Virus record (IMG/VR): IMGVR_UViG_3300043372_000548
Coordinates: 1 to 54,738 of that record
From: a virus
Taxonomy: Duplodnaviria; Caudoviricetes
Reading direction: 5' to 3' (one strand)
Length of the DNA stretch: 54,738 nt
In this document: in pieces, positions 1 through 54,738 of the stretch
Numbering within the stretch: position 1 is the stretch's first letter
How the letters are laid out: each line of letters opens with the position of its first letter
Program-made: the position numbers and the translations under genes
Notes under the pieces: model-generated
Told to the model about the DNA's origin: nothing
The model's input: the letters and a program-made list of their open reading frames with translations, nothing else
The model's database searches: none

Positions 1-1197
1 ATGGGAGACGCGACTATTTACAAGCATCCACGCACGCCTTATTGGCAGGCTCATTTTCTGGTTTGGGACTCGGCACACCAACGATGGAAAGCTAAGACGG
101 CTAGCACTCGGTGCAAAGATGAGGCTAAGGCACTGGAGATTGCTCGCGAGTTTGAGCGGCTGTCTTTGGTGGCGTCTGGACAGTCGGGACAGACACGGGT
201 TACTCGCGATTTTACCATGAATGTCCTGAACGATATTCTGCGCATCTCAGGACACCGCGAAGTGCAAGACACGAAGTCCTGGAAAGAGTATTCAGAAAGA
301 TGGCTGGCCGCGATGGCGCGAAAGGTGCCGCAGTCGCTAAGCAAGTCGTCGCTGGAGCTTTACAAAGGGCATGTGAAAAAGTTCACGGCTTTCTTGGGGA
401 AGGATGCGACTTTGCCGATCAACTTTGTGACGACTGAAAAGATTCAGGACTGGTATTTGGCTGGATCTGCCAACGGGCTCAGCGCGACGACGCTTAATAG
501 CGATTTGCGCACCATTCATACCATTTTCAAGCGCTGTCTGGCGGAAGGTTACATCTCGCTGAATCCCTGCGCTTTGATCGACCGTGAAACGCAGACAGGG
601 AATAAGCGCACGGATTTCACGAGTGATGAAATCAAGACGATCACCGATTACCTGCAAGGGCAGCGTGGTATGGAGGATTGGCTGACGGTTTGGCTACTTG
701 GGCTTTGCACGTCTCAACGTCTAAGCGATTGCGCGAATGCGAGCCGGGCTCATTTCTTGGTGCAGCCTGATTTCTGGATTTGGGAACTGACGCCGAAAAA
801 GACGAGCAGGTTCAAGAAAAAACTGCGCGTGCCGATTGTCGAGCCGTTGGCAGGCCATCTGCGGGAGCTTTGGAAACGTCCTTCAGATTCATTGTTTTTG
901 GCCCCTTCATTGGAGGGTCGCCTGACGAGCAATCTGTCTAAAGCCTTCGGTAAGATATTGGATGATGCTGGAGTTTCTAGGGGGATGCAGGTTAAGAGTG
1001 GCGCTGGTCAGAATTTCGCTGCCAAATCATTTCACTCGACCCGCCACACTTGTAATTCGCTCCTGGCAAACGCAGGGGTGCCGATGGACATTCGTCGAGC
1101 GATTACAGGCCATGCGGACGATGTCACCAACATGATTTACACTCATTTCTCGGACGAGAAAAAACAAGAGGCTTTGGCGTCTGCGTTTAAGTTTTAG
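1..1197 (+). CDS. int: Tyrosine recombinase / phage integrase
   Basis: Catalytic residues R (SQRLSD), K, HxxR (FHSTRH), H (TGH) and Y (MIYTH); arm-binding-like N-terminus and SAM-like core. Confidence 0.95.
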   Translation: MGDATIYKHPRTPYWQAHFLVWDSAHQRWKAKTASTRCKDEAKALEIAREFERLSLVASGQSGQTRVTRDFTMNVLNDILRISGHREVQDTKSWKEYSERWLAAMARKVPQSLSKSSLELYKGHVKKFTAFLGKDATLPINFVTTEKIQDWYLAGSANGLSATTLNSDLRTIHTIFKRCLAEGYISLNPCALIDRETQTGNKRTDFTSDEIKTITDYLQGQRGMEDWLTVWLLGLCTSQRLSDCANASRAHFLVQPDFWIWELTPKKTSRFKKKLRVPIVEPLAGHLRELWKRPSDSLFLAPSLEGRLTSNLSKAFGKILDDAGVSRGMQVKSGAGQNFAAKSFHSTRHTCNSLLANAGVPMDIRRAITGHADDVTNMIYTHFSDEKKQEALASAFKF

Positions 1198-1201
1198 CGG
1201 G

Positions 1202-1453
1202 TTACTCTTCTGGATGGATGGCGCGGGAGATCTCCCGCGCTTCAGTCTGGGCACGATCACAGGTAATGAAGTCGTGGGCCATGCCTTGTCTGGCAAACCA
1301 GTTTCCGCCACCTAGTTTTATAAACTCGGTGCCTCGGTCGGTGACGACACTTCCAAAAATCTGCACGCTGTCAAAGTGCTCCATGAGAGCGGTGACATGG
1401 TGCTGGACAATTTTCTGCATTTCTTCGGTGGTAAGGTCGGATTGCATAATCAA
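1202..1453 (-). CDS. Small hypothetical phage protein, last gene of late operon (ATG more likely at 1447)
   Basis: 83-aa ORF with protein-like composition directly after the giant gene and convergent on int. Confidence 0.7.
   Translation of the reverse strand: MIMQSDLTTEEMQKIVQHHVTALMEHFDSVQIFGSVVTDRGTEFIKLGGGNWFARQGMAHDFITCDRAQTEAREISRAIHPEE
1221..1240. repeat. Perfect 20-bp palindrome GCGCGGGAGATCTCCCGCGC
   Basis: Read directly; just downstream of the int stop where the two transcription units converge. Confidence 0.85.
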
Positions 1454-1461
1454 GGGATGTT

Positions 1462-1488
1462 ATTTAGCACTTAGGCCTGCTGCTAAAT
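1462..1488. promoter_or_regulatory. Palindromic site ATTTAGCA-N11-TGCTAAAT (copy 1 of 3)
   Basis: Same arms and spacing recur at 41359..41385 and 41474..41500. Confidence 0.6.
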
Positions 1489-4400
1489 CATGGCCTCAGC
1501 AAAAGCTGGGACCGTGATTTAATCTTCTGATACTCGCTCATCGCCCTGTCCAATTCGGCACGGGCCGGACCGGTCAGGCTGGCGCGAAAGCGTTGCTGGT
1601 TTTCTTTCCCACTGATGATCATAAGCGGGTTTTTGTAAAAGAGCAGACGCTGCACGTCCTGACCGTTTTGAATAGGTGCCCCAAATTCCATCAACTTCTT
1701 TTTCAGGTTAGCGATGGCTGTTAGGTTAGGAGTGTCCTGGGCTAATTGCGAAAAGAGAGCACTGCGCGCGCGGCTGGTCGGTGTCGTGCTACCAAAGTCC
1801 ATGCCTTCCGTTGTTGGTAGCTTGTTGGCTTTACGCCAGTCGTCAGCGATCCGGTAGAGGTCGGGCACAGCATTCCGCACATCCAGTCCTACCACGGCAC
1901 GGGCCACCGCTTGCGTAGGACTGCGGGTTTCTAGCGTTTTACCCGTGCTACGGGTGCCAGCATTCAGAAGCGTTTGGAAACCGGTGCCACCGGGCACTAA
2001 AGGAGGTAGCACGGTTTTAGCGGCATTGTCTAGGCGAGCGGCAATCTTCTCGCCGGCAGTCATGTTATTCTCGACAAACGTGCGATTCCCAAAAGCGTCT
2101 TTCCCTGTCATCTGCGCATAGAGCAGGCTACCAATAGGCCCAGCGGCCACGAGGCTGCGGAGTGTCTTCTGCCACCAATCTTCGCCATCTCCGCCTTCGA
2201 CACGGTTACCCAAGAAATCGACGAATGGATGCACGGCGGAAATGTCAAACTGCTGGATCTGTCCCTGGTCACTGCGCACCGGCAGCAGCATGGAAAAAAG
2301 AGGCATCCCCTCCAGCGGCGTCGGTCCAAGCAGCTTCCCAGCTTTCCCGCGCATGTCCTTCTTCAGTTCTTCCAGGTCGTCGTCATCCAGTCCCAACGCT
2401 AAGGCGCTCAGGAAAGTGACCAGCGACGGCACCGAGAGGCCGGCAGCCAGCGCAATTGGGCGCTCCTTCAGTGCATTGCCAAAGATGCGGATGGATTCAC
2501 GGTAGAAGCCCAAGAACGGCATCGCCGTGCGTCCCAGCAGTTTTAGCGTGCCGGAGGTGCCACCATCGAAATACGGGAACCACTGGCGGACGTGGGCGGC
2601 GGATTTTTCAGGAGTCAATCCCATGCTTTGAGCCTTCAGGTAAGCAGCCAGCTTGAAGACCTCATCTTCCGCCTGGTAGGCATTCGCAATGTGGTTGTAG
2701 CTTTTGCTCAATGGATTCTTTGCCCATTCAGGGACCAGTTTACCGAGAGCCTTCCCGATGCCGAGTAGAGCGTCCGGTTTGCCGTCGTCTTGGATCGTGG
2801 CAGGGTCGGGTAGGATCTGTCGCAGAGTTTGGCGCAATTCAGCACTGACAAAGTCGGCGCCGAGCACACCGTTTTCATAGGCCTCTTGTAGAGTGCGTCC
2901 GCCATCGCGCAGCGCGCTCAGAGCCTGGCGGTAATAGGTTAGATTGCCAGGGTTCCAGACGGACGCACCAGCTAGCTGACTGAAAAAGATATTGCCGAGC
3001 ACGTTACGCACATGCGTCCCAGGATTCAGCACCGTCTTGCCAGTTTTCCACCAACCCATGAGGGTATCATAAAGCCGAAGAGCCGTGTTCGGTGACTCAA
3101 TCATTTCCAAGAGTTGTCCAGCGATGTCATCCTGCACAAATTTTCCTGCCAGCCTACCAAAGCGGGCATTGTCTGGGATCTCCGTAAAGTCTGCTACCTG
3201 CACGTCTGAAATCCATTCAGGTTTGCTGGCCACAAAGTTGAAGAACGCCGCCGTGGAGTTATCATGCACCATCTGAGCCATGTAGCGGGAAATTGAGTAA
3301 ACAGGGTCCATGATCAGGCCGGCATCCTCTTTTTCCTGCACACTCAGCGGGGCCATTTTCTGGAAACGGTAACGTTGAGCGCGCGTCAGCTCCTTGATGC
3401 GTCCGCGCAATTCTTCGGGCAGTTTGGCCGGTGCGCGCAGATCGGCCAGGGTCAGTTTCTTATTCTGACCACCGCGCATTTGCAGCGTATCCAGCACGTT
3501 CTTAAGGATGAAATCCTCATAGAAAGCGTCTCGCTGCCCCTGATTGCGGAAGCGCCATTGATTGCCCTGCCAGTTTACAAGGCGAGGCTCCCCGCCGGCG
3601 TCCTTGTTTTCTCGGTCGCTAATGTGCCAGGCCGTCGTGCGCTGCGCGGTAATGTCGCGCAGTCCCAGGCGGAAGCGTTTAGTCAGGCTCTTTTCCCGCT
3701 GCACATCCTCCTTGTAGTAGTGCGGCATGTAGCCTTCGCGCAGGTTTTCAAACGTCTCCAAAGACATGCGGCCTTGCTTTACTGCTTCAGTGCCTTGCTC
3801 GATGAGCATGTCCCGTAGCCGTTGCGCGAGTGCTTGCAGTTCTGCTGGCAGACCCGAAAGCGGAGCTTCCCCCGTCATGGCCAGATACATTTTCTTCCGC
3901 CAAACCGGATTTGCGGAAAACTCAGCGGGGTAAACCAAGTCGGAGAACTTCGGATTTCCCGACAGAGCCCGAACAAGGTCCATAGCCTTCTGGCTACCTA
4001 TGGCCGTCTTAATTTCCATCTCACGCTTAGCCGCGGCCACTTCACGCGGCAGAATGCTATCCGGCATAAATTGACCTTTGACCGCTTTCAGTGCAGCCAG
4101 AAAGGGCTTGGCATCCTCCGCCCCTTGCCATTTAGCAACGGTTTCGGATACACCGACCTTGTCATCAAGGTGACGCGTAAGAGCAGCCATTTTGGCCGAG
4201 ACATGGCGGTCCAAATGATTCCAACCTAGCGCGGCGAGCGGGGATGGAGTAGTAGTGCCTTTAGCCAGTCCCATGCGCCGGCGTTCCGTTGCCCACTCTT
4301 CAAACGCGGCCACGCTAGGAAACTCGGCAATGCTACCGGCTCCTTTCCAGCCTGGCGTATAGTTTTTCAGGTATTCCGAACGAGCAGCCACCGCATCACG

Positions 4401-7400
4401 GATGTCCACACCGAGCACGACTTTATGCTCATCAAATTGGCCGGCTGTGTCCATCTGATTGACCACAAACACCGGCCCATTGTAATCCGCCGGCGTGCCG
4501 GGCTGGATGTAAATATCGATGTGGTCGCCATCTTTGCCCTGCGTGCCTCGGATGTAACCGTAATGGTCATGCAGTCGAATGCTCCATTTTGTCCCATCTG
4601 GATCGGTGCCAGAGCGCACGCTGCCAGCGGGATTCTCGATGGAAATGTCCAGTGGTCCCAGATTAAAACGACCGACTTTATAATTGCCGGCTTTTTTCTG
4701 CGCTGCAGACGGCTCAGGTGTTGAGTTAAGCGGGGATGTGGCTGCCGTTTGAGCAGCGGCATCGAGGGAGTTAGTGGTCACAACACGTTTCTTGCCCGCA
4801 AACAGCCTTGCACTTCGATCTCCTAGCGATTGAGCTTCTTGAGTGGCCTGTTGCACGAGAGCCCCAAGTCCTTTGACGTTGCGCAGAGTGTCCTGGGTAA
4901 TGATGCCAATGACGGGATCATTGATGCGACCGGCTCCTTGATTATCGCCCACAAGGTTGTCGGCGTGCAGGTCCAGAACCAACCATGGGCGCCCCTTGAC
5001 CACGGTGATGTAGGCTCGTGGAGCGTTGTAAGTTATCAGGTTGGTAGGAATCTCCATGATCCCAGAAGCACGACGCGCGGCGGCGTTGCCTGAATTGTCA
5101 ATGAAAGCGTCTTGGCTGCCGATGCCAGGATTCGGACTCAGCGGTTGCTTCAGGTAGATGTGTCCTTGCGGACCAATCGCGGCAATTTCGGTCGGCGTGC
5201 CGCCAAAGTCAGACATGACGGCAAGACGTACGCCAATGGCGCGGGGATTCTTGGCAGGCTGGAAAGACCAGTCGAGCCGGTTCAGACTGCTGTGTCCCAC
5301 ATGTGGCCAGATACCGCCGGCAGGGTTGCCACGACCGTCTTGCAGACGCTTGTAAATTACGCCGTTTTCACGATCCAGATAAACGATGGATTCCACTCCG
5401 TCCGTGTTGGCGTTTAAAGCCTGGATGTCAGCTTCCTGGGCTGCCGTGATCACCGGCACGTCAAAAGCCGCACCGAGGCGCTTGGCTAAATCCGGTCCTG
5501 GGGTCCAGTCGAAGTCTTTGCGCGCAGCGGCACTTCCCTGCCGGAGGGGTCCGTCTTCAGCGACGCGGGCGAAATGGACATCGCGTATCGCGGATCCTTG
5601 TTCAGCGGTAACTCGTGATCCTCGAATCGACGATTTTCCGGCAGTCCGGCTGTCCAGTTGATTGGCTTCGGTGTCATCCCCCATCATCGGCGCAGTTTGG
5701 CCTTTTGCAAGGCTGGAGACCGGTTGCTCCATCAGGCCCATCTCAACAAAGCTCATGTTTCTATCCGTGAAAGGTATTACAGCATCCACAAAGCGCAGAC
5801 CTGAAGATTTACCCATCTCCTTGAGATGTCTTACAAGGCGGTTTTGCTCGTCGCTTATACCGTTATCTTGGCCATTGTTTTGCGGAAAACCTACCAGGAA
5901 GCCATAAGCGCCTTCTCTGGCCGCGCCAAAGATAATACGCTGTGCCACCTCGGCGTTTGTGCTTGATGCAGGAATGCGTTCAACGGCCCGGACAGCCAAT
6001 CGTGTATCCACAAAAAGCACATGCAAGTGGTCAGGGTCAGCGGTGCGCAGTGTTGCGAGATACGGTATTACTGCGAGAGGGTTATTTCCATAAAAAGTCG
6101 CATTGGATCGGCCCGTCGGCAGCACTTCCCAGTCAGCTAGATTTCCCATTTCTGGCTGCGCGGGAGTAGGTAAGATTGGCAGCGTAGGTTTAGTCTTGCC
6201 GGACGGTCCTTGGCCGTTAATAAAGCCGCTCTCACGGTAACTGTAATATCTTTCACCGTTAGTAACAACATGGTCGATTAACGGAAGTCCATAAATAAGG
6301 CCCATTTCACGAAACGTGCGGGTGATTCTATTGTCAGCGTCGCTGGGGGTTGGGTCTCCACTTGGGTGGTTGTGAGCAATGAGCCATCCCGCTAGTTTAG
6401 TTTTCGGGTTGGCTAACTTTGCACTAGCCAAAACCCCAGCAATGCTTTTTGGGTCTGCAATAGTTTCGTTCAAGCTACCCACATGAACGATTTGACTGTG
6501 AACGACCTGGTTAGAGTCGTCCACGACAGCAATTTTAAGAGTCTCAAAATAAGGAGTGCGAACAGCAAGATTAAATGCCGCAAAATCGGCGGCGGTTTTA
6601 ATTACAGCACCTCGTATATCAAAGCTCGGTATCTGCCGGCTTGTAAATTCCTGCAAGATAGTAGAGAGAGTATCTTTCTCTTGAAACGCCTCTCTAATTG
6701 CGCCGACGTTTTGGGAAACTAACCCTCTCCATTCCCGCTCAGCACGTTCTCGCAGTTTGTCGAGTCGTCCACTGTCCCGAACATTTCCTGCGGCAGAGGG
6801 TAACTGATAGGCTTGAGTGGAGGCATTGGCTGCGGCGCGGATGGCGCGCTTGGCGGCTGGTTGCTTATTAGCGGGGACGTTGACATTGGGTAAATTAAGG
6901 TAGCCTTGAATGTAGGAATCACTCAGAGGGTCTTTAAACCCATTTTTTGGCAACGCTCTTTTTCCTGCGCTGTAAGCTTGTGATTGTCCACTTGTCGCGT
7001 CAGTGCGTGCTCTGGCAAGCTCAAAGAGTCGTTTGGCTTGATCGGCACTGCCGTCAATGGCACGTTCAGCTTTGTTAAACCATTGCTTGTAGGAGTCATT
7101 GAAAAGACCATACATCACAGGTTGGACTTCTTCAAGCGGCTTCGTAAGTAGCATAGAGACCTTCTGACTAAGGCGCTCGATGTCACGCTCGCTAGTCTGG
7201 CGCAGGTCGGACGCTGCAAGCGTCGCCACACCAGCCACAGGAATACCCTCTTTCTCAAGCATGGCACGCATTGCTAGCCAACTTTCGCCAGTATTGTGAA
7301 TATCTTCTACCAGCCAAATAGGGCGGCCTGTAACTTGGCGTAGATCATTCAGATCTGCATCGGGCTGGTATTCAACAGGGTCAGACATCTTAGCCCAAAA

Positions 7401-10400
7401 AGTGGTCTTAGCCTTGGCTTCACGTTGGGCAGTCGGAACCGCATAATTACCGCTGGCAATAGTAGCACCGGACTGAGCCAGACGCTGAGCCAGGCGGAAC
7501 GGCAGCACATTCTTCCCGCTGGTAGATGGCATCGGCACCAGCACAGCGTTTTTGGGAATGCTGCTAAAAGCCTCGGGCCGGTAGAACTGTTCAATGATGT
7601 TGTCGGCTTGCTCACTATTAAATCCGCCGGCAGTCCATGCGTTTTTGGCGGCTTGCAATTCAGCAACGTTTTTGCTGGAGGCCAGTAAGGGTGTAGTTTG
7701 GCCTTTGGCAAGGGATGGGCTCGCAGATGATTCAGCCGATTCGGTGGCGGTTTCTGGCGGTGAAGACTTTTCCCGCAGACGGGCATCCACTTCCTGAGAT
7801 TCGAGTTCGAGAGCAGCTAGTTTTTCCGCTTCTGGAAACGTGCCAATCGCGGCCAGTGTTTCCCGTAGTTTTTCAGCTTTGGCGGCGTCATCGGCCAAAT
7901 TTTGGCGGGTGCGCTGCACGGTGTCTTGCAAATCAGCAGGCAGACGGCGGAGATTATGAATCAGGCTACCAGCGCCACTGAATTTAATCAGATCACGGCC
8001 TTTATCATCCAGAACGGCCCCAGCAGTGCTGCTGTTTGGCATGGTGATGTAGATGTTTAGCGGCACTTCCTGCCCGTTGATGGTCAGGCTAGCAGGTGAC
8101 TGCGTCATGCCACGGCGCTCTAGGCGCTTGGAGGTATCAAGCAGCCAGTTGTCTAGCTTGGCGGTCACGGATCCCTCTTTGCCTGCGGTGTCGATTACCA
8201 GCCCTCCAAACTCATAGACGGCCTTATCTGAAATATCCGTATCTTCTTTGACTCCTTCCGGTTTGGGGGCTGTGCGGGTCCACAGCTTGGCGTATTTATC
8301 GGCTTCTTCCTGGGCGGCTGCAATGGCGCTATCCCCGTAGCGGAGATTGGTTTCTAGTCGTGATAGACGGCTGCGTTTGCCAGCCAGTTCATTCGTAAAG
8401 GCTTCACTTTGCAGGCGTAAATCTTTGATTTCTTTTTCGAGTTCGATGCGGCGAATGAAGTCAGGATCTCCGAGGGTTCGGGCGGCCATTTCGGCCATAT
8501 TGACCGCTACGGGGTCGGTTGGATCATCAAACGTATCCTGCATTTCCTCTCCCATGAGAAGCTGGGTGATGAAACGCTGCTTACGGGCAAGTGTACCGTA
8601 AATGGCGCTGTCCATGCTGCCTTCGGTGCCGTAGTTGACGACTTCTACCTCTTCATTCCAAGCGGGTTTTCCTTCCACCTTCTCGGCGTGCAGGTTTCCT
8701 TGCCGGATAATACGGCCATTTCGCTGCTCCATCATCGCCGGCGTAAAATCACGCGGCGGCATGAGGTGATGAACCGCTTTTAGACGGGTCTGAATGTTGA
8801 CACCAACGCCCAAAAGCTCGGTGCTACCCATGATGATACGAATCTCGCCGGCATCGACTTTTTCAAAAAGCGCGGCCTTAGCCGTGTCCGTCATGCCAGA
8901 CTTCATGAGGTGAATCTCTTTCTCAGGCACGCCAGCCGCCACGAGCTTATTTTTCACATCGACATAAAGATCAAACTCACCATCCCCACCGTATTCTGGG
9001 AAGGGATGCCCAGTGAAAGGCATCAGATACTCCATGCTAAAGGGGTTCCGCAAATCACTAAAAATGATCTGGGTGGTTTTGTTCTTTGCACCGGCCTTGT
9101 AGATCTCGACGACACGACCCACGGCAGTATTCACCTTACTGCCAGGATCATCGGGCAGGTTCGGAGAGAGCAAGCGCGGATCTAGGGCGGCGGCGATGCC
9201 TGCTGCCATGGTCTGAATCGGCACGGCAGTAAACTCTTCTTTCTCGTCAGGTGCCGCGTTTTTCCAAAGCTCATTTACGTTGCGGGTCCAAGCATTGAAG
9301 CGGTCAATGCTTTCCGTCGCGGGCACAATGACCATCTCAGGCTCTCCCCCTTTGATCTTGGGCACATCCAGCCCTAGACTTTCATTTCCGAATGCCACAT
9401 CAAACATGGTGCGGACCATGGTAATCAAAGCACTACCATTCTGGAACTTGGCAAAACGGGTTTCCATTTTTGGGGTTCCACCCCAGGCCATTTCTGCTTC
9501 GGTCACGGTCTGCCCGTAGCTGGTGGCAAAGTCGTCAAAGTTATGGATGCCAAAATCTTCCAGTACATCAGGAGCCATGAACTGCATCATGATGTAGGCT
9601 TCTGCCATGCTATTCTTGATCGGCGTGCCCGTGGCGAGGAAGATGTTCTTTCCACCGGTGCGACTCTGCACGTCACGGCATTTCAACATGAAATTGATAG
9701 CGCGCTGGCTATTCCCACTGGCTGGCACGCCTTTCACGCGGCCCATGCGGGTAATGATGGGCAGGCTCTTGTAATTGTGAGCCTCATCCATGATGAGCGC
9801 GTCAATACCAAGATCTTCCCACATGACGGCGGTGTCTTGGCGAGCTTTAAGCTGGTCCAGCATTCCTTGACGGCGTTCTTTGAGGCGTTTCACCATGCCT
9901 TCGAGGTCGCGCACCTTGGCCTTATCCTTTGTGGAGTTCACAATAGCCACAAGTTCCTCAATCTGACTGTCCATATAAGCTTTGACGGCGCTCTCTTTGT
10001 TCGAAATTAGGTCAAACTGGGAATGGGGAAGGATGACGGCATCCCAGTCACCCGTAGCGATCTTAGCCACCAGCTTTCGCCGATTCTGGGCTTGGAAGTC
10101 AGACTTGGAAGGCACCAGCACCTTAGCGCCAGGGTAGGCTTTGAGGTAGGACTTGGCAAACTGGCCAAGCGTGGCGTTTTGCACCACGATCATAGGTTTC
10201 TTAGCCAGTCCAAGCCGGCGCATTTCCTGTGCCAGGATAATCTGGTTAAAAGTTTTTCCGCTACCGACTCCATGCGCCATCATGCCTCGCCGAGTGGTCA
10301 GGAAACGTGCGATCACACCCCGCCGATGCGGCTTGGTGTAAACGTAGTTGGTATTCAATCCAGGGAACTTCAGGTAAGCGCCCGTGTGTTTTGGCGTGAC

Positions 10401-13400
10401 GTACGAGTTATTGGACTCGTTAAAAGCGTTCTCGGTGGCTTCCCAAACGGGGACCGATTGGCCTTCAATCTCGACCATGTTGTCACTTGTCTTGACAAAG
10501 TCGATAAATGCTCGGCGCATCTTATCCAAAGCTGTCTTGGCGGCTGCGGTGTCCTTTGCATTAAAGGTCCGGTTGTCACCACTGCCGTCATAGACTAGCG
10601 GCTCTGTCATATCGAGCGCGTGTTTAAACAAGGCAGCGGCTTTCTTCCGTTCGGAACCGTGATCTTCCGTCTTGTAGAGGCCAGTGCCGGAAATGATCCA
10701 GGAGTTACCAGCGGGAATGTATTCAACGGTGTCACTTCCCTGAAGCACTTCTTTGATGAAGGCATCATAGACTGGCGCGGGAATCCAGCGTGCCCCCAGC
10801 ACGGGAGAAATTCGGGCAATCTCTTTCCGCTCAGGCTGGGCAGCGGTGAGAGCTTCTACGTTTTTAGTGAATCGTGGATCATCTTTGGCAGCTTCTTGAG
10901 CCGTCTCTAGTTTTTGGCGGACGTTCCCAGAAAGGTATTCTTCCCCTTGCTCCAAAAGGCTGGTATCAGGGTTGCGGAAGATGTCAGGGCGCAGCAAAGC
11001 CTCCGCCTCAAAACGCTCTACAGTGCTGCCGAGCAGGCTGGCAGCATAAGCCGAGTCAATCGTTCCTCGCCATGCCAAGGCCAATTCTAAAGCTTCATCG
11101 GTGGTCTGTGCGGAGGTAGGCTCAACGATAGGACGACCAATGCGTTTGCTGAAGATTTCCGCTTTTTGGTAGGTATAAGACTTCTTGCCAGTCTTGGAAT
11201 CGACGGCGGTTATTTCTGTCTCCAGCGCGGCAGTCAGCGGATAACTTGGGTCACTGGTCAGGTGCTTATGGCTATTGGCAAAACGGCGTGAAATCGGTTT
11301 ATGCCGCATAACGTGGTTGTCATAGAGCACGTTTAGGTTACGGCGCAGGCGGTCCAGTCCCGTTTCCTCAAAGGAATTGCTAGTTTCGGCCTGCACAAGT
11401 TCTTCCGCAGCGTCTGCGACTTTGCGCCATGACCGCCACGTCTTCACCATCTCGGCATTGGTTGACCACTCCGCTTCTTCCATGCTGCCGTCTGGCTGCA
11501 CTTCGTAGAGCTTGCCATTCTGTTCCTTAAACGAAAAAGGTTTATCATCACGATCTGCCAGCACGGTGGCTTTAGCCTCTGCCGTGTTCTGCCGCCCCAT
11601 CACATTCTGGGGTAAGCTGGGAATGAGGGCATCGAGGGCGCCAGTGACATCCAAGGTATCAGGAGCCACAAGCGCGTAACCGCCGGCTCGATACATCGAC
11701 GACGCGAGCGTATGTGTGCCAAGCGCGTTCTGAGGATGGTTTACAAAATATTCGTTCACCATGATCGGCGCGGAGACGTCGATGGCTTTCTTGTCGCCTT
11801 TAAAGTATTCTTTACCCACGATGTCACCTGTGCGGACCGCTTCACGGCGAAGTTCATCGACTGTCTGGTCTTTCCCCTGCACTAAGGTAATGGTTTGTCG
11901 GCCTACTTCTGTAAGATTGCGCCATGCTTCGCCTTGAAAAGGCGTCCCGTCAGGCTTGCGCAAGATGATAATGTCCGTCGTTACTTCGGTCCCTGCATTT
12001 TCTTTAAAGGCATTGTTTGGCAGGCGAAAAGCCGCCACAAGATCCCCTTTGGAAGCAATGAAATCCCGTTGTTTGACGTTGTTCTGCATCGTCGATTCCG
12101 ACGTGATAAAAGCCACCAAGCCACCAGGCTTTACTTTATCCAACGCATGGGCAAAGAAAAAGTTGTGCAGGTTCAAACTAGGAAAACCTTTTTTTGATGG
12201 GCCGGACTCATGGAAAGGAACGTTGGAAATAACCAGATCCAGAGAGCCATTCGGGATACGGGCACGTTCAAAGCCGAGGCCTGTCACTGTCCGCGATTCA
12301 TTGGCAGAGTTTTCATTAACGACTGCCTCTGGGTAAAGCTTAGACAGCAAGCGGGCGCTGAGGTCATCGAGCTCTACGGTCTGCCACTGCGTTTGATCCG
12401 CCAGTGCCGCCGGTTGCACACCGAGGTAATGGCCATTCCCCGCGCTGGATTCAAGAGCTCGCCCACCTTTAAATCCAAGCCTATCTACCATTTTCCACAT
12501 GGCGCGGATAAACGGCACGGCGGTGTAGTGAGCATTAAGAGTGCTGGCGCTGGCGCTAGAAAACTCATCTGCAGTCATGCTTTCTTTCAACAGCTTATGC
12601 AGCGGACGGTGATTCTTTTCCCAGCTTTTCAGCCAATCTGGCATGTATTGGCGGCGATACTCGGGAACGCCGTCCCAATATTCTGAAATGTCTTTTTCGT
12701 ATTTGTTATTAAAGGCCTCTTTGAAAGCGCCCCAGCCGGTATAAGAAGCCAGTGTTTTCTTTTCTTCAGGCGTGGCGTTTCGGCGCTCATCTTCCAGCAC
12801 TTTTAGCAAGCGGATAGCCTCAATGTTGGCGGTGACCTTGGCTCTTTCTGTGGCCGGTGCTAAATTCTCAACGTTGTCAGGAACTTCAAAGTTACGTTCG
12901 GGACTTCCTACATCTGGGCGTAGGATTTTGGTGGCATTAGGATTTCCAGCATCTCCAGGCAATCTGGGCATATCTGCGTTAGTGCGGCCTTTAATGTCAT
13001 TTCCTGCTGAGTCGTCAGTTCTAGGTCCGCGAGTTGTTGTTCCACCATCGGCATTAGTTCCGCTGCTTCCGCTGCTTCCTGTGAATCCGGCTCCGTCTCC
13101 AAAGAGAGATCCTTCCCCTCGGGAAGTTGAGACCATGCCTGTTTGTCCAAATAGGTCACCAAGGCCTCCGGTTGTTTCAGCAGACGAGGCAGGGCGTCCA
13201 GTCCGAGCAGGGCGTGGAGCACGTTGGGAAGTTGGTCGGGGTCGCGCATCGGTGAAATCTCCAAAAAGGTCAAGGGTTTGAGCTTGCTGAACCTTCGCCT
13301 CATTCTGGGCTGGGGTCAATAATGTCTCAAGGCCGAGGCCGGCGTTGAAAGAAAAAAGGTCGGGAGTGTTATCGGTTGCGGTGCGGCCTTTGGTTAAAGA

Positions 13401-16400
13401 TGGCGTTTGGCTTTCGCGGTAGCCGTCATTAGCAAACTCATCGAAAGCGGTGACTATCTCAGAAACATCAGCGGCATCGGGGGCACTGTCAGCAAGATCG
13501 GCGGGTGTCGTATCGCGCGGCGTGCGGCGTGCAAGGTAAAAATGGGCGATGTCTTGCAGTGAATAGCCTTCTGCTGCACCAATGGCGAGCGGTGTATTCA
13601 TGCTGCCTACGGGGAAAGGCGAAGGCTTACCGGTGGCTTGATTGAGCTTTCCAGTAGCAGCAAGTGCAGCAAACTCTTGCACGGTCATGTCATTGACCTG
13701 CGCGAGCATTTGAGGCCAGTCTGGCGCTACTTCTTCGCCGGCGGCGGAACGCTGAACTTCCCGTAAGGGAGTTTGTCTAGGGCCGTTTGTATCTCTTTCT
13801 GCTGCGCTATTTCGGCGGCTGTTATTGGTGGAGATTTCTTCATTGGAACGACTGTCTAAGATACCCCAAAACTGGGGATTTACAATGGAAAACTGCGGGC
13901 CTGGAGCCGTTTTTTCAACAATGGCGTGAGGTTTTGGCGGCGTGTTATCGTACACATCCGCCAGATCCACGAGCGGAATGTAAGCCTTCACCGCGGCGTT
14001 GAAGGAGCGATGAGCCCCCATCAAAACATCGACCGGCACCCAGCGGCCTGAATTTTGCCCACGCAACACGGCGCGGGTAATGGCTTCTCGGGGGTCAATA
14101 CTGACGCCAATGAGATGAATCTTTAAACCCGAGGCTTTCCAGCGCTTGAATAACACCTTGGTTTTTTCTGCATTGGCTAAAGTGCCGTCGAAGACAATAT
14201 TGTAACGGGCGGGTTTCCCCGCAGGAATGGCGCGATCCATAAGCAGCGTGGTAATCTGGCTGCTTTCCTCATGCACCGTGGCAGCGGCTCGGCCATCGCC
14301 GGCTAGCTTTAGCTCATGATACTCAGGAATGAGTTCTTTGATGTCGTCCGCATTGATCTCGACCGTGTTGTCGGTGTTGACTGTGCCTCGCTTTTTAAGG
14401 ATGCCTAAAATGGTGCTTTTACCAGCGCCACCGCCACCGCCCATGGCGTAGAGAGTGGGCTGCGTGCCAGCAGGCACAGGCGTAGCACGCTGCATAAAAT
14501 ACTGCACCACGGCGCGCTGAAAAGCAGCCCGTGGAATGGTTCGATCAGCGGGAAGGATTCCCGTCACCACCAAAGGATGATCGGTACGCAAGGTGGCACT
14601 GGTTTTGGTTTCTGTCGGCTTCAGGAGGTCATCATCCGCCGGCAGCGTCTTCGGCATGTTGGGGAAACCGTATTCATTCCACCCATGCGGCCAATCGGCC
14701 CCAAACTGCTTTAACAAACGCGGATCAGTCGCTTTACTGCCTGAATATAAGGCCGGCGGCTCAGGAGTAGGTTGTGGCTGTGCTTGGGAGGCGACTTGAT
14801 TGTCGAGTTGGTCAATGCGGTTTTGGCTACGCGGTGTCTCAATGATGAGATCAATCGGGTAAACACTGCCGTCTGTGGCGGTAATGAAGTTTTTAGGCAG
14901 CGCATCAGAAACGACAGTGCTGCCGTCCCACCACGCACCTTCATAAGCGCGCTGGAAGCCTTTCCGGCGCATATAGCCGTCAATCTCTTCCAATGTAGAT
15001 GGCCGGCCTCTCTGCCAGCGCTGCGAAGTGACAAGTCGGGGACCTGATTCACCAGGGAACTGAATCCAGCCTTCGATGGCGATGTCATCCCCAAACATTT
15101 CGTTTTGGCGGGCCATCTGCTCTAGATAACCACCCAGAGAACCGCGAGCACCAAATTCGCCGGCGTTGGTGAGCTTAATAGCCGTGTCTCCGCGTGGGTC
15201 TCGGTGACGGTAAACAGTGTGTTCTTGCCCTTTTAAAAGGTCTTCTTCAGGTATCTGCCGTACGTGTTGACCCCATGCGCCAAGGTCTAGCTTTGGGAGC
15301 GCTTCCAAGCCTCTCTGGCTTGCTGAATAAATACCGGCTCCTCTGCTACCACTTCCGCTCCCACCTTCACTCCTAGTGCGCGCATTGCCGCTGTCTGAGC
15401 TTTCTCGTCCTCCGGTGACTGGTAAGCCCTGGAGTTGAGCTCGCGCGATTCGCGGGTTCCGGAACGAATTAGAAGTTTGGATTCCATAACGAGCTAATGT
15501 AGCATCAATCGTTAAAGATTCAACGGGTTTGATCCATTCTGGAACAACTCTTTTACTGCCTGAGAAGAGGCTTAACTGCTCAGAACCAAGCGCCTGTCCT
15601 GTGGTCTGGGTTTCCAAGCGCAGATCTTCCGCAGGTTTGGAAATGCGGGTGGTGGCGTCATCAAAAAGGAAAGTCTGACCGAGTGACATCTCGGCAGTTT
15701 CCAGCGCTTTGGATTGGCCTGGGGTAAGAGTCTGCTTAGCCGACAGGGTGCGGTAAAGTTTCAGTGCGGTGGCGGGTGGCAGTGTGGGGGTTTTAGTCCC
15801 AGAAGCTAGCCTTGGCTGCGCAGTCTCTTGGCTAGAAGTCTGGCCTGTAGCCAGGGCAAACAATTCTTCCCGTGTCGGGCGCGGTTCGTCACCAAACAAA
15901 CTCTGCTGCTTGGGGTCGCCAAGACTAAGCACTGCGCCGTTGTAGCGGGCGAAGGACTCGATCATGTTTTTGGCAGAGCGGGCGTTTTCGTCCAAAAATC
16001 GCAGGATGCTAGCTTGGATGCTATTGGGCGGAGTGTAGCCGGCTTCGTTGACCAGTCCTGGCTCCAAGTAAGTGGACACCGGTTTCCCTGCTTTGCGTGC
16101 TTTGGCAAAGTAATAGGACGCCCATGCCACATCAGCAGAAATATCCATATCAAACAGATCACCCTCATTCATACGGGCCTTCATGTCTGCAAGGGCGGGA
16201 GCAATACTGGAGAGGACGCGGCTCAGATTTCTATTTTCCTCTTCAACAGATCCCACCATAGTGTCGATCATCGCACGGGCCTGCTTATCTTTGCCATAAG
16301 CATAGGCCAGCAAAGCACGTTGGATGCGCTCCATACCATCGGCCCCAAGTCCTCCGTCATCGTCGAAAAATCGTTCTTTTTGGGAATCGTCGTGGACAAG

Positions 16401-19400
16401 GTTTCGCTCAAACCAGCGGAAAAAGTTCATGTTAGAACTACCAGGAAGGCTTCCGTCCTCAGTAGCGTTAATCAGTGCAAGTCCAGGCGATAAAGCGGCA
16501 GCGTCTTGATAAGCTTGATCGACCGGCCCCATCTCAGCGTTGCCCATCTCGGCCAATTTACGCAGGTTTACATCCTCATCGATGATGTAGATAAGCTTGG
16601 GTTTTTGAATCTTTTGCAGAGCTTCGTTGGAGATACCAAAGCTGGCAGCCTGGGCTCGCAGATCCTTTTCATACTGAAGGATATTTGGAAAGTCCGACGG
16701 ATTCGCATAAGCGTGATCGATTGCAACGTCACGATGGTTGCCAATGATGACATGGTGGTTACGTGATACTTTAGCGGCACCATCTCGGATGCCGCCGGCG
16801 GTGCTAGAAAGCCTGGAGAAATCCGCGTTGGTGGCGATTTGCTTCCGCTTCTGGGCTGAAATGGCGACACCGTCAGTCTTGCGAGGCTGAAAAACCTGCG
16901 GAAAATCTGTTCGGCTCTGGCCCGCAAAATTCATGCTGGCAATGGTCGCCGGACTGTTGGCTTCAACCACGGCGGGCCGCAGGCGGACCTTTTGTCCATT
17001 CGGAGCGGTGACGGTAATGGATGTGCCAAGGGCCGCGCCTGGGAAGATCACCTCCAAGGGCCGCATGTCCGTAGGTGGTGCGTCCACTGACGGGGCGTTA
17101 AGATCAGCACTTTCGTCGTTGGGCGATGTCTTGCCCCCTTTAGACTTTACTGATGCCACCGGCGTCTTTTTCGCCATAGGCTTGAGCGCCGGTAGCGTCG
17201 CCAGTCGAGAAGGATCACCTTTGGACCGTGCCTGCATTTCAAGCACCAGATTGCCCACTTCCTCGATCATGGTTTCCAGATCGGCCTGAACTTCAGGGCT
17301 GGCTTTGCTTACCAAATCTCTCAGAGCGTTTCCGAGATCGTTGAGCATGTCCATAAGCCACTGGGCTAAAGACTTATCTTGCGCGGCAGCCTCAGACACT
17401 TGACCGGCAAACTTCCGGTCTTGAATCATCATGCGCAGGAACTCGTTAAATAACTGCCACTGCTGCCCAGCGCGCATATCACCAGGCATTTGGCTTGGTT
17501 GCGTCTTGTTTAGAATATCGATTGCGTGATAGCTCTCCCAGACTTTCTGGCGGAGTTCCGGTGTCAACGAATTCCAACGTTTCACCAATTCGCCCATGCC
17601 ATACTTGCCTGGGTTTTGCTTGGCTAAGGTCAGCACCGCAGCATGAATGGTTTCCTCGACCATTGTGGCCGTAATACCTGCTTCTGCGTCGGTAAGGTTA
17701 CTGAGTTCTTTCAGCACGTTGGAAAGGTCCAAGGCCAGCACGGTTTGACCGTCGATCACGTTAACAGCCAAAGCGGAGCCACCTAGCAGGCTTTTAGCAC
17801 TGTCTCCTAGTGCCAATGTTCCAAATAGGGCATGATTCTCTGCTAAAGCACGTTCAAGGATGTTTAATGTTTTGCGCGCCTGTGGCCGCTTGCTTGCAGG
17901 TAACGAGGTTAATACCTGGAGACGTGCCCGACTCCATGCCGAGTTACGGCGAAGGTCAGCTGGGCGCGAAGGTGTTTCTGCCACGACATCGGTATCCGCT
18001 ACAGGCTCACCGGCGGCATTTACTTTTCCTTTTGCTAGACTGCCACCACGGGCAGCCGTCTCAGCCCGTGATAACCAGGGGAGAAAGCTGAGCTTATACT
18101 GCTTGTTTAAATCGCTGTTGTTTTCAGATGACTGGGCCACAAACTCAGCCGCCAAGGCAGCCGCTTCTTCCTCGGTGTAAGAACCGTCTTTGACGATCTT
18201 GGCCGCAAGTTGTTCCGCGCGCTCCTGCTGAGGAAAGCTAAGTTTAGGGGCCGTTGTCGATGGCTGCGCTTTTTTATAAACTGTTTCCTGGTTAGAAGTA
18301 GCGGGCGCGGCAGCGGCAGGCGGAGCCACCACCGCGCCCTGGGTCGTATCCTCCCCACCACTCGCAGGGGAAGCGGCACCTTGGGCCGATGATCCACGGG
18401 CAGACTGTTCTTCACTAGACGCGGGAGCCTGGCTAGGGGAAGGGTCTGCAACAGGGGAAACAGGCGCGGTTTTAGCGGCGGACTGGCTAGCCAAACGCTG
18501 GCTAAAGTCCGCAGGCACACGCAGAGGGTTGTCTTGGGCGCGGGAAGTGCTCAGACTGCCAGAAAGGCCAAGTTCACGCAGAATCTTGGGGTAGTCTTTG
18601 GTTATGGCTTGCTCGACATAATTTTCACCAATCACACCCTGCTTGTTGACCAAATACTGCGCCACTTGCGCAGCCTCAGCAGGGGCCAAACCAAGGTCTT
18701 GGAAATGGGTTGTGAAGTCGCGAATGCGCTGGCCCTCTGGGGTAGACGTATCCACCCCAGATGTGGCGCTGTCTGATGCAGCCACTGGTTTGGATTGTGC
18801 GCGTGCAGTTATTGGCGCTTCAGATTGGGTGGCCGTCGGTATTTTAACGCCATGATTGGCTGGAATAGCTGCCGCTACTTCGGGCAGATTTTGTGCCAGG
18901 CTAGCACGATAAGCCGGGCTAATCGTAGCCACACCGGCGCTATCTACTTCCAGCACCTCAGGACCAGTGTAACCTTTTAGCCGTTCGATCTGCCCTTCGG
19001 GCAAAGTGATGCCTTTGCTATTTCGTCCTGTCCAGCCGGCAGCATTGAGTTGGGTTTCTTCCAAGTCCTCAACACTACCACCCTGGGCCACCGCTAAGGC
19101 CACGCTAGCGCGCTCCTGCATACCAGGAATGTCCGCAGGATTTAAATCCTCGCGATTACTTAGCTGATCAATAGACGACCAAGCAGCAGCAGCCACTTCA
19201 GGCCGCAGAGCAGGGTCCGCAGGCTCCACAGGTGCCACTTGCGCGACGTTGGGTTGTGTCGCGTCACGAGGCGCGCGGGAGCTTTCGCGGATGGCCTGAA
19301 TGCCTTCTCCTGCCCCACCAAGTGCAAAGATAGCTGCGGAGAGTTCAGGCAGGCTTTCTACAAATTGAGCAAGCGCTTGCGGAACCGATTCGCCACTGGC

Positions 19401-22250
19401 GGCAGCAGTCGCTACCGTGCTAAAAACTTCGTCCGCAATTTCTTCCGGCCACTCTTTAATACCACCGAGGGCGACCTGCTTCGCCACATACCCAGCACGG
19501 GAAAGCTGGCTAGTGAACTGCTTTTTAAAAACTTCCTTAATAGCGGCAGGATTAGCCAAGAGCTTTTCTACACCCGTCGCTCCTCCTATTGTGGTCAAAA
19601 TAGCCGTGACCGCACCGCTAAGAATGGCTGGCATCTGGGCTTGGCGCAGTGCGGTGGCGTGAGACATCTCAGGATGCTTTTCCCGTAGTGTCGTGTAAAC
19701 ATCCGCAATCGTGGCTCCATAGGTCTGGGCACCACCAGCTACCGCACTACCAGCCACACCGGCTTGCACGATGTTAGCCGTAGCCTTAGCGGCCTGAGCA
19801 GGCGTCGAGGCACCACGAATGGCCGCGCTAAGTGCCGGCAGCATCCTGGTTCCTACCGCCGTGCGTGCGAACAGACCAAGTCCCACCTGGGCGACTTTGG
19901 CACCGCCGGCAGCGGGTATAAGCGATGGTGCGAGCCGTGCAAACTGCCCAGCAGCACGCAGCATAAAGCTGTCGGTTGCCCCGTGAATCTGTTTGTCTAG
20001 CTCGATGAGTTGAGAGCGTTCATTGAGCGCTTGAGCGCCAGCCATAGCGGTTTCGCTACCGGTAAGACCGGCCACAACGCCAAGCGCCTGCGCACCTATG
20101 TCATCGACGCCCTGGGCCATGCTTTGCAGCAACTGGCGCGTGATTTTGCCTACTGGGGTGGCTGTGTCCTTCAAAGTGTCAGCATACCGAGCGGCCTGCT
20201 CTTCGAGTGGCACGTCCTTGGGTTGAGTGGCTTGGAATTTCTGCCAACCTTCGTCTTGCAGCTTGTTCAGAGTATCAAGGGACTGCTTGCCATAATTCTC
20301 TCTGAGATTGGGCTGCACGGCCATGGCGGCACGTTTGGCCTCAGGACTGGCAGGACTGCGGTCCACCGCGGCCTTGTAGGCAGCAGGATCGGTGATCATG
20401 GGATTGATAATTACCCCACCATTGGACAGCATACGAAACTGGCGCTTATCGCCGCGCGCTTCATTCATAAAAGCAGAAGCACCGGTGCCGCTACCTGGTC
20501 CTTCCATATCTTCTCCGTGCTTTCCTTGGCGCGAACTCCAGTCGTGGGATTCCACATCGTTAAGAATGCGATCCGCCTCTTTTTCATCGATGCCAAGTGC
20601 CTGCGCAAGATTCTTGCGAGCCGTAACAAACAACTCACCCGCCTTCGAATTTAACTTGGGGTCTTCTGCCAACCGTTGCTTGTAGCCCTGATAGGCTGCC
20701 TGGGCGGCTGCATGTGTCTGCACGCCAACAGCGTTGGACTGTTCCAGTTTGGTTTGTGTCTCAGCCTGCAACGCCTCAACAGCGGCTTGGCGCTGCGGGC
20801 TGTCTTCAGGATACATGTCCGCCAGATCGGCGGCACGGGCTTCGAAGTCAGCCTGGATGCTACGGCTTTGCGCACTGGCACGTTCCATGCCTGGCATAAA
20901 ACTTTGCACCGCGTCCACATCTCCCTTGGCGGTCTTTTGCAAGTCTTGCGCTCGTTTGGCTGCATCATTTCGAAGAGCTACCTCCACTTTTAAATCCTCA
21001 GCCTCCGCCACTAATTGCTGGCGGGCCGGCTCGTTATCGGCGGCGTAAGTTTCCGACTTAGCTTGCAAGTCAAAAAGCTGAGCAGCCAGGGGCTTATGCC
21101 ATTGCGTGCCGTCTTGCATGGTGACGAGTTCACCCGCCGGCACACCGCTTTTAAGGGCTTGTTCATTTTTAAGCGTTAGCGCTTTTCGTTCCGTTTGTGA
21201 GGCTTCTAAAGGTGCATTGATTTTTTGGTATCGACTTTCTAAATCTGACTGCTTCGTCGTCAGATCGGTGTCGCTGTCCTGCAAATGCTTATCTAACTGG
21301 CCCACATCCATGCTCTGAATTTTTAGGCGTTGCGCTTCAGCCCATTTTTCTGGCGCATCGCGGCGCAAAATTAGATCCGCGCGCTTTTCAGCGGCAGTCT
21401 GTTGATATTGACTAGCCTCATCATGCTTACTCAGCAAAGTCTTGATGGTGCGGATTTTCTGCGCAGTTGGCGCAGTCATCTCATCCGCTTCTAGGTCGGC
21501 TAAATCTTGATCGTCGAGTTCAGCGTTAGGTGCCGAAAGACGTTGTAAGCGAGTAGCGGCTGCCGTGGCTTCCGGCGTCGGGTTATTGTTCATCACATCC
21601 CAAAAGCCGACTTTGTCAGTCTCTTGACTTTGGGGCGTTAACTTACTTGTCAGAGCATAAGTCGCGTCCGATGATGCGCTGGCCAGTTGCTTCTTCAAAT
21701 TTGTGACACCTGTTTCAGACAAAGGCGTCAGTTTTTCGGTCGTCGTCTTGTAATTCACTTCGGCATCCAAAGCCTTGAGTCGCTGATCGAATGCATCTTT
21801 GCGGAGCTTATCCGCAGCATCCTTTTTCCGTTGTTCTAGCACGGCATCGCTGTCCAAGACCGTAATGCTGTCATCGACCGGATTCGAACGGTAGCGACGC
21901 CCCTCAAGTTGATACTGTGTGATTTTGGCCGCTTTCGCTGCTTGCGCCTGCTGGCTGGCAGCATACGCATCGTCATCCTGTTCAGGCACAATGACGCCGG
22001 CTTCGTCCTTGTAATACGGACGGTTACTCTTTTTGAATGCTGTTTCAGCCGCTACATTATTGGCAACCTGGGCCTGCTTAGCAGCATCTTCCGCTGCGCG
22101 TGCTTGCTCTTTTTGGGCCTGTTCAGCTTCGCGGGCCATGGCTGCTGCTTCACGCGCCGCCGCTTTATCTGCCTGGTCGGCAGCGCGGATCTGCGGCTCA
22201 AACTCTTCACGGAGTAATGCATCTGTGGAAAGGCGGGGATCGAAAGGCAT
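1488..22250 (-). CDS. Giant 6920-aa polyvalent virion (ejection) protein with DarB-like methylase-helicase and multiple effector domains
   Basis: Uninterrupted ORF at the end of the structural operon; recognisable motifs for at least 10 domains (see sub-features). Confidence 0.93.
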   Translation of the reverse strand: MPFDPRLSTDALLREEFEPQIRAADQADKAAAREAAAMAREAEQAQKEQARAAEDAAKQAQVANNVAAETAFKKSNRPYYKDEAGVIVPEQDDDAYAASQQAQAAKAAKITQYQLEGRRYRSNPVDDSITVLDSDAVLEQRKKDAADKLRKDAFDQRLKALDAEVNYKTTTEKLTPLSETGVTNLKKQLASASSDATYALTSKLTPQSQETDKVGFWDVMNNNPTPEATAAATRLQRLSAPNAELDDQDLADLEADEMTAPTAQKIRTIKTLLSKHDEASQYQQTAAEKRADLILRRDAPEKWAEAQRLKIQSMDVGQLDKHLQDSDTDLTTKQSDLESRYQKINAPLEASQTERKALTLKNEQALKSGVPAGELVTMQDGTQWHKPLAAQLFDLQAKSETYAADNEPARQQLVAEAEDLKVEVALRNDAAKRAQDLQKTAKGDVDAVQSFMPGMERASAQSRSIQADFEARAADLADMYPEDSPQRQAAVEALQAETQTKLEQSNAVGVQTHAAAQAAYQGYKQRLAEDPKLNSKAGELFVTARKNLAQALGIDEKEADRILNDVESHDWSSRQGKHGEDMEGPGSGTGASAFMNEARGDKRQFRMLSNGGVIINPMITDPAAYKAAVDRSPASPEAKRAAMAVQPNLRENYGKQSLDTLNKLQDEGWQKFQATQPKDVPLEEQAARYADTLKDTATPVGKITRQLLQSMAQGVDDIGAQALGVVAGLTGSETAMAGAQALNERSQLIELDKQIHGATDSFMLRAAGQFARLAPSLIPAAGGAKVAQVGLGLFARTAVGTRMLPALSAAIRGASTPAQAAKATANIVQAGVAGSAVAGGAQTYGATIADVYTTLREKHPEMSHATALRQAQMPAILSGAVTAILTTIGGATGVEKLLANPAAIKEVFKKQFTSQLSRAGYVAKQVALGGIKEWPEEIADEVFSTVATAAASGESVPQALAQFVESLPELSAAIFALGGAGEGIQAIRESSRAPRDATQPNVAQVAPVEPADPALRPEVAAAAWSSIDQLSNREDLNPADIPGMQERASVALAVAQGGSVEDLEETQLNAAGWTGRNSKGITLPEGQIERLKGYTGPEVLEVDSAGVATISPAYRASLAQNLPEVAAAIPANHGVKIPTATQSEAPITARAQSKPVAASDSATSGVDTSTPEGQRIRDFTTHFQDLGLAPAEAAQVAQYLVNKQGVIGENYVEQAITKDYPKILRELGLSGSLSTSRAQDNPLRVPADFSQRLASQSAAKTAPVSPVADPSPSQAPASSEEQSARGSSAQGAASPASGGEDTTQGAVVAPPAAAAPATSNQETVYKKAQPSTTAPKLSFPQQERAEQLAAKIVKDGSYTEEEAAALAAEFVAQSSENNSDLNKQYKLSFLPWLSRAETAARGGSLAKGKVNAAGEPVADTDVVAETPSRPADLRRNSAWSRARLQVLTSLPASKRPQARKTLNILERALAENHALFGTLALGDSAKSLLGGSALAVNVIDGQTVLALDLSNVLKELSNLTDAEAGITATMVEETIHAAVLTLAKQNPGKYGMGELVKRWNSLTPELRQKVWESYHAIDILNKTQPSQMPGDMRAGQQWQLFNEFLRMMIQDRKFAGQVSEAAAQDKSLAQWLMDMLNDLGNALRDLVSKASPEVQADLETMIEEVGNLVLEMQARSKGDPSRLATLPALKPMAKKTPVASVKSKGGKTSPNDESADLNAPSVDAPPTDMRPLEVIFPGAALGTSITVTAPNGQKVRLRPAVVEANSPATIASMNFAGQSRTDFPQVFQPRKTDGVAISAQKRKQIATNADFSRLSSTAGGIRDGAAKVSRNHHVIIGNHRDVAIDHAYANPSDFPNILQYEKDLRAQAASFGISNEALQKIQKPKLIYIIDEDVNLRKLAEMGNAEMGPVDQAYQDAAALSPGLALINATEDGSLPGSSNMNFFRWFERNLVHDDSQKERFFDDDGGLGADGMERIQRALLAYAYGKDKQARAMIDTMVGSVEEENRNLSRVLSSIAPALADMKARMNEGDLFDMDISADVAWASYYFAKARKAGKPVSTYLEPGLVNEAGYTPPNSIQASILRFLDENARSAKNMIESFARYNGAVLSLGDPKQQSLFGDEPRPTREELFALATGQTSSQETAQPRLASGTKTPTLPPATALKLYRTLSAKQTLTPGQSKALETAEMSLGQTFLFDDATTRISKPAEDLRLETQTTGQALGSEQLSLFSGSKRVVPEWIKPVESLTIDATLARYGIQTSNSFRNPRIARAQLQGLPVTGGRESSDSGNARTRSEGGSGSGSRGAGIYSASQRGLEALPKLDLGAWGQHVRQIPEEDLLKGQEHTVYRHRDPRGDTAIKLTNAGEFGARGSLGGYLEQMARQNEMFGDDIAIEGWIQFPGESGPRLVTSQRWQRGRPSTLEEIDGYMRRKGFQRAYEGAWWDGSTVVSDALPKNFITATDGSVYPIDLIIETPRSQNRIDQLDNQVASQAQPQPTPEPPALYSGSKATDPRLLKQFGADWPHGWNEYGFPNMPKTLPADDDLLKPTETKTSATLRTDHPLVVTGILPADRTIPRAAFQRAVVQYFMQRATPVPAGTQPTLYAMGGGGGAGKSTILGILKKRGTVNTDNTVEINADDIKELIPEYHELKLAGDGRAAATVHEESSQITTLLMDRAIPAGKPARYNIVFDGTLANAEKTKVLFKRWKASGLKIHLIGVSIDPREAITRAVLRGQNSGRWVPVDVLMGAHRSFNAAVKAYIPLVDLADVYDNTPPKPHAIVEKTAPGPQFSIVNPQFWGILDSRSNEEISTNNSRRNSAAERDTNGPRQTPLREVQRSAAGEEVAPDWPQMLAQVNDMTVQEFAALAATGKLNQATGKPSPFPVGSMNTPLAIGAAEGYSLQDIAHFYLARRTPRDTTPADLADSAPDAADVSEIVTAFDEFANDGYRESQTPSLTKGRTATDNTPDLFSFNAGLGLETLLTPAQNEAKVQQAQTLDLFGDFTDARPRPTSQRAPRPARTGRPASSAETTGGLGDLFGQTGMVSTSRGEGSLFGDGAGFTGSSGSSGTNADGGTTTRGPRTDDSAGNDIKGRTNADMPRLPGDAGNPNATKILRPDVGSPERNFEVPDNVENLAPATERAKVTANIEAIRLLKVLEDERRNATPEEKKTLASYTGWGAFKEAFNNKYEKDISEYWDGVPEYRRQYMPDWLKSWEKNHRPLHKLLKESMTADEFSSASASTLNAHYTAVPFIRAMWKMVDRLGFKGGRALESSAGNGHYLGVQPAALADQTQWQTVELDDLSARLLSKLYPEAVVNENSANESRTVTGLGFERARIPNGSLDLVISNVPFHESGPSKKGFPSLNLHNFFFAHALDKVKPGGLVAFITSESTMQNNVKQRDFIASKGDLVAAFRLPNNAFKENAGTEVTTDIIILRKPDGTPFQGEAWRNLTEVGRQTITLVQGKDQTVDELRREAVRTGDIVGKEYFKGDKKAIDVSAPIMVNEYFVNHPQNALGTHTLASSMYRAGGYALVAPDTLDVTGALDALIPSLPQNVMGRQNTAEAKATVLADRDDKPFSFKEQNGKLYEVQPDGSMEEAEWSTNAEMVKTWRSWRKVADAAEELVQAETSNSFEETGLDRLRRNLNVLYDNHVMRHKPISRRFANSHKHLTSDPSYPLTAALETEITAVDSKTGKKSYTYQKAEIFSKRIGRPIVEPTSAQTTDEALELALAWRGTIDSAYAASLLGSTVERFEAEALLRPDIFRNPDTSLLEQGEEYLSGNVRQKLETAQEAAKDDPRFTKNVEALTAAQPERKEIARISPVLGARWIPAPVYDAFIKEVLQGSDTVEYIPAGNSWIISGTGLYKTEDHGSERKKAAALFKHALDMTEPLVYDGSGDNRTFNAKDTAAAKTALDKMRRAFIDFVKTSDNMVEIEGQSVPVWEATENAFNESNNSYVTPKHTGAYLKFPGLNTNYVYTKPHRRGVIARFLTTRRGMMAHGVGSGKTFNQIILAQEMRRLGLAKKPMIVVQNATLGQFAKSYLKAYPGAKVLVPSKSDFQAQNRRKLVAKIATGDWDAVILPHSQFDLISNKESAVKAYMDSQIEELVAIVNSTKDKAKVRDLEGMVKRLKERRQGMLDQLKARQDTAVMWEDLGIDALIMDEAHNYKSLPIITRMGRVKGVPASGNSQRAINFMLKCRDVQSRTGGKNIFLATGTPIKNSMAEAYIMMQFMAPDVLEDFGIHNFDDFATSYGQTVTEAEMAWGGTPKMETRFAKFQNGSALITMVRTMFDVAFGNESLGLDVPKIKGGEPEMVIVPATESIDRFNAWTRNVNELWKNAAPDEKEEFTAVPIQTMAAGIAAALDPRLLSPNLPDDPGSKVNTAVGRVVEIYKAGAKNKTTQIIFSDLRNPFSMEYLMPFTGHPFPEYGGDGEFDLYVDVKNKLVAAGVPEKEIHLMKSGMTDTAKAALFEKVDAGEIRIIMGSTELLGVGVNIQTRLKAVHHLMPPRDFTPAMMEQRNGRIIRQGNLHAEKVEGKPAWNEEVEVVNYGTEGSMDSAIYGTLARKQRFITQLLMGEEMQDTFDDPTDPVAVNMAEMAARTLGDPDFIRRIELEKEIKDLRLQSEAFTNELAGKRSRLSRLETNLRYGDSAIAAAQEEADKYAKLWTRTAPKPEGVKEDTDISDKAVYEFGGLVIDTAGKEGSVTAKLDNWLLDTSKRLERRGMTQSPASLTINGQEVPLNIYITMPNSSTAGAVLDDKGRDLIKFSGAGSLIHNLRRLPADLQDTVQRTRQNLADDAAKAEKLRETLAAIGTFPEAEKLAALELESQEVDARLREKSSPPETATESAESSASPSLAKGQTTPLLASSKNVAELQAAKNAWTAGGFNSEQADNIIEQFYRPEAFSSIPKNAVLVPMPSTSGKNVLPFRLAQRLAQSGATIASGNYAVPTAQREAKAKTTFWAKMSDPVEYQPDADLNDLRQVTGRPIWLVEDIHNTGESWLAMRAMLEKEGIPVAGVATLAASDLRQTSERDIERLSQKVSMLLTKPLEEVQPVMYGLFNDSYKQWFNKAERAIDGSADQAKRLFELARARTDATSGQSQAYSAGKRALPKNGFKDPLSDSYIQGYLNLPNVNVPANKQPAAKRAIRAAANASTQAYQLPSAAGNVRDSGRLDKLRERAEREWRGLVSQNVGAIREAFQEKDTLSTILQEFTSRQIPSFDIRGAVIKTAADFAAFNLAVRTPYFETLKIAVVDDSNQVVHSQIVHVGSLNETIADPKSIAGVLASAKLANPKTKLAGWLIAHNHPSGDPTPSDADNRITRTFREMGLIYGLPLIDHVVTNGERYYSYRESGFINGQGPSGKTKPTLPILPTPAQPEMGNLADWEVLPTGRSNATFYGNNPLAVIPYLATLRTADPDHLHVLFVDTRLAVRAVERIPASSTNAEVAQRIIFGAAREGAYGFLVGFPQNNGQDNGISDEQNRLVRHLKEMGKSSGLRFVDAVIPFTDRNMSFVEMGLMEQPVSSLAKGQTAPMMGDDTEANQLDSRTAGKSSIRGSRVTAEQGSAIRDVHFARVAEDGPLRQGSAAARKDFDWTPGPDLAKRLGAAFDVPVITAAQEADIQALNANTDGVESIVYLDRENGVIYKRLQDGRGNPAGGIWPHVGHSSLNRLDWSFQPAKNPRAIGVRLAVMSDFGGTPTEIAAIGPQGHIYLKQPLSPNPGIGSQDAFIDNSGNAAARRASGIMEIPTNLITYNAPRAYITVVKGRPWLVLDLHADNLVGDNQGAGRINDPVIGIITQDTLRNVKGLGALVQQATQEAQSLGDRSARLFAGKKRVVTTNSLDAAAQTAATSPLNSTPEPSAAQKKAGNYKVGRFNLGPLDISIENPAGSVRSGTDPDGTKWSIRLHDHYGYIRGTQGKDGDHIDIYIQPGTPADYNGPVFVVNQMDTAGQFDEHKVVLGVDIRDAVAARSEYLKNYTPGWKGAGSIAEFPSVAAFEEWATERRRMGLAKGTTTPSPLAALGWNHLDRHVSAKMAALTRHLDDKVGVSETVAKWQGAEDAKPFLAALKAVKGQFMPDSILPREVAAAKREMEIKTAIGSQKAMDLVRALSGNPKFSDLVYPAEFSANPVWRKKMYLAMTGEAPLSGLPAELQALAQRLRDMLIEQGTEAVKQGRMSLETFENLREGYMPHYYKEDVQREKSLTKRFRLGLRDITAQRTTAWHISDRENKDAGGEPRLVNWQGNQWRFRNQGQRDAFYEDFILKNVLDTLQMRGGQNKKLTLADLRAPAKLPEELRGRIKELTRAQRYRFQKMAPLSVQEKEDAGLIMDPVYSISRYMAQMVHDNSTAAFFNFVASKPEWISDVQVADFTEIPDNARFGRLAGKFVQDDIAGQLLEMIESPNTALRLYDTLMGWWKTGKTVLNPGTHVRNVLGNIFFSQLAGASVWNPGNLTYYRQALSALRDGGRTLQEAYENGVLGADFVSAELRQTLRQILPDPATIQDDGKPDALLGIGKALGKLVPEWAKNPLSKSYNHIANAYQAEDEVFKLAAYLKAQSMGLTPEKSAAHVRQWFPYFDGGTSGTLKLLGRTAMPFLGFYRESIRIFGNALKERPIALAAGLSVPSLVTFLSALALGLDDDDLEELKKDMRGKAGKLLGPTPLEGMPLFSMLLPVRSDQGQIQQFDISAVHPFVDFLGNRVEGGDGEDWWQKTLRSLVAAGPIGSLLYAQMTGKDAFGNRTFVENNMTAGEKIAARLDNAAKTVLPPLVPGGTGFQTLLNAGTRSTGKTLETRSPTQAVARAVVGLDVRNAVPDLYRIADDWRKANKLPTTEGMDFGSTTPTSRARSALFSQLAQDTPNLTAIANLKKKLMEFGAPIQNGQDVQRLLFYKNPLMIISGKENQQRFRASLTGPARAELDRAMSEYQKIKSRSQLLLRP
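4280..4720 (-). other. Inorganic pyrophosphatase-like (InPase) domain of giant protein (approximate limits)
   Basis: AGNYKVG...ISIENPAGSVRSGTD...HYGYIRGT-GKDGDHID...FDEHKV signature of polyvalent-protein InPase. Confidence 0.88.
4890..5420 (-). other. Second polyvalent-type Ser/Thr/Tyr kinase domain (approximate limits)
   Basis: GVESIVY...VIYK, LKQP, DLHADN catalytic loop, INDP. Confidence 0.75.
5486..5677 (-). CDS. Nested +1-frame 63-aa ORF upstream of kinase 2 (candidate antitoxin/immunity protein)
   Basis: TTGCAA(5705-5710)-N16-GATGAT(5683-5688)-N5-ATG; host frame here is an R/G/S-rich linker. Confidence 0.45.
   Translation of the reverse strand: MTPKPINWTAGLPENRRFEDHELPLNKDPRYAMSISPASLKTDPSGREVPLRAKTSTGPQDRI
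5730..6640 (-). other. Tandem JAB/RadC domains: first intact, second degenerate (approximate limits)
   Basis: E...HNHPSGDPTPSDAD...IDHVV in copy 1 (about 6215-6640); copy 2 (about 5730-6090) keeps the pattern (VLFVDT...GFLVGFP...SDEQ...FVDAVI) but lacks the HxH ligands. Confidence 0.82.
7190..7670 (-). other. Type I phosphoribosyltransferase-like domain (approximate limits)
   Basis: VLVPMPS...N-LP, and IWLVEDIHNTGES resembling the PRPP-binding VDD-xx-TG-x-T/S loop. Confidence 0.75.
8300..12900 (-). other. DarB-like N6-adenine methyltransferase plus SNF2 (SF2) helicase module (approximate limits)
   Basis: NIEAIRLLK..L...R.ATPEE...L..YTGWG; ALESSAGNG (motif I); DLVISNVPF (motif IV); AHGVGSGKT, DEAHNYK, ATGTP, QRNGRIIRQGN. 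Confidence 0.93.
12908..13249 (-). CDS. Nested +1-frame 113-aa acidic helical ORF immediately upstream of the MTase-helicase module
   Basis: MRDPDQLPNVLHALLGLDALPRLLKQPEALVTYLDKQAW...; TTGAGA-N17-CAGAAT at 13302-13330 and GGAG 9 nt before ATG; host frame is G/S/T/R low-complexity. Confidence 0.65.
   Translation of the reverse strand: MRDPDQLPNVLHALLGLDALPRLLKQPEALVTYLDKQAWSQLPEGKDLSLETEPDSQEAAEAAELMPMVEQQLADLELTTQQEMTLKAALTQICPDCLEMLEILMPPKSYAQM
13727..13843 (-). CDS. Nested +1-frame 38-aa ORF directly after zeta domain (MKKSPPITAAEIAQQKEIQTALDKLPYGKFSVPPPAKK)
   Basis: Translated by hand (below ORF-track cutoff); TTGTAA(13880-13885)-N16-TATCTT(13858-13863) 14 nt upstream of ATG. Confidence 0.55.
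   Translation of the reverse strand: MKKSPPITAAEIAQQKEIQTALDKLPYGKFSVPPPAKK
13900..14560 (-). other. Zeta-toxin-like P-loop kinase domain (approximate limits)
   Basis: MGGGGGAGKST Walker A, INADDIK, VHEESS, NIVFDGT, R...GRWVP. Confidence 0.87.
14830..15270 (-). other. First polyvalent-type Ser/Thr/Tyr kinase domain (approximate limits)
   Basis: GQEHTVY, AIK, YL.....N..FGD, LVTSQ.W, SDALPKN, PIDLI. Confidence 0.82.
15287..15487 (-). CDS. Nested +1-frame 66-aa ORF upstream of kinase 1 (candidate antitoxin/immunity protein)
   Basis: TTGAAT(15518-15523)-N16-TACATT(15496-15501), with extended TG, then N8-ATG; ends where the kinase begins; host frame is G/R/S-rich. Confidence 0.6.
   Translation of the reverse strand: MESKLLIRSGTRESRELNSRAYQSPEDEKAQTAAMRALGVKVGAEVVAEEPVFIQQAREAWKRSQS
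15850..17030 (-). other. DdrB-like ParB-superfamily domain plus helical extension (approximate limits)
   Basis: VVEA..., FPQVFQPR, GA....., VIIGNHR..AI..AY, Y...L...A..FGI pattern. Confidence 0.75.
17230..17870 (-). other. Zincin-like metallopeptidase (MPTase)-like domain with variant EETIH motif (approximate limits)
   Basis: TMVEETIHAAV followed by downstream NEFL and a W...L helix; first His of HExxH replaced by Glu. Confidence 0.55.
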
Positions 22251-22253
22251 AAT

Positions 22254-22469
22254 TTAAAAATCGTCAGTGGTTAAAAGTAGAGGGTAAAAACTTCTCAGAG
22301 GCACGTCATAGGGCACGCAGGATAGAATGTGCGACGTTTTATCAGTTACACCGTGGTCGCGCAGCAGATAGCGCAAACAGGTTGTGTCGTAATTGCAACC
22401 GTGATCATGGCATCGCGTGATGTCGGCCTTTAATTTTGGAAGTGTGGGAGGTTGAACAAGATCGTCCAT
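22254..22469 (-). CDS. Small Cys-rich phage protein
   Basis: DITRC-x4-C-x5-CLRY motif typical of small phage metal-binding proteins; packed tightly in operon. Confidence 0.65.
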   Translation of the reverse strand: MDDLVQPPTLPKLKADITRCHDHGCNYDTTCLRYLLRDHGVTDKTSHILSCVPYDVPLRSFYPLLLTTDDF

Positions 22470-23215
22470 TAGCGAATTACAAGTGCGGGAGGCTTAGCAG
22501 AAGCCACGCTGCTGGTATTTGGGCCGTAAGGTTGAGCAGTTGGCTGGGTGGCCGCAATAGTAGTTTGCCAGTAAGGCGCTGCAGGATTGGCTGGAGCAGG
22601 TTTAGGCTGAACTGGTGCCGAGACAGGCGCAGTTTGAATGCCGTTTAAAAAAGCGTTGGTTTGGTTCTCCAACCAACCCCCAACCACGTTACCCGCGACG
22701 TTCTTGGGTAAAAACGGAAGCCTCCCGGCGAGATCTTCTATCTTTTCGCCGACTAGGTTTGATGCCCCAGCTACAATCGCTTGGCGGGGGGAACCTGTCT
22801 CAACGAACTTCCGGCCGGTATGATATAGTGCCTCCAATTTTTTGGGGCCAGCGATGTCTATTGCCCAATTAGCCCAGTTGCTAGGGTAGTTCACTAGCGC
22901 TTCTTTTGCTACACGAGTAATCGGGTTTCCGTCCCCGACGTATTGTTTACGCAGCGCGGCTAGATCATCCCTTTCTTTTTGGATTTTTGCTAGCCTTTCA
23001 GCCCCGTCGGGGATGTTTTTCTTTCCCATGATTAGGTTAGCTGCCCCTTGACCTAACTGTTGAAAGGCTAGCTTGGCTTCCCTGTTACTCATCCTTAGAC
23101 CTTCCCCAAAAGTCTGAGGAACTTCGGGGACTCTCTTTTCAAGCGTAAAGGCTGGCGGTGGCGCAGCAGCAGGTTGGCGAACTCTTGGCAGCGGGTATGT
23201 TTCACGAAAAGGCAT
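22469..23215 (-). CDS. Putative ejection / internal virion protein
   Basis: Position between portal and giant gene; helical Gly/Ala-rich core and Pro-rich ends. Confidence 0.55.
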   Translation of the reverse strand: MPFRETYPLPRVRQPAAAPPPAFTLEKRVPEVPQTFGEGLRMSNREAKLAFQQLGQGAANLIMGKKNIPDGAERLAKIQKERDDLAALRKQYVGDGNPITRVAKEALVNYPSNWANWAIDIAGPKKLEALYHTGRKFVETGSPRQAIVAGASNLVGEKIEDLAGRLPFLPKNVAGNVVGGWLENQTNAFLNGIQTAPVSAPVQPKPAPANPAAPYWQTTIAATQPTAQPYGPNTSSVASAKPPALVIR

Positions 23216-23220
23216 AGGTC

Positions 23221-24708
23221 TTACTGATAAACAAATTTAGGTTTCATCTCAGAACCAAAGATATTTACGTTGGCTTCCGGTTTAGTAACACCTGCTTGGG
23301 AAAATGGCGTGCTACCGGCTGGGGCAGTCGAGACAACCGGTCCTGTTTTTTTCCGCTGCTCTGCTTTTAGTGCAGCCTGATAATCCAGTTCTGCCTGGCT
23401 GGCCGTTGTGCTACCTTGCATCCAATCACGGGTAGGTTTCATCATGTCGTTGATTGATTTGCCCGTGTTTTTCAAAGAATCATTGGCTGCATCAATGGCT
23501 CCGCCGACAAGGCGAGGCACATTTTCATTAACTGACTTCGCAGCGCTAGTGACTCCCTCACCTACCGCCGTCGTCCCCTCACCTAGCGCAGCAGTGACCT
23601 TCTGCATCCCTGGCCGGCGGGCAAGCGCGGCCGCCTCAGCCTCCTGTTTCATTTGGTCCAAGGTTTTCGGCATTGGCGGCGGTGGTAAAGAGCCTTCTAC
23701 AGGCCGTTTGGCAGAAGAAGCAGCAGCAGGCGGTAAAGAGCCAGGTGGTTTCATATCATTGGTTTGCCCACTTACAATAGGTGGAGCCGGTAGCTTACGG
23801 GCCGCTTTGGGTGGTCCTGCATTGAGATCTGGCAGGCTTAGATACGCAGCTGGACCCGTGGCTGATTGAGCGGCAGGCGGCATTGCGCTTGGTGTCATGG
23901 TCTTAGGAACTTGGGCTGGCGAGGCCACTGGCGCGCGTGCCTTGAGTAGAACGTCCGCCGGCGTGCCGATGTCCCCAAACTGACCGCCAGCTTGCCGCTG
24001 CTTTGCGTAAGCCGTAGCAGCACGCAGCACGGGGTCACCGGCAGGTTGTTGCCCAGGTGGGCTAAAGGTCACGCTACCGGTGCCGTAAGGGCTTGTCACC
24101 GTGCGCGAAGATGTCGGATTAGCTCCACGACTTATGGTTGCCCCTGAATTAAACTGTGTGCCGTTGGCATCACGCGCCATTACTCCCATATCCCGCTGAT
24201 CGGTAATGGCGCGGGCCATGGCAGGTGCGGCAGAACTGCCCGCAGTCGACTGCGGAGCCGGCGATTGACCGGCGGCCAACATTGGCGGTCGGGCTGTATT
24301 TGGAGAAAGTAAACGGCTCGTCACCGATGGTGCGCTAGTAGGCGCTGGCATTGGTGGCGTGTCCAGGCCGCTAAACATGGGAGCCGATGACGGTGGCGCT
24401 GCTCGTGGCGCTAAACTAGACCCACGATCTGGAGATAAAGGGCCACCGCGCACATACCCACTCTTACCCGTAGGCACAGGCGTGTTTGTTAGAGCAGCAC
24501 GCATAGCTGCTCGTGGTTGCATCCCAGAGTATTTTCCACCAATTAACTTGGTGCCTTTGGATGTGGTTTTAGTGCTGCCAATCTCGGACGCATTTGCATC
24601 GGCAATATCCGTGTCGATCTGGTTTTGAAAAACAGCCATTTCCGCAGAAGTCATTGGCGGTTCTCCTGCTAGGCGGCGGCGTTCTTGTTCGGCTTCAATC
24701 GGATTCAT
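23221..24708 (-). CDS. Pro/Ala-rich low-complexity putative ejection protein
   Basis: 495-aa ORF, ATGA overlap with upstream gene, position in ejection cluster. Confidence 0.55.
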   Translation of the reverse strand: MNPIEAEQERRRLAGEPPMTSAEMAVFQNQIDTDIADANASEIGSTKTTSKGTKLIGGKYSGMQPRAAMRAALTNTPVPTGKSGYVRGGPLSPDRGSSLAPRAAPPSSAPMFSGLDTPPMPAPTSAPSVTSRLLSPNTARPPMLAAGQSPAPQSTAGSSAAPAMARAITDQRDMGVMARDANGTQFNSGATISRGANPTSSRTVTSPYGTGSVTFSPPGQQPAGDPVLRAATAYAKQRQAGGQFGDIGTPADVLLKARAPVASPAQVPKTMTPSAMPPAAQSATGPAAYLSLPDLNAGPPKAARKLPAPPIVSGQTNDMKPPGSLPPAAASSAKRPVEGSLPPPPMPKTLDQMKQEAEAAALARRPGMQKVTAALGEGTTAVGEGVTSAAKSVNENVPRLVGGAIDAANDSLKNTGKSINDMMKPTRDWMQGSTTASQAELDYQAALKAEQRKKTGPVVSTAPAGSTPFSQAGVTKPEANVNIFGSEMKPKFVYQ

Positions 24709-25151
24709 GGTCTTTTAATGGGTTGTGGAATTCCTTGGAATAACTGAAAATCGTCTGGCTGCTCGTTGGTTGACTCGGAGACCAGGGCCTGGAATGACGG
24801 GACAAGCTCAGGCTGAAAACTCAAAGCGCGCATAATGCCGGTGACTTCCGACGGTGTAGGAAAAAGCTGATCGTCGGCACTGGTGGTCAGTGTTCCTGTA
24901 GAGGCACTAAAAACAGAGCGTGCCGTCTTTTGCAGAGATTGCTCAAGTTCGTGTAACTCCATAAAGCGCGCTCGATCACAGAATAGCGCGCGCTCAGTGA
25001 CATAGTCACCGGTTAAAATCTGCTCCTGCAAGTCCGTGAAACTTGCACGCAGCATTGGCAGCACGAGCAGATTCCAGCCTGGGCACTCCGCTAAACTACG
25101 CATTAGCTGGCGCATGGTCGGAACATAAAGAGGGTCGTCAGGAGTAATCAT
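24705..25151 (-). CDS. Hypothetical protein downstream of portal
   Basis: 148-aa ORF coupled by ATGA overlaps on both sides. Confidence 0.7.
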   Translation of the reverse strand: MITPDDPLYVPTMRQLMRSLAECPGWNLLVLPMLRASFTDLQEQILTGDYVTERALFCDRARFMELHELEQSLQKTARSVFSASTGTLTTSADDQLFPTPSEVTGIMRALSFQPELVPSFQALVSESTNEQPDDFQLFQGIPQPIKRP

Positions 25152-27340
25152 AAAACTGGTGGTGGTGCCTCTTCAGCAGGTAACTCAGGCACAGCAGGAG
25201 GATACATAGTCATCCAATCGTCCATGCTCGTCGGTTGAGACATGGCATCCGCGTCCTTAAATTCCAGAGTTTGCACGCTCTGCTTCACAAAAGGTTGTAA
25301 ATCTCGCTGCATAATTGGGTGCTTTTGACGATACCCACTCATGATTTGATAACCTAATTGTGCCTGCTGAAGACTTGTTTGACCTTTGTATGTCGTAAGG
25401 TCCAGGCTGACATCCAAATCCAAATCTTGAAGGCGCAGCGGATCAATTTCCAACATGCGCAGGCTCTGCCGGTCAAAAAACTTCAGAATTTTGGACTTCT
25501 GGTTTTGCACCTCACGCAACGTGAGCTTTAACGCGCGGCGCATAATAGATTCAAGTGCTGGCCTGAGCTGCGTGATGTAAGAGTAAAACATCTCTTCGCC
25601 ACTGCTCTCCAAGTTACGGATGCCAGTGGCCAGTTTGGCCGTGTCCATGCCCGCCATGGCTCCATCGTTCACATTGGTCACGCCGCTCATGTTTTGCGCC
25701 ATCTGTAAGACCATCTGGAGCATGTTTTGCAAATTAGCGTTCTTGATGTTCTCCAGGTAAACCGATTGCAGCACATCCTTGGCCGTATGCTTTGGGTCCT
25801 TGATTGTGTAACTCCCGCCCCAGTTAAGCTTTAAGCTGGGATTGTTAGCTCCCTCAACCGTGAGACTTGGGTTCCAGAAATCGACACGAGCCGCTCGTGA
25901 CTCCGCAAACAAAGCCCGATTCACCAAAAGATCGATGTAGATTTGAAGATTCCAAAAGCGCTCCACATTACCCTGGCCATGCCAACGACCCGACGGCGGA
26001 TTGATTCGCACGACATCGAGCGGGCGTAATCCATCGGGCGTTATGTTGCTGACGTAATTGTAATAGATGGGAATCCGGCCGGTCTTGTCCATCAGCACCA
26101 TGATCGACCTCATCACACCGTCGCCGAACGGATCATACCAGCCCCAGCCTTCGGCCATTGCCACAACCGGTTCAGTCTTGGATCTGCCTGAGCTTTGATA
26201 GGCTTCGCCCATTTCCGCTCTCGACTTATCACCGGCAGACTGTTCGTCTTCCGCATTGCCAGGCAACAACTCACCGACCAAACGTTGCAGTCGGTTGAGT
26301 TGCTCGGTTGGATCTTGGCCAAACGCTTCGTCTGTGAGGTATTTAGTAGCCATCTCGATTACCTGGGAATCGTAGAGGTGGAAACAAACGTCGGCAGATT
26401 GCACGTCGGTGGCCCCAAGAGGGCACAGAAAATCAAGATAGTAGATGGGCTTCGCCTCGACCTTATCCGCCAAAACCTGCGACAAGTTCAGCTTAATCGT
26501 TTGGAAAAGATTTGCCATGTCTGGCGCTGGTTGCGGCGTCACTCCGTCACGCTTGAGCACCATCTGACCCGTCTCTTCCATCGCCGGCGCACCGGTCTCA
26601 TCGATCATGGTTGCACCGGTTTCGGGATCTAATACCGGCTTCACTTCCCGCACAAACAGATCGGTTTGATAAATGTAATCGCCGTCTTGAGCTACAAAAG
26701 GTTGACTCGTGGCCGGATCGATAGCGACTGTGCGCAAACCTTCAAAGTAGCTGATTAACTTGTGTCGGCGGGTCTTAACAACACACTCTCCCTGGATAAA
26801 GGCTAAGTCGATGGCCTGCTCTAACTGGGAGCCTATGTTAGATTGCGTCTCTAACTCATGCCGAGCCCAGGCGTTAATTTCTTCAGCCTCAGCGGCGCTA
26901 TCTGTGCTAAGCCCCGCTATGCTAAAGTAAGGAGCCGTGCCAAAGAAAGATTTCTGCGCACGCGCACTTTGCTGCGTGATGATCCGTGCAGTGATTGGCA
27001 GGTGTAAGTTGCTCTCTTTGTAGAGGCCACCGAGCAGGTATGGACGCCACTCCATGCGCTGCTGCGCCACCATGTGCGCGAGATGCCGGCGGCCCATAAA
27101 TGACTGGGACGATTGTCGAATATCTAGCGTCGGCATAGTCAGCCAGTCCTGTGACTGAAAATCTGTGCGGCCTAAGTCACTCTCCAAGTCTTGCAACCTG
27201 TTGCGAAAATGGGCGAGCATTCGCTCTTCCTGCTCAAAAGTCAGTGTTAATTCTGATGGAATGATCACCTTGACCCCAGTCGTGGGACCAGAAGCGGCTT
27301 TAAGACCATTGGAAAGAGATTCGGCCTGGGTCTGACTCAT
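25148..27340 (-). CDS. Portal protein (P22/N4-like)
   Basis: About 730 aa; G...VK, W.G.G..E....LQ, SGVT....G...TAKLATGI pattern of podovirus portals; ATG at 27340 preferred to GTG 27358. Confidence 0.8.
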   Translation of the reverse strand: MSQTQAESLSNGLKAASGPTTGVKVIIPSELTLTFEQEERMLAHFRNRLQDLESDLGRTDFQSQDWLTMPTLDIRQSSQSFMGRRHLAHMVAQQRMEWRPYLLGGLYKESNLHLPITARIITQQSARAQKSFFGTAPYFSIAGLSTDSAAEAEEINAWARHELETQSNIGSQLEQAIDLAFIQGECVVKTRRHKLISYFEGLRTVAIDPATSQPFVAQDGDYIYQTDLFVREVKPVLDPETGATMIDETGAPAMEETGQMVLKRDGVTPQPAPDMANLFQTIKLNLSQVLADKVEAKPIYYLDFLCPLGATDVQSADVCFHLYDSQVIEMATKYLTDEAFGQDPTEQLNRLQRLVGELLPGNAEDEQSAGDKSRAEMGEAYQSSGRSKTEPVVAMAEGWGWYDPFGDGVMRSIMVLMDKTGRIPIYYNYVSNITPDGLRPLDVVRINPPSGRWHGQGNVERFWNLQIYIDLLVNRALFAESRAARVDFWNPSLTVEGANNPSLKLNWGGSYTIKDPKHTAKDVLQSVYLENIKNANLQNMLQMVLQMAQNMSGVTNVNDGAMAGMDTAKLATGIRNLESSGEEMFYSYITQLRPALESIMRRALKLTLREVQNQKSKILKFFDRQSLRMLEIDPLRLQDLDLDVSLDLTTYKGQTSLQQAQLGYQIMSGYRQKHPIMQRDLQPFVKQSVQTLEFKDADAMSQPTSMDDWMTMYPPAVPELPAEEAPPPVL

Positions 27341-27345
27341 TGCAC

Positions 27346-27374
27346 CGCTTAGCCACACTGCTAAACAGAATCAA
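27346..27374 (-). promoter_or_regulatory. Putative late promoter for portal (TTGATT-N17-TAAGCG, leaderless)
   Basis: 13-mer GTGTGGCTAAGCG 5 nt before ATG, identical in sequence and spacing upstream of terS. Confidence 0.65.
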
Positions 27375-27381
27375 ACGACCG

Positions 27382-27936
27382 TTACGCTTTCTCAAGTAAA
27401 TAAAAAAAGCTCAACTGTTTGTAGCACTTAAGTTCGCCATCCAACGCAGCATAAAAAGCATTCCACTGTGTCGGAGGCAGTGTCTGGCATCCTTCCGAAC
27501 TCGTGGAATTGCGGCCACCTCGATGGATGTTAATTGCCACTCCAGGCCGAGGAGCTACTAGCACACCATCACGCACCACGGGAAGCTCTTCATTTTTGGT
27601 TGCTGGACGGAACGCTGGATACCCACCACCTGGGCGTGTAATACCGTGATTCCCTCGACGATACGGATGAATGCCACAGGCTAGCGTCGCGATGCCTGGA
27701 CGAAATACGGATGGATCTACGTTAGCGTTCCACGACGAGAAATGCCGAGGCGAGACGATGAAAATTGCATCATCATAGATACCTCGATCATTCTGTCCAG
27801 GCACTCCCATGCTATCTTGGTAATATCCCCGCAAGCCAACTAGCACGACGTTTTCTTCGGCCAGACTGTTGTCTCGTAGCCGTTGACGGACCGTTTCAAG
27901 AGCCATCTGAGGGGTATTATCGGGGATCATTTTCAT
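27382..27936 (-). CDS. Putative endolysin with YkuD/L,D-transpeptidase-like catalytic motif
   Basis: INIHRGG...SSEGCQT (His/Cys pair); lies next to holin-like genes; ATG at 27936. Confidence 0.65.
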   Translation of the reverse strand: MKMIPDNTPQMALETVRQRLRDNSLAEENVVLVGLRGYYQDSMGVPGQNDRGIYDDAIFIVSPRHFSSWNANVDPSVFRPGIATLACGIHPYRRGNHGITRPGGGYPAFRPATKNEELPVVRDGVLVAPRPGVAINIHRGGRNSTSSEGCQTLPPTQWNAFYAALDGELKCYKQLSFFYLLEKA

Positions 27937-28060
27937 GACGTTTTGTTTGCTCGGATTCTGCCGCTCGATCACAGGTGAAAAACAGCGCAATTAGGGCCAA
28001 AGCACCCACAGCCAAAATCACCAAGATGATTTCACAAATGAGGACAATGACTGTGAACAT
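27917..28060 (-). CDS. 47-aa single-TM membrane protein (lysis accessory candidate)
   Basis: MFTVIVLICEIILVILAVGALALIALFF hydrophobic stretch then charged tail; overlaps endolysin start. Confidence 0.55.
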   Translation of the reverse strand: MFTVIVLICEIILVILAVGALALIALFFTCDRAAESEQTKRHENDPR

Positions 28061-28136
28061 GTTAAAAAATGGAGCAGGGGCAGGACTTGCACCCAACTGT
28101 AGGCTTCGGTTTAGAAGGCCGACCCTTACCCTGCAT

Positions 28137-28619
28137 TTATTTCTTCTGCCAAAAGTAGGCTTTACCCTTTGGTCCAAACCAGCGAACGGCCGTCCCCATA
28201 CCTTCAGCTTTACCAGAACGGACGCCGGCCTTGTGCAGTTCCTGCCGAAAAAACTCATGCACGGCCCATGCTGGTGGTGCAGGCGGCAGCCGCCCACCTA
28301 ACGCTGCACGGAGCCAAGGACTGCCACCTTTAAGCAAGTCGCAAAGAAAGTCGTGCCACAATGCGGCGTCGGTATAAATACCATCGGGCGTGTAATTAAA
28401 GGGCGGCCCCCAAAACAAGGATGGGATCGAGGCCTTATCGGTTTCGTATCCGGCGGGAATAATAAAGTCACCACCGAAATAGTAACGTTCTCCTAGAGTA
28501 ATGGCCGGCATTGAAAATGTAACCGTTTCGCGTAGCCGCCACAGAGGCCCCTTCGCCCAAGGCCATATACCAAAGGCAAAGCCAGCGTCACGAATTGGAT
28601 CAAGAATAGCGCGGGTCAT
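28137..28619 (-). CDS. DUF1353-family protein
   Basis: IPAGYETD.ASIP...W...AAL.HDFL motif. Confidence 0.8.
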   Translation of the reverse strand: MTRAILDPIRDAGFAFGIWPWAKGPLWRLRETVTFSMPAITLGERYYFGGDFIIPAGYETDKASIPSLFWGPPFNYTPDGIYTDAALWHDFLCDLLKGGSPWLRAALGGRLPPAPPAWAVHEFFRQELHKAGVRSGKAEGMGTAVRWFGPKGKAYFWQKK

Positions 28620-28786
28620 TTGCGTAAATTGTGAATTGCGGAGATGCAGCCAAGGATACCTGCGAGTATGCCGACGGCTAAAGAGGTTAACTTAAGCCAC
28701 ATTTCCATTTCGGCATGAGTGGCAAATGAGCTGACGAGTGCTACAATCGATCCAATGAAAGGAGTGGTAATGTGGTTGTCATTCAT
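28616..28786 (-). CDS. 56-aa two-TM holin candidate (not in ORF track)
   Basis: MNDNHITTPFIGSIVALVSSFATHAEMEMWLKLTSLAVGILAGILGCISAIHNLRK; ATGA overlaps with both neighbours; basic C-terminus. Confidence 0.7.
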   Translation of the reverse strand: MNDNHITTPFIGSIVALVSSFATHAEMEMWLKLTSLAVGILAGILGCISAIHNLRK

Positions 28787-29061
28787 GGCAGCCAAAAGTC
28801 TGGATCAAGGATTTGGGCTTTGCGCTCGGCGGTTAGAATGCTTAAGCGGACAAGGGTGTCTAGGGTGCTTGCTAAGCTAGCAGAACCGCTAGATATAGAG
28901 TCCTTAGCATTAAAGGATTGCAACGCGAGCGCAACCGTGTTGCCGTCTGGGCTGTTAATTAACGAAGCTCGATGCATGGCAAGTCGTTCAGCGTTAGTAA
29001 AACGTCTTTGAAACGCATCGCGTGTCCAGTGTGTGTCGGGTTCTATGAAAGATTCTGGCAT
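28783..29061 (-). CDS. Tail-fibre-associated / chaperone-like protein
   Basis: TR.AF..RFT.AER.A...ILTAERK.QIL pattern usual downstream of phage fibre genes. Confidence 0.6.
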   Translation of the reverse strand: MPESFIEPDTHWTRDAFQRRFTNAERLAMHRASLINSPDGNTVALALQSFNAKDSISSGSASLASTLDTLVRLSILTAERKAQILDPDFWLP

Positions 29062-29073
29062 ACAAGAATTTAG

Positions 29074-29880
29074 TTAATATTGTTCGGCAAAAGCGTAACA
29101 AGTTACCGACCCACCATTGGGAATGACTGTTAAAAGGGCTACAAGATCACAATCAGCCCGTCCGTTTAGCCATACATCAGCGTAATCAGCTCTTGATGGA
29201 ATGGCATAAGCGCCAGGATATGGAAGATCCTGTGCGACTCGAAAGTAGGTTCCTCCTGCATTTTTAAACGCGTATCGCACCACCGTGCCAATTCCACCAG
29301 TAGTTATGAAAAGATCAGTTAGCTTAATTATCTTTCCTGTGACTTTAGGAATGAGAATTACTTCATCAATTTGACCTGAACCTGGCACTTGATTAGTGCC
29401 GTAGCCTCCTGGGTTGTTAACAGCCAGATCGCTTAAATTACTTGGATTAATTGAAAGCTGTGCACTTGCTCCAGTAGAAGAATGACGCAAAGCCATGTAT
29501 CTGGTGTCCTCACCATCTACTTCAAAGTTTACTATATTACCAAACGCATCAGTTGTTTCAGGAACATAATGCGAGGCTAACGCACTAACAAAATTATTGG
29601 CTATTGTTGCTGCGTCCGTTGATGAAATATCAACCCAGATTCCTGACGCACCAGAATTTGTGGCCTCAAACCGTAAAAGTATTGGGCTTGTGAAATCTGT
29701 GTATATAGTAACTGTCCCGTCTGTCCATGGCCCTTCATTAAATGTTAAACTAATTAGCGGAGGTTGAGCTGGATAGGGTGCCGTCGTAAAACCCCGCAAA
29801 AGGCCAGCAGCGCGGATTAAAGGTGTGCCGGTGCCACCTCCGACGCCTGAAACTGGTGATGATGTAATTGTAAATCCCAT
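29074..29880 (-). CDS. Putative virion appendage / receptor-binding protein
   Basis: 268 aa, beta-rich, G/T/S-rich, visibly AT-richer DNA, upstream of chaperone-like gene. Confidence 0.5.
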   Translation of the reverse strand: MGFTITSSPVSGVGGGTGTPLIRAAGLLRGFTTAPYPAQPPLISLTFNEGPWTDGTVTIYTDFTSPILLRFEATNSGASGIWVDISSTDAATIANNFVSALASHYVPETTDAFGNIVNFEVDGEDTRYMALRHSSTGASAQLSINPSNLSDLAVNNPGGYGTNQVPGSGQIDEVILIPKVTGKIIKLTDLFITTGGIGTVVRYAFKNAGGTYFRVAQDLPYPGAYAIPSRADYADVWLNGRADCDLVALLTVIPNGGSVTCYAFAEQY

Positions 29881-29884
29881 GATA

Positions 29885-30181
29885 TTAGAATTCCACTTGA
29901 ACGTTTATAGCCGCACCGGAAGCAATTTTAGCCCAGCATCCTTGCTGGACCAATAGAGGGTATGCACCATGATCGGGCGTTAGAGTAATGCGCTCGCCGG
30001 GATTTAGCCAAATTGCGGCATCAGCAGTATTGAATTGAGCGCCGCTAAAACTCAGGAGCACACGTCTGGTATCGGTATCTTGCCGGCCAAGAAAAACCGC
30101 ATTGCGGCGCTGACTAGGGGCACAGACTGGCACAAGCTCGACGCCGGCAGTGGTTACGGAAACAGATTTGGGGGCACTCAT
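29885..30181 (-). CDS. Small beta-sandwich-like virion protein
   Basis: 98 aa; R..V.L...L.PGE.ITL pattern seen in small phage decoration proteins. Confidence 0.55.
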   Translation of the reverse strand: MSAPKSVSVTTAGVELVPVCAPSQRRNAVFLGRQDTDTRRVLLSFSGAQFNTADAAIWLNPGERITLTPDHGAYPLLVQQGCWAKIASGAAINVQVEF

Positions 30182-30444
30182 GGCAATGGTTTGGGTAAAA
30201 GTTTCGGCACGGCTCCACTGGCAATTTTAAAGGTCACCTGGAGAGTAAAGCCAATAGCCGCTTTTTGGGTTTGGGTACTCGTTGTGCCTTTTTGCACAGT
30301 GACAGATTTCGATTCGCCGCTTGCCTGGACAACCGTGCTTACTTGCTTGGGCTGCTCGCGTTGAGACTCGACCAAACTCGGCAAAGATACCTGAGTAACT
30401 GCATCGTTCCCGTCCTGGCGTTGAGTTTGTTTATTGACAGCCAT
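30178..30444 (-). CDS. Hypothetical T/Q-rich protein
   Basis: 88-aa ORF tightly packed in operon. Confidence 0.55.
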   Translation of the reverse strand: MAVNKQTQRQDGNDAVTQVSLPSLVESQREQPKQVSTVVQASGESKSVTVQKGTTSTQTQKAAIGFTLQVTFKIASGAVPKLLPKPLP

Positions 30445-30445
30445 G

Positions 30446-30802
30446 TTAGGTGGTCTCCTCCACAGTGGTCACTGTTCCGCGACCAAACCCCTTGGTGGTA
30501 GTCTGGATGCCAGGTGTCGTGACTTGTTTTTCTTTGCTAGTCGTCGCCTCTTGAGTAGTCGTATTGGTCTGCACTTCGGGCAATTTCTGGCTGATCGTTT
30601 CGGTGTCCGGTTGGGCCGTTTCGGTTTGGTTGGTCACCATAAAACCAGCGGTATCGTCAATCACTTCAAAATTGAACGTGATGCTATCCGGGTCTTCGGT
30701 AGCGATCGGCGTGCCTTGAGCCATCAAATGCGATCTCGCCTCCTGCACTTTAAGTAAAGCGCTGGCAATGTAGTTTTGTAGCTGGGAAAGGGGAATGACC
30801 AT
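30446..30802 (-). CDS. Hypothetical Thr-rich protein
   Basis: 118-aa ORF tightly packed in operon. Confidence 0.6.
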   Translation of the reverse strand: MVIPLSQLQNYIASALLKVQEARSHLMAQGTPIATEDPDSITFNFEVIDDTAGFMVTNQTETAQPDTETISQKLPEVQTNTTTQEATTSKEKQVTTPGIQTTTKGFGRGTVTTVEETT

Positions 30803-30803
30803 G

Positions 30804-31667
30804 TTAATAACCTTGAGGAGTTCCTACCCAATTTGAATGACCCGAAGGGTTTTGGTTTGCGCGTGACTGCATAGCCGACCTGGCTCGATCAGCGGAGCCA
30901 CGCATTTCATTTTTATCAACCTTTTCTCGTAAAAGACTGCTGTCTAAAAACTGCTCAGCGCAGAGCGCCACCAGGTAGCCCTCCTCGATGACTTGCACCG
31001 GCAATGTCCGAGCAGTGACATGCATGTCATTCAGCGTCACCGGTGCGCAAAATTGCGCTAGAACAACGGTCAAATGCCCGCGAACTGTAGGCACAGGCCA
31101 GAGACGCAGCAGGTTTGAAAATCCGCCGGCATCACTACCGCCAAACGTTTCCAGCCACCACTCGCGCACTTCGCCGTATTCCAGCACCTCAGTGTCTGGG
31201 AAAAAACGTCGTTGCTGCACACGCGTCGCGGTCGAGCTTCCCGCCTGCGTGAAAAAGGGTTCCCCAATAATCTGGTCAATGCGTTCTCCCAGGTCAAAGG
31301 CATCGCTGTAAACTGTGGCACTTTGTGCGCCACTACCGCCGAAGTAGGGTAGCATAAGCGCCGGCCCATTCACGACTCGGTTAAGCTTAGGGTCAGCAGC
31401 CACTACAATGCCCTTACCAGTGACAGGTGAGGACAAATTGGCAATGGAGTTAGCTCCATCCGCTACAGTCAGTGTAACCGTCTGCGGACCGTTAATCACA
31501 AACGTCACCGGGCGCTGTCTGCGCGCATCAGGCAGCAACTGCCCAAAAGCATCAAGCCCCAGGTTAATCTTTTCGCGCAGTTCCTCACGGGCTGCCATCG
31601 GCAGGCGCGTGATGTCTTCTTCTTTCAGAAAGCGCATCAAACGCTGCGCTAGTGAGATCGTTGTCAT
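30804..31667 (-). CDS. Putative head-tail adaptor protein
   Basis: MT...LA.R....L.E...IN helical start and LRLWPVP motif typical of podovirus adaptors. Confidence 0.6.
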   Translation of the reverse strand: MTTISLAQRLMRFLKEEDITRLPMAAREELREKINLGLDAFGQLLPDARRQRPVTFVINGPQTVTLTVADGANSIANLSSPVTGKGIVVAADPKLNRVVNGPALMLPYFGGSGAQSATVYSDAFDLGERIDQIIGEPFFTQAGSSTATRVQQRRFFPDTEVLEYGEVREWWLETFGGSDAGGFSNLLRLWPVPTVRGHLTVVLAQFCAPVTLNDMHVTARTLPVQVIEEGYLVALCAEQFLDSSLLREKVDKNEMRGSADRARSAMQSRANQNPSGHSNWVGTPQGY

Positions 31668-32872
31668 GCTGGGATAGCCTCCTCACGTTTGCGTTGCACC
31701 GGCGGCGGAGCGGTATCTGCCAAGCCGAGCATTTGGCGGGCCGATTCATACTGGCTGTTAATTTCAGCACTCACCGAGGCCAGTTTGGCCTTGTTCATGA
31801 GGTTGTCGCCAGCAGCCAGCTTTCGGACAATCGGGAGGAAAAGGGATTCAACCCAGAGGTGAGGCAACTCTAAAATGATTCCTTTGAGTACATCGGCATC
31901 ATCAAACCGCTGAGGCTCCATGACTACATCCACTTTCACCAAAACTGAAGTCGTAGCAGGTGGAGGAGGTAAGATATGCAATGTAATATTCACAGAATCT
32001 CTTTCTGATGCCCTCTGCGTTTCCGCAAAAAAAGCAATGGGCGAGATTAACTCATCGCCATTTAAATACCAGTTTGTGAAATTATCGACTTCAACTTGGC
32101 TACCCAATGATTGCAAAGGTCGATTATCCACTTTAACAGGCCCAAGCAATCGTTGAATAGTCTGGGGCAGTTCAACCTTTCCTGTGTCATCAATCGTCAC
32201 ATCCAACACAGAACGATTGAAATAATTCAATCGATCAGCGCGGCTGTAAATCATCTGCATAGCAGTGTTGCAATATTGAACAATTCTATCGCGTCCAATA
32301 GCTATTTGTGATGTGCTAATTAATCCATCATACCCCCACAAAGAGTAAATATTTAGGACCACATCTTTAAGCAGCATCAGCTTTTGCTTACTGCGCAGTT
32401 CCGCTTTAGCAATAATAGAAAGTGTGGATAGATTGAATTTTAAAGCGACCCTTTGCGGAACGTAATCCACCCAAAAATCACCATCGACTGCCTCATTAAA
32501 TTCAGGTATCTCAACAAAAGGTGCATCTATCAGCATCTGCTGTTGAGATGAGGTGGTAACAGTTGCAGTGGCAGCACCATAAAAAATCTGCTCAAAAACT
32601 CCTGTGGTGCTGCCTTCAAAATTTAAAAAAGCAGCCGCATTACTGAAAAATCCGCCATAAAGACTCAATCCTAAAGACGATGAAAAAGGAATGACAGTGG
32701 CCAACCCAAATGGCACTTTTTTTTCTAACAGTTCTACATTAATCAGTATTTTTGATGAATCCGTTAAAAGAGCAATGGCACCTATTCCCAGATTGTAATC
32801 TCTAAGTATGATCTCCCCCACAATTGTGTGAGGGAAAACGATAGATGTGATGTTACCGGGTAAATCAGGCAC
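31664..32872 (-). CDS. Adaptor-like protein with extra N-terminal domain (possible fusion; internal ATG near 32378)
   Basis: C-terminal part MLLKDVV...YCNTAMQ...ELP...LHILPPP resembles adaptor; N-terminal 165 aa unrelated. Confidence 0.55.
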   Translation of the reverse strand: MPDLPGNITSIVFPHTIVGEIILRDYNLGIGAIALLTDSSKILINVELLEKKVPFGLATVIPFSSSLGLSLYGGFFSNAAAFLNFEGSTTGVFEQIFYGAATATVTTSSQQQMLIDAPFVEIPEFNEAVDGDFWVDYVPQRVALKFNLSTLSIIAKAELRSKQKLMLLKDVVLNIYSLWGYDGLISTSQIAIGRDRIVQYCNTAMQMIYSRADRLNYFNRSVLDVTIDDTGKVELPQTIQRLLGPVKVDNRPLQSLGSQVEVDNFTNWYLNGDELISPIAFFAETQRASERDSVNITLHILPPPPATTSVLVKVDVVMEPQRFDDADVLKGIILELPHLWVESLFLPIVRKLAAGDNLMNKAKLASVSAEINSQYESARQMLGLADTAPPPVQRKREEAIPA

Positions 32873-32878
32873 AACAGA

Positions 32879-33769
32879 TTAAACTGAAATTTGTAGAATC
32901 AATCCGCCAATTGGCATTGTGTAAGTACTGGCAGCCAGTGCTGGCACAGGCGTAGAATAAGCTAAATCCCCAAAAAAGAAAATTTCGTCTGAAGAGGAAG
33001 AGTTTGCACCTACCGTTGCACCAGTCGTTACAATCCCAAAATTACTGACTGAAGGGCCAGTATTTGCAACGGAGGAAGTAAAATCAAAATCAATTGCAAC
33101 AGCGTTTGTAATAGCTGCACCAGTAGCTGGACTCCAAGTTGCATTTGGGACGGGTGGCCTGCCATTGGGAGTGATGAGCATGGCTGGATTAATCTCGTTC
33201 AAGATAGTAAGTGCTGTAGATCCGCTACCTGTCATGAGAGTCATTTTAAGAGCCCCAACCGACATTGACACACCGCGAAACAAGTAATTTAGCACGCGCT
33301 GTTCCAGACCTGCTCCAGCACCGCCACCGAGGGCGTATTCCAAAGATCGAACAGGGAATGTTGGCTGCTGATAGACTCCGATAATGGTTGCTTGAGGAAG
33401 TTCGTCATACCACAAAAGATTACCACCTGTGCTTGCATCAAAGATACCATAAGCAACGATTTGGCCCCATGGTTGGGTTGGGCGCGGCCACGCAATGACC
33501 TTAGCGTTGTAAAGATGATTATTAGAACCCATAGGAATCAAAGAGGCATTATCATTAGCTCCTAAAGTCATTTCAAAGTTTCTAGCTGCAACAGTAGCAG
33601 TCACTAAGACGCGAGAATATGAGCCACCCGAAACTTCCAATCCGCCTCCTGATGCATTTGGACGCTCAGTAAAAAGAGCATAATGCAAATTTGACGTGCG
33701 AACCCAGTTTGCCGGTCCGCGTAGAACTCCATCAAGAATTTTATTGGCTAAGTAAGTGGTGATAGGCAT
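32879..33769 (-). CDS. Virion protein with two tandem tail-fibre-like (Gp80-type) domains
   Basis: YLANKILD..LRG...ALFT..P...EVSGGSY.R...GIFDASTGGNLL, then a second copy LEQRVLNYLFRG...ITNAVAIDF...FGI...FFGDL. Confidence 0.7.
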   Translation of the reverse strand: MPITTYLANKILDGVLRGPANWVRTSNLHYALFTERPNASGGGLEVSGGSYSRVLVTATVAARNFEMTLGANDNASLIPMGSNNHLYNAKVIAWPRPTQPWGQIVAYGIFDASTGGNLLWYDELPQATIIGVYQQPTFPVRSLEYALGGGAGAGLEQRVLNYLFRGVSMSVGALKMTLMTGSGSTALTILNEINPAMLITPNGRPPVPNATWSPATGAAITNAVAIDFDFTSSVANTGPSVSNFGIVTTGATVGANSSSSDEIFFFGDLAYSTPVPALAASTYTMPIGGLILQISV

Positions 33770-33775
33770 ATTTTT

Positions 33776-34276
33776 TTAGTTGTTTTGAAGGTTTGGTAGG
33801 TTGCCGAGATTTATATACCAAAGTTGATTTTCACTGGTCAGGTATCTGTCTGACCATACAAAAAGGGTTTGGTAATAGGTCGAAACATTTAATGTGATTT
33901 GGTCACTCGGTAGTGGTGTTCCAGGCTGGGCAATTTCTAGTTCGGCGGAAAGTATGTTGTATCTGCCAGTAACGTAACCGCTGGTATTACTCAGATTTAA
34001 AAACTGTTCGTAAATTTTGTATATCACTCTAACAAGGCTGCCTTCTTTAAGGCTAATCGTGCGGTTTGTGCCAGAGATCGGGTATCCATCAATGTAGCCT
34101 TTGGAGATAAAATATAACCCATTGCTGGTCTTTGAAACAGCCAACATATTTGGGTGTGAAGGCCCAGATTTAAATTCTTCAGCAAAAATCTGATTACCCT
34201 CTCGGCTAGGCAGAAATTTACGAAACTCGTTGCGATCCTTCAACGCATCGGCGGCCATCAATGCTGTTTCAGTCAT
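33776..34276 (-). CDS. Hypothetical virion protein
   Basis: 166-aa ORF in structural operon, AT-rich. Confidence 0.6.
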   Translation of the reverse strand: MTETALMAADALKDRNEFRKFLPSREGNQIFAEEFKSGPSHPNMLAVSKTSNGLYFISKGYIDGYPISGTNRTISLKEGSLVRVIYKIYEQFLNLSNTSGYVTGRYNILSAELEIAQPGTPLPSDQITLNVSTYYQTLFVWSDRYLTSENQLWYINLGNLPNLQNN

Positions 34277-35118
34277 TGCGTTGGCCCTCCTGTTGTATTG
34301 GGCATGTAATCGTAAGTATAGAAACCAGGTCCATGCGGATTACCCCAAGCTACACTATTCGCAAAACTAATATAGCCCAGAGCTTGTATATTCGCAACTG
34401 TCGCTGGCCGCGTATTGGTTGGCGCATTTACATACGCTAACGGGCAAAATAGATACCCTGGATTCCAAGAAGCTTTACCAAATAAACTTTCTGATGGTGG
34501 CAGCACCAAAGTAGGCGGCTCAGATTTGTAACCTCCAGCTGAAAAAAAACACGGACCAACGTCTTGAACCTTGTAAAGGTAATTGCCTGATCCTTCCTCG
34601 ACAAATGGTTGAACGTAAACATTGAACCCTATAAAACCGTCGGTGCCTTCAAATCGCTCGCCGCGCAATTTAAAGACTTTATTGATCGTGTTGTACTCAA
34701 TAAATTCACCTTCACTAACATACCAAACGTTGCCGCCACCATGAGACACCTCAAACATTCGTGTAGGCGATGGAGGAGCAGCAAAGCCTTCAGTTAGTAA
34801 AAACTTTTGATCTTGTCGGTCCTTAACTAAAATCGACCCGTTATTTTCCAAGTCATCGACCTCAGCTAAAATTGCTGGCACATCGATTTCTGCCTCGCCA
34901 GTCCGAGCATACTCCGTATCAATCTGCACTGTATCAGCCTGGCCATAAGGTAAAGCACCATTTACCCACCACCGGCGTCCGGTGTTTGCATCCTTTACAA
35001 ACGTGACAAAACCTTGCTGCTGATTCTCTGTCAGATCAGCCAGAAAACACGCCGCATCTCCTGCTTCCGAACTGGAAGCTGGCACGGCGGGTTTTAAATG
35101 CTGCAACAAGGAATCCAT
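34273..35118 (-). CDS. Hypothetical virion protein
   Basis: 281-aa ORF in structural operon. Confidence 0.65.
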   Translation of the reverse strand: MDSLLQHLKPAVPASSSEAGDAACFLADLTENQQQGFVTFVKDANTGRRWWVNGALPYGQADTVQIDTEYARTGEAEIDVPAILAEVDDLENNGSILVKDRQDQKFLLTEGFAAPPSPTRMFEVSHGGGNVWYVSEGEFIEYNTINKVFKLRGERFEGTDGFIGFNVYVQPFVEEGSGNYLYKVQDVGPCFFSAGGYKSEPPTLVLPPSESLFGKASWNPGYLFCPLAYVNAPTNTRPATVANIQALGYISFANSVAWGNPHGPGFYTYDYMPNTTGGPTQ

Positions 35119-35124
35119 CGCTCG

Positions 35125-35781
35125 TTACTTTTTGCGCTTCTTAGGCTCGGTCGGTGCATCGCTCAGCGACTCGTTAGCGACTCGCTCAGACTCGCTCAGC
35201 GACTCAGGTTGTGTCACGTCAGGCAGTGTTTCCGCCTGCTCAATCTGCTCGATAGCAGCGGACAACGAACGATTCGTGGCCTGCTCGGCTTCAAGATCGG
35301 TTTGCAGACTCTGGTTTTGCACGCGCAAAGACTCAAGTTGAGTCAGCAGCAACTGCACATCTTCAAGACTTGGACCAGCAGCAGGAGGAGCCTCTGCAAT
35401 AATGCCATCCTCGGTCAGTGCAACGATTCTCACAAGCGGACGGATCGCGATACCTTCCGCTAGCAACCATTTTGGAGCCAGTTTATAAAACTCTTCCAAC
35501 GTGAGCAGGCGAGACTCAAAAACATGCATTCCTCCATCAGTATTGTCAGGAAGGTGCTGATTAGATCCATCCACACGCCCAAATTTCTGAGTGTAATAAA
35601 AGCGCCCATTGATCGGCTGCGTCGTGGTGCGACTTTGCCGCGGCAAATGCAGCAGCACGCGCAGATTGGCAGGCACTGTCACAGTGTATTCACGCACCGG
35701 CAGCGCAGGTGCTTCGATTGGCAAATCCGTGGCGGGCGGTAAGGTTTCCTCTAGGGCAGAAGTTTCAGCGTTGTCAGACAT
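35125..35781 (-). CDS. Hypothetical protein with C-terminal coiled coil, downstream of capsid
   Basis: 218 aa; heptad-rich acidic C-terminus and basic tip. Confidence 0.7.
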   Translation of the reverse strand: MSDNAETSALEETLPPATDLPIEAPALPVREYTVTVPANLRVLLHLPRQSRTTTQPINGRFYYTQKFGRVDGSNQHLPDNTDGGMHVFESRLLTLEEFYKLAPKWLLAEGIAIRPLVRIVALTEDGIIAEAPPAAGPSLEDVQLLLTQLESLRVQNQSLQTDLEAEQATNRSLSAAIEQIEQAETLPDVTQPESLSESERVANESLSDAPTEPKKRKK

Positions 35782-35801
35782 GATATGAAATGTTGAGATT
35801 T

Positions 35802-35837
35802 AAAATAGGCTTGGGGCACACCGAAGCGCCCCAAGCC
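35802..35837 (-). terminator. Intrinsic terminator after major capsid gene
   Basis: 10-bp stem GGCTTGGGGC/GCCCCAAGCC followed on the minus strand by TATTTT. Confidence 0.75.
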
Positions 35838-35850
35838 ATACATTTACCGG

Positions 35851-37401
35851 TTAGCTTGCCACTGGGTGATTCCAACCAGGGTAACTAATCGCGTGATTGA
35901 CGACCATGATTGCAGGGAACTTGTCGGCAGCATTCTGTCGTGGTTTCTGACCAAAGATAGAGGCAATGTAAAGCTCATTGACCGCACCGCCTTCGCGAGA
36001 ATCCGTCATGCGTTTGTTACGGAACTGGCCGTAAGCACGACGCATAGCCCCGCGATACAATCCCAGCGTGCGTCCGATTGGAACACCTTTAGAATTGCTA
36101 AGATACACCAAAGCACCCGCGACAAAGTTCATGGTATTCTTGGCCGCGTCGTAAGTAACGCCGCCGACAGTTGTGTTTCTGATACCAGTAACAGCACCAG
36201 GTCCAAGAATCTTTGACGGAACCATTTCATTGCCGTTGGCAGTGAAACCATTCGTGTCGATTTCCATAATAGTCCACTTATTGCGGATCACTTCACCACC
36301 ACCGGTATTGGCGGCATTTGCTGGGTTTACAATCGTGACGTAGAATTTGTTTGTATCCGTCAGGAAATGCGTGCTGGCAGTCGTTGATAGAACTCCGCCA
36401 GTGCCAACAAATTTGAACGCAAATTTGGGGAAGAATCTCCAGAATGCCACTTTGCTACGACCTGCGTTAGTAGTGTTACCACCACCGCAAATGGCACGGC
36501 CTGTGCCAGTAAGATCAGTCGTCGTGCCAGCAACAATCGGCACACCCAGGAAGCCCTTTGGATTCAGAGGAGAACCAATAGCGCCACACCCATCGTGGTC
36601 CTTGACGCTCCATTGCTTGATCATGTTACCGTCGATCATCGAGACGCCACCTTTGAAAATAAGGTTTTCGCCTCCACGAATGCCGGCATCACGCTGTGCC
36701 TGTTTGTAGTCGGGGTCGGTCTTGAGACCGCGCGCACCTTCAGTTGTAGTCAGGAAACAGGCACCAGTGATCTTTTCCTTGCCGTTGTTGCCGATATAGG
36801 CTGGCACACCACCCATAGGTTCGAGCATGGCGTTTGCAGTGATGACGTCGTCCATAGTCAGCACGTCACCGGAAAGCAAGCGGTCAGGATTACCTGCGCC
36901 ATTTGCCCACACATGGTTTTCAGTGGAAACTTGATGAATGAGGCTCATGAGTCCTTGGAAAGTCTTTTCACGACCCATCCAGGCTCCCATGTTCTCGTTG
37001 ACATCGTTCATGATTTCACCGCGCATACCAAGTCCGTCTTCCATCAAGAAGAAGTTTTCGATACCGTTGCGAAGCAGGTCAACGCGGACGGATTGCTGTT
37101 TCATGGAGATTTGCTCAAGCAGGTCACGATTGCCTGCAAAAAGCTCCTCACCAACCAACCCAGAGCCATAAAAGCCGGCCATGGTGCGGAAATGCACTTC
37201 ATGACCACGACCTGTGCTCGTGGATGTTTCGGTTTGAATGATGGCTTCCATGCCACCCTCCATAGGGCCGAGGATGTCCTCGGTTTGCTCGTATCGGTCA
37301 GCGCCTGCTTTCCAAATCTGAGCTTCATTAAGCGGATCTTGGCCGCGAAGGTTTTCTCCGGTATTGATGGCGTTGGTAACGCCGGTTCCTGCGAATGTCA
37401 T
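35851..37401 (-). CDS. Major capsid protein (N4-gp56/DUF4043-like, HK97 fold)
   Basis: Follows scaffold; G.EVHF, V.VDLLRNG, LKTDPDYKQAQRDAGIRG.EN.IFKG motifs; strong terminator downstream. Confidence 0.85.
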   Translation of the reverse strand: MTFAGTGVTNAINTGENLRGQDPLNEAQIWKAGADRYEQTEDILGPMEGGMEAIIQTETSTSTGRGHEVHFRTMAGFYGSGLVGEELFAGNRDLLEQISMKQQSVRVDLLRNGIENFFLMEDGLGMRGEIMNDVNENMGAWMGREKTFQGLMSLIHQVSTENHVWANGAGNPDRLLSGDVLTMDDVITANAMLEPMGGVPAYIGNNGKEKITGACFLTTTEGARGLKTDPDYKQAQRDAGIRGGENLIFKGGVSMIDGNMIKQWSVKDHDGCGAIGSPLNPKGFLGVPIVAGTTTDLTGTGRAICGGGNTTNAGRSKVAFWRFFPKFAFKFVGTGGVLSTTASTHFLTDTNKFYVTIVNPANAANTGGGEVIRNKWTIMEIDTNGFTANGNEMVPSKILGPGAVTGIRNTTVGGVTYDAAKNTMNFVAGALVYLSNSKGVPIGRTLGLYRGAMRRAYGQFRNKRMTDSREGGAVNELYIASIFGQKPRQNAADKFPAIMVVNHAISYPGWNHPVAS

Positions 37402-37452
37402 ATTTGTGTGTGTTTTGGTCAACACACACTGCCTGCATTCTCATGAGGTCAT

Positions 37453-38481
37453 TTATCGCCGAGACTGCGCGGCATACGCCGCTTTCATCTCCTCGTAATT
37501 ATCCACGGTAATGGGGACAGTGCGCGCTGTATTGTGTGAGCGAGCATCCCCACCAGCAATGATGCTGGGTGGCCGATGGATAGATGTGGGGGGCGTGGAC
37601 AAATGTTGGGGCGCTGCCGTTTGGCGGGCAGCCGGTTGGTTAAGCAGCAATGCTGCCTCAGAATAAAGTGCGACCGCAGAGCGCGGATCGTTGGCAAGCG
37701 GGTGACCTTCTTCGAGCCATTGCTGCCGCACCTGGGCTGCAGCATTTTCGAGAGGTGTATTAGCTACACCGGCATCAGCAAAAAGGCGCTGCGCGCGAGA
37801 TAGGTCTTCGTGCCAGACTAATTCCGCAGCAGTGTGCTGCACGCGGTTAGCATGACCTTCGGCGACGGCAAACTCAGCGCGGTAACGCTGTAACTGGTTG
37901 CCTGCTTCGCGCGCTTCTTTGGCAGCACGAGGATCAAAGTTTTCTAAATGCTCAAACTCGACATCCACCAGACGTTGAATCTCCGCATCAATGTCGGCCA
38001 ACGTGCTAAACGTAGGCTGTGTCATCGATGCATTGTCGCCGGCGCCGGAGTTTGCAGGCATCGGTGGCGGGGCTGCTCGGTTAAGGATAAAATCCTTGAG
38101 ACCCATACCGTTGCCGTTGGATTTCCAGTCCTGGATGACATCCATGTCTTCCTGGTTCACTGGCCGGATCGGCACCTTAGGCAGTTTATTTTCTGCCTGG
38201 GGAGCAGGAGCGGGAGCAATAGGTGCAGATTCACCACGCAAGAAAGCCGCTTTGGCATCTGCATAATGATCGTTGTCCACGCCCCCGACATCTACCGTTT
38301 CAGCCGCCGGCATACTGCCAGTGGTTTCGCTCGCCGTTGCTTCTGGCGAGGGTTGTTCTGTTGGTAACGAATTATTGACCGGCGCTACATCGGTCACGGG
38401 CGCATTGGTGCCGAGAAGGGAAGTATCCACTTCGGCGGCGGCATTGGCTTGGGAGGTATCCTCAGGCATGAGGCCACTCAT
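37453..38481 (-). CDS. Putative capsid scaffolding protein
   Basis: Acidic disordered N-terminus, helical middle, directly upstream of capsid. Confidence 0.7.
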   Translation of the reverse strand: MSGLMPEDTSQANAAAEVDTSLLGTNAPVTDVAPVNNSLPTEQPSPEATASETTGSMPAAETVDVGGVDNDHYADAKAAFLRGESAPIAPAPAPQAENKLPKVPIRPVNQEDMDVIQDWKSNGNGMGLKDFILNRAAPPPMPANSGAGDNASMTQPTFSTLADIDAEIQRLVDVEFEHLENFDPRAAKEAREAGNQLQRYRAEFAVAEGHANRVQHTAAELVWHEDLSRAQRLFADAGVANTPLENAAAQVRQQWLEEGHPLANDPRSAVALYSEAALLLNQPAARQTAAPQHLSTPPTSIHRPPSIIAGGDARSHNTARTVPITVDNYEEMKAAYAAQSRR

Positions 38482-38519
38482 AGGTTGCAGTCGTTGTCTG
38501 AATCAAGCATTTTGTCATT

Positions 38520-40400
38520 TTAGATTTCGTGGGCACCACCACCACTTTGCACCCAGCTTCTCATCCGCTGCTCAACTTCAAGCATTCGTTGAACTTCCCT
38601 GGGCATTTCGACCATGCGCGCAGTGGGCACCATAACGGTGCCGAGATTTCGCAGGTGATAACCAAACGCCAAAGCCATGACAAAGTCGTCATGCTTACCG
38701 TTAAGTGCCTCCGCCTTGCCTGTCTTAAGATTGACCGCAAACGTTTCAAGTTCATCAAGGACATGAAGAAACGGAATCTCCAACCCCTCTTGCTGGTAAT
38801 ACATGCGGCGGATTGCCGTTTGCAGAGCATTCAGGAACTGGCTGCGCATCCCGTGACCATCGCCTGAGTCGCTGGTCCAAATACCATATTTGCCTGTCGG
38901 TAGCTGGTCATTAACATCCGTAGCCGGGCGCATTCTTTCAAAGACTGGCACCTCTAGTTTTCTCAATGCAGCAATCAAACCGCAGTCGTTGTTAGCCTCT
39001 GGCACAACTAGGGCATTGCCATAGAATCGAGAAAGTTTGGCAATTTCTTCCGCCAGTAAATCGATCTCACCACGATATTTCGGACGCAAACAGCAGACCA
39101 CACGCGGAGGCCTCCAGAATCCTTTCTGGTTCATGTAACCTTCACGCACGCACGCGACTGCGTGACAGTCAGGATCTTTACCAGCTTCATCTACCGCGAT
39201 ACCTCGCGCATTATCGACGCTGATAATGTATCGCAGCCCAATCGTTGGTTGATCGTCGTCATCCGGTCCCATCATCCACAACGGTCGCTCTGTCTCAATC
39301 TCCGGCATCCAGTTAACCGCTTTGCGCTCTTTCTCGTGGTCCCATTGCAGCGTCCCGCGTTTGATCAGATGCTGAATCATCTCGGCGGATGTCCGCATCC
39401 TGCGCAATATCTGCTTGTTGAAAAAACATGGCTGGCTGGCATGAAAGCCAGACTCTTCTGTCGTGGGCTCCTCACGATCTCGTTCTTCTGGGTCCCAGTC
39501 ACATTCTTTGAGACGCATTCGAAAATACTTAATGTGTCCTGGCGTCAGCCGGTAACGAGTCAGCAACTCCATTTCCCTGGCGCGCTCTTCTTCATTCAGT
39601 GCCGTTGTCCCATCCAGGATGCCTGACGCTTCCTTTTCTGTGCATGGCAGGACCGAATCATCAAACACATACCAAGGGATGAAAATCTTGATAAAATCGC
39701 CGTAATCGTAGTCACCGGCTTTCAGTTGCTCAAACGTCTTAGCACTTTGCCACTGCTCGTAAAACACGCCGGACGCACCGCGCACGGTGCTCTCAGCAAT
39801 CACCAGGGTGTTCGGCTCTTTCGGCACGCCACCCATGAGACCAGAAAAAACTTTACCCGCATCACGCACCTTGCCGGTGCCTGCTTCAGCCCATCGCGCA
39901 ATCTCCGTGCAGACCATAGCTCCAATAGTCGCAGATCGTCCCGATTCCGCGTTTTTGCTTGTGGCCCACTTCGCCCTAGCACCATTGCCATAAGTCGCCG
40001 TCTTGGTTGTAATCTCGACCGGCCATCCCCAGTCGTAGCCGTCGTTCTCATTGTAAGTTCGCAGGATGCCCCAAAGGTTGTCACAGTTATCCAGGCTTTC
40101 ACCGACCACATACCCATTGTGTTCAAACCGTTTGATAAACCAGTCCAGGCAAGCCATCGACATCGTCGAGGATCCTTTTTGACGAGGTTTATAAATCAGC
40201 AACCGGACCGGTATCTTGTGTTCCAGCATGTAGGCAATAATCGTGCCCACCCGCTTTTGCAGTGGGTTCGGCTCGATCTTCTTCAGCGCTTTGTTTTTAA
40301 GCCTGATCCAGCCAAATTTCCGCAGCCAAAACATGGGATTGGCTTCAATAAGCAGGCGCTCAATCAAACTGGTCGTGGCCGTTGGTTTGGGCTCGCTCAT
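38520..40400 (-). CDS. terL: Terminase large subunit
   Basis: KPRQKGSST Walker A, CTEIARW Walker B region, ESTVRG motif III, nuclease ISVDNARG, PEANN, KHDDFVMAL. Confidence 0.92.
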   Translation of the reverse strand: MSEPKPTATTSLIERLLIEANPMFWLRKFGWIRLKNKALKKIEPNPLQKRVGTIIAYMLEHKIPVRLLIYKPRQKGSSTMSMACLDWFIKRFEHNGYVVGESLDNCDNLWGILRTYNENDGYDWGWPVEITTKTATYGNGARAKWATSKNAESGRSATIGAMVCTEIARWAEAGTGKVRDAGKVFSGLMGGVPKEPNTLVIAESTVRGASGVFYEQWQSAKTFEQLKAGDYDYGDFIKIFIPWYVFDDSVLPCTEKEASGILDGTTALNEEERAREMELLTRYRLTPGHIKYFRMRLKECDWDPEERDREEPTTEESGFHASQPCFFNKQILRRMRTSAEMIQHLIKRGTLQWDHEKERKAVNWMPEIETERPLWMMGPDDDDQPTIGLRYIISVDNARGIAVDEAGKDPDCHAVACVREGYMNQKGFWRPPRVVCCLRPKYRGEIDLLAEEIAKLSRFYGNALVVPEANNDCGLIAALRKLEVPVFERMRPATDVNDQLPTGKYGIWTSDSGDGHGMRSQFLNALQTAIRRMYYQQEGLEIPFLHVLDELETFAVNLKTGKAEALNGKHDDFVMALAFGYHLRNLGTVMVPTARMVEMPREVQRMLEVEQRMRSWVQSGGGAHEI

Positions 40401-41239
40401 GTTGTCGCTGGGCCTTCCTGGTTGGCTATCGACGGCGGTGCTGCTGTTTTCACAGGCTCAGGCTTCGCACTCCTGATTGTCGAGCACAAGCCTTCCATGT
40501 ATTCCAAGGCTGCTTCATCCGTCTTGATCCAATCCACGAGCTCAGTGTAACTCATCCTGGGCTTTTCCGTGACAGGCTTAACCTGTTCAGTCGGTCGGCC
40601 TTGCCTCCACTCTGTCAGCGCCTTGAGCGCCTGGAACTGCACCGAGAATGCAGGCCTCCAACCCATAACCGCGCCGTCCTTTGCGTTATAGACAGGTTCT
40701 TCCGCCGTAAGTAATCGCTCAAAGTGGCCCGTGATCGTCTGGTCGGGAAACACATGCGCCATGGCTGCATTAAAATCCACGCCGACAGGAATCTCGGTCG
40801 ATTTGTTCTCCGATTTGGCTGCTTCTTGAGTCTCCGCCGGCGCAGTCGTTGAAGCACCAGAAACCGTTTTATTAGTGGGTAAAAGAACCGGTTCTTTAAC
40901 CGGTTCTTGAGTTGCGGGCGCGGACGCGCGCGTACGAGGCCTCAAAACCTTCTTTTTGGCAGTCGGAACAATAATCCAGTTGTTGTAGTTCTCGCCATTG
41001 TGGATTTTACGCAAAACATCCAGTCCAAGTGCTTTACTTTTGATCACAAGCCAACGTCGCGTTGGATAATGCACCAACACAAAGCGGCCAGCCTGCAAAG
41101 CGGTCGTGGAAAAGTCCACAAGCTCAGGCAATCCTATCTTGGAATCATAAAGGCAAACGCGCCCATCACCACCAAGAATGAGCGGGACCTTACGATAGCT
41201 AATATACTGCGGACCAGCAGCAGACGTTGTCTTCGGCAT
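40397..41239 (-). CDS. Putative terminase small subunit (with extra N-terminal domain)
   Basis: Immediately upstream of terL with ATGA overlap; C-terminal helical domain ending ALKAL...GRP; ATG at 41239. Confidence 0.6.
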   Translation of the reverse strand: MPKTTSAAGPQYISYRKVPLILGGDGRVCLYDSKIGLPELVDFSTTALQAGRFVLVHYPTRRWLVIKSKALGLDVLRKIHNGENYNNWIIVPTAKKKVLRPRTRASAPATQEPVKEPVLLPTNKTVSGASTTAPAETQEAAKSENKSTEIPVGVDFNAAMAHVFPDQTITGHFERLLTAEEPVYNAKDGAVMGWRPAFSVQFQALKALTEWRQGRPTEQVKPVTEKPRMSYTELVDWIKTDEAALEYMEGLCSTIRSAKPEPVKTAAPPSIANQEGPATT

Positions 41240-41244
41240 CCCCA

Positions 41245-41273
41245 CGCTTAGCCACACGTCGCGTCAAAGTCTA
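41245..41273 (-). promoter_or_regulatory. Putative late promoter for terS (TAGACT-N17-TAAGCG, leaderless)
   Basis: Same 13-mer and 5-nt spacing to ATG as the portal promoter. Confidence 0.6.
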
Positions 41274-41317
41274 GGCCAGGTGTGTGCGGTATTACAGCCC
41301 TCGCAAATGCCAGGCAA

Positions 41318-41500
41318 ATTCATTTCGATAAACCATTCTTCGAAATGCAAGAGCTCAAATTTAGCACCTTGCCTATGTGCTAAATCTTGAATCCTTTTCT
41401 CACAATATTCTGAGCATTGATCTGCACAAAAGATTCATTTCGATAAACCATTCTTCGAAATGCAAGAGCTCAAATTTAGCACCTTGCCTATGTGCTAAAT
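41318..41500. repeat. Two identical 68-bp direct repeats (41318..41385, 41433..41500), each holding two palindromes
   Basis: CATTTCGA-N11-TCGAAATG and ATTTAGCAC-N9-GTGCTAAAT in each copy; 47-bp spacer. Confidence 0.95.
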
Positions 41501-41524
41501 TTTTCTCTATTTTTGTGATTAACT

Positions 41525-41574
41525 CTTGAATTACAGCTTGTATTAAATCAAGTGTATGGCATACTAAAAGTGCC
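41525..41574 (+). promoter_or_regulatory. Early promoter copy 1 (TTGTAT-N16-CATACT) with CTTG-N8-CAAG palindrome
   Basis: Near-identical block repeated at 42637..42686. Confidence 0.75.
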
Positions 41575-41985
41575 ATGAAAAACCTCACTGAGCTCACCAA
41601 AACCGACAAGTTAAACCTCATTTATCGCCACACTCACCCCGACTACAAAGGCAGCGGCAAGGGCGACGCCCGCGCCATTTTGGTCCTACGCCACGGCACA
41701 AACCTCGTGCCTCTGAATGATCTCACAGATGCAGAGATAGCCTACAAGCTTCCTTTCGCCATTGCCAGCGAAGAAAAACGCCTCACCAAACCCGCCTGGT
41801 ATTCTCCCCGTGAAGACGCCATGCGCAACGGCAGCGCCTTCCGCGTAGCTGCCCGTGGAATGTTCGCTCGCTACGTCAACGGTGACTACATCGGCGACGT
41901 TTCTGAGATCCCTAATGGCCTCATGGCCTTCACTAAAAAAGAAGCTAAAGCCCTCCTTCCAGCCGGCATGGGCGGCAATCTCTAA
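41575..41985 (+). CDS. Early hypothetical protein
   Basis: 136-aa ORF directly behind early promoter. Confidence 0.75.
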   Translation: MKNLTELTKTDKLNLIYRHTHPDYKGSGKGDARAILVLRHGTNLVPLNDLTDAEIAYKLPFAIASEEKRLTKPAWYSPREDAMRNGSAFRVAARGMFARYVNGDYIGDVSEIPNGLMAFTKKEAKALLPAGMGGNL

Positions 41986-42015
41986 AAATTCTAAACCTTA
42001 ACGAAACCCACCCCA

Positions 42016-42318
42016 ATGAACACTCAAGCTCAAATTGCTCTCCTTTTTTTCAAACAATACATCCACGGTCCTTTTGCTAAAAAACGGAAAAATGACGTGC
42101 TACTCCTCAATGCTGAAAAACAACCCATTGCCTTCATTAACCGGCGTGGAATGTTTGGTGCAGCCCGAAAACTCCCCAACGGTAGATTGTGGTTCAGTTA
42201 TCCACCGCAAGCCCTTGAAGAGCAATTCATGCTCCACGCCGTCCGCTACTCGGAAAAAAGAGATGTCGCTAAAGCCGCCATTGAAGGCCTGTTCCCTGAT
42301 GAATTCACCCTCAACTGA
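42016..42318 (+). CDS. Early hypothetical protein
   Basis: 100-aa ORF with A/C-rich leader. Confidence 0.7.
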   Translation: MNTQAQIALLFFKQYIHGPFAKKRKNDVLLLNAEKQPIAFINRRGMFGAARKLPNGRLWFSYPPQALEEQFMLHAVRYSEKRDVAKAAIEGLFPDEFTLN

Positions 42319-42419
42319 CCGCCATGATACCAAAACTAACACCAGCCCAGAAAGCCGCTAAAATGCTCGGCATGACTCACGAGCACTGCCTATAAAACCT
42401 CCACGCCAAATACACCTAT

Positions 42420-42622
42420 ATGACCAACTACGAAATCACCCGCCGCTTTTTAAAAGCCACCGATGCCGCCACCAAACGCAGCATTTTATCAAACATCGCC
42501 AAGCACTACAGGAGGCTGAGGAGGAAGTTACCGACCCCAATGCCGAGCACCTGCTCGACTATGTCACCGGCCCACTGCGCGCAGCGGCTCACGCTATCAT
42601 GCAGCGCCACAGCTTGGCATAA
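42420..42622 (+). pseudogene. Frameshifted small phage gene (…NIAKHY / QEAEEEVTDPNAEHLLDYVTG…)
   Basis: Protein-like sequence continues in the -1 frame from 42509 to TAA 42622; no slippery heptamer. Confidence 0.7.
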
Positions 42623-42636
42623 ATCTTTTGTCTCAA

Positions 42637-42686
42637 CTTGAAATACCACTTGTATTAAATCAAGAACGGAGTAAACTAAGAGTGCC
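42637..42686 (+). promoter_or_regulatory. Early promoter copy 2 (TTGTAT-N16-TAAACT) with CTTG-N8-CAAG palindrome
   Basis: Shares CTTGTATTAAATCAAG and AGTGCCATGAAAAAC with copy 1. Confidence 0.75.
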
Positions 42687-43064
42687 ATGAAAAACGAAAA
42701 CAAACCAAGTCAATTCAAGGTCGGCGATAAAGCCACCCATACCGTCCACACCGACAGTCATGCCGGTTACATCGTCCATGTCTCGCCCAACGGTAAAACA
42801 GTGCTCTTTGCGCGTGCAGAGGCCAAACTCCTCAACAGCCCCAACTCGAATGAGCCCGACGCTCTAGAGTTTAGCCGTGGCGGATTTATTGGCCACACCT
42901 CGGGCAATCAACGCTGGGAAATCAATGACAAGCCTATGGAAGGTCACCGCGATAAATTCACGCTCCGCAGCAATGGCCGCTGGAAAGTCGCCGGCGGTGG
43001 CACTTACACCCCAGGTAACAGCCTGAACGCCGGCCATCATCACCACTACGATTACAACTTTTAA
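42687..43064 (+). CDS. Conserved phage hypothetical protein (SH3-like VGD.AT...D, R.NGRW, YD.NF)
   Basis: 125-aa ORF behind promoter copy 2. Confidence 0.8.
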   Translation: MKNENKPSQFKVGDKATHTVHTDSHAGYIVHVSPNGKTVLFARAEAKLLNSPNSNEPDALEFSRGGFIGHTSGNQRWEINDKPMEGHRDKFTLRSNGRWKVAGGGTYTPGNSLNAGHHHHYDYNF

Positions 43065-43103
43065 CTCAAACAGGGGCTCGACTGTAACGCGCAAAACAAT
43101 ATA

Positions 43104-43292
43104 ATGCATTCTACCCAACTCACCATCGGCCATGACCAACAAGGCACCCCCAATGCTCAGGCAAACGCTAAGCTTTTTGCCGCTGCTGAAGAGATGCTGA
43201 AGGCTCTTCAAACCATTGATGCCAACGCCGCTGAATCTGTCGAATGGATCCGTTGCGTCGCCCGTAAAGCCATCGCCAAAGCCATCGCCTGA
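43104..43292 (+). CDS. Small phage protein with ANAxLxAAAxEML motif
   Basis: Motif common in small phage early proteins. Confidence 0.7.
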   Translation: MHSTQLTIGHDQQGTPNAQANAKLFAAAEEMLKALQTIDANAAESVEWIRCVARKAIAKAIA

Positions 43293-43413
43293 AACCTTTT
43301 TAACAAAAGAACCTCCCTTGGTGCGCTTCTACGAGTGGCGTGGGAGGTGTTGTTGACCAACGGTATCTTACTTTAAAAACAAATCAAATTATTAAGCACA
43401 CCCTCATAACCCC

Positions 43414-44025
43414 ATGACCCAAAAACAAATCCTCGCCGAGTTAAAACCCTGGCTCAAAGCTTACCAAGACATCGAGTCCGCTTTTGCCGACTGGGAAAAA
43501 CTGGCACCCATCAGCGATCTGGACAAAAGTCCTCTTTGGAAAGGTTACTACACGCTGTTTGACCTCTACACCGATCAACTAGCCGCGCGCCTTGGCGGAG
43601 ACGCCTCCACATGGCTCCCCTGGTTTATCTACGACAACGACTGCGGAACAAAAAGGTTTTCTGTTACAAGTTTATCCAATTCTGCTACAGATTCCATTTG
43701 CAACCTTAAAGACCTCTCACGCCTCCTCTACCATCCCGCCAACACGCCTAACCTCACCCAATACGCCGACCGCGCCATTGGCACTCTGACCGACACCGAA
43801 CTGGAGGCCATCAGCGAAGAGCTTGATCCCCTGACCGATTGCGTAATCGCCCGCGAAGGATTCAACGATTTTGCACTGACCTGGTTCGCTTGGGTATGGA
43901 CCCCTGACGGATGGTGCCCTGATCCTGCCAGCAAATGCACACACTGGCCTCTTGCACCTCATTGGCCGCTCTCCCACGTTGTCGAGCTAGCCACCAATCT
44001 TCGTAAAGCCCTCCCCGCCTTCTAG
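43414..44025 (+). CDS. Early hypothetical protein (possibly two-domain)
   Basis: 203 aa; WL.WFIYDND.G motif seen in phage proteins. Confidence 0.7.
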   Translation: MTQKQILAELKPWLKAYQDIESAFADWEKLAPISDLDKSPLWKGYYTLFDLYTDQLAARLGGDASTWLPWFIYDNDCGTKRFSVTSLSNSATDSICNLKDLSRLLYHPANTPNLTQYADRAIGTLTDTELEAISEELDPLTDCVIAREGFNDFALTWFAWVWTPDGWCPDPASKCTHWPLAPHWPLSHVVELATNLRKALPAF

Positions 44026-44026
44026 T

Positions 44027-44227
44027 ATGCCCAACCAAAAAATACCTTCCCACGGTGGCGCACGAGCTAACGCCGGCCGCACACCGGCCTCGTATCCCCG
44101 AAAAAACATCACCATTGAGTTGCCGCAGCCGCTCATTGATAAGTGGGACAAGGCAGCCGTCGTTCATGGCAGCCGGGCAAAAGCCCTGGCTCACTTGTTA
44201 AAGTGGAAGTGGCCTAAAGCTAAATAG
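44027..44227 (+). CDS. Small DNA-binding protein, GGAR-x-x-AGR hook plus ribbon-helix-helix
   Basis: HGGARANAGR then RKNITIELPQPLIDKWD...SRAKAL. Confidence 0.7.
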   Translation: MPNQKIPSHGGARANAGRTPASYPRKNITIELPQPLIDKWDKAAVVHGSRAKALAHLLKWKWPKAK

Positions 44228-44234
44228 TGGACAT

Positions 44235-44261
44235 AAAAAAGGCCCACTACCATGGGCCTTT
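44235..44261. terminator. Bidirectional intrinsic terminator between convergent regulator genes
   Basis: AAAAAA-GGCCCA-loop-TGGGCC-TTT. Confidence 0.75.
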
Positions 44262-44287
44262 AATGATGTTGGATCGATCGCTTTCGT

Positions 44288-44629
44288 TTAAGCGTGGCGC
44301 TTCTTTTTCCCAGATGGAAAAAGCTTGTCCACCGTCAGTGTAGAATCGCTGAATGCGTCTCTGTGCGCTTGGATTGGGGTAATCTTGGGCGTAGCTTTCG
44401 GCCCCGCTTTCACGGAGGGGGCTGAAGGCTTTGAGCCGATGGGAGATATGTGCAGCGGTAAACTGATTTCCCCATTTTGCTCATAGTAGGACAAAGCCGC
44501 TTTTAAAGCAGCTCTGGCGAGAGAAACCCCTTCTAGGGTCGTCTCCTTCTCAAACCGTTCAAGACGGTCAGTGTCTTCTTGATCTAGGCGAAGACCTAAA
44601 ATCCGCGCGTTTTTTTTGCTCATTGGCAC
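44288..44629 (-). CDS. Ribbon-helix-helix regulator, probable lysogeny repressor (ATG at 44623)
   Basis: ILGLRLD....RLE...V.LARAAL pattern; lone leftward gene, divergent from middle operon, own terminator. Confidence 0.65.
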   Translation of the reverse strand: MPMSKKNARILGLRLDQEDTDRLERFEKETTLEGVSLARAALKAALSYYEQNGEISLPLHISPIGSKPSAPSVKAGPKATPKITPIQAHRDAFSDSTLTVDKLFPSGKKKRHA

Positions 44630-44709
44630 TAATTACATCACAAAGATAACTTTGTCACCAAATAACGCTTGCGATAACACTGTTTATTGTTAACAATGTT
44701 AACAAATAT
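44630..44709. promoter_or_regulatory. Divergent switch region with operator-like palindromes
   Basis: ACAAAG-N4-CTTTGT (44640-44655), ATTGTTAACAAT (44686-44697), TGTTAACA (44697-44704). Confidence 0.65.
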
Positions 44710-44904
44710 ATGCCGAAACGAGACATAAAACAGATTCGATACACCATTACATTGCCTGCTGATTTAGACCGTGAGCTGTCGGGTTTATCCCAGGAGACTG
44801 GGGTCGCAATGGCCGACCTTTTACGCCAAGGCGGTATTCGTGTCATCACCGAAAAACTCAAAACGGGGGCTGTTGCCCTCATGCAAATGCCAAAAATCGC
44901 CTGA
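44710..44904 (+). CDS. CopG-like ribbon-helix-helix regulator (Cro-equivalent)
   Basis: RYTITLPADLDREL..LSQETG..MADLLR. Confidence 0.75.
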   Translation: MPKRDIKQIRYTITLPADLDRELSGLSQETGVAMADLLRQGGIRVITEKLKTGAVALMQMPKIA

Positions 44905-44905
44905 T

Positions 44906-45304
44906 ATGTTTGCGCCTGCTGAATTTAACCCAACGCTCTACCATGTGGCTTCTCGGCCTGTCACAGTCCGCAGATCAGGCAAACGTTTGCTTTTCCGAGT
45001 CTTTGAGGACCTTGCTACACAATGCGGCATCTATACCGGCGGATATGCACATGTCATGGTCGAAAAAGATAACGGCGGTCAACTGACGGGGCGTTTTCGT
45101 TTGTTGGGTAATCAAAACCACTCCAGCCGCAAATGGACCGTCAATACGTCGGCGACACGGCACCCAATTTTCTCATGTCAGTTTTCTGGCGAACTGGCGG
45201 TCATTTTAGCTGCGCTTCCCCCGCAAGACTCACAAAACCTCACCATTCACGACACACACCCTAAAAATGGAATCACCGTCTCCTATGCTCCGACTAAACA
45301 ATAA
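44906..45304 (+). CDS. Hypothetical protein
   Basis: ATG at 44906 right after the RHH gene. Confidence 0.6.
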   Translation: MFAPAEFNPTLYHVASRPVTVRRSGKRLLFRVFEDLATQCGIYTGGYAHVMVEKDNGGQLTGRFRLLGNQNHSSRKWTVNTSATRHPIFSCQFSGELAVILAALPPQDSQNLTIHDTHPKNGITVSYAPTKQ

Positions 45305-45461
45305 TCAAGTCCGCTACATCGACCTTCAACAACGTTTGCCGGAACTCACCAGCAGTCTGTCTCCACAGCCTGAATCCTCTTTCTGGATCGAACTCGGTAA
45401 GGGCTTCATCCTGGCCGCCATGATGGTTCTCTGTGTCATTCTGCTCTTTGCATGGAATTAA
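45267..45461 (+). CDS. Small membrane protein
   Basis: C-terminal TM segment GFILAAMMVLCVILLFAW. Confidence 0.55.
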   Translation: MESPSPMLRLNNNQVRYIDLQQRLPELTSSLSPQPESSFWIELGKGFILAAMMVLCVILLFAWN

Positions 45462-45611
45462 CCTACCAATCCACGGCACTGGCTATTGTGGTGGTCATGC
45501 TAAGCATCCTAACAGGCTGGGCCGTGCGAGCCAGCTTAGCCCACCACGATTACATTGATGGCTACCGCGTTGGATTACGTCACTCAAGCAAGCGCACACC
45601 GATTCAAAAAG

Positions 45612-45833
45612 ATGACCAATAACCCTCATCATCTGCCTTTTAAGGCCACTGAAACCGCTTACCTTTACGGTGGTCCGCTCGATGGGCTGCAAGTTCAAGT
45701 TGGCCTGCATACGCATGGCTGGGCGGATCAAAACACGGGATCGCTTTATACCTACTGTCCGCACGCTACCGCGCTTTTTGAGCGCAATACCTTTCTGAGT
45801 TCAGACCTCTCCTATGATGCGCTGGCTCATTAA
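45612..45833 (+). CDS. Small GGPxDG-motif phage protein
   Basis: LYGGPLDG motif; ATG at 45612. Confidence 0.6.
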   Translation: MTNNPHHLPFKATETAYLYGGPLDGLQVQVGLHTHGWADQNTGSLYTYCPHATALFERNTFLSSDLSYDALAH

Positions 45834-45855
45834 ACCAACACGAACGCACCTAAAT

Positions 45856-46335
45856 ATGGATACCCCACCTGATAACGAGTCTAAAGTTTTAGACCTCACG
45901 AAAACGATCACTCTTGAAGAGCCGCCGCGCTCGTTTCGCTATTTGGCCGTGCCGGACGATATCCGTCCAACGGCCCTCAACTCAGAAGCAATTTTGGGCC
46001 TCTGCCGCATCGACGGCGGCGATTTAGTGGCTGAACTCAATGAGGAGTTGAGAGACCTTAATATGGCCTGCCTGACACTGAACAAAAAAGGCAGCATCAC
46101 AATCAAGCTGACTTTAGATCCAGCAGGCCAAGCCCAAGTCGAGATCGATTATGACATCACCGTCAAAGCGCCTAAAGCTAAACGCCACCCGAGCCTGCTC
46201 TACATGAGCAGCAGTGGCCAACTGCTGAGCCGGCACCCCGACCAGATGGAAATGGACCTGCGCACGGTGCCGACTCCCGACCGGCAACCGCTGCGTGTGG
46301 TGACTCCGCCAGAGAAACAAACCGATCTGAAATAA
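45856..46335 (+). CDS. YfdP-like phage protein
   Basis: KKGSITIKLTL...K.PK...LY....G.L...P.Q pattern, upstream of YfdQ-like gene. Confidence 0.7.
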   Translation: MDTPPDNESKVLDLTKTITLEEPPRSFRYLAVPDDIRPTALNSEAILGLCRIDGGDLVAELNEELRDLNMACLTLNKKGSITIKLTLDPAGQAQVEIDYDITVKAPKAKRHPSLLYMSSSGQLLSRHPDQMEMDLRTVPTPDRQPLRVVTPPEKQTDLK

Positions 46336-46380
46336 TCCCCGTTAGAAACTCAAACCCAATAAAACCCACATCCTAACTCT

Positions 46381-47253
46381 ATGAGTGATTTCCTAAATAC
46401 CACCACCGAGGCCGCGACCATTGCCAGCCTTGCCCAATCAGCCACACAAGCTAACTTCTTCATCGAGGAAAATATGCCTGTTTTCAGCTTTAGTGACCAA
46501 ACAAAAGTCGTCTTTGCTGAAAAATTGCTTCCGACCCCACTGCGGAACTCTGGCGCTGTTTTTCTGCTTACCCCGACGGACCTAGTCCGCTACCTGAAAA
46601 ATCAAACCCAGTCAAAGGATGCAGGTCTTGAAGAAACCTGTTGGAATCCGGTCATTTTTGCAGACCGTGCCAAACTTACGTTTACAGCCATCCTGAATTA
46701 CCCAACGGCCCAAAGGCCAGGTTGGGCCGATAACCGCGCCATTGTGACTCTTACAAAGTCTCGTCAACTTGTGACGTGGCAGGGTAAAAACGCGCAGAAG
46801 ATGAGCCAAGAACAGTTTGCGCTGTTCCTTGAAGAGAATATCGAGGATATTCGCACGCCGACGGGTGCCCAGTTGCTGACTTTTGCCGAAACATTGGAAG
46901 CCACGCGCACGGAAACATTCAAAAGCAGCATCATCACGAGCACGGGCGAGCAAAAGCTTAGCTACTGCAGCGAGCGAAATGGTGAACAGAGCTCAACGCT
47001 TATTACCCAAATCACGCTTGGTATCCCTCTTTTTGAAGGTGGCGATCGCTATGCGGTGGAGGCCAAGATTTCTCACCGTGTCACCGAGGGTAAACTGACG
47101 TTTTGGTTCGATCTGCGCCACATCGAGCACATCATCGACCGTGCATGGATGGAAGAGTGCTCGACACTTGACGACAATGCGGCCGACTTTGTTCAGATCT
47201 ACCATGGCTCAGCGCCGTCGAAACAAGATCCGTTGAGTCTAAACGGCTTCTAA
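46381..47253 (+). CDS. YfdQ / DUF2303 family protein
   Basis: AILNY, PGWADNRA, W......MSQ..FA.FLEENIEDI, LGIPLFEGG. Confidence 0.85.
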   Translation: MSDFLNTTTEAATIASLAQSATQANFFIEENMPVFSFSDQTKVVFAEKLLPTPLRNSGAVFLLTPTDLVRYLKNQTQSKDAGLEETCWNPVIFADRAKLTFTAILNYPTAQRPGWADNRAIVTLTKSRQLVTWQGKNAQKMSQEQFALFLEENIEDIRTPTGAQLLTFAETLEATRTETFKSSIITSTGEQKLSYCSERNGEQSSTLITQITLGIPLFEGGDRYAVEAKISHRVTEGKLTFWFDLRHIEHIIDRAWMEECSTLDDNAADFVQIYHGSAPSKQDPLSLNGF

Positions 47254-47264
47254 ACCAACCCCTT

Positions 47265-47362
47265 TGCGGGCGGGGCGTCATTGCGGGGAGGATTTTCCCG
47301 CCGCCACGCAGGATTAGAGTCACTTCTAAGTACTGGATTTGTGCAACCCTGCACCGCCCGCA
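47265..47362 (+). ncRNA. Candidate structured RNA (multibranch)
   Basis: Outer stem TGCGGGCGG/CCGCCCGCA enclosing GCGGG/CCCGC, GCAGG/CCTGC and TTAGA/TCTAA helices in an intergenic gap. Confidence 0.45.
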
Positions 47363-47377
47363 TCTCTTTTCATAGTC

Positions 47378-47632
47378 ATGAACTATTCTAATTTTGCCGC
47401 ACGCCTTCGACAAAAAGCCAGGCCTAGCCGGCGCACCTATCCCGAAGAGCTTCTAGCCACTATGTGCGAACTGGTCACCCAGCACGGCCTGACGGCGACC
47501 GCCTGCGTCGATGAACTCGTCGCAACCGAAGACGAATACAAAGCGGTCTCACGAACCGCACTTCGAGTCGCACTAAGCCGCTACATGGAGCGCACCGGAA
47601 AACGGCGACAACGGCTTAAAACGCCAGCCTGA
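47378..47632 (+). CDS. Small basic putative DNA-binding protein
   Basis: ATG at 47378; helical, R-rich ends. Confidence 0.6.
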   Translation: MNYSNFAARLRQKARPSRRTYPEELLATMCELVTQHGLTATACVDELVATEDEYKAVSRTALRVALSRYMERTGKRRQRLKTPA

Positions 47633-47690
47633 CCCTCGTGACGTGACACAACCGACCTACTTATGAAATCCCGCATCTACAAATAACCCT

Positions 47691-48653
47691 ATGGCTCGCA
47701 CTCAAATTAGCGCCGATTGGATACAGGTCCGCCTAGATCTTCCGCAAAATCCAAAGCTTCTACAAATGGTCAGCAAATTGTCCAAGACCATCGGCTTGTA
47801 TGTCTTAGCGGTCTCGCCAGATGATCTTCTTTCTGGCGTGACAAGTCGCGTGACATGTCACGTGACACATCTTGTGACATGTCATGCCCTAACAGATGTG
47901 ACAATCTGCGCTCTTGTTCGTGTCTGGGGTGCCGCCAATACATTTATGCGTGAAGGTGTCATTCTTGGAGCGTCACTCGACTGGGTGGATGGCGTGGCAA
48001 AAATCCCCGCTTTCGGTAAGGCGATGGAGTCGGTTGGCTGGGTGCAAATCACCCCAGCGGGGCTGCGCTTCCCAAACTTTGAGGAATGGAACCGCCCGAA
48101 AACCAACGATTTACGAACATCACCAGCAAGACGGAAAGCTATTCAAAGGCTTAGGGATTGGTTGATTAGTCATGATGAAAGTCACGCTGATTATCACACT
48201 AAAGTCACCGAATTGTCACAGCTAGAAGGGCGTGACATGTCCGTGACATGTCACGCCCTAAAGGAAAGGAAAGGACAGTATATTTCTAAGAGAGAGAGTA
48301 GCGCGAGCGCGACTGAGCCGATGACTGAGTTGGCGCTCCAAGCAGATGCCATAGCGTCAGTGTATCCTCGACAGGACGACCCACTAACCGTGCGGAACAC
48401 GATCTTGAGTGAATTGCAGCGTGGGACCTCCGCCGAGGAAATGCGCACATGTGTTCAACGCTGTGTGGCTTTTATCCGGTCAGCACCCGGCGGGGCAGGG
48501 AATCGCTATGTGCCCAAGGCCGCGACTTTTTTTAGCGAGCAGCAATGGAGATCCCCCGAAGCTTTTGAGCAGCGTTGGCAGCCAAACCCTGTAAACGGCA
48601 ACGGCACAAAAGAAACCCCCACTTTAACAACTGCACCGAAAGGAGGTTGGTAA
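47691..48653 (+). CDS. Phage replication initiator (lambda O / DnaT-like)
   Basis: WI.V..DL...PK N-terminus, FPNFEEWN, C-terminal YPR...YVPKAATFF...W; followed by DnaC-like gene; carries iterons. Confidence 0.8.
   Translation: MARTQISADWIQVRLDLPQNPKLLQMVSKLSKTIGLYVLAVSPDDLLSGVTSRVTCHVTHLVTCHALTDVTICALVRVWGAANTFMREGVILGASLDWVDGVAKIPAFGKAMESVGWVQITPAGLRFPNFEEWNRPKTNDLRTSPARRKAIQRLRDWLISHDESHADYHTKVTELSQLEGRDMSVTCHALKERKGQYISKRESSASATEPMTELALQADAIASVYPRQDDPLTVRNTILSELQRGTSAEEMRTCVQRCVAFIRSAPGGAGNRYVPKAATFFSEQQWRSPEAFEQRWQPNPVNGNGTKETPTLTTAPKGGW
47838..48258. repeat. GTGACA iteron arrays, probable replication origin
   Basis: GTGACA at 47838, 47850, 47862, 47874, 47898 (12-bp phase); 14-bp-arm palindrome at 48228..48258. 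Confidence 0.75.
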
Positions 48654-48654
48654 A

Positions 48655-49371
48655 ATGGTCAACAACCATCAATGCGAACGATGTGGTCGGCCTCATTCGG
48701 GCATTTTTCGCGCATGTGCGGATTGTCTCGATTTAAGCGGTGCAGAAGCTTATCGGCAGCAGCAGGAGGAGAAAGCTAAGGCTAGCCGCCAAGCTTCTCT
48801 GGTCGCCGACTGGCGTAGGCTAGTGCCTACGAGTTACCGCCAGACGGATTGGAACGACCCGCGCTTGAGTTCTGTGTGTTGTGATTTGGCTAAAAACTGG
48901 TGGCCGGCGTGGGATGCAGAGGCACGAGGCTTGGGCATTTACGGCGCCACAGGAGTCGGGAAAAGCCGCGCAGCGTGGGCAATACTGACTCGGCTGCACT
49001 TTGCAGGTTTTTCAGTGCTCGCTGTTGATGCGGTTGCGTTCGCCAAAGCCGCCAGCAGTTACAACGACGACGACAAAATGACCAAGTATGAGGCTCGCAA
49101 TTTACTGCGCCGAGTTCGAAACGTAAAGGTGCTGCTGCTAGATGACATTGGCAAAGAACCTAGCAGCCCACGCACGGCTTCAGAGATGCATGATTTGCTC
49201 AATCATCGCGAGCGTGAGTGCCTGCCTACCATTTGGACGAGTGAACGCACCGGACCGGAATTGGCGGCTATGTTTGCGCAAGGAAACGCAAGCAGCTACG
49301 CAGACGGCATCATTCGCAGATTGCGCTGCGGCTGTAAGATTTACGATGCCACTCCAATGCCAAACAAATAA
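48655..49371 (+). CDS. DnaC/IstB-like AAA+ helicase loader
   Basis: GATGVGKS Walker A, LLLDDIGKE Walker B, R....LPTIWTS, IIRRL. Confidence 0.9.
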   Translation: MVNNHQCERCGRPHSGIFRACADCLDLSGAEAYRQQQEEKAKASRQASLVADWRRLVPTSYRQTDWNDPRLSSVCCDLAKNWWPAWDAEARGLGIYGATGVGKSRAAWAILTRLHFAGFSVLAVDAVAFAKAASSYNDDDKMTKYEARNLLRRVRNVKVLLLDDIGKEPSSPRTASEMHDLLNHRERECLPTIWTSERTGPELAAMFAQGNASSYADGIIRRLRCGCKIYDATPMPNK

Positions 49372-49390
49372 TTACCCACAAGATTTTCTC

Positions 49391-49777
49391 ATGAACCCAG
49401 ACCCCACCACCCTAGAAACTCCTCAGTCACGCCATAATCGATTGGACCTGACAAAAACAATCAAACTCATCGATTGGATTCGCGAGCACGAAGCGGCTGC
49501 TATGGAGCAGCCAGACACTAAGTTAGCCTCTCAGGCTCAGCTTGAGTTAGGCTTCAAAATTACCGTGCCGAATTTTGTAAGCACGCGTGAAGGTCTTGGT
49601 ATTCAGAAGGCTCGCCCACCAGAACCGCCGACCGAGATGGAAGCACTGACTGCGCGTGTAGCGGCGCTGGAAGTGGAATTGCAGCTTTTAAAGTACACGT
49701 CGAAACAGGAACAAAAAACCGTGCCGGAACCGTCGCTGTTTAGCGGTGAATTTTTACGCTCTCATGACCATGAATGA
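49391..49777 (+). CDS. Hypothetical protein with C-terminal coiled coil
   Basis: ATG at 49391; LTARVAALEVEL heptads. Confidence 0.65.
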   Translation: MNPDPTTLETPQSRHNRLDLTKTIKLIDWIREHEAAAMEQPDTKLASQAQLELGFKITVPNFVSTREGLGIQKARPPEPPTEMEALTARVAALEVELQLLKYTSKQEQKTVPEPSLFSGEFLRSHDHE

Positions 49778-50270
49778 ACCTTCTTTAGCAACGGTCATTG
49801 ACCCCCATGTTTACCTCACCAAAGGCATCTGCCCTGCGTGTTTTAGACCATCGGCTCGTAAGCAAGTCTGGGTGCTTGAGATCCAGGGGTGTATCACACG
49901 ATTGACGCTCGAACCGGCGATGCACAACCCTTGTGCCCGCGATTATCTGACTACGCTACCAGCCGGTAGCTTCCGAGCGCTCTGGATTGTGCAGACCAGT
50001 AGTCCAGGACTGCGCACGGCCAAACGTTTCCCCAACGACATCCCTGGCGCGCAAGATTGGTTTTACCTCGACCAGACTCCGACCGAGATCGAGTTTTGGA
50101 CGACCGGTCCCGATAGCGCCAAGCTCACCGAGTATGCGGCCATTCAAGAGGCCTTCATGCCGGCAATCAAAGCCCTGATCGATAAAGCCACCTCTGACGA
50201 AGAGATCGCCGACATCGAGCGGCAGATTGCCTGGATCCATAAATTCTTACCCCCCCAGAAAGCAAAATGA
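49770..50270 (+). CDS. Hypothetical protein (CxxC)
   Basis: ATG at 49770, overlaps both neighbours. Confidence 0.6.
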   Translation: MNEPSLATVIDPHVYLTKGICPACFRPSARKQVWVLEIQGCITRLTLEPAMHNPCARDYLTTLPAGSFRALWIVQTSSPGLRTAKRFPNDIPGAQDWFYLDQTPTEIEFWTTGPDSAKLTEYAAIQEAFMPAIKALIDKATSDEEIADIERQIAWIHKFLPPQKAK

Positions 50271-50878
50271 AACCGACTCTGATTTTTTCCCCTATCATGT
50301 TTGGTGCTGCCATGGGCAAACGCAAAACAATCACACGACGTGTGGCGCTGGTATCGACCCAGAATCAGGTTGATATGTTGGCTGAAGCAATTTCTAAAGA
50401 TACCGAACTCACCTTTTGGAATACCGCAATGAAAGCTCCTTATGGGCCTGACGGTTCTCAAAAACCTATGGTTACAGTTTGGGCGGTATCTGCCGAATAC
50501 AATAATCTACGTCCAACGCATTTACCCACGAACACTCCAATTTGGTTTGATGACGGCACGGAAAAGCCAGCGGGTTACGGGAAAAAACGTCAGGCGCGAT
50601 TTTTCCCGAAAAGCCTGTATCATCGCGCTCCTCAAGTAATGATTGAATCAACACGGGCTCAAATGCTTTGCTCAATCACGCATGAAGAGGCCTTAAAAGA
50701 AGGTATTTTCCAATCACCTGCCTGCTTTTACCGATATGAGCCGTTAGGAAGGGCTTTACCCACGCCTGTGGCTGCTTTTTTTGCGCTTTGGGACAGCATC
50801 AATGCAACGCGTAATCAAGGTCTTTATACCTCGGCAAATAACCCCGTCGTCTGGCGCATCCAATTTCAACTCCTCTAA
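50267..50878 (+). CDS. ASCH/PUA-like phage protein
   Basis: IFS..M..A....KTITRR, IT.EEALKEG, F..LWDSIN, NPVVW.IQF. Confidence 0.8.
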   Translation: MKPTLIFSPIMFGAAMGKRKTITRRVALVSTQNQVDMLAEAISKDTELTFWNTAMKAPYGPDGSQKPMVTVWAVSAEYNNLRPTHLPTNTPIWFDDGTEKPAGYGKKRQARFFPKSLYHRAPQVMIESTRAQMLCSITHEEALKEGIFQSPACFYRYEPLGRALPTPVAAFFALWDSINATRNQGLYTSANNPVVWRIQFQLL

Positions 50879-50882
50879 ATCC

Positions 50883-51215
50883 ATGGCATCTCAACTCAAC
50901 GGCGTCATGCTCGAAGGGCATCTATTAACACCGCCAGTCCTCATCGATGTGATGGGAGAAAAGCCGTATTGCACGGCCAGCCTATGCAACCGCGAAGAGT
51001 GGCGAGGTGCCGATGGTGCGGCCCGAAAGAGGGAGAACATGATTGGCATCGTGGCGCACGGGGAAACCGCGCAAAAGCTGGCTTCTCTGCAAGTTGGTGC
51101 GCATCTCACGTTCCTTGGGAAATTACAAACAACTGAAAGCGAAGTCGTCGGCCCGCGCGGTGGCAAGTCCACCAAGACGAAAGTTCGGGTGACTCAGATT
51201 CTTTATCTTCTATGA
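50883..51215 (+). CDS. ssb: Single-stranded DNA-binding protein (OB fold, no acidic tail)
   Basis: N.V.L.G.L...P, VA.G..A, G.L.T pattern. Confidence 0.8.
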   Translation: MASQLNGVMLEGHLLTPPVLIDVMGEKPYCTASLCNREEWRGADGAARKRENMIGIVAHGETAQKLASLQVGAHLTFLGKLQTTESEVVGPRGGKSTKTKVRVTQILYLL

Positions 51216-51742
51216 GCGTCATTGACTTTTCACTCGAAGACCGCCGGCGTTGGAAACTTTTCAATGGAAAGCAACGTGATCCAACGCACGCGTTTAAATC
51301 TGCCGGCGTGCCCTATTTTCGACGTGGAAAAGACCGTGTGCTAGGGCCGGACGATTTCATGCCCGTCGGCCCTCATGCAGGCAAGCAACTGCGCGCGGTG
51401 CCAGTGGATTACCTGCATTGGGTTGATGCGCAGCCGTGGGCTAGTCATTGGATACCGTGGGCGGCGGTAAGGGATTTTATGTCCCGCTACATTTTGGACA
51501 GTAGTGAGTCTGAACCAACATCAATGCCAGACCACATTATTTTTGTCTCTGGCAATGCCTTAACTGCTGACTCACGCAGCCTCGATGAGCTACACACTTT
51601 TGCCACAGCAGTGTTGCATTTTAACCCCAATCACGACTATGCCAGACCCACAAAAGACCACCCCGCAGGATATTACCCTCTTACAGCAAAAGGCATCGAC
51701 CACGCGCTCCGCAATGGTGCTGCCAACGCATCGTGGACTTAA
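51212..51742 (+). CDS. DUF3820-like plus DUF4031-like fusion protein
   Basis: MP.G.H.GK....VP.DYL.W then ADS..LDELH.FA...Y.LT.....AL..GA. Confidence 0.65.
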   Translation: MSVIDFSLEDRRRWKLFNGKQRDPTHAFKSAGVPYFRRGKDRVLGPDDFMPVGPHAGKQLRAVPVDYLHWVDAQPWASHWIPWAAVRDFMSRYILDSSESEPTSMPDHIIFVSGNALTADSRSLDELHTFATAVLHFNPNHDYARPTKDHPAGYYPLTAKGIDHALRNGAANASWT

Positions 51743-51911
51743 CTGGACTCAGATGCCTGGACGCACTGGACCAATCCGTAAAATGCAATTTGCGCAGTTC
51801 AAACGAGGCTTATGGCCGGCGAAAAACCTGCACATCGACGAAAGCCTAACCGGTGAGGATTTCCTGACCGAATACCGCCGGCGGCTCAACATCATGAATG
51901 GTAAAAAATGA
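51714..51911 (+). CDS. Small hypothetical protein
   Basis: Fills the gap, ATGA overlap with next gene. Confidence 0.5.
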   Translation: MVLPTHRGLNWTQMPGRTGPIRKMQFAQFKRGLWPAKNLHIDESLTGEDFLTEYRRRLNIMNGKK

Positions 51912-52243
51912 AAAACACAGAAAGCTCCCGATTTACTCGATGGACCCAGGAACAAGGACTTTACCGCGCTGGGCTCGGTATTGAGGCCATCATTGAAATG
52001 CGCCGTCTCAAAGATCAGCCTGAACCATTATTGCCCCGCGTAAAAAAAGGTGGCGGCGTTACGAGCACTTTAAAATATCTCGGACCGCTAATTCGCCACG
52101 GATTCGCTGAACTGCGCACCGATGTAAAATGCTATTACCTTCTGCCCGCTGGTGCCGATTGGTTAGCGCAGGTCGAAGAACGTTTAACCAGCAATCCGCC
52201 GCAATATCAATGCGGGTTGGAAGCGCCAAAGAATTACCCATGA
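51908..52243 (+). CDS. Winged-helix-like hypothetical protein
   Basis: L..LIRHGFAE...YYLLPAG..WL resembles a wHTH wing. Confidence 0.5.
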   Translation: MKNTESSRFTRWTQEQGLYRAGLGIEAIIEMRRLKDQPEPLLPRVKKGGGVTSTLKYLGPLIRHGFAELRTDVKCYYLLPAGADWLAQVEERLTSNPPQYQCGLEAPKNYP

Positions 52244-52488
52244 CCCCTCATTACTACGTCTGTCGATTTACCGTAGCCGACGCGATAATCAAACATGCCA
52301 CATTGGAATCTGCCGCCACTAAATTAGAACGGCTGGCTGCCCAGCATCCCAACGAAACATTTGCAATTCTGAAATGCATCGGGATCACCCGCGCCGTCAC
52401 GCCGCAAACTTTCTGGCTAGATGGCGTGATACCTCCGCAGAATTTTGACCGCCCAAGGGGACGCCCTGGTGTTGCCTTTAACGGCTAA
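52240..52488 (+). CDS. Small phage protein (H.TLESA....ERLA..HP...F.IL)
   Basis: Recognisable phage motif; ATG at 52240. Confidence 0.7.
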   Translation: MTPHYYVCRFTVADAIIKHATLESAATKLERLAAQHPNETFAILKCIGITRAVTPQTFWLDGVIPPQNFDRPRGRPGVAFNG

Positions 52489-52584
52489 ATGGCGGGCAGG
52501 AGTGGCAAACGTAAACCCACCCCGCTACCTCTTGGCGTAACAACAGTGGAGGAACATACCAAAATAAAAAACCAAAACACTCAA

Positions 52585-52932
52585 ATGACACTGACCAACG
52601 AACAAATTGCCCGCTGCTGCCACGAAGCAAACCGAGGCTACTGCCAAGCAATCGGCGACAACTCACAAGCCTCATGGGACGACGCTCCTGAGTGGCAGCG
52701 TGAAAGCGCCGTCAAGGGAGTCGAATTCAATCTTGCCAACCCCAATGCTCCAGCTTCAGCAAGCCATGATTCGTGGCTGGCTGTGAAAGAAGCTGACGGC
52801 TGGAAGTATGGACCCGTGAAAGACGCGGAAAAAAAGGAGCATCCGTGCTATGTGCCGTATGACCAGCTCCCAAAGGACCAACAACGCAAAGATGCGCTTT
52901 TTAAAGCTGTCGTGGCTGCACTTGCAGCATGA
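52585..52932 (+). CDS. RyR-domain protein
   Basis: HDSW...K.ADGWKYGPVKD..KKEHPC.VPYDQLP..Q..KD. Confidence 0.88.
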   Translation: MTLTNEQIARCCHEANRGYCQAIGDNSQASWDDAPEWQRESAVKGVEFNLANPNAPASASHDSWLAVKEADGWKYGPVKDAEKKEHPCYVPYDQLPKDQQRKDALFKAVVAALAA

Positions 52933-53021
52933 CAAACACTTTAGAGTCGTTGGCATCAGCCAATGGTTCAGGGCACGGCAACCTTACAATGCCGAATTAA
53001 AAACCAAACGACAACGATAAC

Positions 53022-53333
53022 ATGGAAAACCCAACACCAAACCCAGACCAGCTAGAAGCTTTTGTCATTCAGACAAAACAATGGCGCAAAGACCTCGATG
53101 AATGCCTCCAACGCCTCAAGCAAAGCAGCGACATAGGTTACACCGGATGCCGTGCGCCAGATCATCCCGTGCGCTCGTCGCGGGAACGCAGCCTCGCCAT
53201 CACCAAGATCGAGGAAGCAATCATGTGGCTAGGCATGGACCTAAAATCGCAAAACACGCCGAATCCATACCCCTACAGCAAAGATCCAACATCGATTGTA
53301 ATCGAACCAACGGCGGATGGATTAAAAATGTAA
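53022..53333 (+). CDS. Acb2/Tad1-like helical-hairpin protein (candidate immune-signal sponge)
   Basis: SRERSLAITKIEEAIMWL motif resembling Acb2/Tad1 hairpin families. Confidence 0.6.
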   Translation: MENPTPNPDQLEAFVIQTKQWRKDLDECLQRLKQSSDIGYTGCRAPDHPVRSSRERSLAITKIEEAIMWLGMDLKSQNTPNPYPYSKDPTSIVIEPTADGLKM

Positions 53334-53445
53334 CGCCACCCGTGAAGGGCGCTCACAAAGTCCGAAAAACTAACGTGAGTGCCCCATACACCAAGAATCT
53401 CATGTCACAATCATCGAAACAATCAAAGCCGCTTATCAACACCTG

Positions 53446-53771
53446 GGTAGTGGGTCAGACCGATTATGGTAAATCAGAACGATAAGCAATTCCTGGCTTT
53501 TTAACATCTAATGCAAGCATGGTTTAATGGACTAAAAACAGCTAATTCTGAGCCCTTTTCGATCTTGACTATCCTTCTTTGGATCAGCCTTATCAAGCAC
53601 CTTGGCAAAGACCCGTTGGGCCGCAGAAACACCGCTTTCTGCGGCCTTTGCGTTGGCTTTACGAGTAACTTGCTTTTTGGCTGTGCGAGTCTTGGTGGAC
53701 ATGGCCAGAATTTAGCAGATTTCGGGATTCTGGCACTTTAATAAGTTTCACAATCGGACTGACCCACTACC
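53446..53771. mobile_element. 326-bp MITE / internally deleted IS (IS1-like ends)
   Basis: TIRs GGTAGTGGGTCAG(A/T)CCGATT(A/G)TG, 21 of 23 matching; 8-bp target duplication AACACCTG at 53438..53445 and 53772..53779; no transposase. Confidence 0.9.
53532..53702 (-). CDS. 56-aa basic passenger ORF inside MITE
   Basis: MSTKTRTAKKQVTRKANAKAAESGVSAAQRVFAKVLDKADPKKDSQDRKGLRISCF, translated by hand. Confidence 0.5.
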   Translation of the reverse strand: MSTKTRTAKKQVTRKANAKAAESGVSAAQRVFAKVLDKADPKKDSQDRKGLRISCF

Positions 53772-53827
53772 AACACCTGCCACAAGGCGAGCGCGGGCGT
53801 TTATCCGTCGAACAAAAAACAACATTG

Positions 53828-54220
53828 CTAACGTGTTGTGAAAACGCCAGGAACTCCCTCGGTCACAATCTGACTCTTGCCGCCGGCATCTCGCACTAAA
53901 TAGCTTCCAGGTGCCATGGGAGTCACAAAAACAGGGCTACTACTCGCAGGTTTTGCTTTAAAAGCATCTAACTTGGACTGTAATTCCAGTGCCAACGCCT
54001 TCCATTCTAACCCTAGCTCGCTGCAGCGTTTGTATTTTGCGACAACTTCTGTGTGCTTTTGCGTAACGTTATTCACGAGTAGATTGAGTTTAGCAATTTC
54101 TTGGTTTTGCGCCTGAATTGTTGCCAGAAGCATTTTGGTTTGCTCACTATCGTCAGCAAAGGCTGAGCCCGTAAAACCTAAAAAGACAATGAAGAGAAGT
54201 GTTTTCATAGATGTCCACAA
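53828..54220 (-). CDS. Secreted/periplasmic coiled-coil protein (moron-like)
   Basis: MKTLLFIVFLGFTGSAFA signal peptide; antisense to the surrounding operon. Confidence 0.7.
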   Translation of the reverse strand: MWTSMKTLLFIVFLGFTGSAFADDSEQTKMLLATIQAQNQEIAKLNLLVNNVTQKHTEVVAKYKRCSELGLEWKALALELQSKLDAFKAKPASSSPVFVTPMAPGSYLVRDAGGKSQIVTEGVPGVFTTR

Positions 54221-54240
54221 CTTATCACAAGTCTAATTTA

Positions 54241-54738
54241 ATGCAATCGTTGAAGCTGTGGCTGCCTGGACTACATACTACGAGCCTTAACCGCACCAAG
54301 GGGCGGGGGTGGATCGTCAGTTATAAGCAGCGACAGATTGAAGCCTGTGCCATGGCTAAAGCCATTGACGATCTGCATCTCAATGGCCCCCAAGTGGCTT
54401 ATGCTAAGCGTGTACTCGTGGCACTTGCTGCCGGTGTGGCGGTGCAAGTCATTCGAGCCAGGGAAAAACCACCAAACTCAACGCTGAGTGGCAAAGCTCG
54501 GCTGCACTACATTCGCTGCACGACGCGCTGCTTGGACATCGAAAATTTCGCCGGCAGCACCAAAGGCATGACGGATTGCCTACGCTATGCCGTGCCATGG
54601 TTGCTACCCGACGATGATCGCGGGTCAGTGGATCTAACGCATTCACAAGAGCGCGTCGATCATGAGGATGAGCAAGGCACCTGGGTGATTCTCAGTCGCT
54701 CAAATCAGCCAGCATCCGCTCAAGTTGGCGGCGATTGA
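54241..54738 (+). CDS. RusA-like Holliday junction resolvase
   Basis: SLN, LDIENF....K.MTDCL....LPDDD acidic motifs; ATG at 54241. Confidence 0.7.
   Translation: MQSLKLWLPGLHTTSLNRTKGRGWIVSYKQRQIEACAMAKAIDDLHLNGPQVAYAKRVLVALAAGVAVQVIRAREKPPNSTLSGKARLHYIRCTTRCLDIENFAGSTKGMTDCLRYAVPWLLPDDDRGSVDLTHSQERVDHEDEQGTWVILSRSNQPASAQVGGD

Follow-up and report, generated by a model that had tools for sequence, protein, structure and literature searches.

A short peptide recurs at the cassette boundaries of a giant phage polyvalent protein and may mark processing sites

Analysis of a virus record of 54,738 nucleotides (IMGVR_UViG_3300043372_000548; its whole length is called the window below) revealed a phage polyvalent protein, P0001, in which about ten effector cassettes are strung along one chain and a short Leu-headed peptide marks the boundaries of these functional units, not all domain boundaries. 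Here we define a joint peptide, show that it registers exactly with the cassette boundaries and describe its concerted evolution. We tentatively favor, with somewhat less than even confidence, a reading of the joints as processing sites, probably cut by a zincin-like module of the same protein; cleavage at the motif, the enzyme responsible and the bond cut are what we infer.

The giant protein and its nine joints

Iyer, Burroughs, Anand, de Souza and Aravind 2017 (PMC5512222) described polyvalent proteins, which occur in phages and conjugative elements and are predicted to undergo autoprocessing by MPTases, as combining 2-15 functionally unrelated effector domains per polypeptide and as being encoded next to virion genes, in a phage or another mobile element. 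P0001 shows both features, unrelated effector domains and a phage gene near virion genes. Its Pfam matches comprise ddrB-ParB (33.1 bits, cut-off 27.6), Zeta_toxin (111.5 bits), RadC (95.2 bits, two stretches), InPase (156.9 bits), Helicase_C (25.7 bits) and a Kinase-PolyVal match of 17.3 bits, which is below its cut-off of 27, and PHROGs contributes a DarB-like antirestriction match. The same record encodes a portal, a major head protein and a large terminase as well as a Gp80 fibre domain and an integrase. The N-terminal module is kept in most relatives, and the C-terminal module is LPD38-like (an assignment from language-model features only). Among 50,697 GenBank phage records, the capsid protein had no detectable sequence match and the C-terminal module had one weak match, and neither query led to a cultured relative among the GenBank phages. 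The closest relative of P0001 is 64-77% identical along the whole length, without recent mosaic patches.

Table 1. Features of P0001, with positions in the window and, for the joints, the positions of the four-residue cores
Feature	Residues	Position	Strand	Core	Description
Giant ORF P0001	6920 aa	1488..22250	minus		From ORF list and translation
N-terminal module	1-1404	18039..22250	minus		Coiled-coil and Gly/Ala-rich hydrophobic stretches
Zincin-like module	1436-1672	17235..17945	minus		EETIH 1532-1536; conserved Glu in NEFLRMM, 1603
C-terminal module	6001-6920	1491..4250	minus		Conserved; common to all 46 relatives compared
Joint 1, LAKGKV	1405-1410	18021..18038	minus	18027-18038	Between N-terminal module and zincin-like-ParB cassette
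Joint 2, LASGTK	2148-2153	15792..15809	minus	15798-15809	Breakpoint cluster 2153, 35 ends
Joint 3, LFSGSK	2228-2233	15552..15569	minus	15558-15569	Breakpoint cluster 2236
Joint 4, LYSGSK	2501-2506	14733..14750	minus	14739-14750	Upstream of Zeta-toxin cassette
Joint 5, LTKGRT	2952-2957	13380..13397	minus	13386-13397	Upstream of DarB-like methylase-helicase cassette; cluster 2949
Joint 6, LAKGQT	4847-4852	7695..7712	minus	7701-7712	Upstream of cassette with PRTase-like and two JAB domains
Joint 7, LAKGQT	5514-5519	5694..5711	minus	5700-5711	Upstream of kinase-like cassette; predicted disordered
Joint 8, LFAGKK	5816-5821	4788..4805	minus	4794-4805	Upstream of InPase; directly after conserved LGDRSAR helix end
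Joint 9, LAKGTT	5995-6000	4251..4268	minus	4257-4268	Upstream of C-terminal module; cluster 5999, 55 ends

All nine boundary peptides listed in an earlier note on this DNA were recovered in the translation of this single ORF (Table 1). The two SLAKGQT copies do form the DNA repeat described there, with 18/19 nt identical (5694..5712 and 7695..7713, 667 codons apart), and they differ in the Ser codon (TCC vs. AGC) and in one Ala codon. The same note had generalized the peptides to L-x-[KSA]-G, found at "nearly every domain boundary," and had suggested testing its enrichment at boundaries against shuffled sequence. The loose pattern has 13 matches in P0001 rather than nine (the extra ones at residues 366, 2338, 6601 and 6762) vs. 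10.9 +/- 3.2 expected, and at least 13 were obtained in 607/2000 global shuffles; thus, the loose pattern is not enriched in the protein as a whole, whereas its position is non-random. Nine of the 13 matches lie within 35 aa of 15 homology breakpoint clusters, which were defined independently of the motif and span 14.8% of P0001 (binomial P = 1.4e-5). LAKG occurs four times vs. 0.33 expected (1/2000 shuffles had as many), and two patterns set after inspection of the data, [SG]L[AT]KG[KQRT][TV] (five copies) and L[AFY][SA]G[STK]K (four copies), were each reached in 0/2000 shuffles. The wording "nearly every" was nevertheless too strong, as only 10/15 breakpoint clusters have a nearby site. Clusters at about 41, 1253, 1662, 2838 and 5108 have none, and the motif was found neither between the zincin-like and ParB parts of P0001, nor inside the methylase-helicase unit, nor between PRTase, JAB and JAB.

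At joint 3, EQLS precedes LFSGSK, so that the joint reads eQLSLF (EQLSLF, residues 2224-2229), and most relatives have eQLxLF at the orthologous position. The beta-clamp-binding consensus is a QL[SD]LF-type pentapeptide in a disordered segment, which this one joint resembles, making it a candidate by sequence.

The joint peptide across the family

Homologue breakpoints clearly do not ignore the motif, the outcome that the earlier note had named as refuting its proposal: of 406 homology ends from 47 relatives, 154 lie no more than 10 aa from one of the nine sites vs. 11.4 expected, a number matched by 0/5000 random placements. Gibbs sampling of 177 non-redundant junction windows recovered a motif from all three seeds (carried by 55, 47 and 66 windows), and the unsupervised motif in the 47 relatives reads L-[AF]-x-[ASG]-x-[KR], with a variant L-A-K-[GS]-x-[VT]. 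Family-wide, 405 matches were counted vs. 204 +/- 14 in shuffles preserving local composition, of which 203 are junction matches vs. 24.5 +/- 4.8 (maximum 37 in 200 shuffles), so that the entire excess sits at junctions; the loose L-x-[KSA]-G is found in 10.9% of junction windows vs. 6.2%. Homology starts peak on the motif Leu (284 at offset 0) and homology ends at +5 to +7 (270, 168 and 205), which indicates that the motif is common to both neighboring cassettes and, together with the breakpoints near the motif, that it is a true cassette joint. In a replication set of 91 further proteins, retrieved through the zincin-like module alone, the 10 residues counted from a homology start held 41 matches to the fixed pattern vs. 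14.8 expected.

Individual relatives illustrate this arrangement. G001 has LTKGKV at the position matching joint 1, and the Zeta module is preceded by the motif in 10/11 rows of the comparison. P0030 reads LGDRSAR-LFKSTV-spacer-C-terminal module, where P0001 has InPase in between. Some joints carry tandem motifs; in some relatives the gene halves are apparently joined by split inteins with the joint motif retained, and two stand-alone C-terminal modules begin just past the expected motif position. Cassette interiors are not depleted of the motif (about 202 matches vs. about 180 expected), 323/514 breakpoint clusters have no match within 30 aa, and some orthologous joints have lost it (e.g., RRRMGPAKP in P0016).

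Several observations point to the peptide as the object of selection. The Leu codons among the nine copies vary (CTA, CTC, TTA, CTT or CTG), and codons differing between copies argue for selection on the peptide, not on DNA. In alignment A2, the Leu of joint 7 is the sole invariant column of the first 50, and an invariant Leu amid variable flanks points to purifying selection on the peptide. Identity between different junctions of one protein at positions 3, 4, 5 and 6 (0.375, 0.617, 0.228 and 0.554) is above the null values (0.180, 0.387, 0.127 and 0.347) and was reached by 0/1000 permutations; at position 4, for example, G is found in 9/10 copies of P0001, S in 8/10 of P0002 and A in 7/7 of P0016. 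Thus, copies within one protein share a lineage-specific flavor and evolve in concert at the peptide level, the pattern expected if one shared, co-evolving partner reads all sites. The predicted structure has pLDDT <50 over residues 5490-5529 (joint 7) and from 5818 on (joint 8), with the kinase-like cassette between them confidently folded in the model, which places the motif in segments of predicted disorder, at the start of the spacer.

The zincin-like module

A candidate enzyme is encoded in the same chain. The "MPTase-like domain" of the earlier note holds as a conserved [H/E]ExxH...E module and not as a match to a curated peptidase family or fold. It is present in 44/48 family proteins (124 proteins library-wide), always near the same position along the chain; the four family proteins without it (three of them the most distant relatives and one truncated) show no motif excess. 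In P0001 the motif reads EETIH, the first His of HExxH being absent. The canonical HExxH is found in 11/37 aligned relatives and EExxH in the remainder, and a simple pattern across 134 modules gave 101 EExxH, 25 HExxH and eight others. E98, H101 and E168, the last within HEFLRML, are invariant in alignment A1. In the AF2 model (pLDDT 90.6), predicted strands 43-45, 59-64 and 67-72 form a three-stranded sheet before helix 87-110, which carries the motif, and helix 159-175 carries the putative third-ligand Glu; the same topology (three strands, motif helix, Glu helix) is given for polyvalent-protein MPTases in the available text of PMC5512222.

No Pfam peptidase family matched 14 module members at E <= 5 or P0001 at E <= 1, a PDB profile search returned designed helical proteins only, and Foldseek gave 0 matches at E <= 0.001 in either PDB or BFVD. 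The best BFVD matches (E 0.015-0.08, leads only) belong to fragments of polyvalent proteins, and the names zincin, SprT and MuF-C appear among weaker matches. No other peptidase was found among the other ORFs of the 54.7-kb record. The partial correlation of motif flavor with the zincin-like module is 0.109 (reached by 77/999 permutations) and with the N-terminal module 0.214 (7/999), which suggests, at the level of sequence, that the flavor is not specifically tied to the zincin-like module.

Processing, its alternatives and related systems

In the string of cassettes, each boundary has a 6-8-residue peptide of the form L-[A/F/Y]-x-[A/S/G]-x-[K/R] or L-A-K-[G/S]-x-[V/T], placed where a predicted disordered spacer starts. 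Under the processing reading, this peptide would most likely be both recognized and cleaved. The polyvalent ejection protein would be synthesized and packaged intact and cut at the joints afterwards, the probable protease being its own [H/E]ExxH...E zincin-like module, and the cutting, inside the capsid or after infection of the cell, would free as many as nine units. Thermolysin-type zincins prefer a hydrophobic residue directly following the scissile bond, with which a cut before Leu would agree. The release of "single effectors" proposed in the earlier note should be reworded: several cassettes hold more than one domain, so that the released units would be cassettes. We counted for processing the lack of another peptidase among the ORFs of the record, the covalent continuity with the motif kept (apparent split inteins), the stand-alone C-terminal modules and the uncleaved capsid protein in virions of the related GP4/phi24B type, as given in the available text of bioRxiv 10.64898/2026.04.10.717836. 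Counted against it were the module's lack of a family match and its EETIH, a flavor not module-specific, a motif not depleted inside cassettes, the many breakpoint clusters without a motif and the motif loss at some orthologous joints. A further point against it is that known polyvalent proteins, e.g., N4 virion RNA polymerase, are packaged uncut (per the available text of PMC5512222).

An uncut docking peptide, a repeated short linear motif heading every cassette and read by one partner, would account for the disordered context, the peptide-level selection and the concerted flavor, for a flavor that tracks the zincin-like module no better than it tracks the N-terminal module or backbone, and for motifs not avoided within domains; the apparent split-intein joining likewise shows that a single chain matters. 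The partner might be a chaperone or translocation ratchet pulling and refolding the chain on entry, or a capsid/portal packaging factor. A Leu or Phe with basic neighbors, as in the motif, loosely resembles Hsp70-binding peptides; however, positions 3-6 change rapidly from lineage to lineage, which a host chaperone that is itself highly conserved would leave unexplained, a chaperone site with just one or two hydrophobic residues would be weak, and stand-alone C-terminal modules starting right after the motif position better fit a separable-unit boundary. We regard docking as unlikely overall. Somewhat less likely still is a processing site cut by a host protease or another phage product. All evidence for a peptide-level-selected site applies to it, the lineage-specific flavor could as well follow the host lineage, and both the lack of specific co-variation with the zincin-like module and the non-canonical EETIH of P0001 agree with it; against this, the phage yielded no match to a further peptidase family, and the zincin-like module is the sole enzyme-like part in 44/48 family proteins.

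A recombination joint, with a functionless peptide that persists because cassettes are swapped there, by way of short homology or because a crossover is tolerated nowhere else, would explain why breakpoints match the motif to the residue, why cassettes are gained or lost exactly between two motifs (InPase being absent in P0030), the tandem motifs and the 18/19-nt repeat, and cassette recombination has been raised as an idea for Verrucomicrobium loci (PMC5512222, available text). Yet 18 nt offers homologous exchange a very short target, the copies vary widely in their codons (including the Ser of SLAKGQT), the nearest relative lacks a recent mosaic, the Leu is invariant amid variable flanks, and exchange between lineages would mix flavors, while positions 3-6 are uniform among the copies of one protein. 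Given the differing codons, the missing recent mosaic and the peptide-level concerted evolution, the DNA-level signal is poorly supported and we regard it as improbable; of the two readings in the earlier note, a processing signal fits better. Chance or generic linker composition, to which the chance-level frequency of the loose pattern in P0001 and its modest family-wide enrichment in junction windows would lend themselves, is highly improbable and is contradicted by the junction enrichment, the sharp registration to homology ends and the replication in the second protein set.

In eukaryotic viral polyproteins (coronavirus, picornavirus), a recurring protease site lies at every product boundary, and the same short motif is likewise found here at the cassette joints. 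Both systems have one chain, many products (here proposed), the same motif per boundary, an in-chain protease (here a candidate) and sites that change along with the lineage. Unlike those polyproteins, P0001 belongs to a DNA phage and would be a packaged ejection protein, not a replicase precursor, with a proposed cleavage and a candidate protease that is zincin-like instead of a Cys or Ser protease.

With the polyvalent proteins of PMC5512222, as described in its available text, P0001 shares the gathering of many unrelated effector domains into a single huge chain, the phage head-gene context and a family-typical set of domains (ddrB-ParB, Kinase-PolyVal, Zeta toxin, RadC, PRTase, InPase and DarB-like methylase/helicase); a zincin-like module proposed to process the chain and the cassette-like variability in Verrucomicrobia are both paralleled here. 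In contrast to its MPTases, the P0001-type module has no Pfam model match and is mostly EExxH, and no motif for cleavage or for boundaries is named in the main text of that paper (where "linker" and "boundar" are absent and "cleavage site" occurs in the references only). PT-VENN-type pre-toxin/demarcation motifs and releasing peptidases of polymorphic toxins (Zhang et al., 2012; PMC3482391, available text) are similar in that an exchangeable cassette has a short conserved element immediately in front of it; this element has been proposed to act in processing and to mark the place of exchange, and in-built peptidases free the toxin. Those proteins have one boundary, one C-terminal toxin and an adjacent immunity gene, whereas P0001 has nine serial joints, and no secretion leader or immunity-gene architecture was found at its locus (ORFs, Pfam and virion-gene context). 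The phage also resembles phi24B/GP4-type podophages in its Gp80-type fibre domain, its giant polyvalent protein beside head genes and its LPD38-like C-terminal module. According to the available text of bioRxiv 10.64898/2026.04.10.717836, phi24B gp47 is abundant in virions and a proposed ejection protein; unlike P0001, it is 2811 aa long with other domains, and that text reports no joint motif or processing.

Overall, the joint peptides offer concrete candidate sites at which to ask whether injected proteins of this giant kind are cleaved to yield individual effectors.

A giant polyvalent protein and its gene neighbourhood

The window, 54,738 bp long, corresponds to a complete virus record. 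A single minus-strand ORF encodes a 6920-residue protein, identified by Pfam and PHROGs as a phage polyvalent protein. Two of its parts have no Pfam match. The C-terminal module (local search) is conserved and contains hydrophobic stretches; in language-model features (score 0.98) its closest neighbours are viral LPD38 clusters. The kinase-like cassette carries the motifs G.E..VY.D...VYK, DLHPDNF and RINDP, and its model is confident, with best Foldseek matches to protein or effector kinases (NleH, OspG, HopBF1) at E 0.03-0.08 only. Stand-alone proteins of the C-terminal-module kind (~800-1100 aa) occur in other phages.

Genes for the large terminase, major head protein, portal and a fibre protein lie on the same strand upstream of the giant ORF. 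The Gp80 domain of the fibre protein, a domain of Ralstonia podophage GP4, ties the virion module of the window to the GP4/phi24B type, although among GenBank phages nothing matches the capsid protein. A tyrosine integrase gene converges with the end of the giant gene, and the phage is probably temperate because it encodes this enzyme. The early region encodes a DUF2303 protein and an IstB/DnaC-like ATPase. For the structurally related phi24B, a preprint describes a giant polyvalent protein that is abundant in virions and proposed as an ejection protein, together with an uncleaved capsid protein (bioRxiv 10.64898/2026.04.10.717836).

Features of the giant protein, of the window and of relatives (residues are those of the giant protein unless a relative is named)
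Feature	Residues	Window position, strand	Basis or remark
Giant ORF product	6920 aa	1488..22250, minus	ORF list, translation
Zincin-like module	1436-1672	17235..17945, minus	EETIH at 1532-1536
ddrB-ParB	1751-1887	minus	Pfam/PHROGs
EQLSLF peptide	2224-2229	15555-15572, minus	overlaps joint 3
Kinase-PolyVal	2334-2471		Pfam, under cut-off
Zeta toxin	2590-2756		Pfam/PHROGs
DarB-like methylase and SNF2-type helicase	~3000-4830		Pfam/PHROGs
LLASSK peptide	4855-4860	7671-7688, minus	second motif-like peptide
PRTase			weak signal
Two RadC-type JAB stretches	5228-5342 and downstream		Pfam/PHROGs
Kinase-like cassette	5535-5812	4815-5648, minus	confident model
InPase	5850-5987		Pfam/PHROGs
C-terminal module	6001-6920	1491-4250, minus	nearest to LPD38 clusters
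Gp80 fibre-I domain protein		32879-33769, minus	Pfam E 3.9e-31, two stretches
Tyrosine integrase		1..1197, plus	Phage_integrase, SAM-like N-terminal domain
DUF2303 protein		46381-47253, plus	E 7e-43
IstB/DnaC-like ATPase		48655-49371, plus	early region
Intein-like insert	P0042 4507-4848; P0032 5522-5862		342 aa
IntC-like N-termini	P0163, P0164, P0166, P0169, P0171, P0172, P0173		~45 aa
Resemblance to insert start	P0058 1719-1798		BLASTP E 1.6e-7

A motif at cassette joints

An earlier note had described a recurring L-x-[KSA]-G linker at nearly every domain boundary of this protein. All nine peptides that it listed were found where it had placed them, including the SLAKGQT pair, whose copies, separated by 667 codons, are identical at 18 of 19 nt, with serine codons TCC vs. 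AGC. The loose pattern is about as frequent as composition predicts (13 matches vs. 10.9 ± 3.2 expected; at least 13 in 607/2000 shuffles), whereas specific forms are enriched (LAKG, four copies vs. 0.33 expected, reached in 1/2000 shuffles) and positions are non-random. Indeed, 9/13 matches fall within 35 aa of 15 breakpoint clusters covering 14.8% of the chain (P = 1.4e-5), the breakpoints having been taken from the ends of BLASTP alignments with relatives and the motif left out of their derivation. The claim holds for cassette boundaries, and it is too broad for domain boundaries at large: since five clusters (near residues ~41, 1253, 1662, 2838 and 5108) and the internal boundaries of multi-domain units lack the motif, which is also absent between the PRTase and JAB domains and between the first and second JAB, it marks cassettes and not all domains. 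The joints of the window are of two kinds, LASGTK, LFSGSK, LYSGSK and LFAGKK (n = 4) vs. LAKGKV, LTKGRT, LAKGQT (twice) and LAKGTT (n = 5); in its other 40 ORFs the motif occurs at background rate (7 matches in 9493 aa).

Several short peptides lie close to the joints. EQLSLF overlaps joint 3 (residue 2228), with eQLxLF conserved at the corresponding position of most relatives, and resembles the bacterial sliding-clamp-binding pentapeptide; [DS]LF[GS] peptides are also seen at ~2120 and where the DarB-like cassette begins (2960-3040). LLASSK is a second motif-like peptide a few residues past a joint, and such tandem peptides just after a joint also occur in P0168 and in the homologue on the viral contig G001 (6348-6359). 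The second peptide of a tandem joint may be left over from a lost cassette or serve as a redundant site.

The G001 homologue (7282 aa) ceases to align with the window protein at window residues 2144, 2235, 2945, 4850 and 5524, i.e., at five of the nine sites, and the intervening cassettes differ. Querying with the C-terminal 931 residues returned a further 46 proteins of varied domain content (3876-7496 aa); by its source label, one of them comes from a Verrucomicrobia MAG. A genome scan with the alignment of the kinase-like cassette and its flanks matched one Verrucomicrobia MAG contig, and uncultured Verrucomicrobia appear to be the hosts of this family. A homologue search with the zincin-like module alignment over proteins of 456-2000 aa gave one fragment only, and a locus search by the single zincin-like module sequence gave nothing. 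Across the 47 relatives, 154/406 alignment ends lie no more than 10 aa from one of the nine sites vs. 11.4 expected (reached in 0/5000 random placements), these ends not being independent because the relatives share ancestry.

As a family-wide joint signal, the loose pattern of the earlier note proved only modestly enriched (10.9% vs. 6.2%, from 321 junction windows after partial de-duplication), the top enriched words of these windows being QL.L, L.LF and LAKS. From 177 more strictly de-duplicated windows, a Gibbs sampler run with three seeds recovered L-[A/F]-x-[A/S/G]-x-[K/R], flagging 55, 47 and 66 windows; a second family-wide flavour (choice of residues within the motif) is L-A-K-[G/S]-x-[V/T]. 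With both patterns fixed, the 48 family proteins contain 405 matches vs. 204 ± 14 after shuffling that kept composition in 50-aa blocks. The excess is confined to positions no more than 30 aa from a breakpoint cluster (203 vs. 24.5 ± 4.8, in zones comprising 10.7% of residues), a count that is partly circular because the patterns derive from the same windows, with the shuffles controlling for composition. Homology starts peak at the motif Leu (284 at offset 0, 114 at -1) and homology ends at +5, +6 and +7 from it (270, 168 and 205); thus alignments from both sides traverse the same 6-8-residue element and then stop. In a replication set of 91 proteins (minimum length 1500 aa), retrieved solely via the zincin-like module, the ten residues from the homology start contain 41 matches vs. 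14.8 and those just after contain 2 vs. 7.5, with an overall count of only 224 vs. 182.

The joint before the C-terminal module illustrates this anatomy. Very dissimilar upstream cassettes terminate right at the Leu (...RRRMG-LAKGTT, ...HSTP-LAKSTV, ...LGDRSAR-LFKSTV, ...GQMA-LFAASK), and a Pro/Ser/Thr-rich spacer of variable length separates the motif from the core of the C-terminal module. In the relative P0030, LGDRSAR-LFKSTV leads through the spacer into the C-terminal module, where the window has an InPase cassette between two motifs instead. Some joints carry tandem motifs, and a few members have lost the motif (e.g., RRRMGPAKP in P0016). When the kinase-like cassette is aligned together with its flanks, no column of the first 50 other than the upstream Leu is invariant, and AlphaFold2 models the cassette confidently, with pLDDT below 50 and no secondary structure in both joint regions (5490-5529 and 5818-5837).

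The zincin-like module and split forms

The zincin-like module is present in 44/48 family proteins and in 124 proteins of a 1.84-billion representative library, mostly of 2000-7000 aa with the module near residue 1200-1800. In its alignment, the E and H of xExxH and the Glu of HEFLRML are invariant, with HExxH in 11/37 aligned relatives and EExxH in the rest; a simple pattern search over 134 modules gave EExxH in 101 and HExxH in 25. The AlphaFold2 model (pLDDT 90.6) comprises three strands, a long helix bearing the motif and a later helix bearing the Glu, the same layout as in the MPTases described for polyvalent proteins (PMC5512222). No significant match was found to Pfam, PDB sequences, PDB folds or BFVD folds; the best BFVD matches are polyvalent-protein fragments (E 0.015-0.08), and the protein-atlas neighbours are unnamed viral clusters. 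The four family proteins without the module have no motif excess, three of them being the most distant relatives and one N-terminally truncated. Two relatives, P0041 and P0042, have a different HEFWH module, no overall motif excess and a few LFAGQ/LFAAR-like joints. P0033, considered as a joint-bearing member without the motif helix, was rejected as such, having EEWIH ~96 aa upstream of its matched part. A complex prediction of the module alignment with Zn and a 45-aa joint peptide (score 0.06, mark 0.32) is counted neither way.

Seven relatives of 1053-1108 aa, some on contigs of up to 65 kb, begin with a ~45-aa piece that ends in ...THN followed by Ser/Thr and resembles the end of the intein-like insert in the C-terminal modules of P0042 and P0032. 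P0058, an N-terminal half, has an IntN-like piece at its C-terminus that resembles the start of this insert, with Pfam Hint matches below cut-off (E 0.005). These resemblances suggest probable split inteins, by which two gene products would be trans-spliced into one giant polyvalent chain. The full insert occupies a conserved WKTGK..NPGTHVRN site (window residues ~6385-6400), which hints at a functionally critical spot. These C-terminal halves retain the joint motif ahead of the C-terminal module, and the stand-alone C-terminal modules P0174 and P0160 appear to begin just past the expected motif position. In combination, these observations hint at one stage where having a single chain matters and another where separable units do.

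Readings of the joint and their implications

Chance is an extremely unlikely source of these patterns. A recombination joint, the peptide itself being without function, is very unlikely: the nine copies use CTA, TTA, CTT and CTG twice each and CTC once for Leu, the window and G001 genes share 64-77% DNA identity wherever aligned with no near-identical patches between them, and because codons vary and such patches are absent, the conserved entity is the peptide. Moreover, copies from different junctions of the same protein are more alike than copies from other proteins at positions 3-6 (identity 0.375, 0.617, 0.228 and 0.554 vs. nulls of 0.180, 0.387, 0.127 and 0.347, reached in 0/1000 permutations), with no such effect at position 2 (0.342 vs. 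0.341); because the permutation ignores relatedness, independent switches of flavour are few, perhaps five or six. Position 4 is Gly in 9/10 copies of the window, Ser in 8/10 of P0002 and Ala in 7/7 of P0016, and the flavour of P0034, P0036 and P0037 is LAAA.R. Every switch involves several non-homologous joints shifting together, as would be expected if one shared partner reads the sites; concerted flavour would not be the expectation under import of cassettes between lineages.

Such a partner could bind the joints as docking motifs and leave them uncut, which we consider unlikely. In a partial Mantel-type test, flavour has no specific tie to the zincin-like module (partial r 0.109, 77/999 permutations), the values being 0.112 (113/999) for the C-terminal and 0.214 (7/999) for the N-terminal module. 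Cleavage by another protease is quite unlikely: no further peptidase was found in the other ORFs, where the background motif rate also leaves a prohead protease unsupported (LFAGNR at capsid residue 95 lies within the conserved head-protein fold), and the JAB domains are rejected as cutters, being missing from many relatives that keep the motif. RadC-type JABs have been argued to lack the ubiquitin-tail groove (PMC5512222). Internal translation starts or frameshift signals were dismissed, with no in-frame start codon or slippery heptamer common to the nine copies, as was a phosphorylation-site reading, the LAMARK and LAAAAR flavours having no Ser/Thr.

We tentatively favour the view that cassette joints are recognised through their peptide and that the motif is most likely a processing site, cut by the protein's own zincin-like module after packaging or injection. 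The fuller scheme, a phage polyprotein, is possible though doubtful. A ~750-kDa chain would be assembled (in some relatives by ligation of two gene products via split inteins) and packaged through its conserved end modules; its own EExxH/HExxH zincin would then cleave at each L-[AF]-x-[ASG]-x-[KR] joint, and as many as nine effectors for anti-defence and takeover would be released into the host. The protease would co-evolve with its sites, and the joints would also let cassettes be freely exchanged in a plug-and-play effector array.

The closest analogues are the polyprotein cleavage sites of eukaryotic viruses, where protease and sites co-evolve likewise, and the pre-toxin elements of polymorphic toxins with their releasing peptidases (PMC3482391). 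Autoprocessing of polyvalent proteins was predicted in 2017 (PMC5512222), the main text of which gives no cleavage site, and our literature search found no description of such a joint motif. While the protein class itself is known, the joint motif is real, family-wide and previously undescribed.

Polyvalent proteins occur widely, in phages as well as in conjugative elements. At least 47 giant proteins conserve the joint peptide, which can also be detected in a broader set of 91, and this peptide makes the processing prediction directly testable. It also provides a practical rule for splitting giant ORFs into functional units and reveals domains that travel together (PRTase with two JABs; methylase with helicase). 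Should the motif serve for docking and not for cutting, an unrecognised step would be implied in how very large ejection proteins are packaged or translocated.

Follow-up and report, generated by a model that had tools for sequence, protein, structure and literature searches.

Does the giant gene of this viral sequence carry further genes in its second reading frame? The window, meaning the whole stretch of 54,738 nucleotides that was analysed, contains one very large gene, hereafter the host gene. In the first-pass annotation it was described as a multi-effector gene with at least four small, separately transcribed +1-frame ORFs hidden in its inter-domain linkers. The host gene closes the late (structural) operon in a prophage, with genes for an integrase, a portal, a major head protein and a terminase around it. 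The prophage would be Verrucomicrobial and the product of the host gene a polyvalent protein, a type for which packaging and injection are presumed. Pfam matches were obtained for ddrB-ParB (aa 1751-1887), Zeta_toxin (aa 2590-2756), Helicase_C (about aa 4445-4518), RadC (aa 5228-5342) and InPase (aa 5850-5987), and Kinase-PolyVal, SNF2 and ResIII scored under their Pfam cut-offs. Giant homologues of the protein were collected (n = 30), and MTase-helicases homologous to it are annotated as DarB-like antirestriction proteins.

All four ORFs were found at the reported positions, on the minus strand and inside the host gene. Three have the reported sizes (66, 38 and 63 aa), and the one given as 113 aa is the part of a 131-aa ORF (12908..13303) that begins at its second ATG (13249). 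The features are:

1488..22250, minus strand: host gene, encoding a polyvalent protein of 6,920 aa (ORF, translation and Pfam matches)
15287..15487, minus strand: 66-aa +1-frame ORF over low-complexity sequence on the N-terminal side of the first kinase module
13727..13843, minus strand: 38-aa +1-frame ORF, beginning right behind the end of the zeta-toxin domain
12908..13249, minus strand: ORF113, a 113-aa +1-frame candidate gene with nested homologues and frame-specific constraint
5486..5677, minus strand: ORF63, a 63-aa +1-frame candidate gene covering the N-terminal end of kinase-like module 2

These positions are places where gene finders do not look, namely a second frame and the joints between enzyme modules.

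Open frames and their chance expectation

That the four ORFs are special as open frames could not be upheld. At a minimum length of 35 aa the host gene contains 40 ORFs in the +1 frame, spread across domains and linkers, against 42.7 ± 3.7 expected from 1,000 synonymous-codon shuffles, and neither the number nor the length of its +1 ORFs exceeded chance in these shuffles. Because a +1 stop requires a host NTA or NTG codon, hydrophilic host stretches are open in +1 automatically, and the four intervals stayed open in 33% (66-aa ORF), 92% (38-aa ORF), 44% and 29% of the shuffles. The restriction of the ORFs to linkers holds only loosely: 19-24 of the 30 homologous proteins align over the region of the 131-aa ORF, and 11-16 of the 30 over that of the 63-aa ORF. 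The verdict on real genes rests on conservation in relatives which, unlike the open frames, exceeds chance.

Frame-specific conservation in relatives

A systematic control comprised 60 comparisons of a +1 ORF with its homologue. Only ORF113 (z 11.6-16.3), ORF63 against locus L122 (z 9.0) and the 38-aa ORF against L085 (z 5.2) stood out, and the remaining 54 comparisons, together with ORF63 against L085, gave z of -1.5 to 2.4 under permutation nulls that assume independent codons and locally uniform codon usage, both of which low-complexity sequence may violate. Coding-like +1 codon usage (50-codon windows, z ≥3 given the host protein) was confined to five regions, four of which are the ORFs under study, and the same windows revealed none in the +2 frame. 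The fifth region (host aa 5101-5192) yields only a Pro/Ser-rich +1 peptide; at host aa 5124-5177 the protein is Ala-rich with GCC codons, resulting in Pro-rich +1 "conservation". In all four families the per-site rate of host-nonsynonymous/ORF-synonymous change exceeded that of the reverse class (hN/oS against hS/oN: 0.78/0.46, 0.38/0.26, 0.61/0.41 and 0.47/0.30), and ORF codon position 3 was the most variable (differences by position 54/59/89 in the 38-aa family; 47/43/64, 757/657/890 and 294/268/394 in the others). All four ORFs have +1-frame relatives beyond the null (z 4-14 for the three other than ORF113), with an ascertainment bias because relatives were partly found through +1-frame similarity.

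ORF113 is located over a low-complexity stretch immediately upstream of the MTase-SNF2 module. Of the seven related giant-gene loci compared, six contain a nested homologue (L085, L086 and L122, weakly L002 and L003), and L004 lacks one. In all six pairs among the window, L085, L086 and L122, ORF-frame identity was 0.42-0.57 versus 0.15-0.20 ± 0.03 expected with host-only conservation (z 9.3-11.5), and differences peaked at ORF codon position 3. ORF113 is better conserved than the host frame over the same nucleotides, with dNN/dNS of 0.38-0.65 and host dNN/dSN of 1.2-1.7; this lower host constraint agrees with the earlier view of the G/R/S/T-rich host sequence as the shadow of a protein in the other frame. 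The host-synonymous rate over ORF113 was 0.30-0.50 versus more than 1.2 in controls. The sole 100-codon window in which host codons vary less at position 3 than at position 1 is that of ORF113 (1/101 against L085, 1/24 against L086), and the frame under conservation flips from host to +1 exactly at its ATG. The stop codon, TAG, falls within the host codons for V-G of VGSPxRNF. Close database relatives are nine proteins of 112-119 aa with 60-76% identity, and a profile search added 20 distant small-protein cluster representatives of the same length, matching from residue 1; the peptide occurs in the main frame of none of the 30 giant homologues. It is strongly acidic by inspection and predicted to be helical, and the AF2 model is confident and helical (pLDDT 73.4, pTM 0.59). 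The upstream domain varies, being a zeta toxin in the window and L085 and ART-PolyVal in L086, L002 and, weakly, L122, while the downstream MTase-SNF2 module is constant, in line with the proposed link of ORF113 to that module. We regard ORF113 as very probably a real gene.

The start and stop of ORF63 are identical in L122, and this comparison displays the highest synonymous-site conservation excess of the whole gene (z 5.0). The +1-frame z is 9.0 against L122 and 14.0 against L152, where the copy (1466-1672) is intact and the "host" frame is broken. Six database proteins with variable start positions are related to it. Against L085 no +1 constraint was detected (z 1.4-2.4, +1 identity 0.20), the differences from L122 fall evenly on the three codon positions (11, 13 and 13), and the predicted fold is poor (pTM 0.28). 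On this evidence ORF63 is likely to be a gene.

The 66-aa ORF resembles nested +1 ORFs in Verrucomicrobial kinase genes (z 4.9-7.6 against L125, 6.9-7.3 against L130) and joins a family of ten loci with the common motif [IV][RK]x[GS]TLx[ET]R[LW]. Kinase matches were present in 179/401 genomes, and kinase-nested ORFs in 13 loci. In close pairs of this family ORF identity exceeds host identity, and host-nonsynonymous/ORF-synonymous changes outnumber the reverse (e.g. 15 vs 8, 10 vs 4, 23 vs 6); the L131-L132 pair differs at 4, 9 and 15 sites by ORF codon position. A switch between the Ser codons TCC and AGC keeps IRSGT in the ORF frame and converts a host F to Q. In five giant-gene loci the stretch has no homologue. 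Homologues of the 38-aa ORF, both Met-started, were found in L085 (51 aa, nested; z 4.1-5.2) and L144 (65 aa, L144:2225-2422; z 6.8). The latter is free-standing and overlaps the stop of the zeta-bearing ORF (end 2235) by 11 nt, and the host frame across it contains six stops. Between window and relatives, the 66-aa and 38-aa ORFs have ORF identities of 0.32-0.36 and host-frame identities of 0.17-0.33, and in-window support for both is moderate, not strong. The 66-aa ORF is probably a gene, with less assurance than ORF63, and for the 38-aa ORF the balance tips the same way by a slightly smaller amount.

Taken together, the four ORFs show the behaviour of small genes under selection rather than that of frame noise, and each keeps to its enzyme module where the modules around it change.

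Start signals

A promoter-like TTGnnn-N16/17 motif had been reported upstream of each ORF. It is present as described, with a spacing of 16 in three cases and 17 in one:

15523-15496, minus strand: promoter-like TTGAAT-16-TACATT, its end 8 nt upstream of the start codon of the 66-aa ORF
13885-13858, minus strand: promoter-like TTGTAA-16-TATCTT, its end 14 nt upstream of the start codon of the 38-aa ORF
13330-13302, minus strand: TTGAGA-17-CAGAAT, reported for the 113-aa ORF, not conserved
13259..13319, minus strand: ORF113 start signals, TTGACC (13319-13314), 17-nt spacer, GAAGGT (13296-13291) and GGAG (13262-13259)
5710-5683, minus strand: promoter-like TTGCAA-16-GATGAT, its end 5 nt upstream of the start codon of ORF63

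The promoter originally assigned to the 113-aa ORF had to be replaced: what is conserved, in 4/4 close loci (window, L085, L086, L122), is TTGAC(C/G) at -70 together with GGAG, which sits 9 nt before the ATG. The -10-like hexamer of ORF113 is weak, and the box of its clade lies further upstream than in the other families. A counterpart of the ORF63 box occurs at the same place in L122 (TTGCAA-17-TATGGT), and none in L152. The 38-aa ORF box has counterparts at -39 and -42 (TTGTAA-16-TATCAT in L085, TTGAAG-16-CATACT in L144); host constraint may contribute here, because the TTG falls in conserved host codons (S-I-V-N). In two kinase-ORF families TTGnnn-16/17-nAnnnT is found at -33 to -36 in 11/13 loci, in differing host-codon contexts.

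A loose motif lies at most 90 nt upstream in 22/25 homologous ORFs versus 8.5% of random positions, a fraction that does not represent 25 independent events, as the ORFs share descent. In 18 of the 22 motif-bearing ORFs it begins at -33 to -42. Within the window alone promoter motifs are not enriched (strict scan 3 vs 5.9 ± 2.7 expected, loose scan 27 vs 30.9 ± 4.6); several -10-like hexamers are poor, and some TTG triplets lie within conserved host codons. Shine-Dalgarno-like words precede 7/25 homologous ORFs (background 17%), four of the seven belonging to the ORF113 clade. The box usually ends 5-14 nt before the ATG, suggesting leaderless mRNAs. The conserved position of the motif fits separate transcription of the small ORFs, and we consider it an even bet that they have promoters of their own.

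Proposed role and comparison with known systems

One or more conserved small genes, and probably four, would lie in the second frame of the host gene. The best explanation as a whole, to which we assign a probability of roughly 0.6, is four small partner genes at module junctions. These +1-frame genes would lie over low-complexity host stretches, the 66-aa ORF paired with kinase 1, the 38-aa ORF following the zeta-toxin domain, ORF113 preceding the MTase-SNF2 module and ORF63 at kinase 2. The comparisons establish open frames, purifying selection specific to the +1 frame, retained starts and stops, module linkage and a retained motif position; that all four are transcribed and translated is what we infer from the sequence. 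Each would have its own start signals, a TTG-N16/17-nAnnnT box close before the ATG giving a (near-)leaderless mRNA without Shine-Dalgarno, or, for ORF113, the more distant box with GGAG ahead of the ATG. Each small protein would most likely act together with its module. The most plausible function is inhibition or immunity, silencing a harmful enzyme in the producer cell; a folding or packaging helper is the second option. We put the inhibitor or immunity role forward tentatively, at less than even odds. The small ORFs had no antitoxin or other family match in Pfam, PHROGs, PADLOC and NCBIfam, and no fold match was found. A search of RNA runs found none that covers the region. If the four genes are real, the G/S/T/R-rich "linkers" would for the most part be what the host frame yields where it runs over a small gene.

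Could the signal arise without any second gene, from nucleotide-level constraint (RNA structure, DNA sites, recombination tracts) or low-complexity codon bias? ORF63 and L122 do share a short high-identity nucleotide tract with evenly spread differences, and the GCC-coded Ala-rich stretch imitates +1 conservation. Such a reading does not account for ORF codon position 3 being most variable in all four families, for conserved Met starts with constraint changing frame at the ATG, for 20 divergent small-protein clusters of equal length and N-terminus, for +1 ORFs left intact where the other frame is broken (L144, L152), or for the confident helical model of ORF113; it is unlikely for ORF113 and, for the locus as a whole, highly improbable. 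A narrower version, which we consider unlikely, takes ORF113, and perhaps ORF63, as the sole real overlapping gene. Under it the 66-aa and 38-aa ORFs would be open by chance in hydrophilic stretches, and their weak +1 similarity would be a shadow of short conserved host motifs and shared low-complexity composition. Their openness in shuffles and low identity to relatives are compatible with this, as are short host-frame motifs at the same nucleotides (e.g. PLRE, [ND]P[RG]xAL) and the fifth region, which has comparable codon-usage z and no convincing peptide. Chance does not readily explain z values of 4.1-7.6 under nulls that leave 54 other comparisons at 2.4 or below, the free-standing 38-aa homologue despite six host-frame stops, the dominance of ORF-synonymous changes in the 66-aa family with its Ser switch, or the box position kept in 11/13 kinase-ORF loci.

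Alternatively, two-gene cassettes of enzyme and small partner may have fused into one polyprotein, so that the host frame came to run over the small genes; the window ORFs would then be unexpressed relics, their free-standing relatives still functioning. Split arrangements exist (zeta ORF, stop, small ORF and next gene in L144; the small ORF alone in L152), and the 66-aa and 38-aa peptides of the window are among the most divergent of their families. However, ORF113 is nested under an open host frame in 6/6 loci, purifying selection is ongoing among its nested copies (mutually 42-57% identical), and all four ORFs keep ATG, stop and upstream motif in the window, whereas a relic should lose its frame fast where hydrophobic codons occur; we judge this history quite improbable. 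The genes may also be real and act otherwise, as assembly, packaging or processing helpers or as independent anti-defence effectors or regulators, a rather unlikely reading that still carries some weight. Small Dar proteins assist DarB into the P1 head. The host gene lies in a late operon beside head genes, its MTase-helicase homologues are annotated DarB-like, ORF113 is strongly acidic, known antitoxins show no similarity and, according to an excerpt on polyvalent proteins, DdrB is processed prior to phage-head packaging (PMC5512222). Members of the 66-aa family, however, sit inside kinase genes from many cellular genomes without obvious phage head context, and each small ORF is linked to one enzyme module rather than to the protein as a whole.

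The preferred reading, four partner genes, has parallels in several known systems. Embedded +1-frame phage genes include lambda Rz1 inside Rz and the nested genes of phiX174. Overprinting in viruses has been reviewed (PMC8227390, PMC6195259, both as excerpts). As in Rz1/Rz and phiX174, each small gene would lie wholly within a larger same-strand gene in another frame, and where it is overlapped, the older frame has an unusual composition and little constraint. Unlike there, a single gene of 20.8 kb would house several nested genes. Each of these would occupy the boundary between modules, belong with one specific enzyme module and come with its own conserved promoter-like box.

Type II toxin-antitoxin pairs include epsilon/zeta (PezAT) and HipBA, and in epsilon/zeta pairs the antitoxin gene is upstream of the toxin gene. 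Similarly, the small ORFs are beside or overlap a zeta-toxin or kinase gene, by 11 nt in L144. They differ in that neither sequence nor fold resembles epsilon, PezA, HipB or any other antitoxin family, in that the ORF at the zeta domain lies downstream of it, and in being nested within the toxin gene's own coding sequence. In excerpts, toxin-antitoxin transcripts of M. tuberculosis are described as mostly leaderless (PMC8485053), and leaderless bacterial genes as having a -10 box few bases ahead of the start codon (PMC3160421, PMC6028130, PMC4007540); the literature matches listed, as excerpted, included none on leaderless mRNAs in Verrucomicrobia. The short distance from nAnnnT to ATG and the lack of a Shine-Dalgarno word in 18/25 homologous ORFs resemble those genes, whereas the putative boxes here lie inside a translated gene.

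Polyvalent proteins of phages and conjugative elements were described by Iyer, Burroughs, Anand, de Souza and Aravind in 2017 (PMC5512222). Like the proteins in the excerpted part of that paper and like P1 DarB, the host gene combines ddrB-ParB, kinase, zeta, N6-MTase plus SNF2 helicase, RadC-JAB and InPase, and it stands at the end of a late operon. The word "overlap" does not occur in that excerpt, where the junctions count as segments of a single polypeptide; in the host gene, one junction or more would encode a second, better conserved protein.

Nested reading frames in a giant polyvalent gene

The window, 54,738 bases long, is recorded in IMG/VR as a provirus. Its late operon, on the minus strand, includes terminase, major head and portal-like genes and ends with the gene that hosts the small ORFs in its +1 frame:

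1-1197, integrase
1488..22250, minus strand, host gene, 6,920 aa, final gene in the late operon
15287..15487, minus strand, 66-aa ORF, at kinase 1
13727..13843, minus strand, 38-aa ORF, at the zeta toxin module
12908..13249, minus strand, ORF113, at the MTase-SNF2 module
5486..5677, minus strand, ORF63, at kinase 2

Pfam matches in the host gene were ddrB-ParB, Zeta_toxin, Helicase_C, RadC-JAB and InPase; Kinase-PolyVal, SNF2 and ResIII were found below the Pfam cut-offs. This domain make-up is that of a polyvalent protein as defined in PMC5512222. Pfam, the architectures of 30 homologues and the phage context all show many conflict-related enzymatic domains joined in one phage-encoded polypeptide. 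The giant homologues in the protein collection (n = 30) measure 4,408-7,441 aa. The nearest DNA relatives lie in a Verrucomicrobia MAG (locus L085), a Brevifollis MAG (L086) and an IMG/VR contig (L122). A megablast search of GenBank phages gave no match, tblastn against phages gave distant MTase matches only (identity ≤40%), and a first scan of viral contigs found no relatives. In the metagenome contig scan, identity of the relatives was at most 48% among the matches listed. An MTase profile matched 23 of 401 genomes in the phylum sample, with a close match in one genome only (G001), and 5 of 401 in the order sample. All sequencing runs listed as containing the region were DNA metagenomes. Across 5000-16000, contigs from four of these DNA runs were short and nearly identical, with 73 variants. 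Cysteine is nearly absent from the giant proteins (1, 1, 1 and 0 Cys codons in the host gene, L085, L086 and L122, in about 2,700-6,900 codons); unlike the host proteins, most ORF113 members retain two Cys.

The four ORFs reported by the first-pass annotation are indeed present (minus strand, +1 frame), and the promoter-like motifs it described at them can be read in the sequence. The "113 aa" ORF is a 131-aa ORF read from its second ATG (13249). Taken singly, the sequence offers little to set these ORFs apart from chance. In the host gene, +1-frame ORFs of ≥35 aa number 40, against 42.7±3.7 in 1,000 synonymous-codon shuffles, and the longest has 145 aa against 160±29 aa. The tracts were stop-free in 33% (66-aa ORF), 92% (38-aa ORF), and 44% and 29% (the other two) of shuffles. 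For a stop to arise in +1, the host frame must have an NTA or NTG codon with A or G as the next base; stretches with few L, I, V or M residues are therefore automatically open. Neither strict sigma-70 promoter-like sites (3 versus 5.9±2.7 expected) nor the loose promoter motif (27 versus 30.9±4.6) were enriched in a scan of the window. Terminator-like hairpins numbered 21 within 5400-15600 (13.6±4.1 in shuffles), one of them inside ORF113 (13126-13112, minus strand).

Frame-specific conservation of ORF113 and ORF63

A chance origin, as first read from the ORF-length statistics, was dropped after frame-specific comparison with relatives; single-sequence statistics would dismiss the finding, and the comparison reversed the verdict. 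Wherever a +1 ORF had an alignable homologue (60 comparisons), the local BLOSUM score of the window +1 peptide against the homologue +1 frame was set against a null in which the homologue's synonymous codons were permuted. This yielded z values of 16.3, 12.8 and 11.6 for ORF113, 9.0 (L122) and 2.4 (L085) for ORF63 and 5.2 (L085) for the 38-aa ORF, with -1.5 to 2.4 in the remaining 54 comparisons, the permutation null ignoring local heterogeneity of codon usage. A codon-usage score, comparing a coding model with the +1 background conditioned on the host protein, gave z values of 5.9 (ORF113), 3.9 (ORF63), 3.2 (38-aa ORF) and 2.9 (66-aa ORF); the 34 other ORFs reached at most 1.6. Fifty-codon windows with a codon-usage z of at least 3 occurred in five regions only, none of them in the +2 frame.

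The first-pass annotation had proposed that homologues be tested for ORF conservation and synonymous-site constraint. An open +1 frame with conserved start and stop was found for ORF113 in six of seven giant-gene loci, for ORF63 in L122 and L152, for the 38-aa ORF in L085 and L144 and for the 66-aa families in 13 loci, these loci being partly located via the +1 frame and not independent of one another. In all four ORF families, changes that are nonsynonymous in the host and synonymous in the ORF outnumber the reverse. Purifying selection on the alternative frame is seen, clearly for ORF113 and more weakly in the window's own 66-aa and 38-aa copies, which are divergent.

ORF113 carries the strongest signal. 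Translated in +1, the homologous stretch of L085 and L086 gives a clearly related peptide with the same Met, in a place where the host frame is 32-39% identical; L122 contributes a fourth nested copy, in a host frame open across 20,318 nt. ORF-frame identity was 0.42-0.57 against 0.15-0.20±0.03 expected from host conservation alone (z 9.3-11.5, 6/6 pairs), and in all six pairs differences were highest at ORF codon position 3. The host frame (LLTPAQ...LDLFG) is the conserved one up to the Met, and the +1 frame takes over from there. ORF113 is the only 100-codon window in which host position 3 changes less than position 1 (1/101 versus L085; 1/24 versus L086). An OLGenie-style count gave an ORF-frame ratio (dNN/dNS) of 0.38-0.65, its confidence interval lying wholly below 1 in four of six pairs, and a host-frame ratio (dNN/dSN) of 1.2-1.7. 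Host-synonymous distance (dSN) over ORF113 was 0.30-0.50, as compared with >1.2 or saturation over other +1 ORFs. When codons were redrawn so as to preserve the ORF113 peptide, the host frame stayed open in just 0.4-7% of redraws. A GGAG lies 8-9 nt 5' of the ATG in 4/4 loci, and in three of the four the TAG stop falls inside the host V-G of VGSPxRNF. A second TTGACC (13268-13273, minus strand) lies 19-24 nt 5' of the ATG, in the host L-D-L codons of LDLFG.

Small proteins of this family also occur as called genes. The protein collection contains nine ORF113 relatives from short contigs, of 112-119 aa and 60-76% identity. When 1.84 billion cluster representatives were searched with a profile, 22 matched; two of these were repeat artefacts and 20 were proteins of 91-191 aa, most matching the profile from their first residues (MR[DN]PxQLPSVL...). 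The ORF113 family counts at least 29 distinct relatives; in a scan at the level of the taxonomic family, 2/145 genomes matched the ORF113 profile. A family HMM gave weak matches to +1 ORFs at the corresponding position in the distant giant-gene loci L002 (E 0.001; 103 aa) and L003 (E 0.0036; 106 aa), both starting with Met and ending directly 5' of the MTase module. In the most distant giant-gene relative, L004 (9300-9800), the +1 frame 5' of the MTase module stays open over about 140 codons and reads '...PMVMESLLPML...FLTPEQSRKVELAL', faintly ORF113-like, with a family HMM score that was not significant. One database protein, P0065 (191 aa), has an ORF113-like sequence joined in frame to an ORF63-like stretch (WTDGLPEPRFFADSELPGNKDK), so that elsewhere the two kinds of ORF appear adjacent or fused. 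A frame-shifted piece of the main protein was considered as a source of ORF113 and ruled out, since none of the 30 giant homologues has the peptide in its main frame. As the first-pass annotation had anticipated of standard gene callers, ORF113 is missing from the window's own record; nested genes are missed in annotation because gene finders forbid long same-strand overlaps.

ORF63 has an identical start and stop in L122, and against this locus no other tract of the gene has so great an excess of synonymous-site identity (z 5.0). Differences are even across codon positions (11, 13, 13), with dNN 0.14, dNS 0.33, dSN 0.28 and dNN/dNS 0.43 [0.18-0.95]; judged by this comparison, the pattern is different from that of a singly coding region. 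Against L085, where the domain is of a different subfamily, there was no signal. Six database proteins share the ORF63 core INWTAGLP...NKDKRYAMSISPASL, and their inferred host third positions are no more variable than the second (0.15 versus 0.15). In genome G505 an intact 68-aa homologue (L152:1466-1672, z 14.0) adjoins an unrelated SRAP-like gene, and the "host" frame is a 54-aa stump with a stop.

The fifth region of high codon-usage score (6719-7111, minus strand, host aa 5047-5177) holds two adjacent +1 ORFs of 62 aa (ATG) and 67 aa (GTG), with z values of 2.5 and 3.6 and windows up to 3.9. In L086 the +1 frame has the same stop (SG[NP]GEG*), and host-synonymous change is 0.52 versus 0.74-0.91 nearby. 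The peptide is rich in Pro and Ser, perhaps as a shadow of host alanines written in GCC codons.

Small ORFs at zeta and kinase modules

At the place of the 38-aa ORF, L085 has a Met-started ORF of 51 aa. In L144 the zeta-bearing ORF ends at 2235 and a 65-aa ORF (MLNKPLPSIIKLDL...SLPYG...) begins at 2225, an overlap of 11 nt, and the former host frame has six stops across the small ORF. Similarity to the window peptide reached z 4.1-5.2 (L085) and 6.8 (L144), and differences summed over the family by ORF codon position were 54, 59 and 89. The polyvalent gene is split in L144 (G582:C13, 1-3705), where the small ORF (2225-2422) is followed by a 371-aa ORF from 2590 that has no Pfam match.

The 66-aa ORF stretch gave no alignment in any of the five giant-gene loci. 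The kinase module was matched in 179/401 genomes of the order, and a Met-started +1 ORF of 63-85 aa lies 5' of the kinase core in 16 of the 18 kinase loci fetched. Two further kinase loci did not cover the stretch; L127 and L134 were dropped for too little cover. L140, which lacks a Met-started ORF, was left out of both similarity test and family analysis, and L136, L141 and L142 were tested, gave no significant similarity and were left out of the latter. Set against the null, the window peptide scored above expectation for L125 (z 4.9-7.6) and for L130 (6.9-7.3) and showed a weak resemblance to L135 (2.1-2.6); the other 12 kinase loci gave no similarity. These links place it in a family of 10 loci that share the motif [IV][RK]x[GS]TLx[ET]R[LW]; a second family comprises L137-L139. 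The family analysis used within-group pairs only, without L131-L133 (>95% identical). In three close pairs, ORF identity exceeded host identity (0.88 versus 0.79, 0.91 versus 0.84, 0.79 versus 0.60), with differences by ORF codon position of 4/9/15, 1/5/11 and 12/9/23; 5' of the Met the pattern was flat (14/11/12). In the cellular kinase loci L137, L138 and L139, the kinase N-terminus has a well conserved 68-aa ORF (MVTGPDALRKVRSNQRKLSYLEFL...) in +1, and TTGACA-16/17-[GC]ACACT stands 35-36 nt 5' of the ATG. The kinase frame of L137 and L138 has stops further upstream, which may mean that the small ORF is a distinct gene lying 5' of the kinase gene and overlapping its start.

Start signals and a possible antidote role

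The loose motif (TTGnnn-N16-18-nAnnnT), sought in the 90 nt 5' of each ORF, was found at 22 of 25 homologous ORFs as compared with 8.5% of random positions in the same loci; L152, L128 and L129 lack it. Eighteen ORFs have it starting between -33 and -42, with the -10-like hexamer ending 5-14 nt before the ATG. The positioned TTG hexamers vary with host-codon context (TTGAAT, TTGTAA, TTGCAA, TTGCGC, TTGCGA, TTGCAC, TTGACA). Shine-Dalgarno-like words precede seven of the 25 (background 17%), four of them in the ORF113 clade, where the box is at -70. Three of the four window ORFs have a -35/-10-like box close to the ATG and no Shine-Dalgarno-like word. As far as sequence can tell, this placement fits leaderless or near-leaderless mRNAs.

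The small ORFs had no match at E≤0.01 in Pfam, PHROGs, PADLOC or NCBIfam. An AF2 model of ORF113 (12 sequences) has six helices (pLDDT 73.4, pTM 0.59), for which Foldseek found no match at E≤0.001 in PDB and BFVD, and the ESM Atlas gave no usable match. The model of ORF63 was mostly coil and uninformative (pLDDT 68, pTM 0.28). Complex prediction of ORF113 with host residues 3115-3900 scored 0.00, which speaks neither way. The ORF113 family is a well-defined target without a match to known fold or function.

The role can be judged only by ORF size, by linkage and by what the modules are. On these grounds our first choice would be an inhibitor or immunity protein, a tentative one with the odds leaning against it; a folding or packaging helper, or an independent effector, comes next. 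For ORF113 the linkage is with the MTase-SNF2 module, which is constant downstream; the upstream neighbour varies (zeta toxin or ART-PolyVal), and ORF113 was therefore rejected as a zeta antitoxin. On the simplest account, enzyme modules of this kind would come with a small partner gene at the edge, either free-standing (L144, L152) or nested, and the host frame of the giant gene would read across these partners, leaving G/S/T/R-rich junctions.

A bolder reading denies that polyvalent "linkers" serve as spacers. Every harmful module, be it kinase, zeta toxin or MTase-helicase, would have its own out-of-frame nested antidote at its edge, with a private promoter and often a leaderless mRNA, and the pair would be exchanged as a unit among giant phage proteins and free-standing genes of cells. 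A polyvalent gene would thus amount to a string of nested toxin-immunity cassettes, and Verrucomicrobial kinase genes would commonly show the same nested arrangement. We consider this unlikely as a whole, at a probability of roughly 0.3. If it is true, it gives a concrete answer to how phage and lysogen tolerate their own kinases, zeta toxins and DNA-modifying enzymes before packaging. If the nested genes are real, giant polyvalent genes conceal a set of small module-linked proteins, and their low-complexity junctions should be reread. A full-text literature search found no paper connecting polyvalent proteins with overlapping, nested or overprinted genes, and the word 'overlap' is absent from the available part of PMC5512222.

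Compared with type II toxin-antitoxin systems, the small ORFs differ in that they belong to no known antitoxin family or fold in the four libraries or, for ORF113, by Foldseek. What they share with these systems is a small gene that adjoins or overlaps the toxin gene, the 38-aa family lying directly after the zeta domain and the 66-aa family at the kinase N-terminus.
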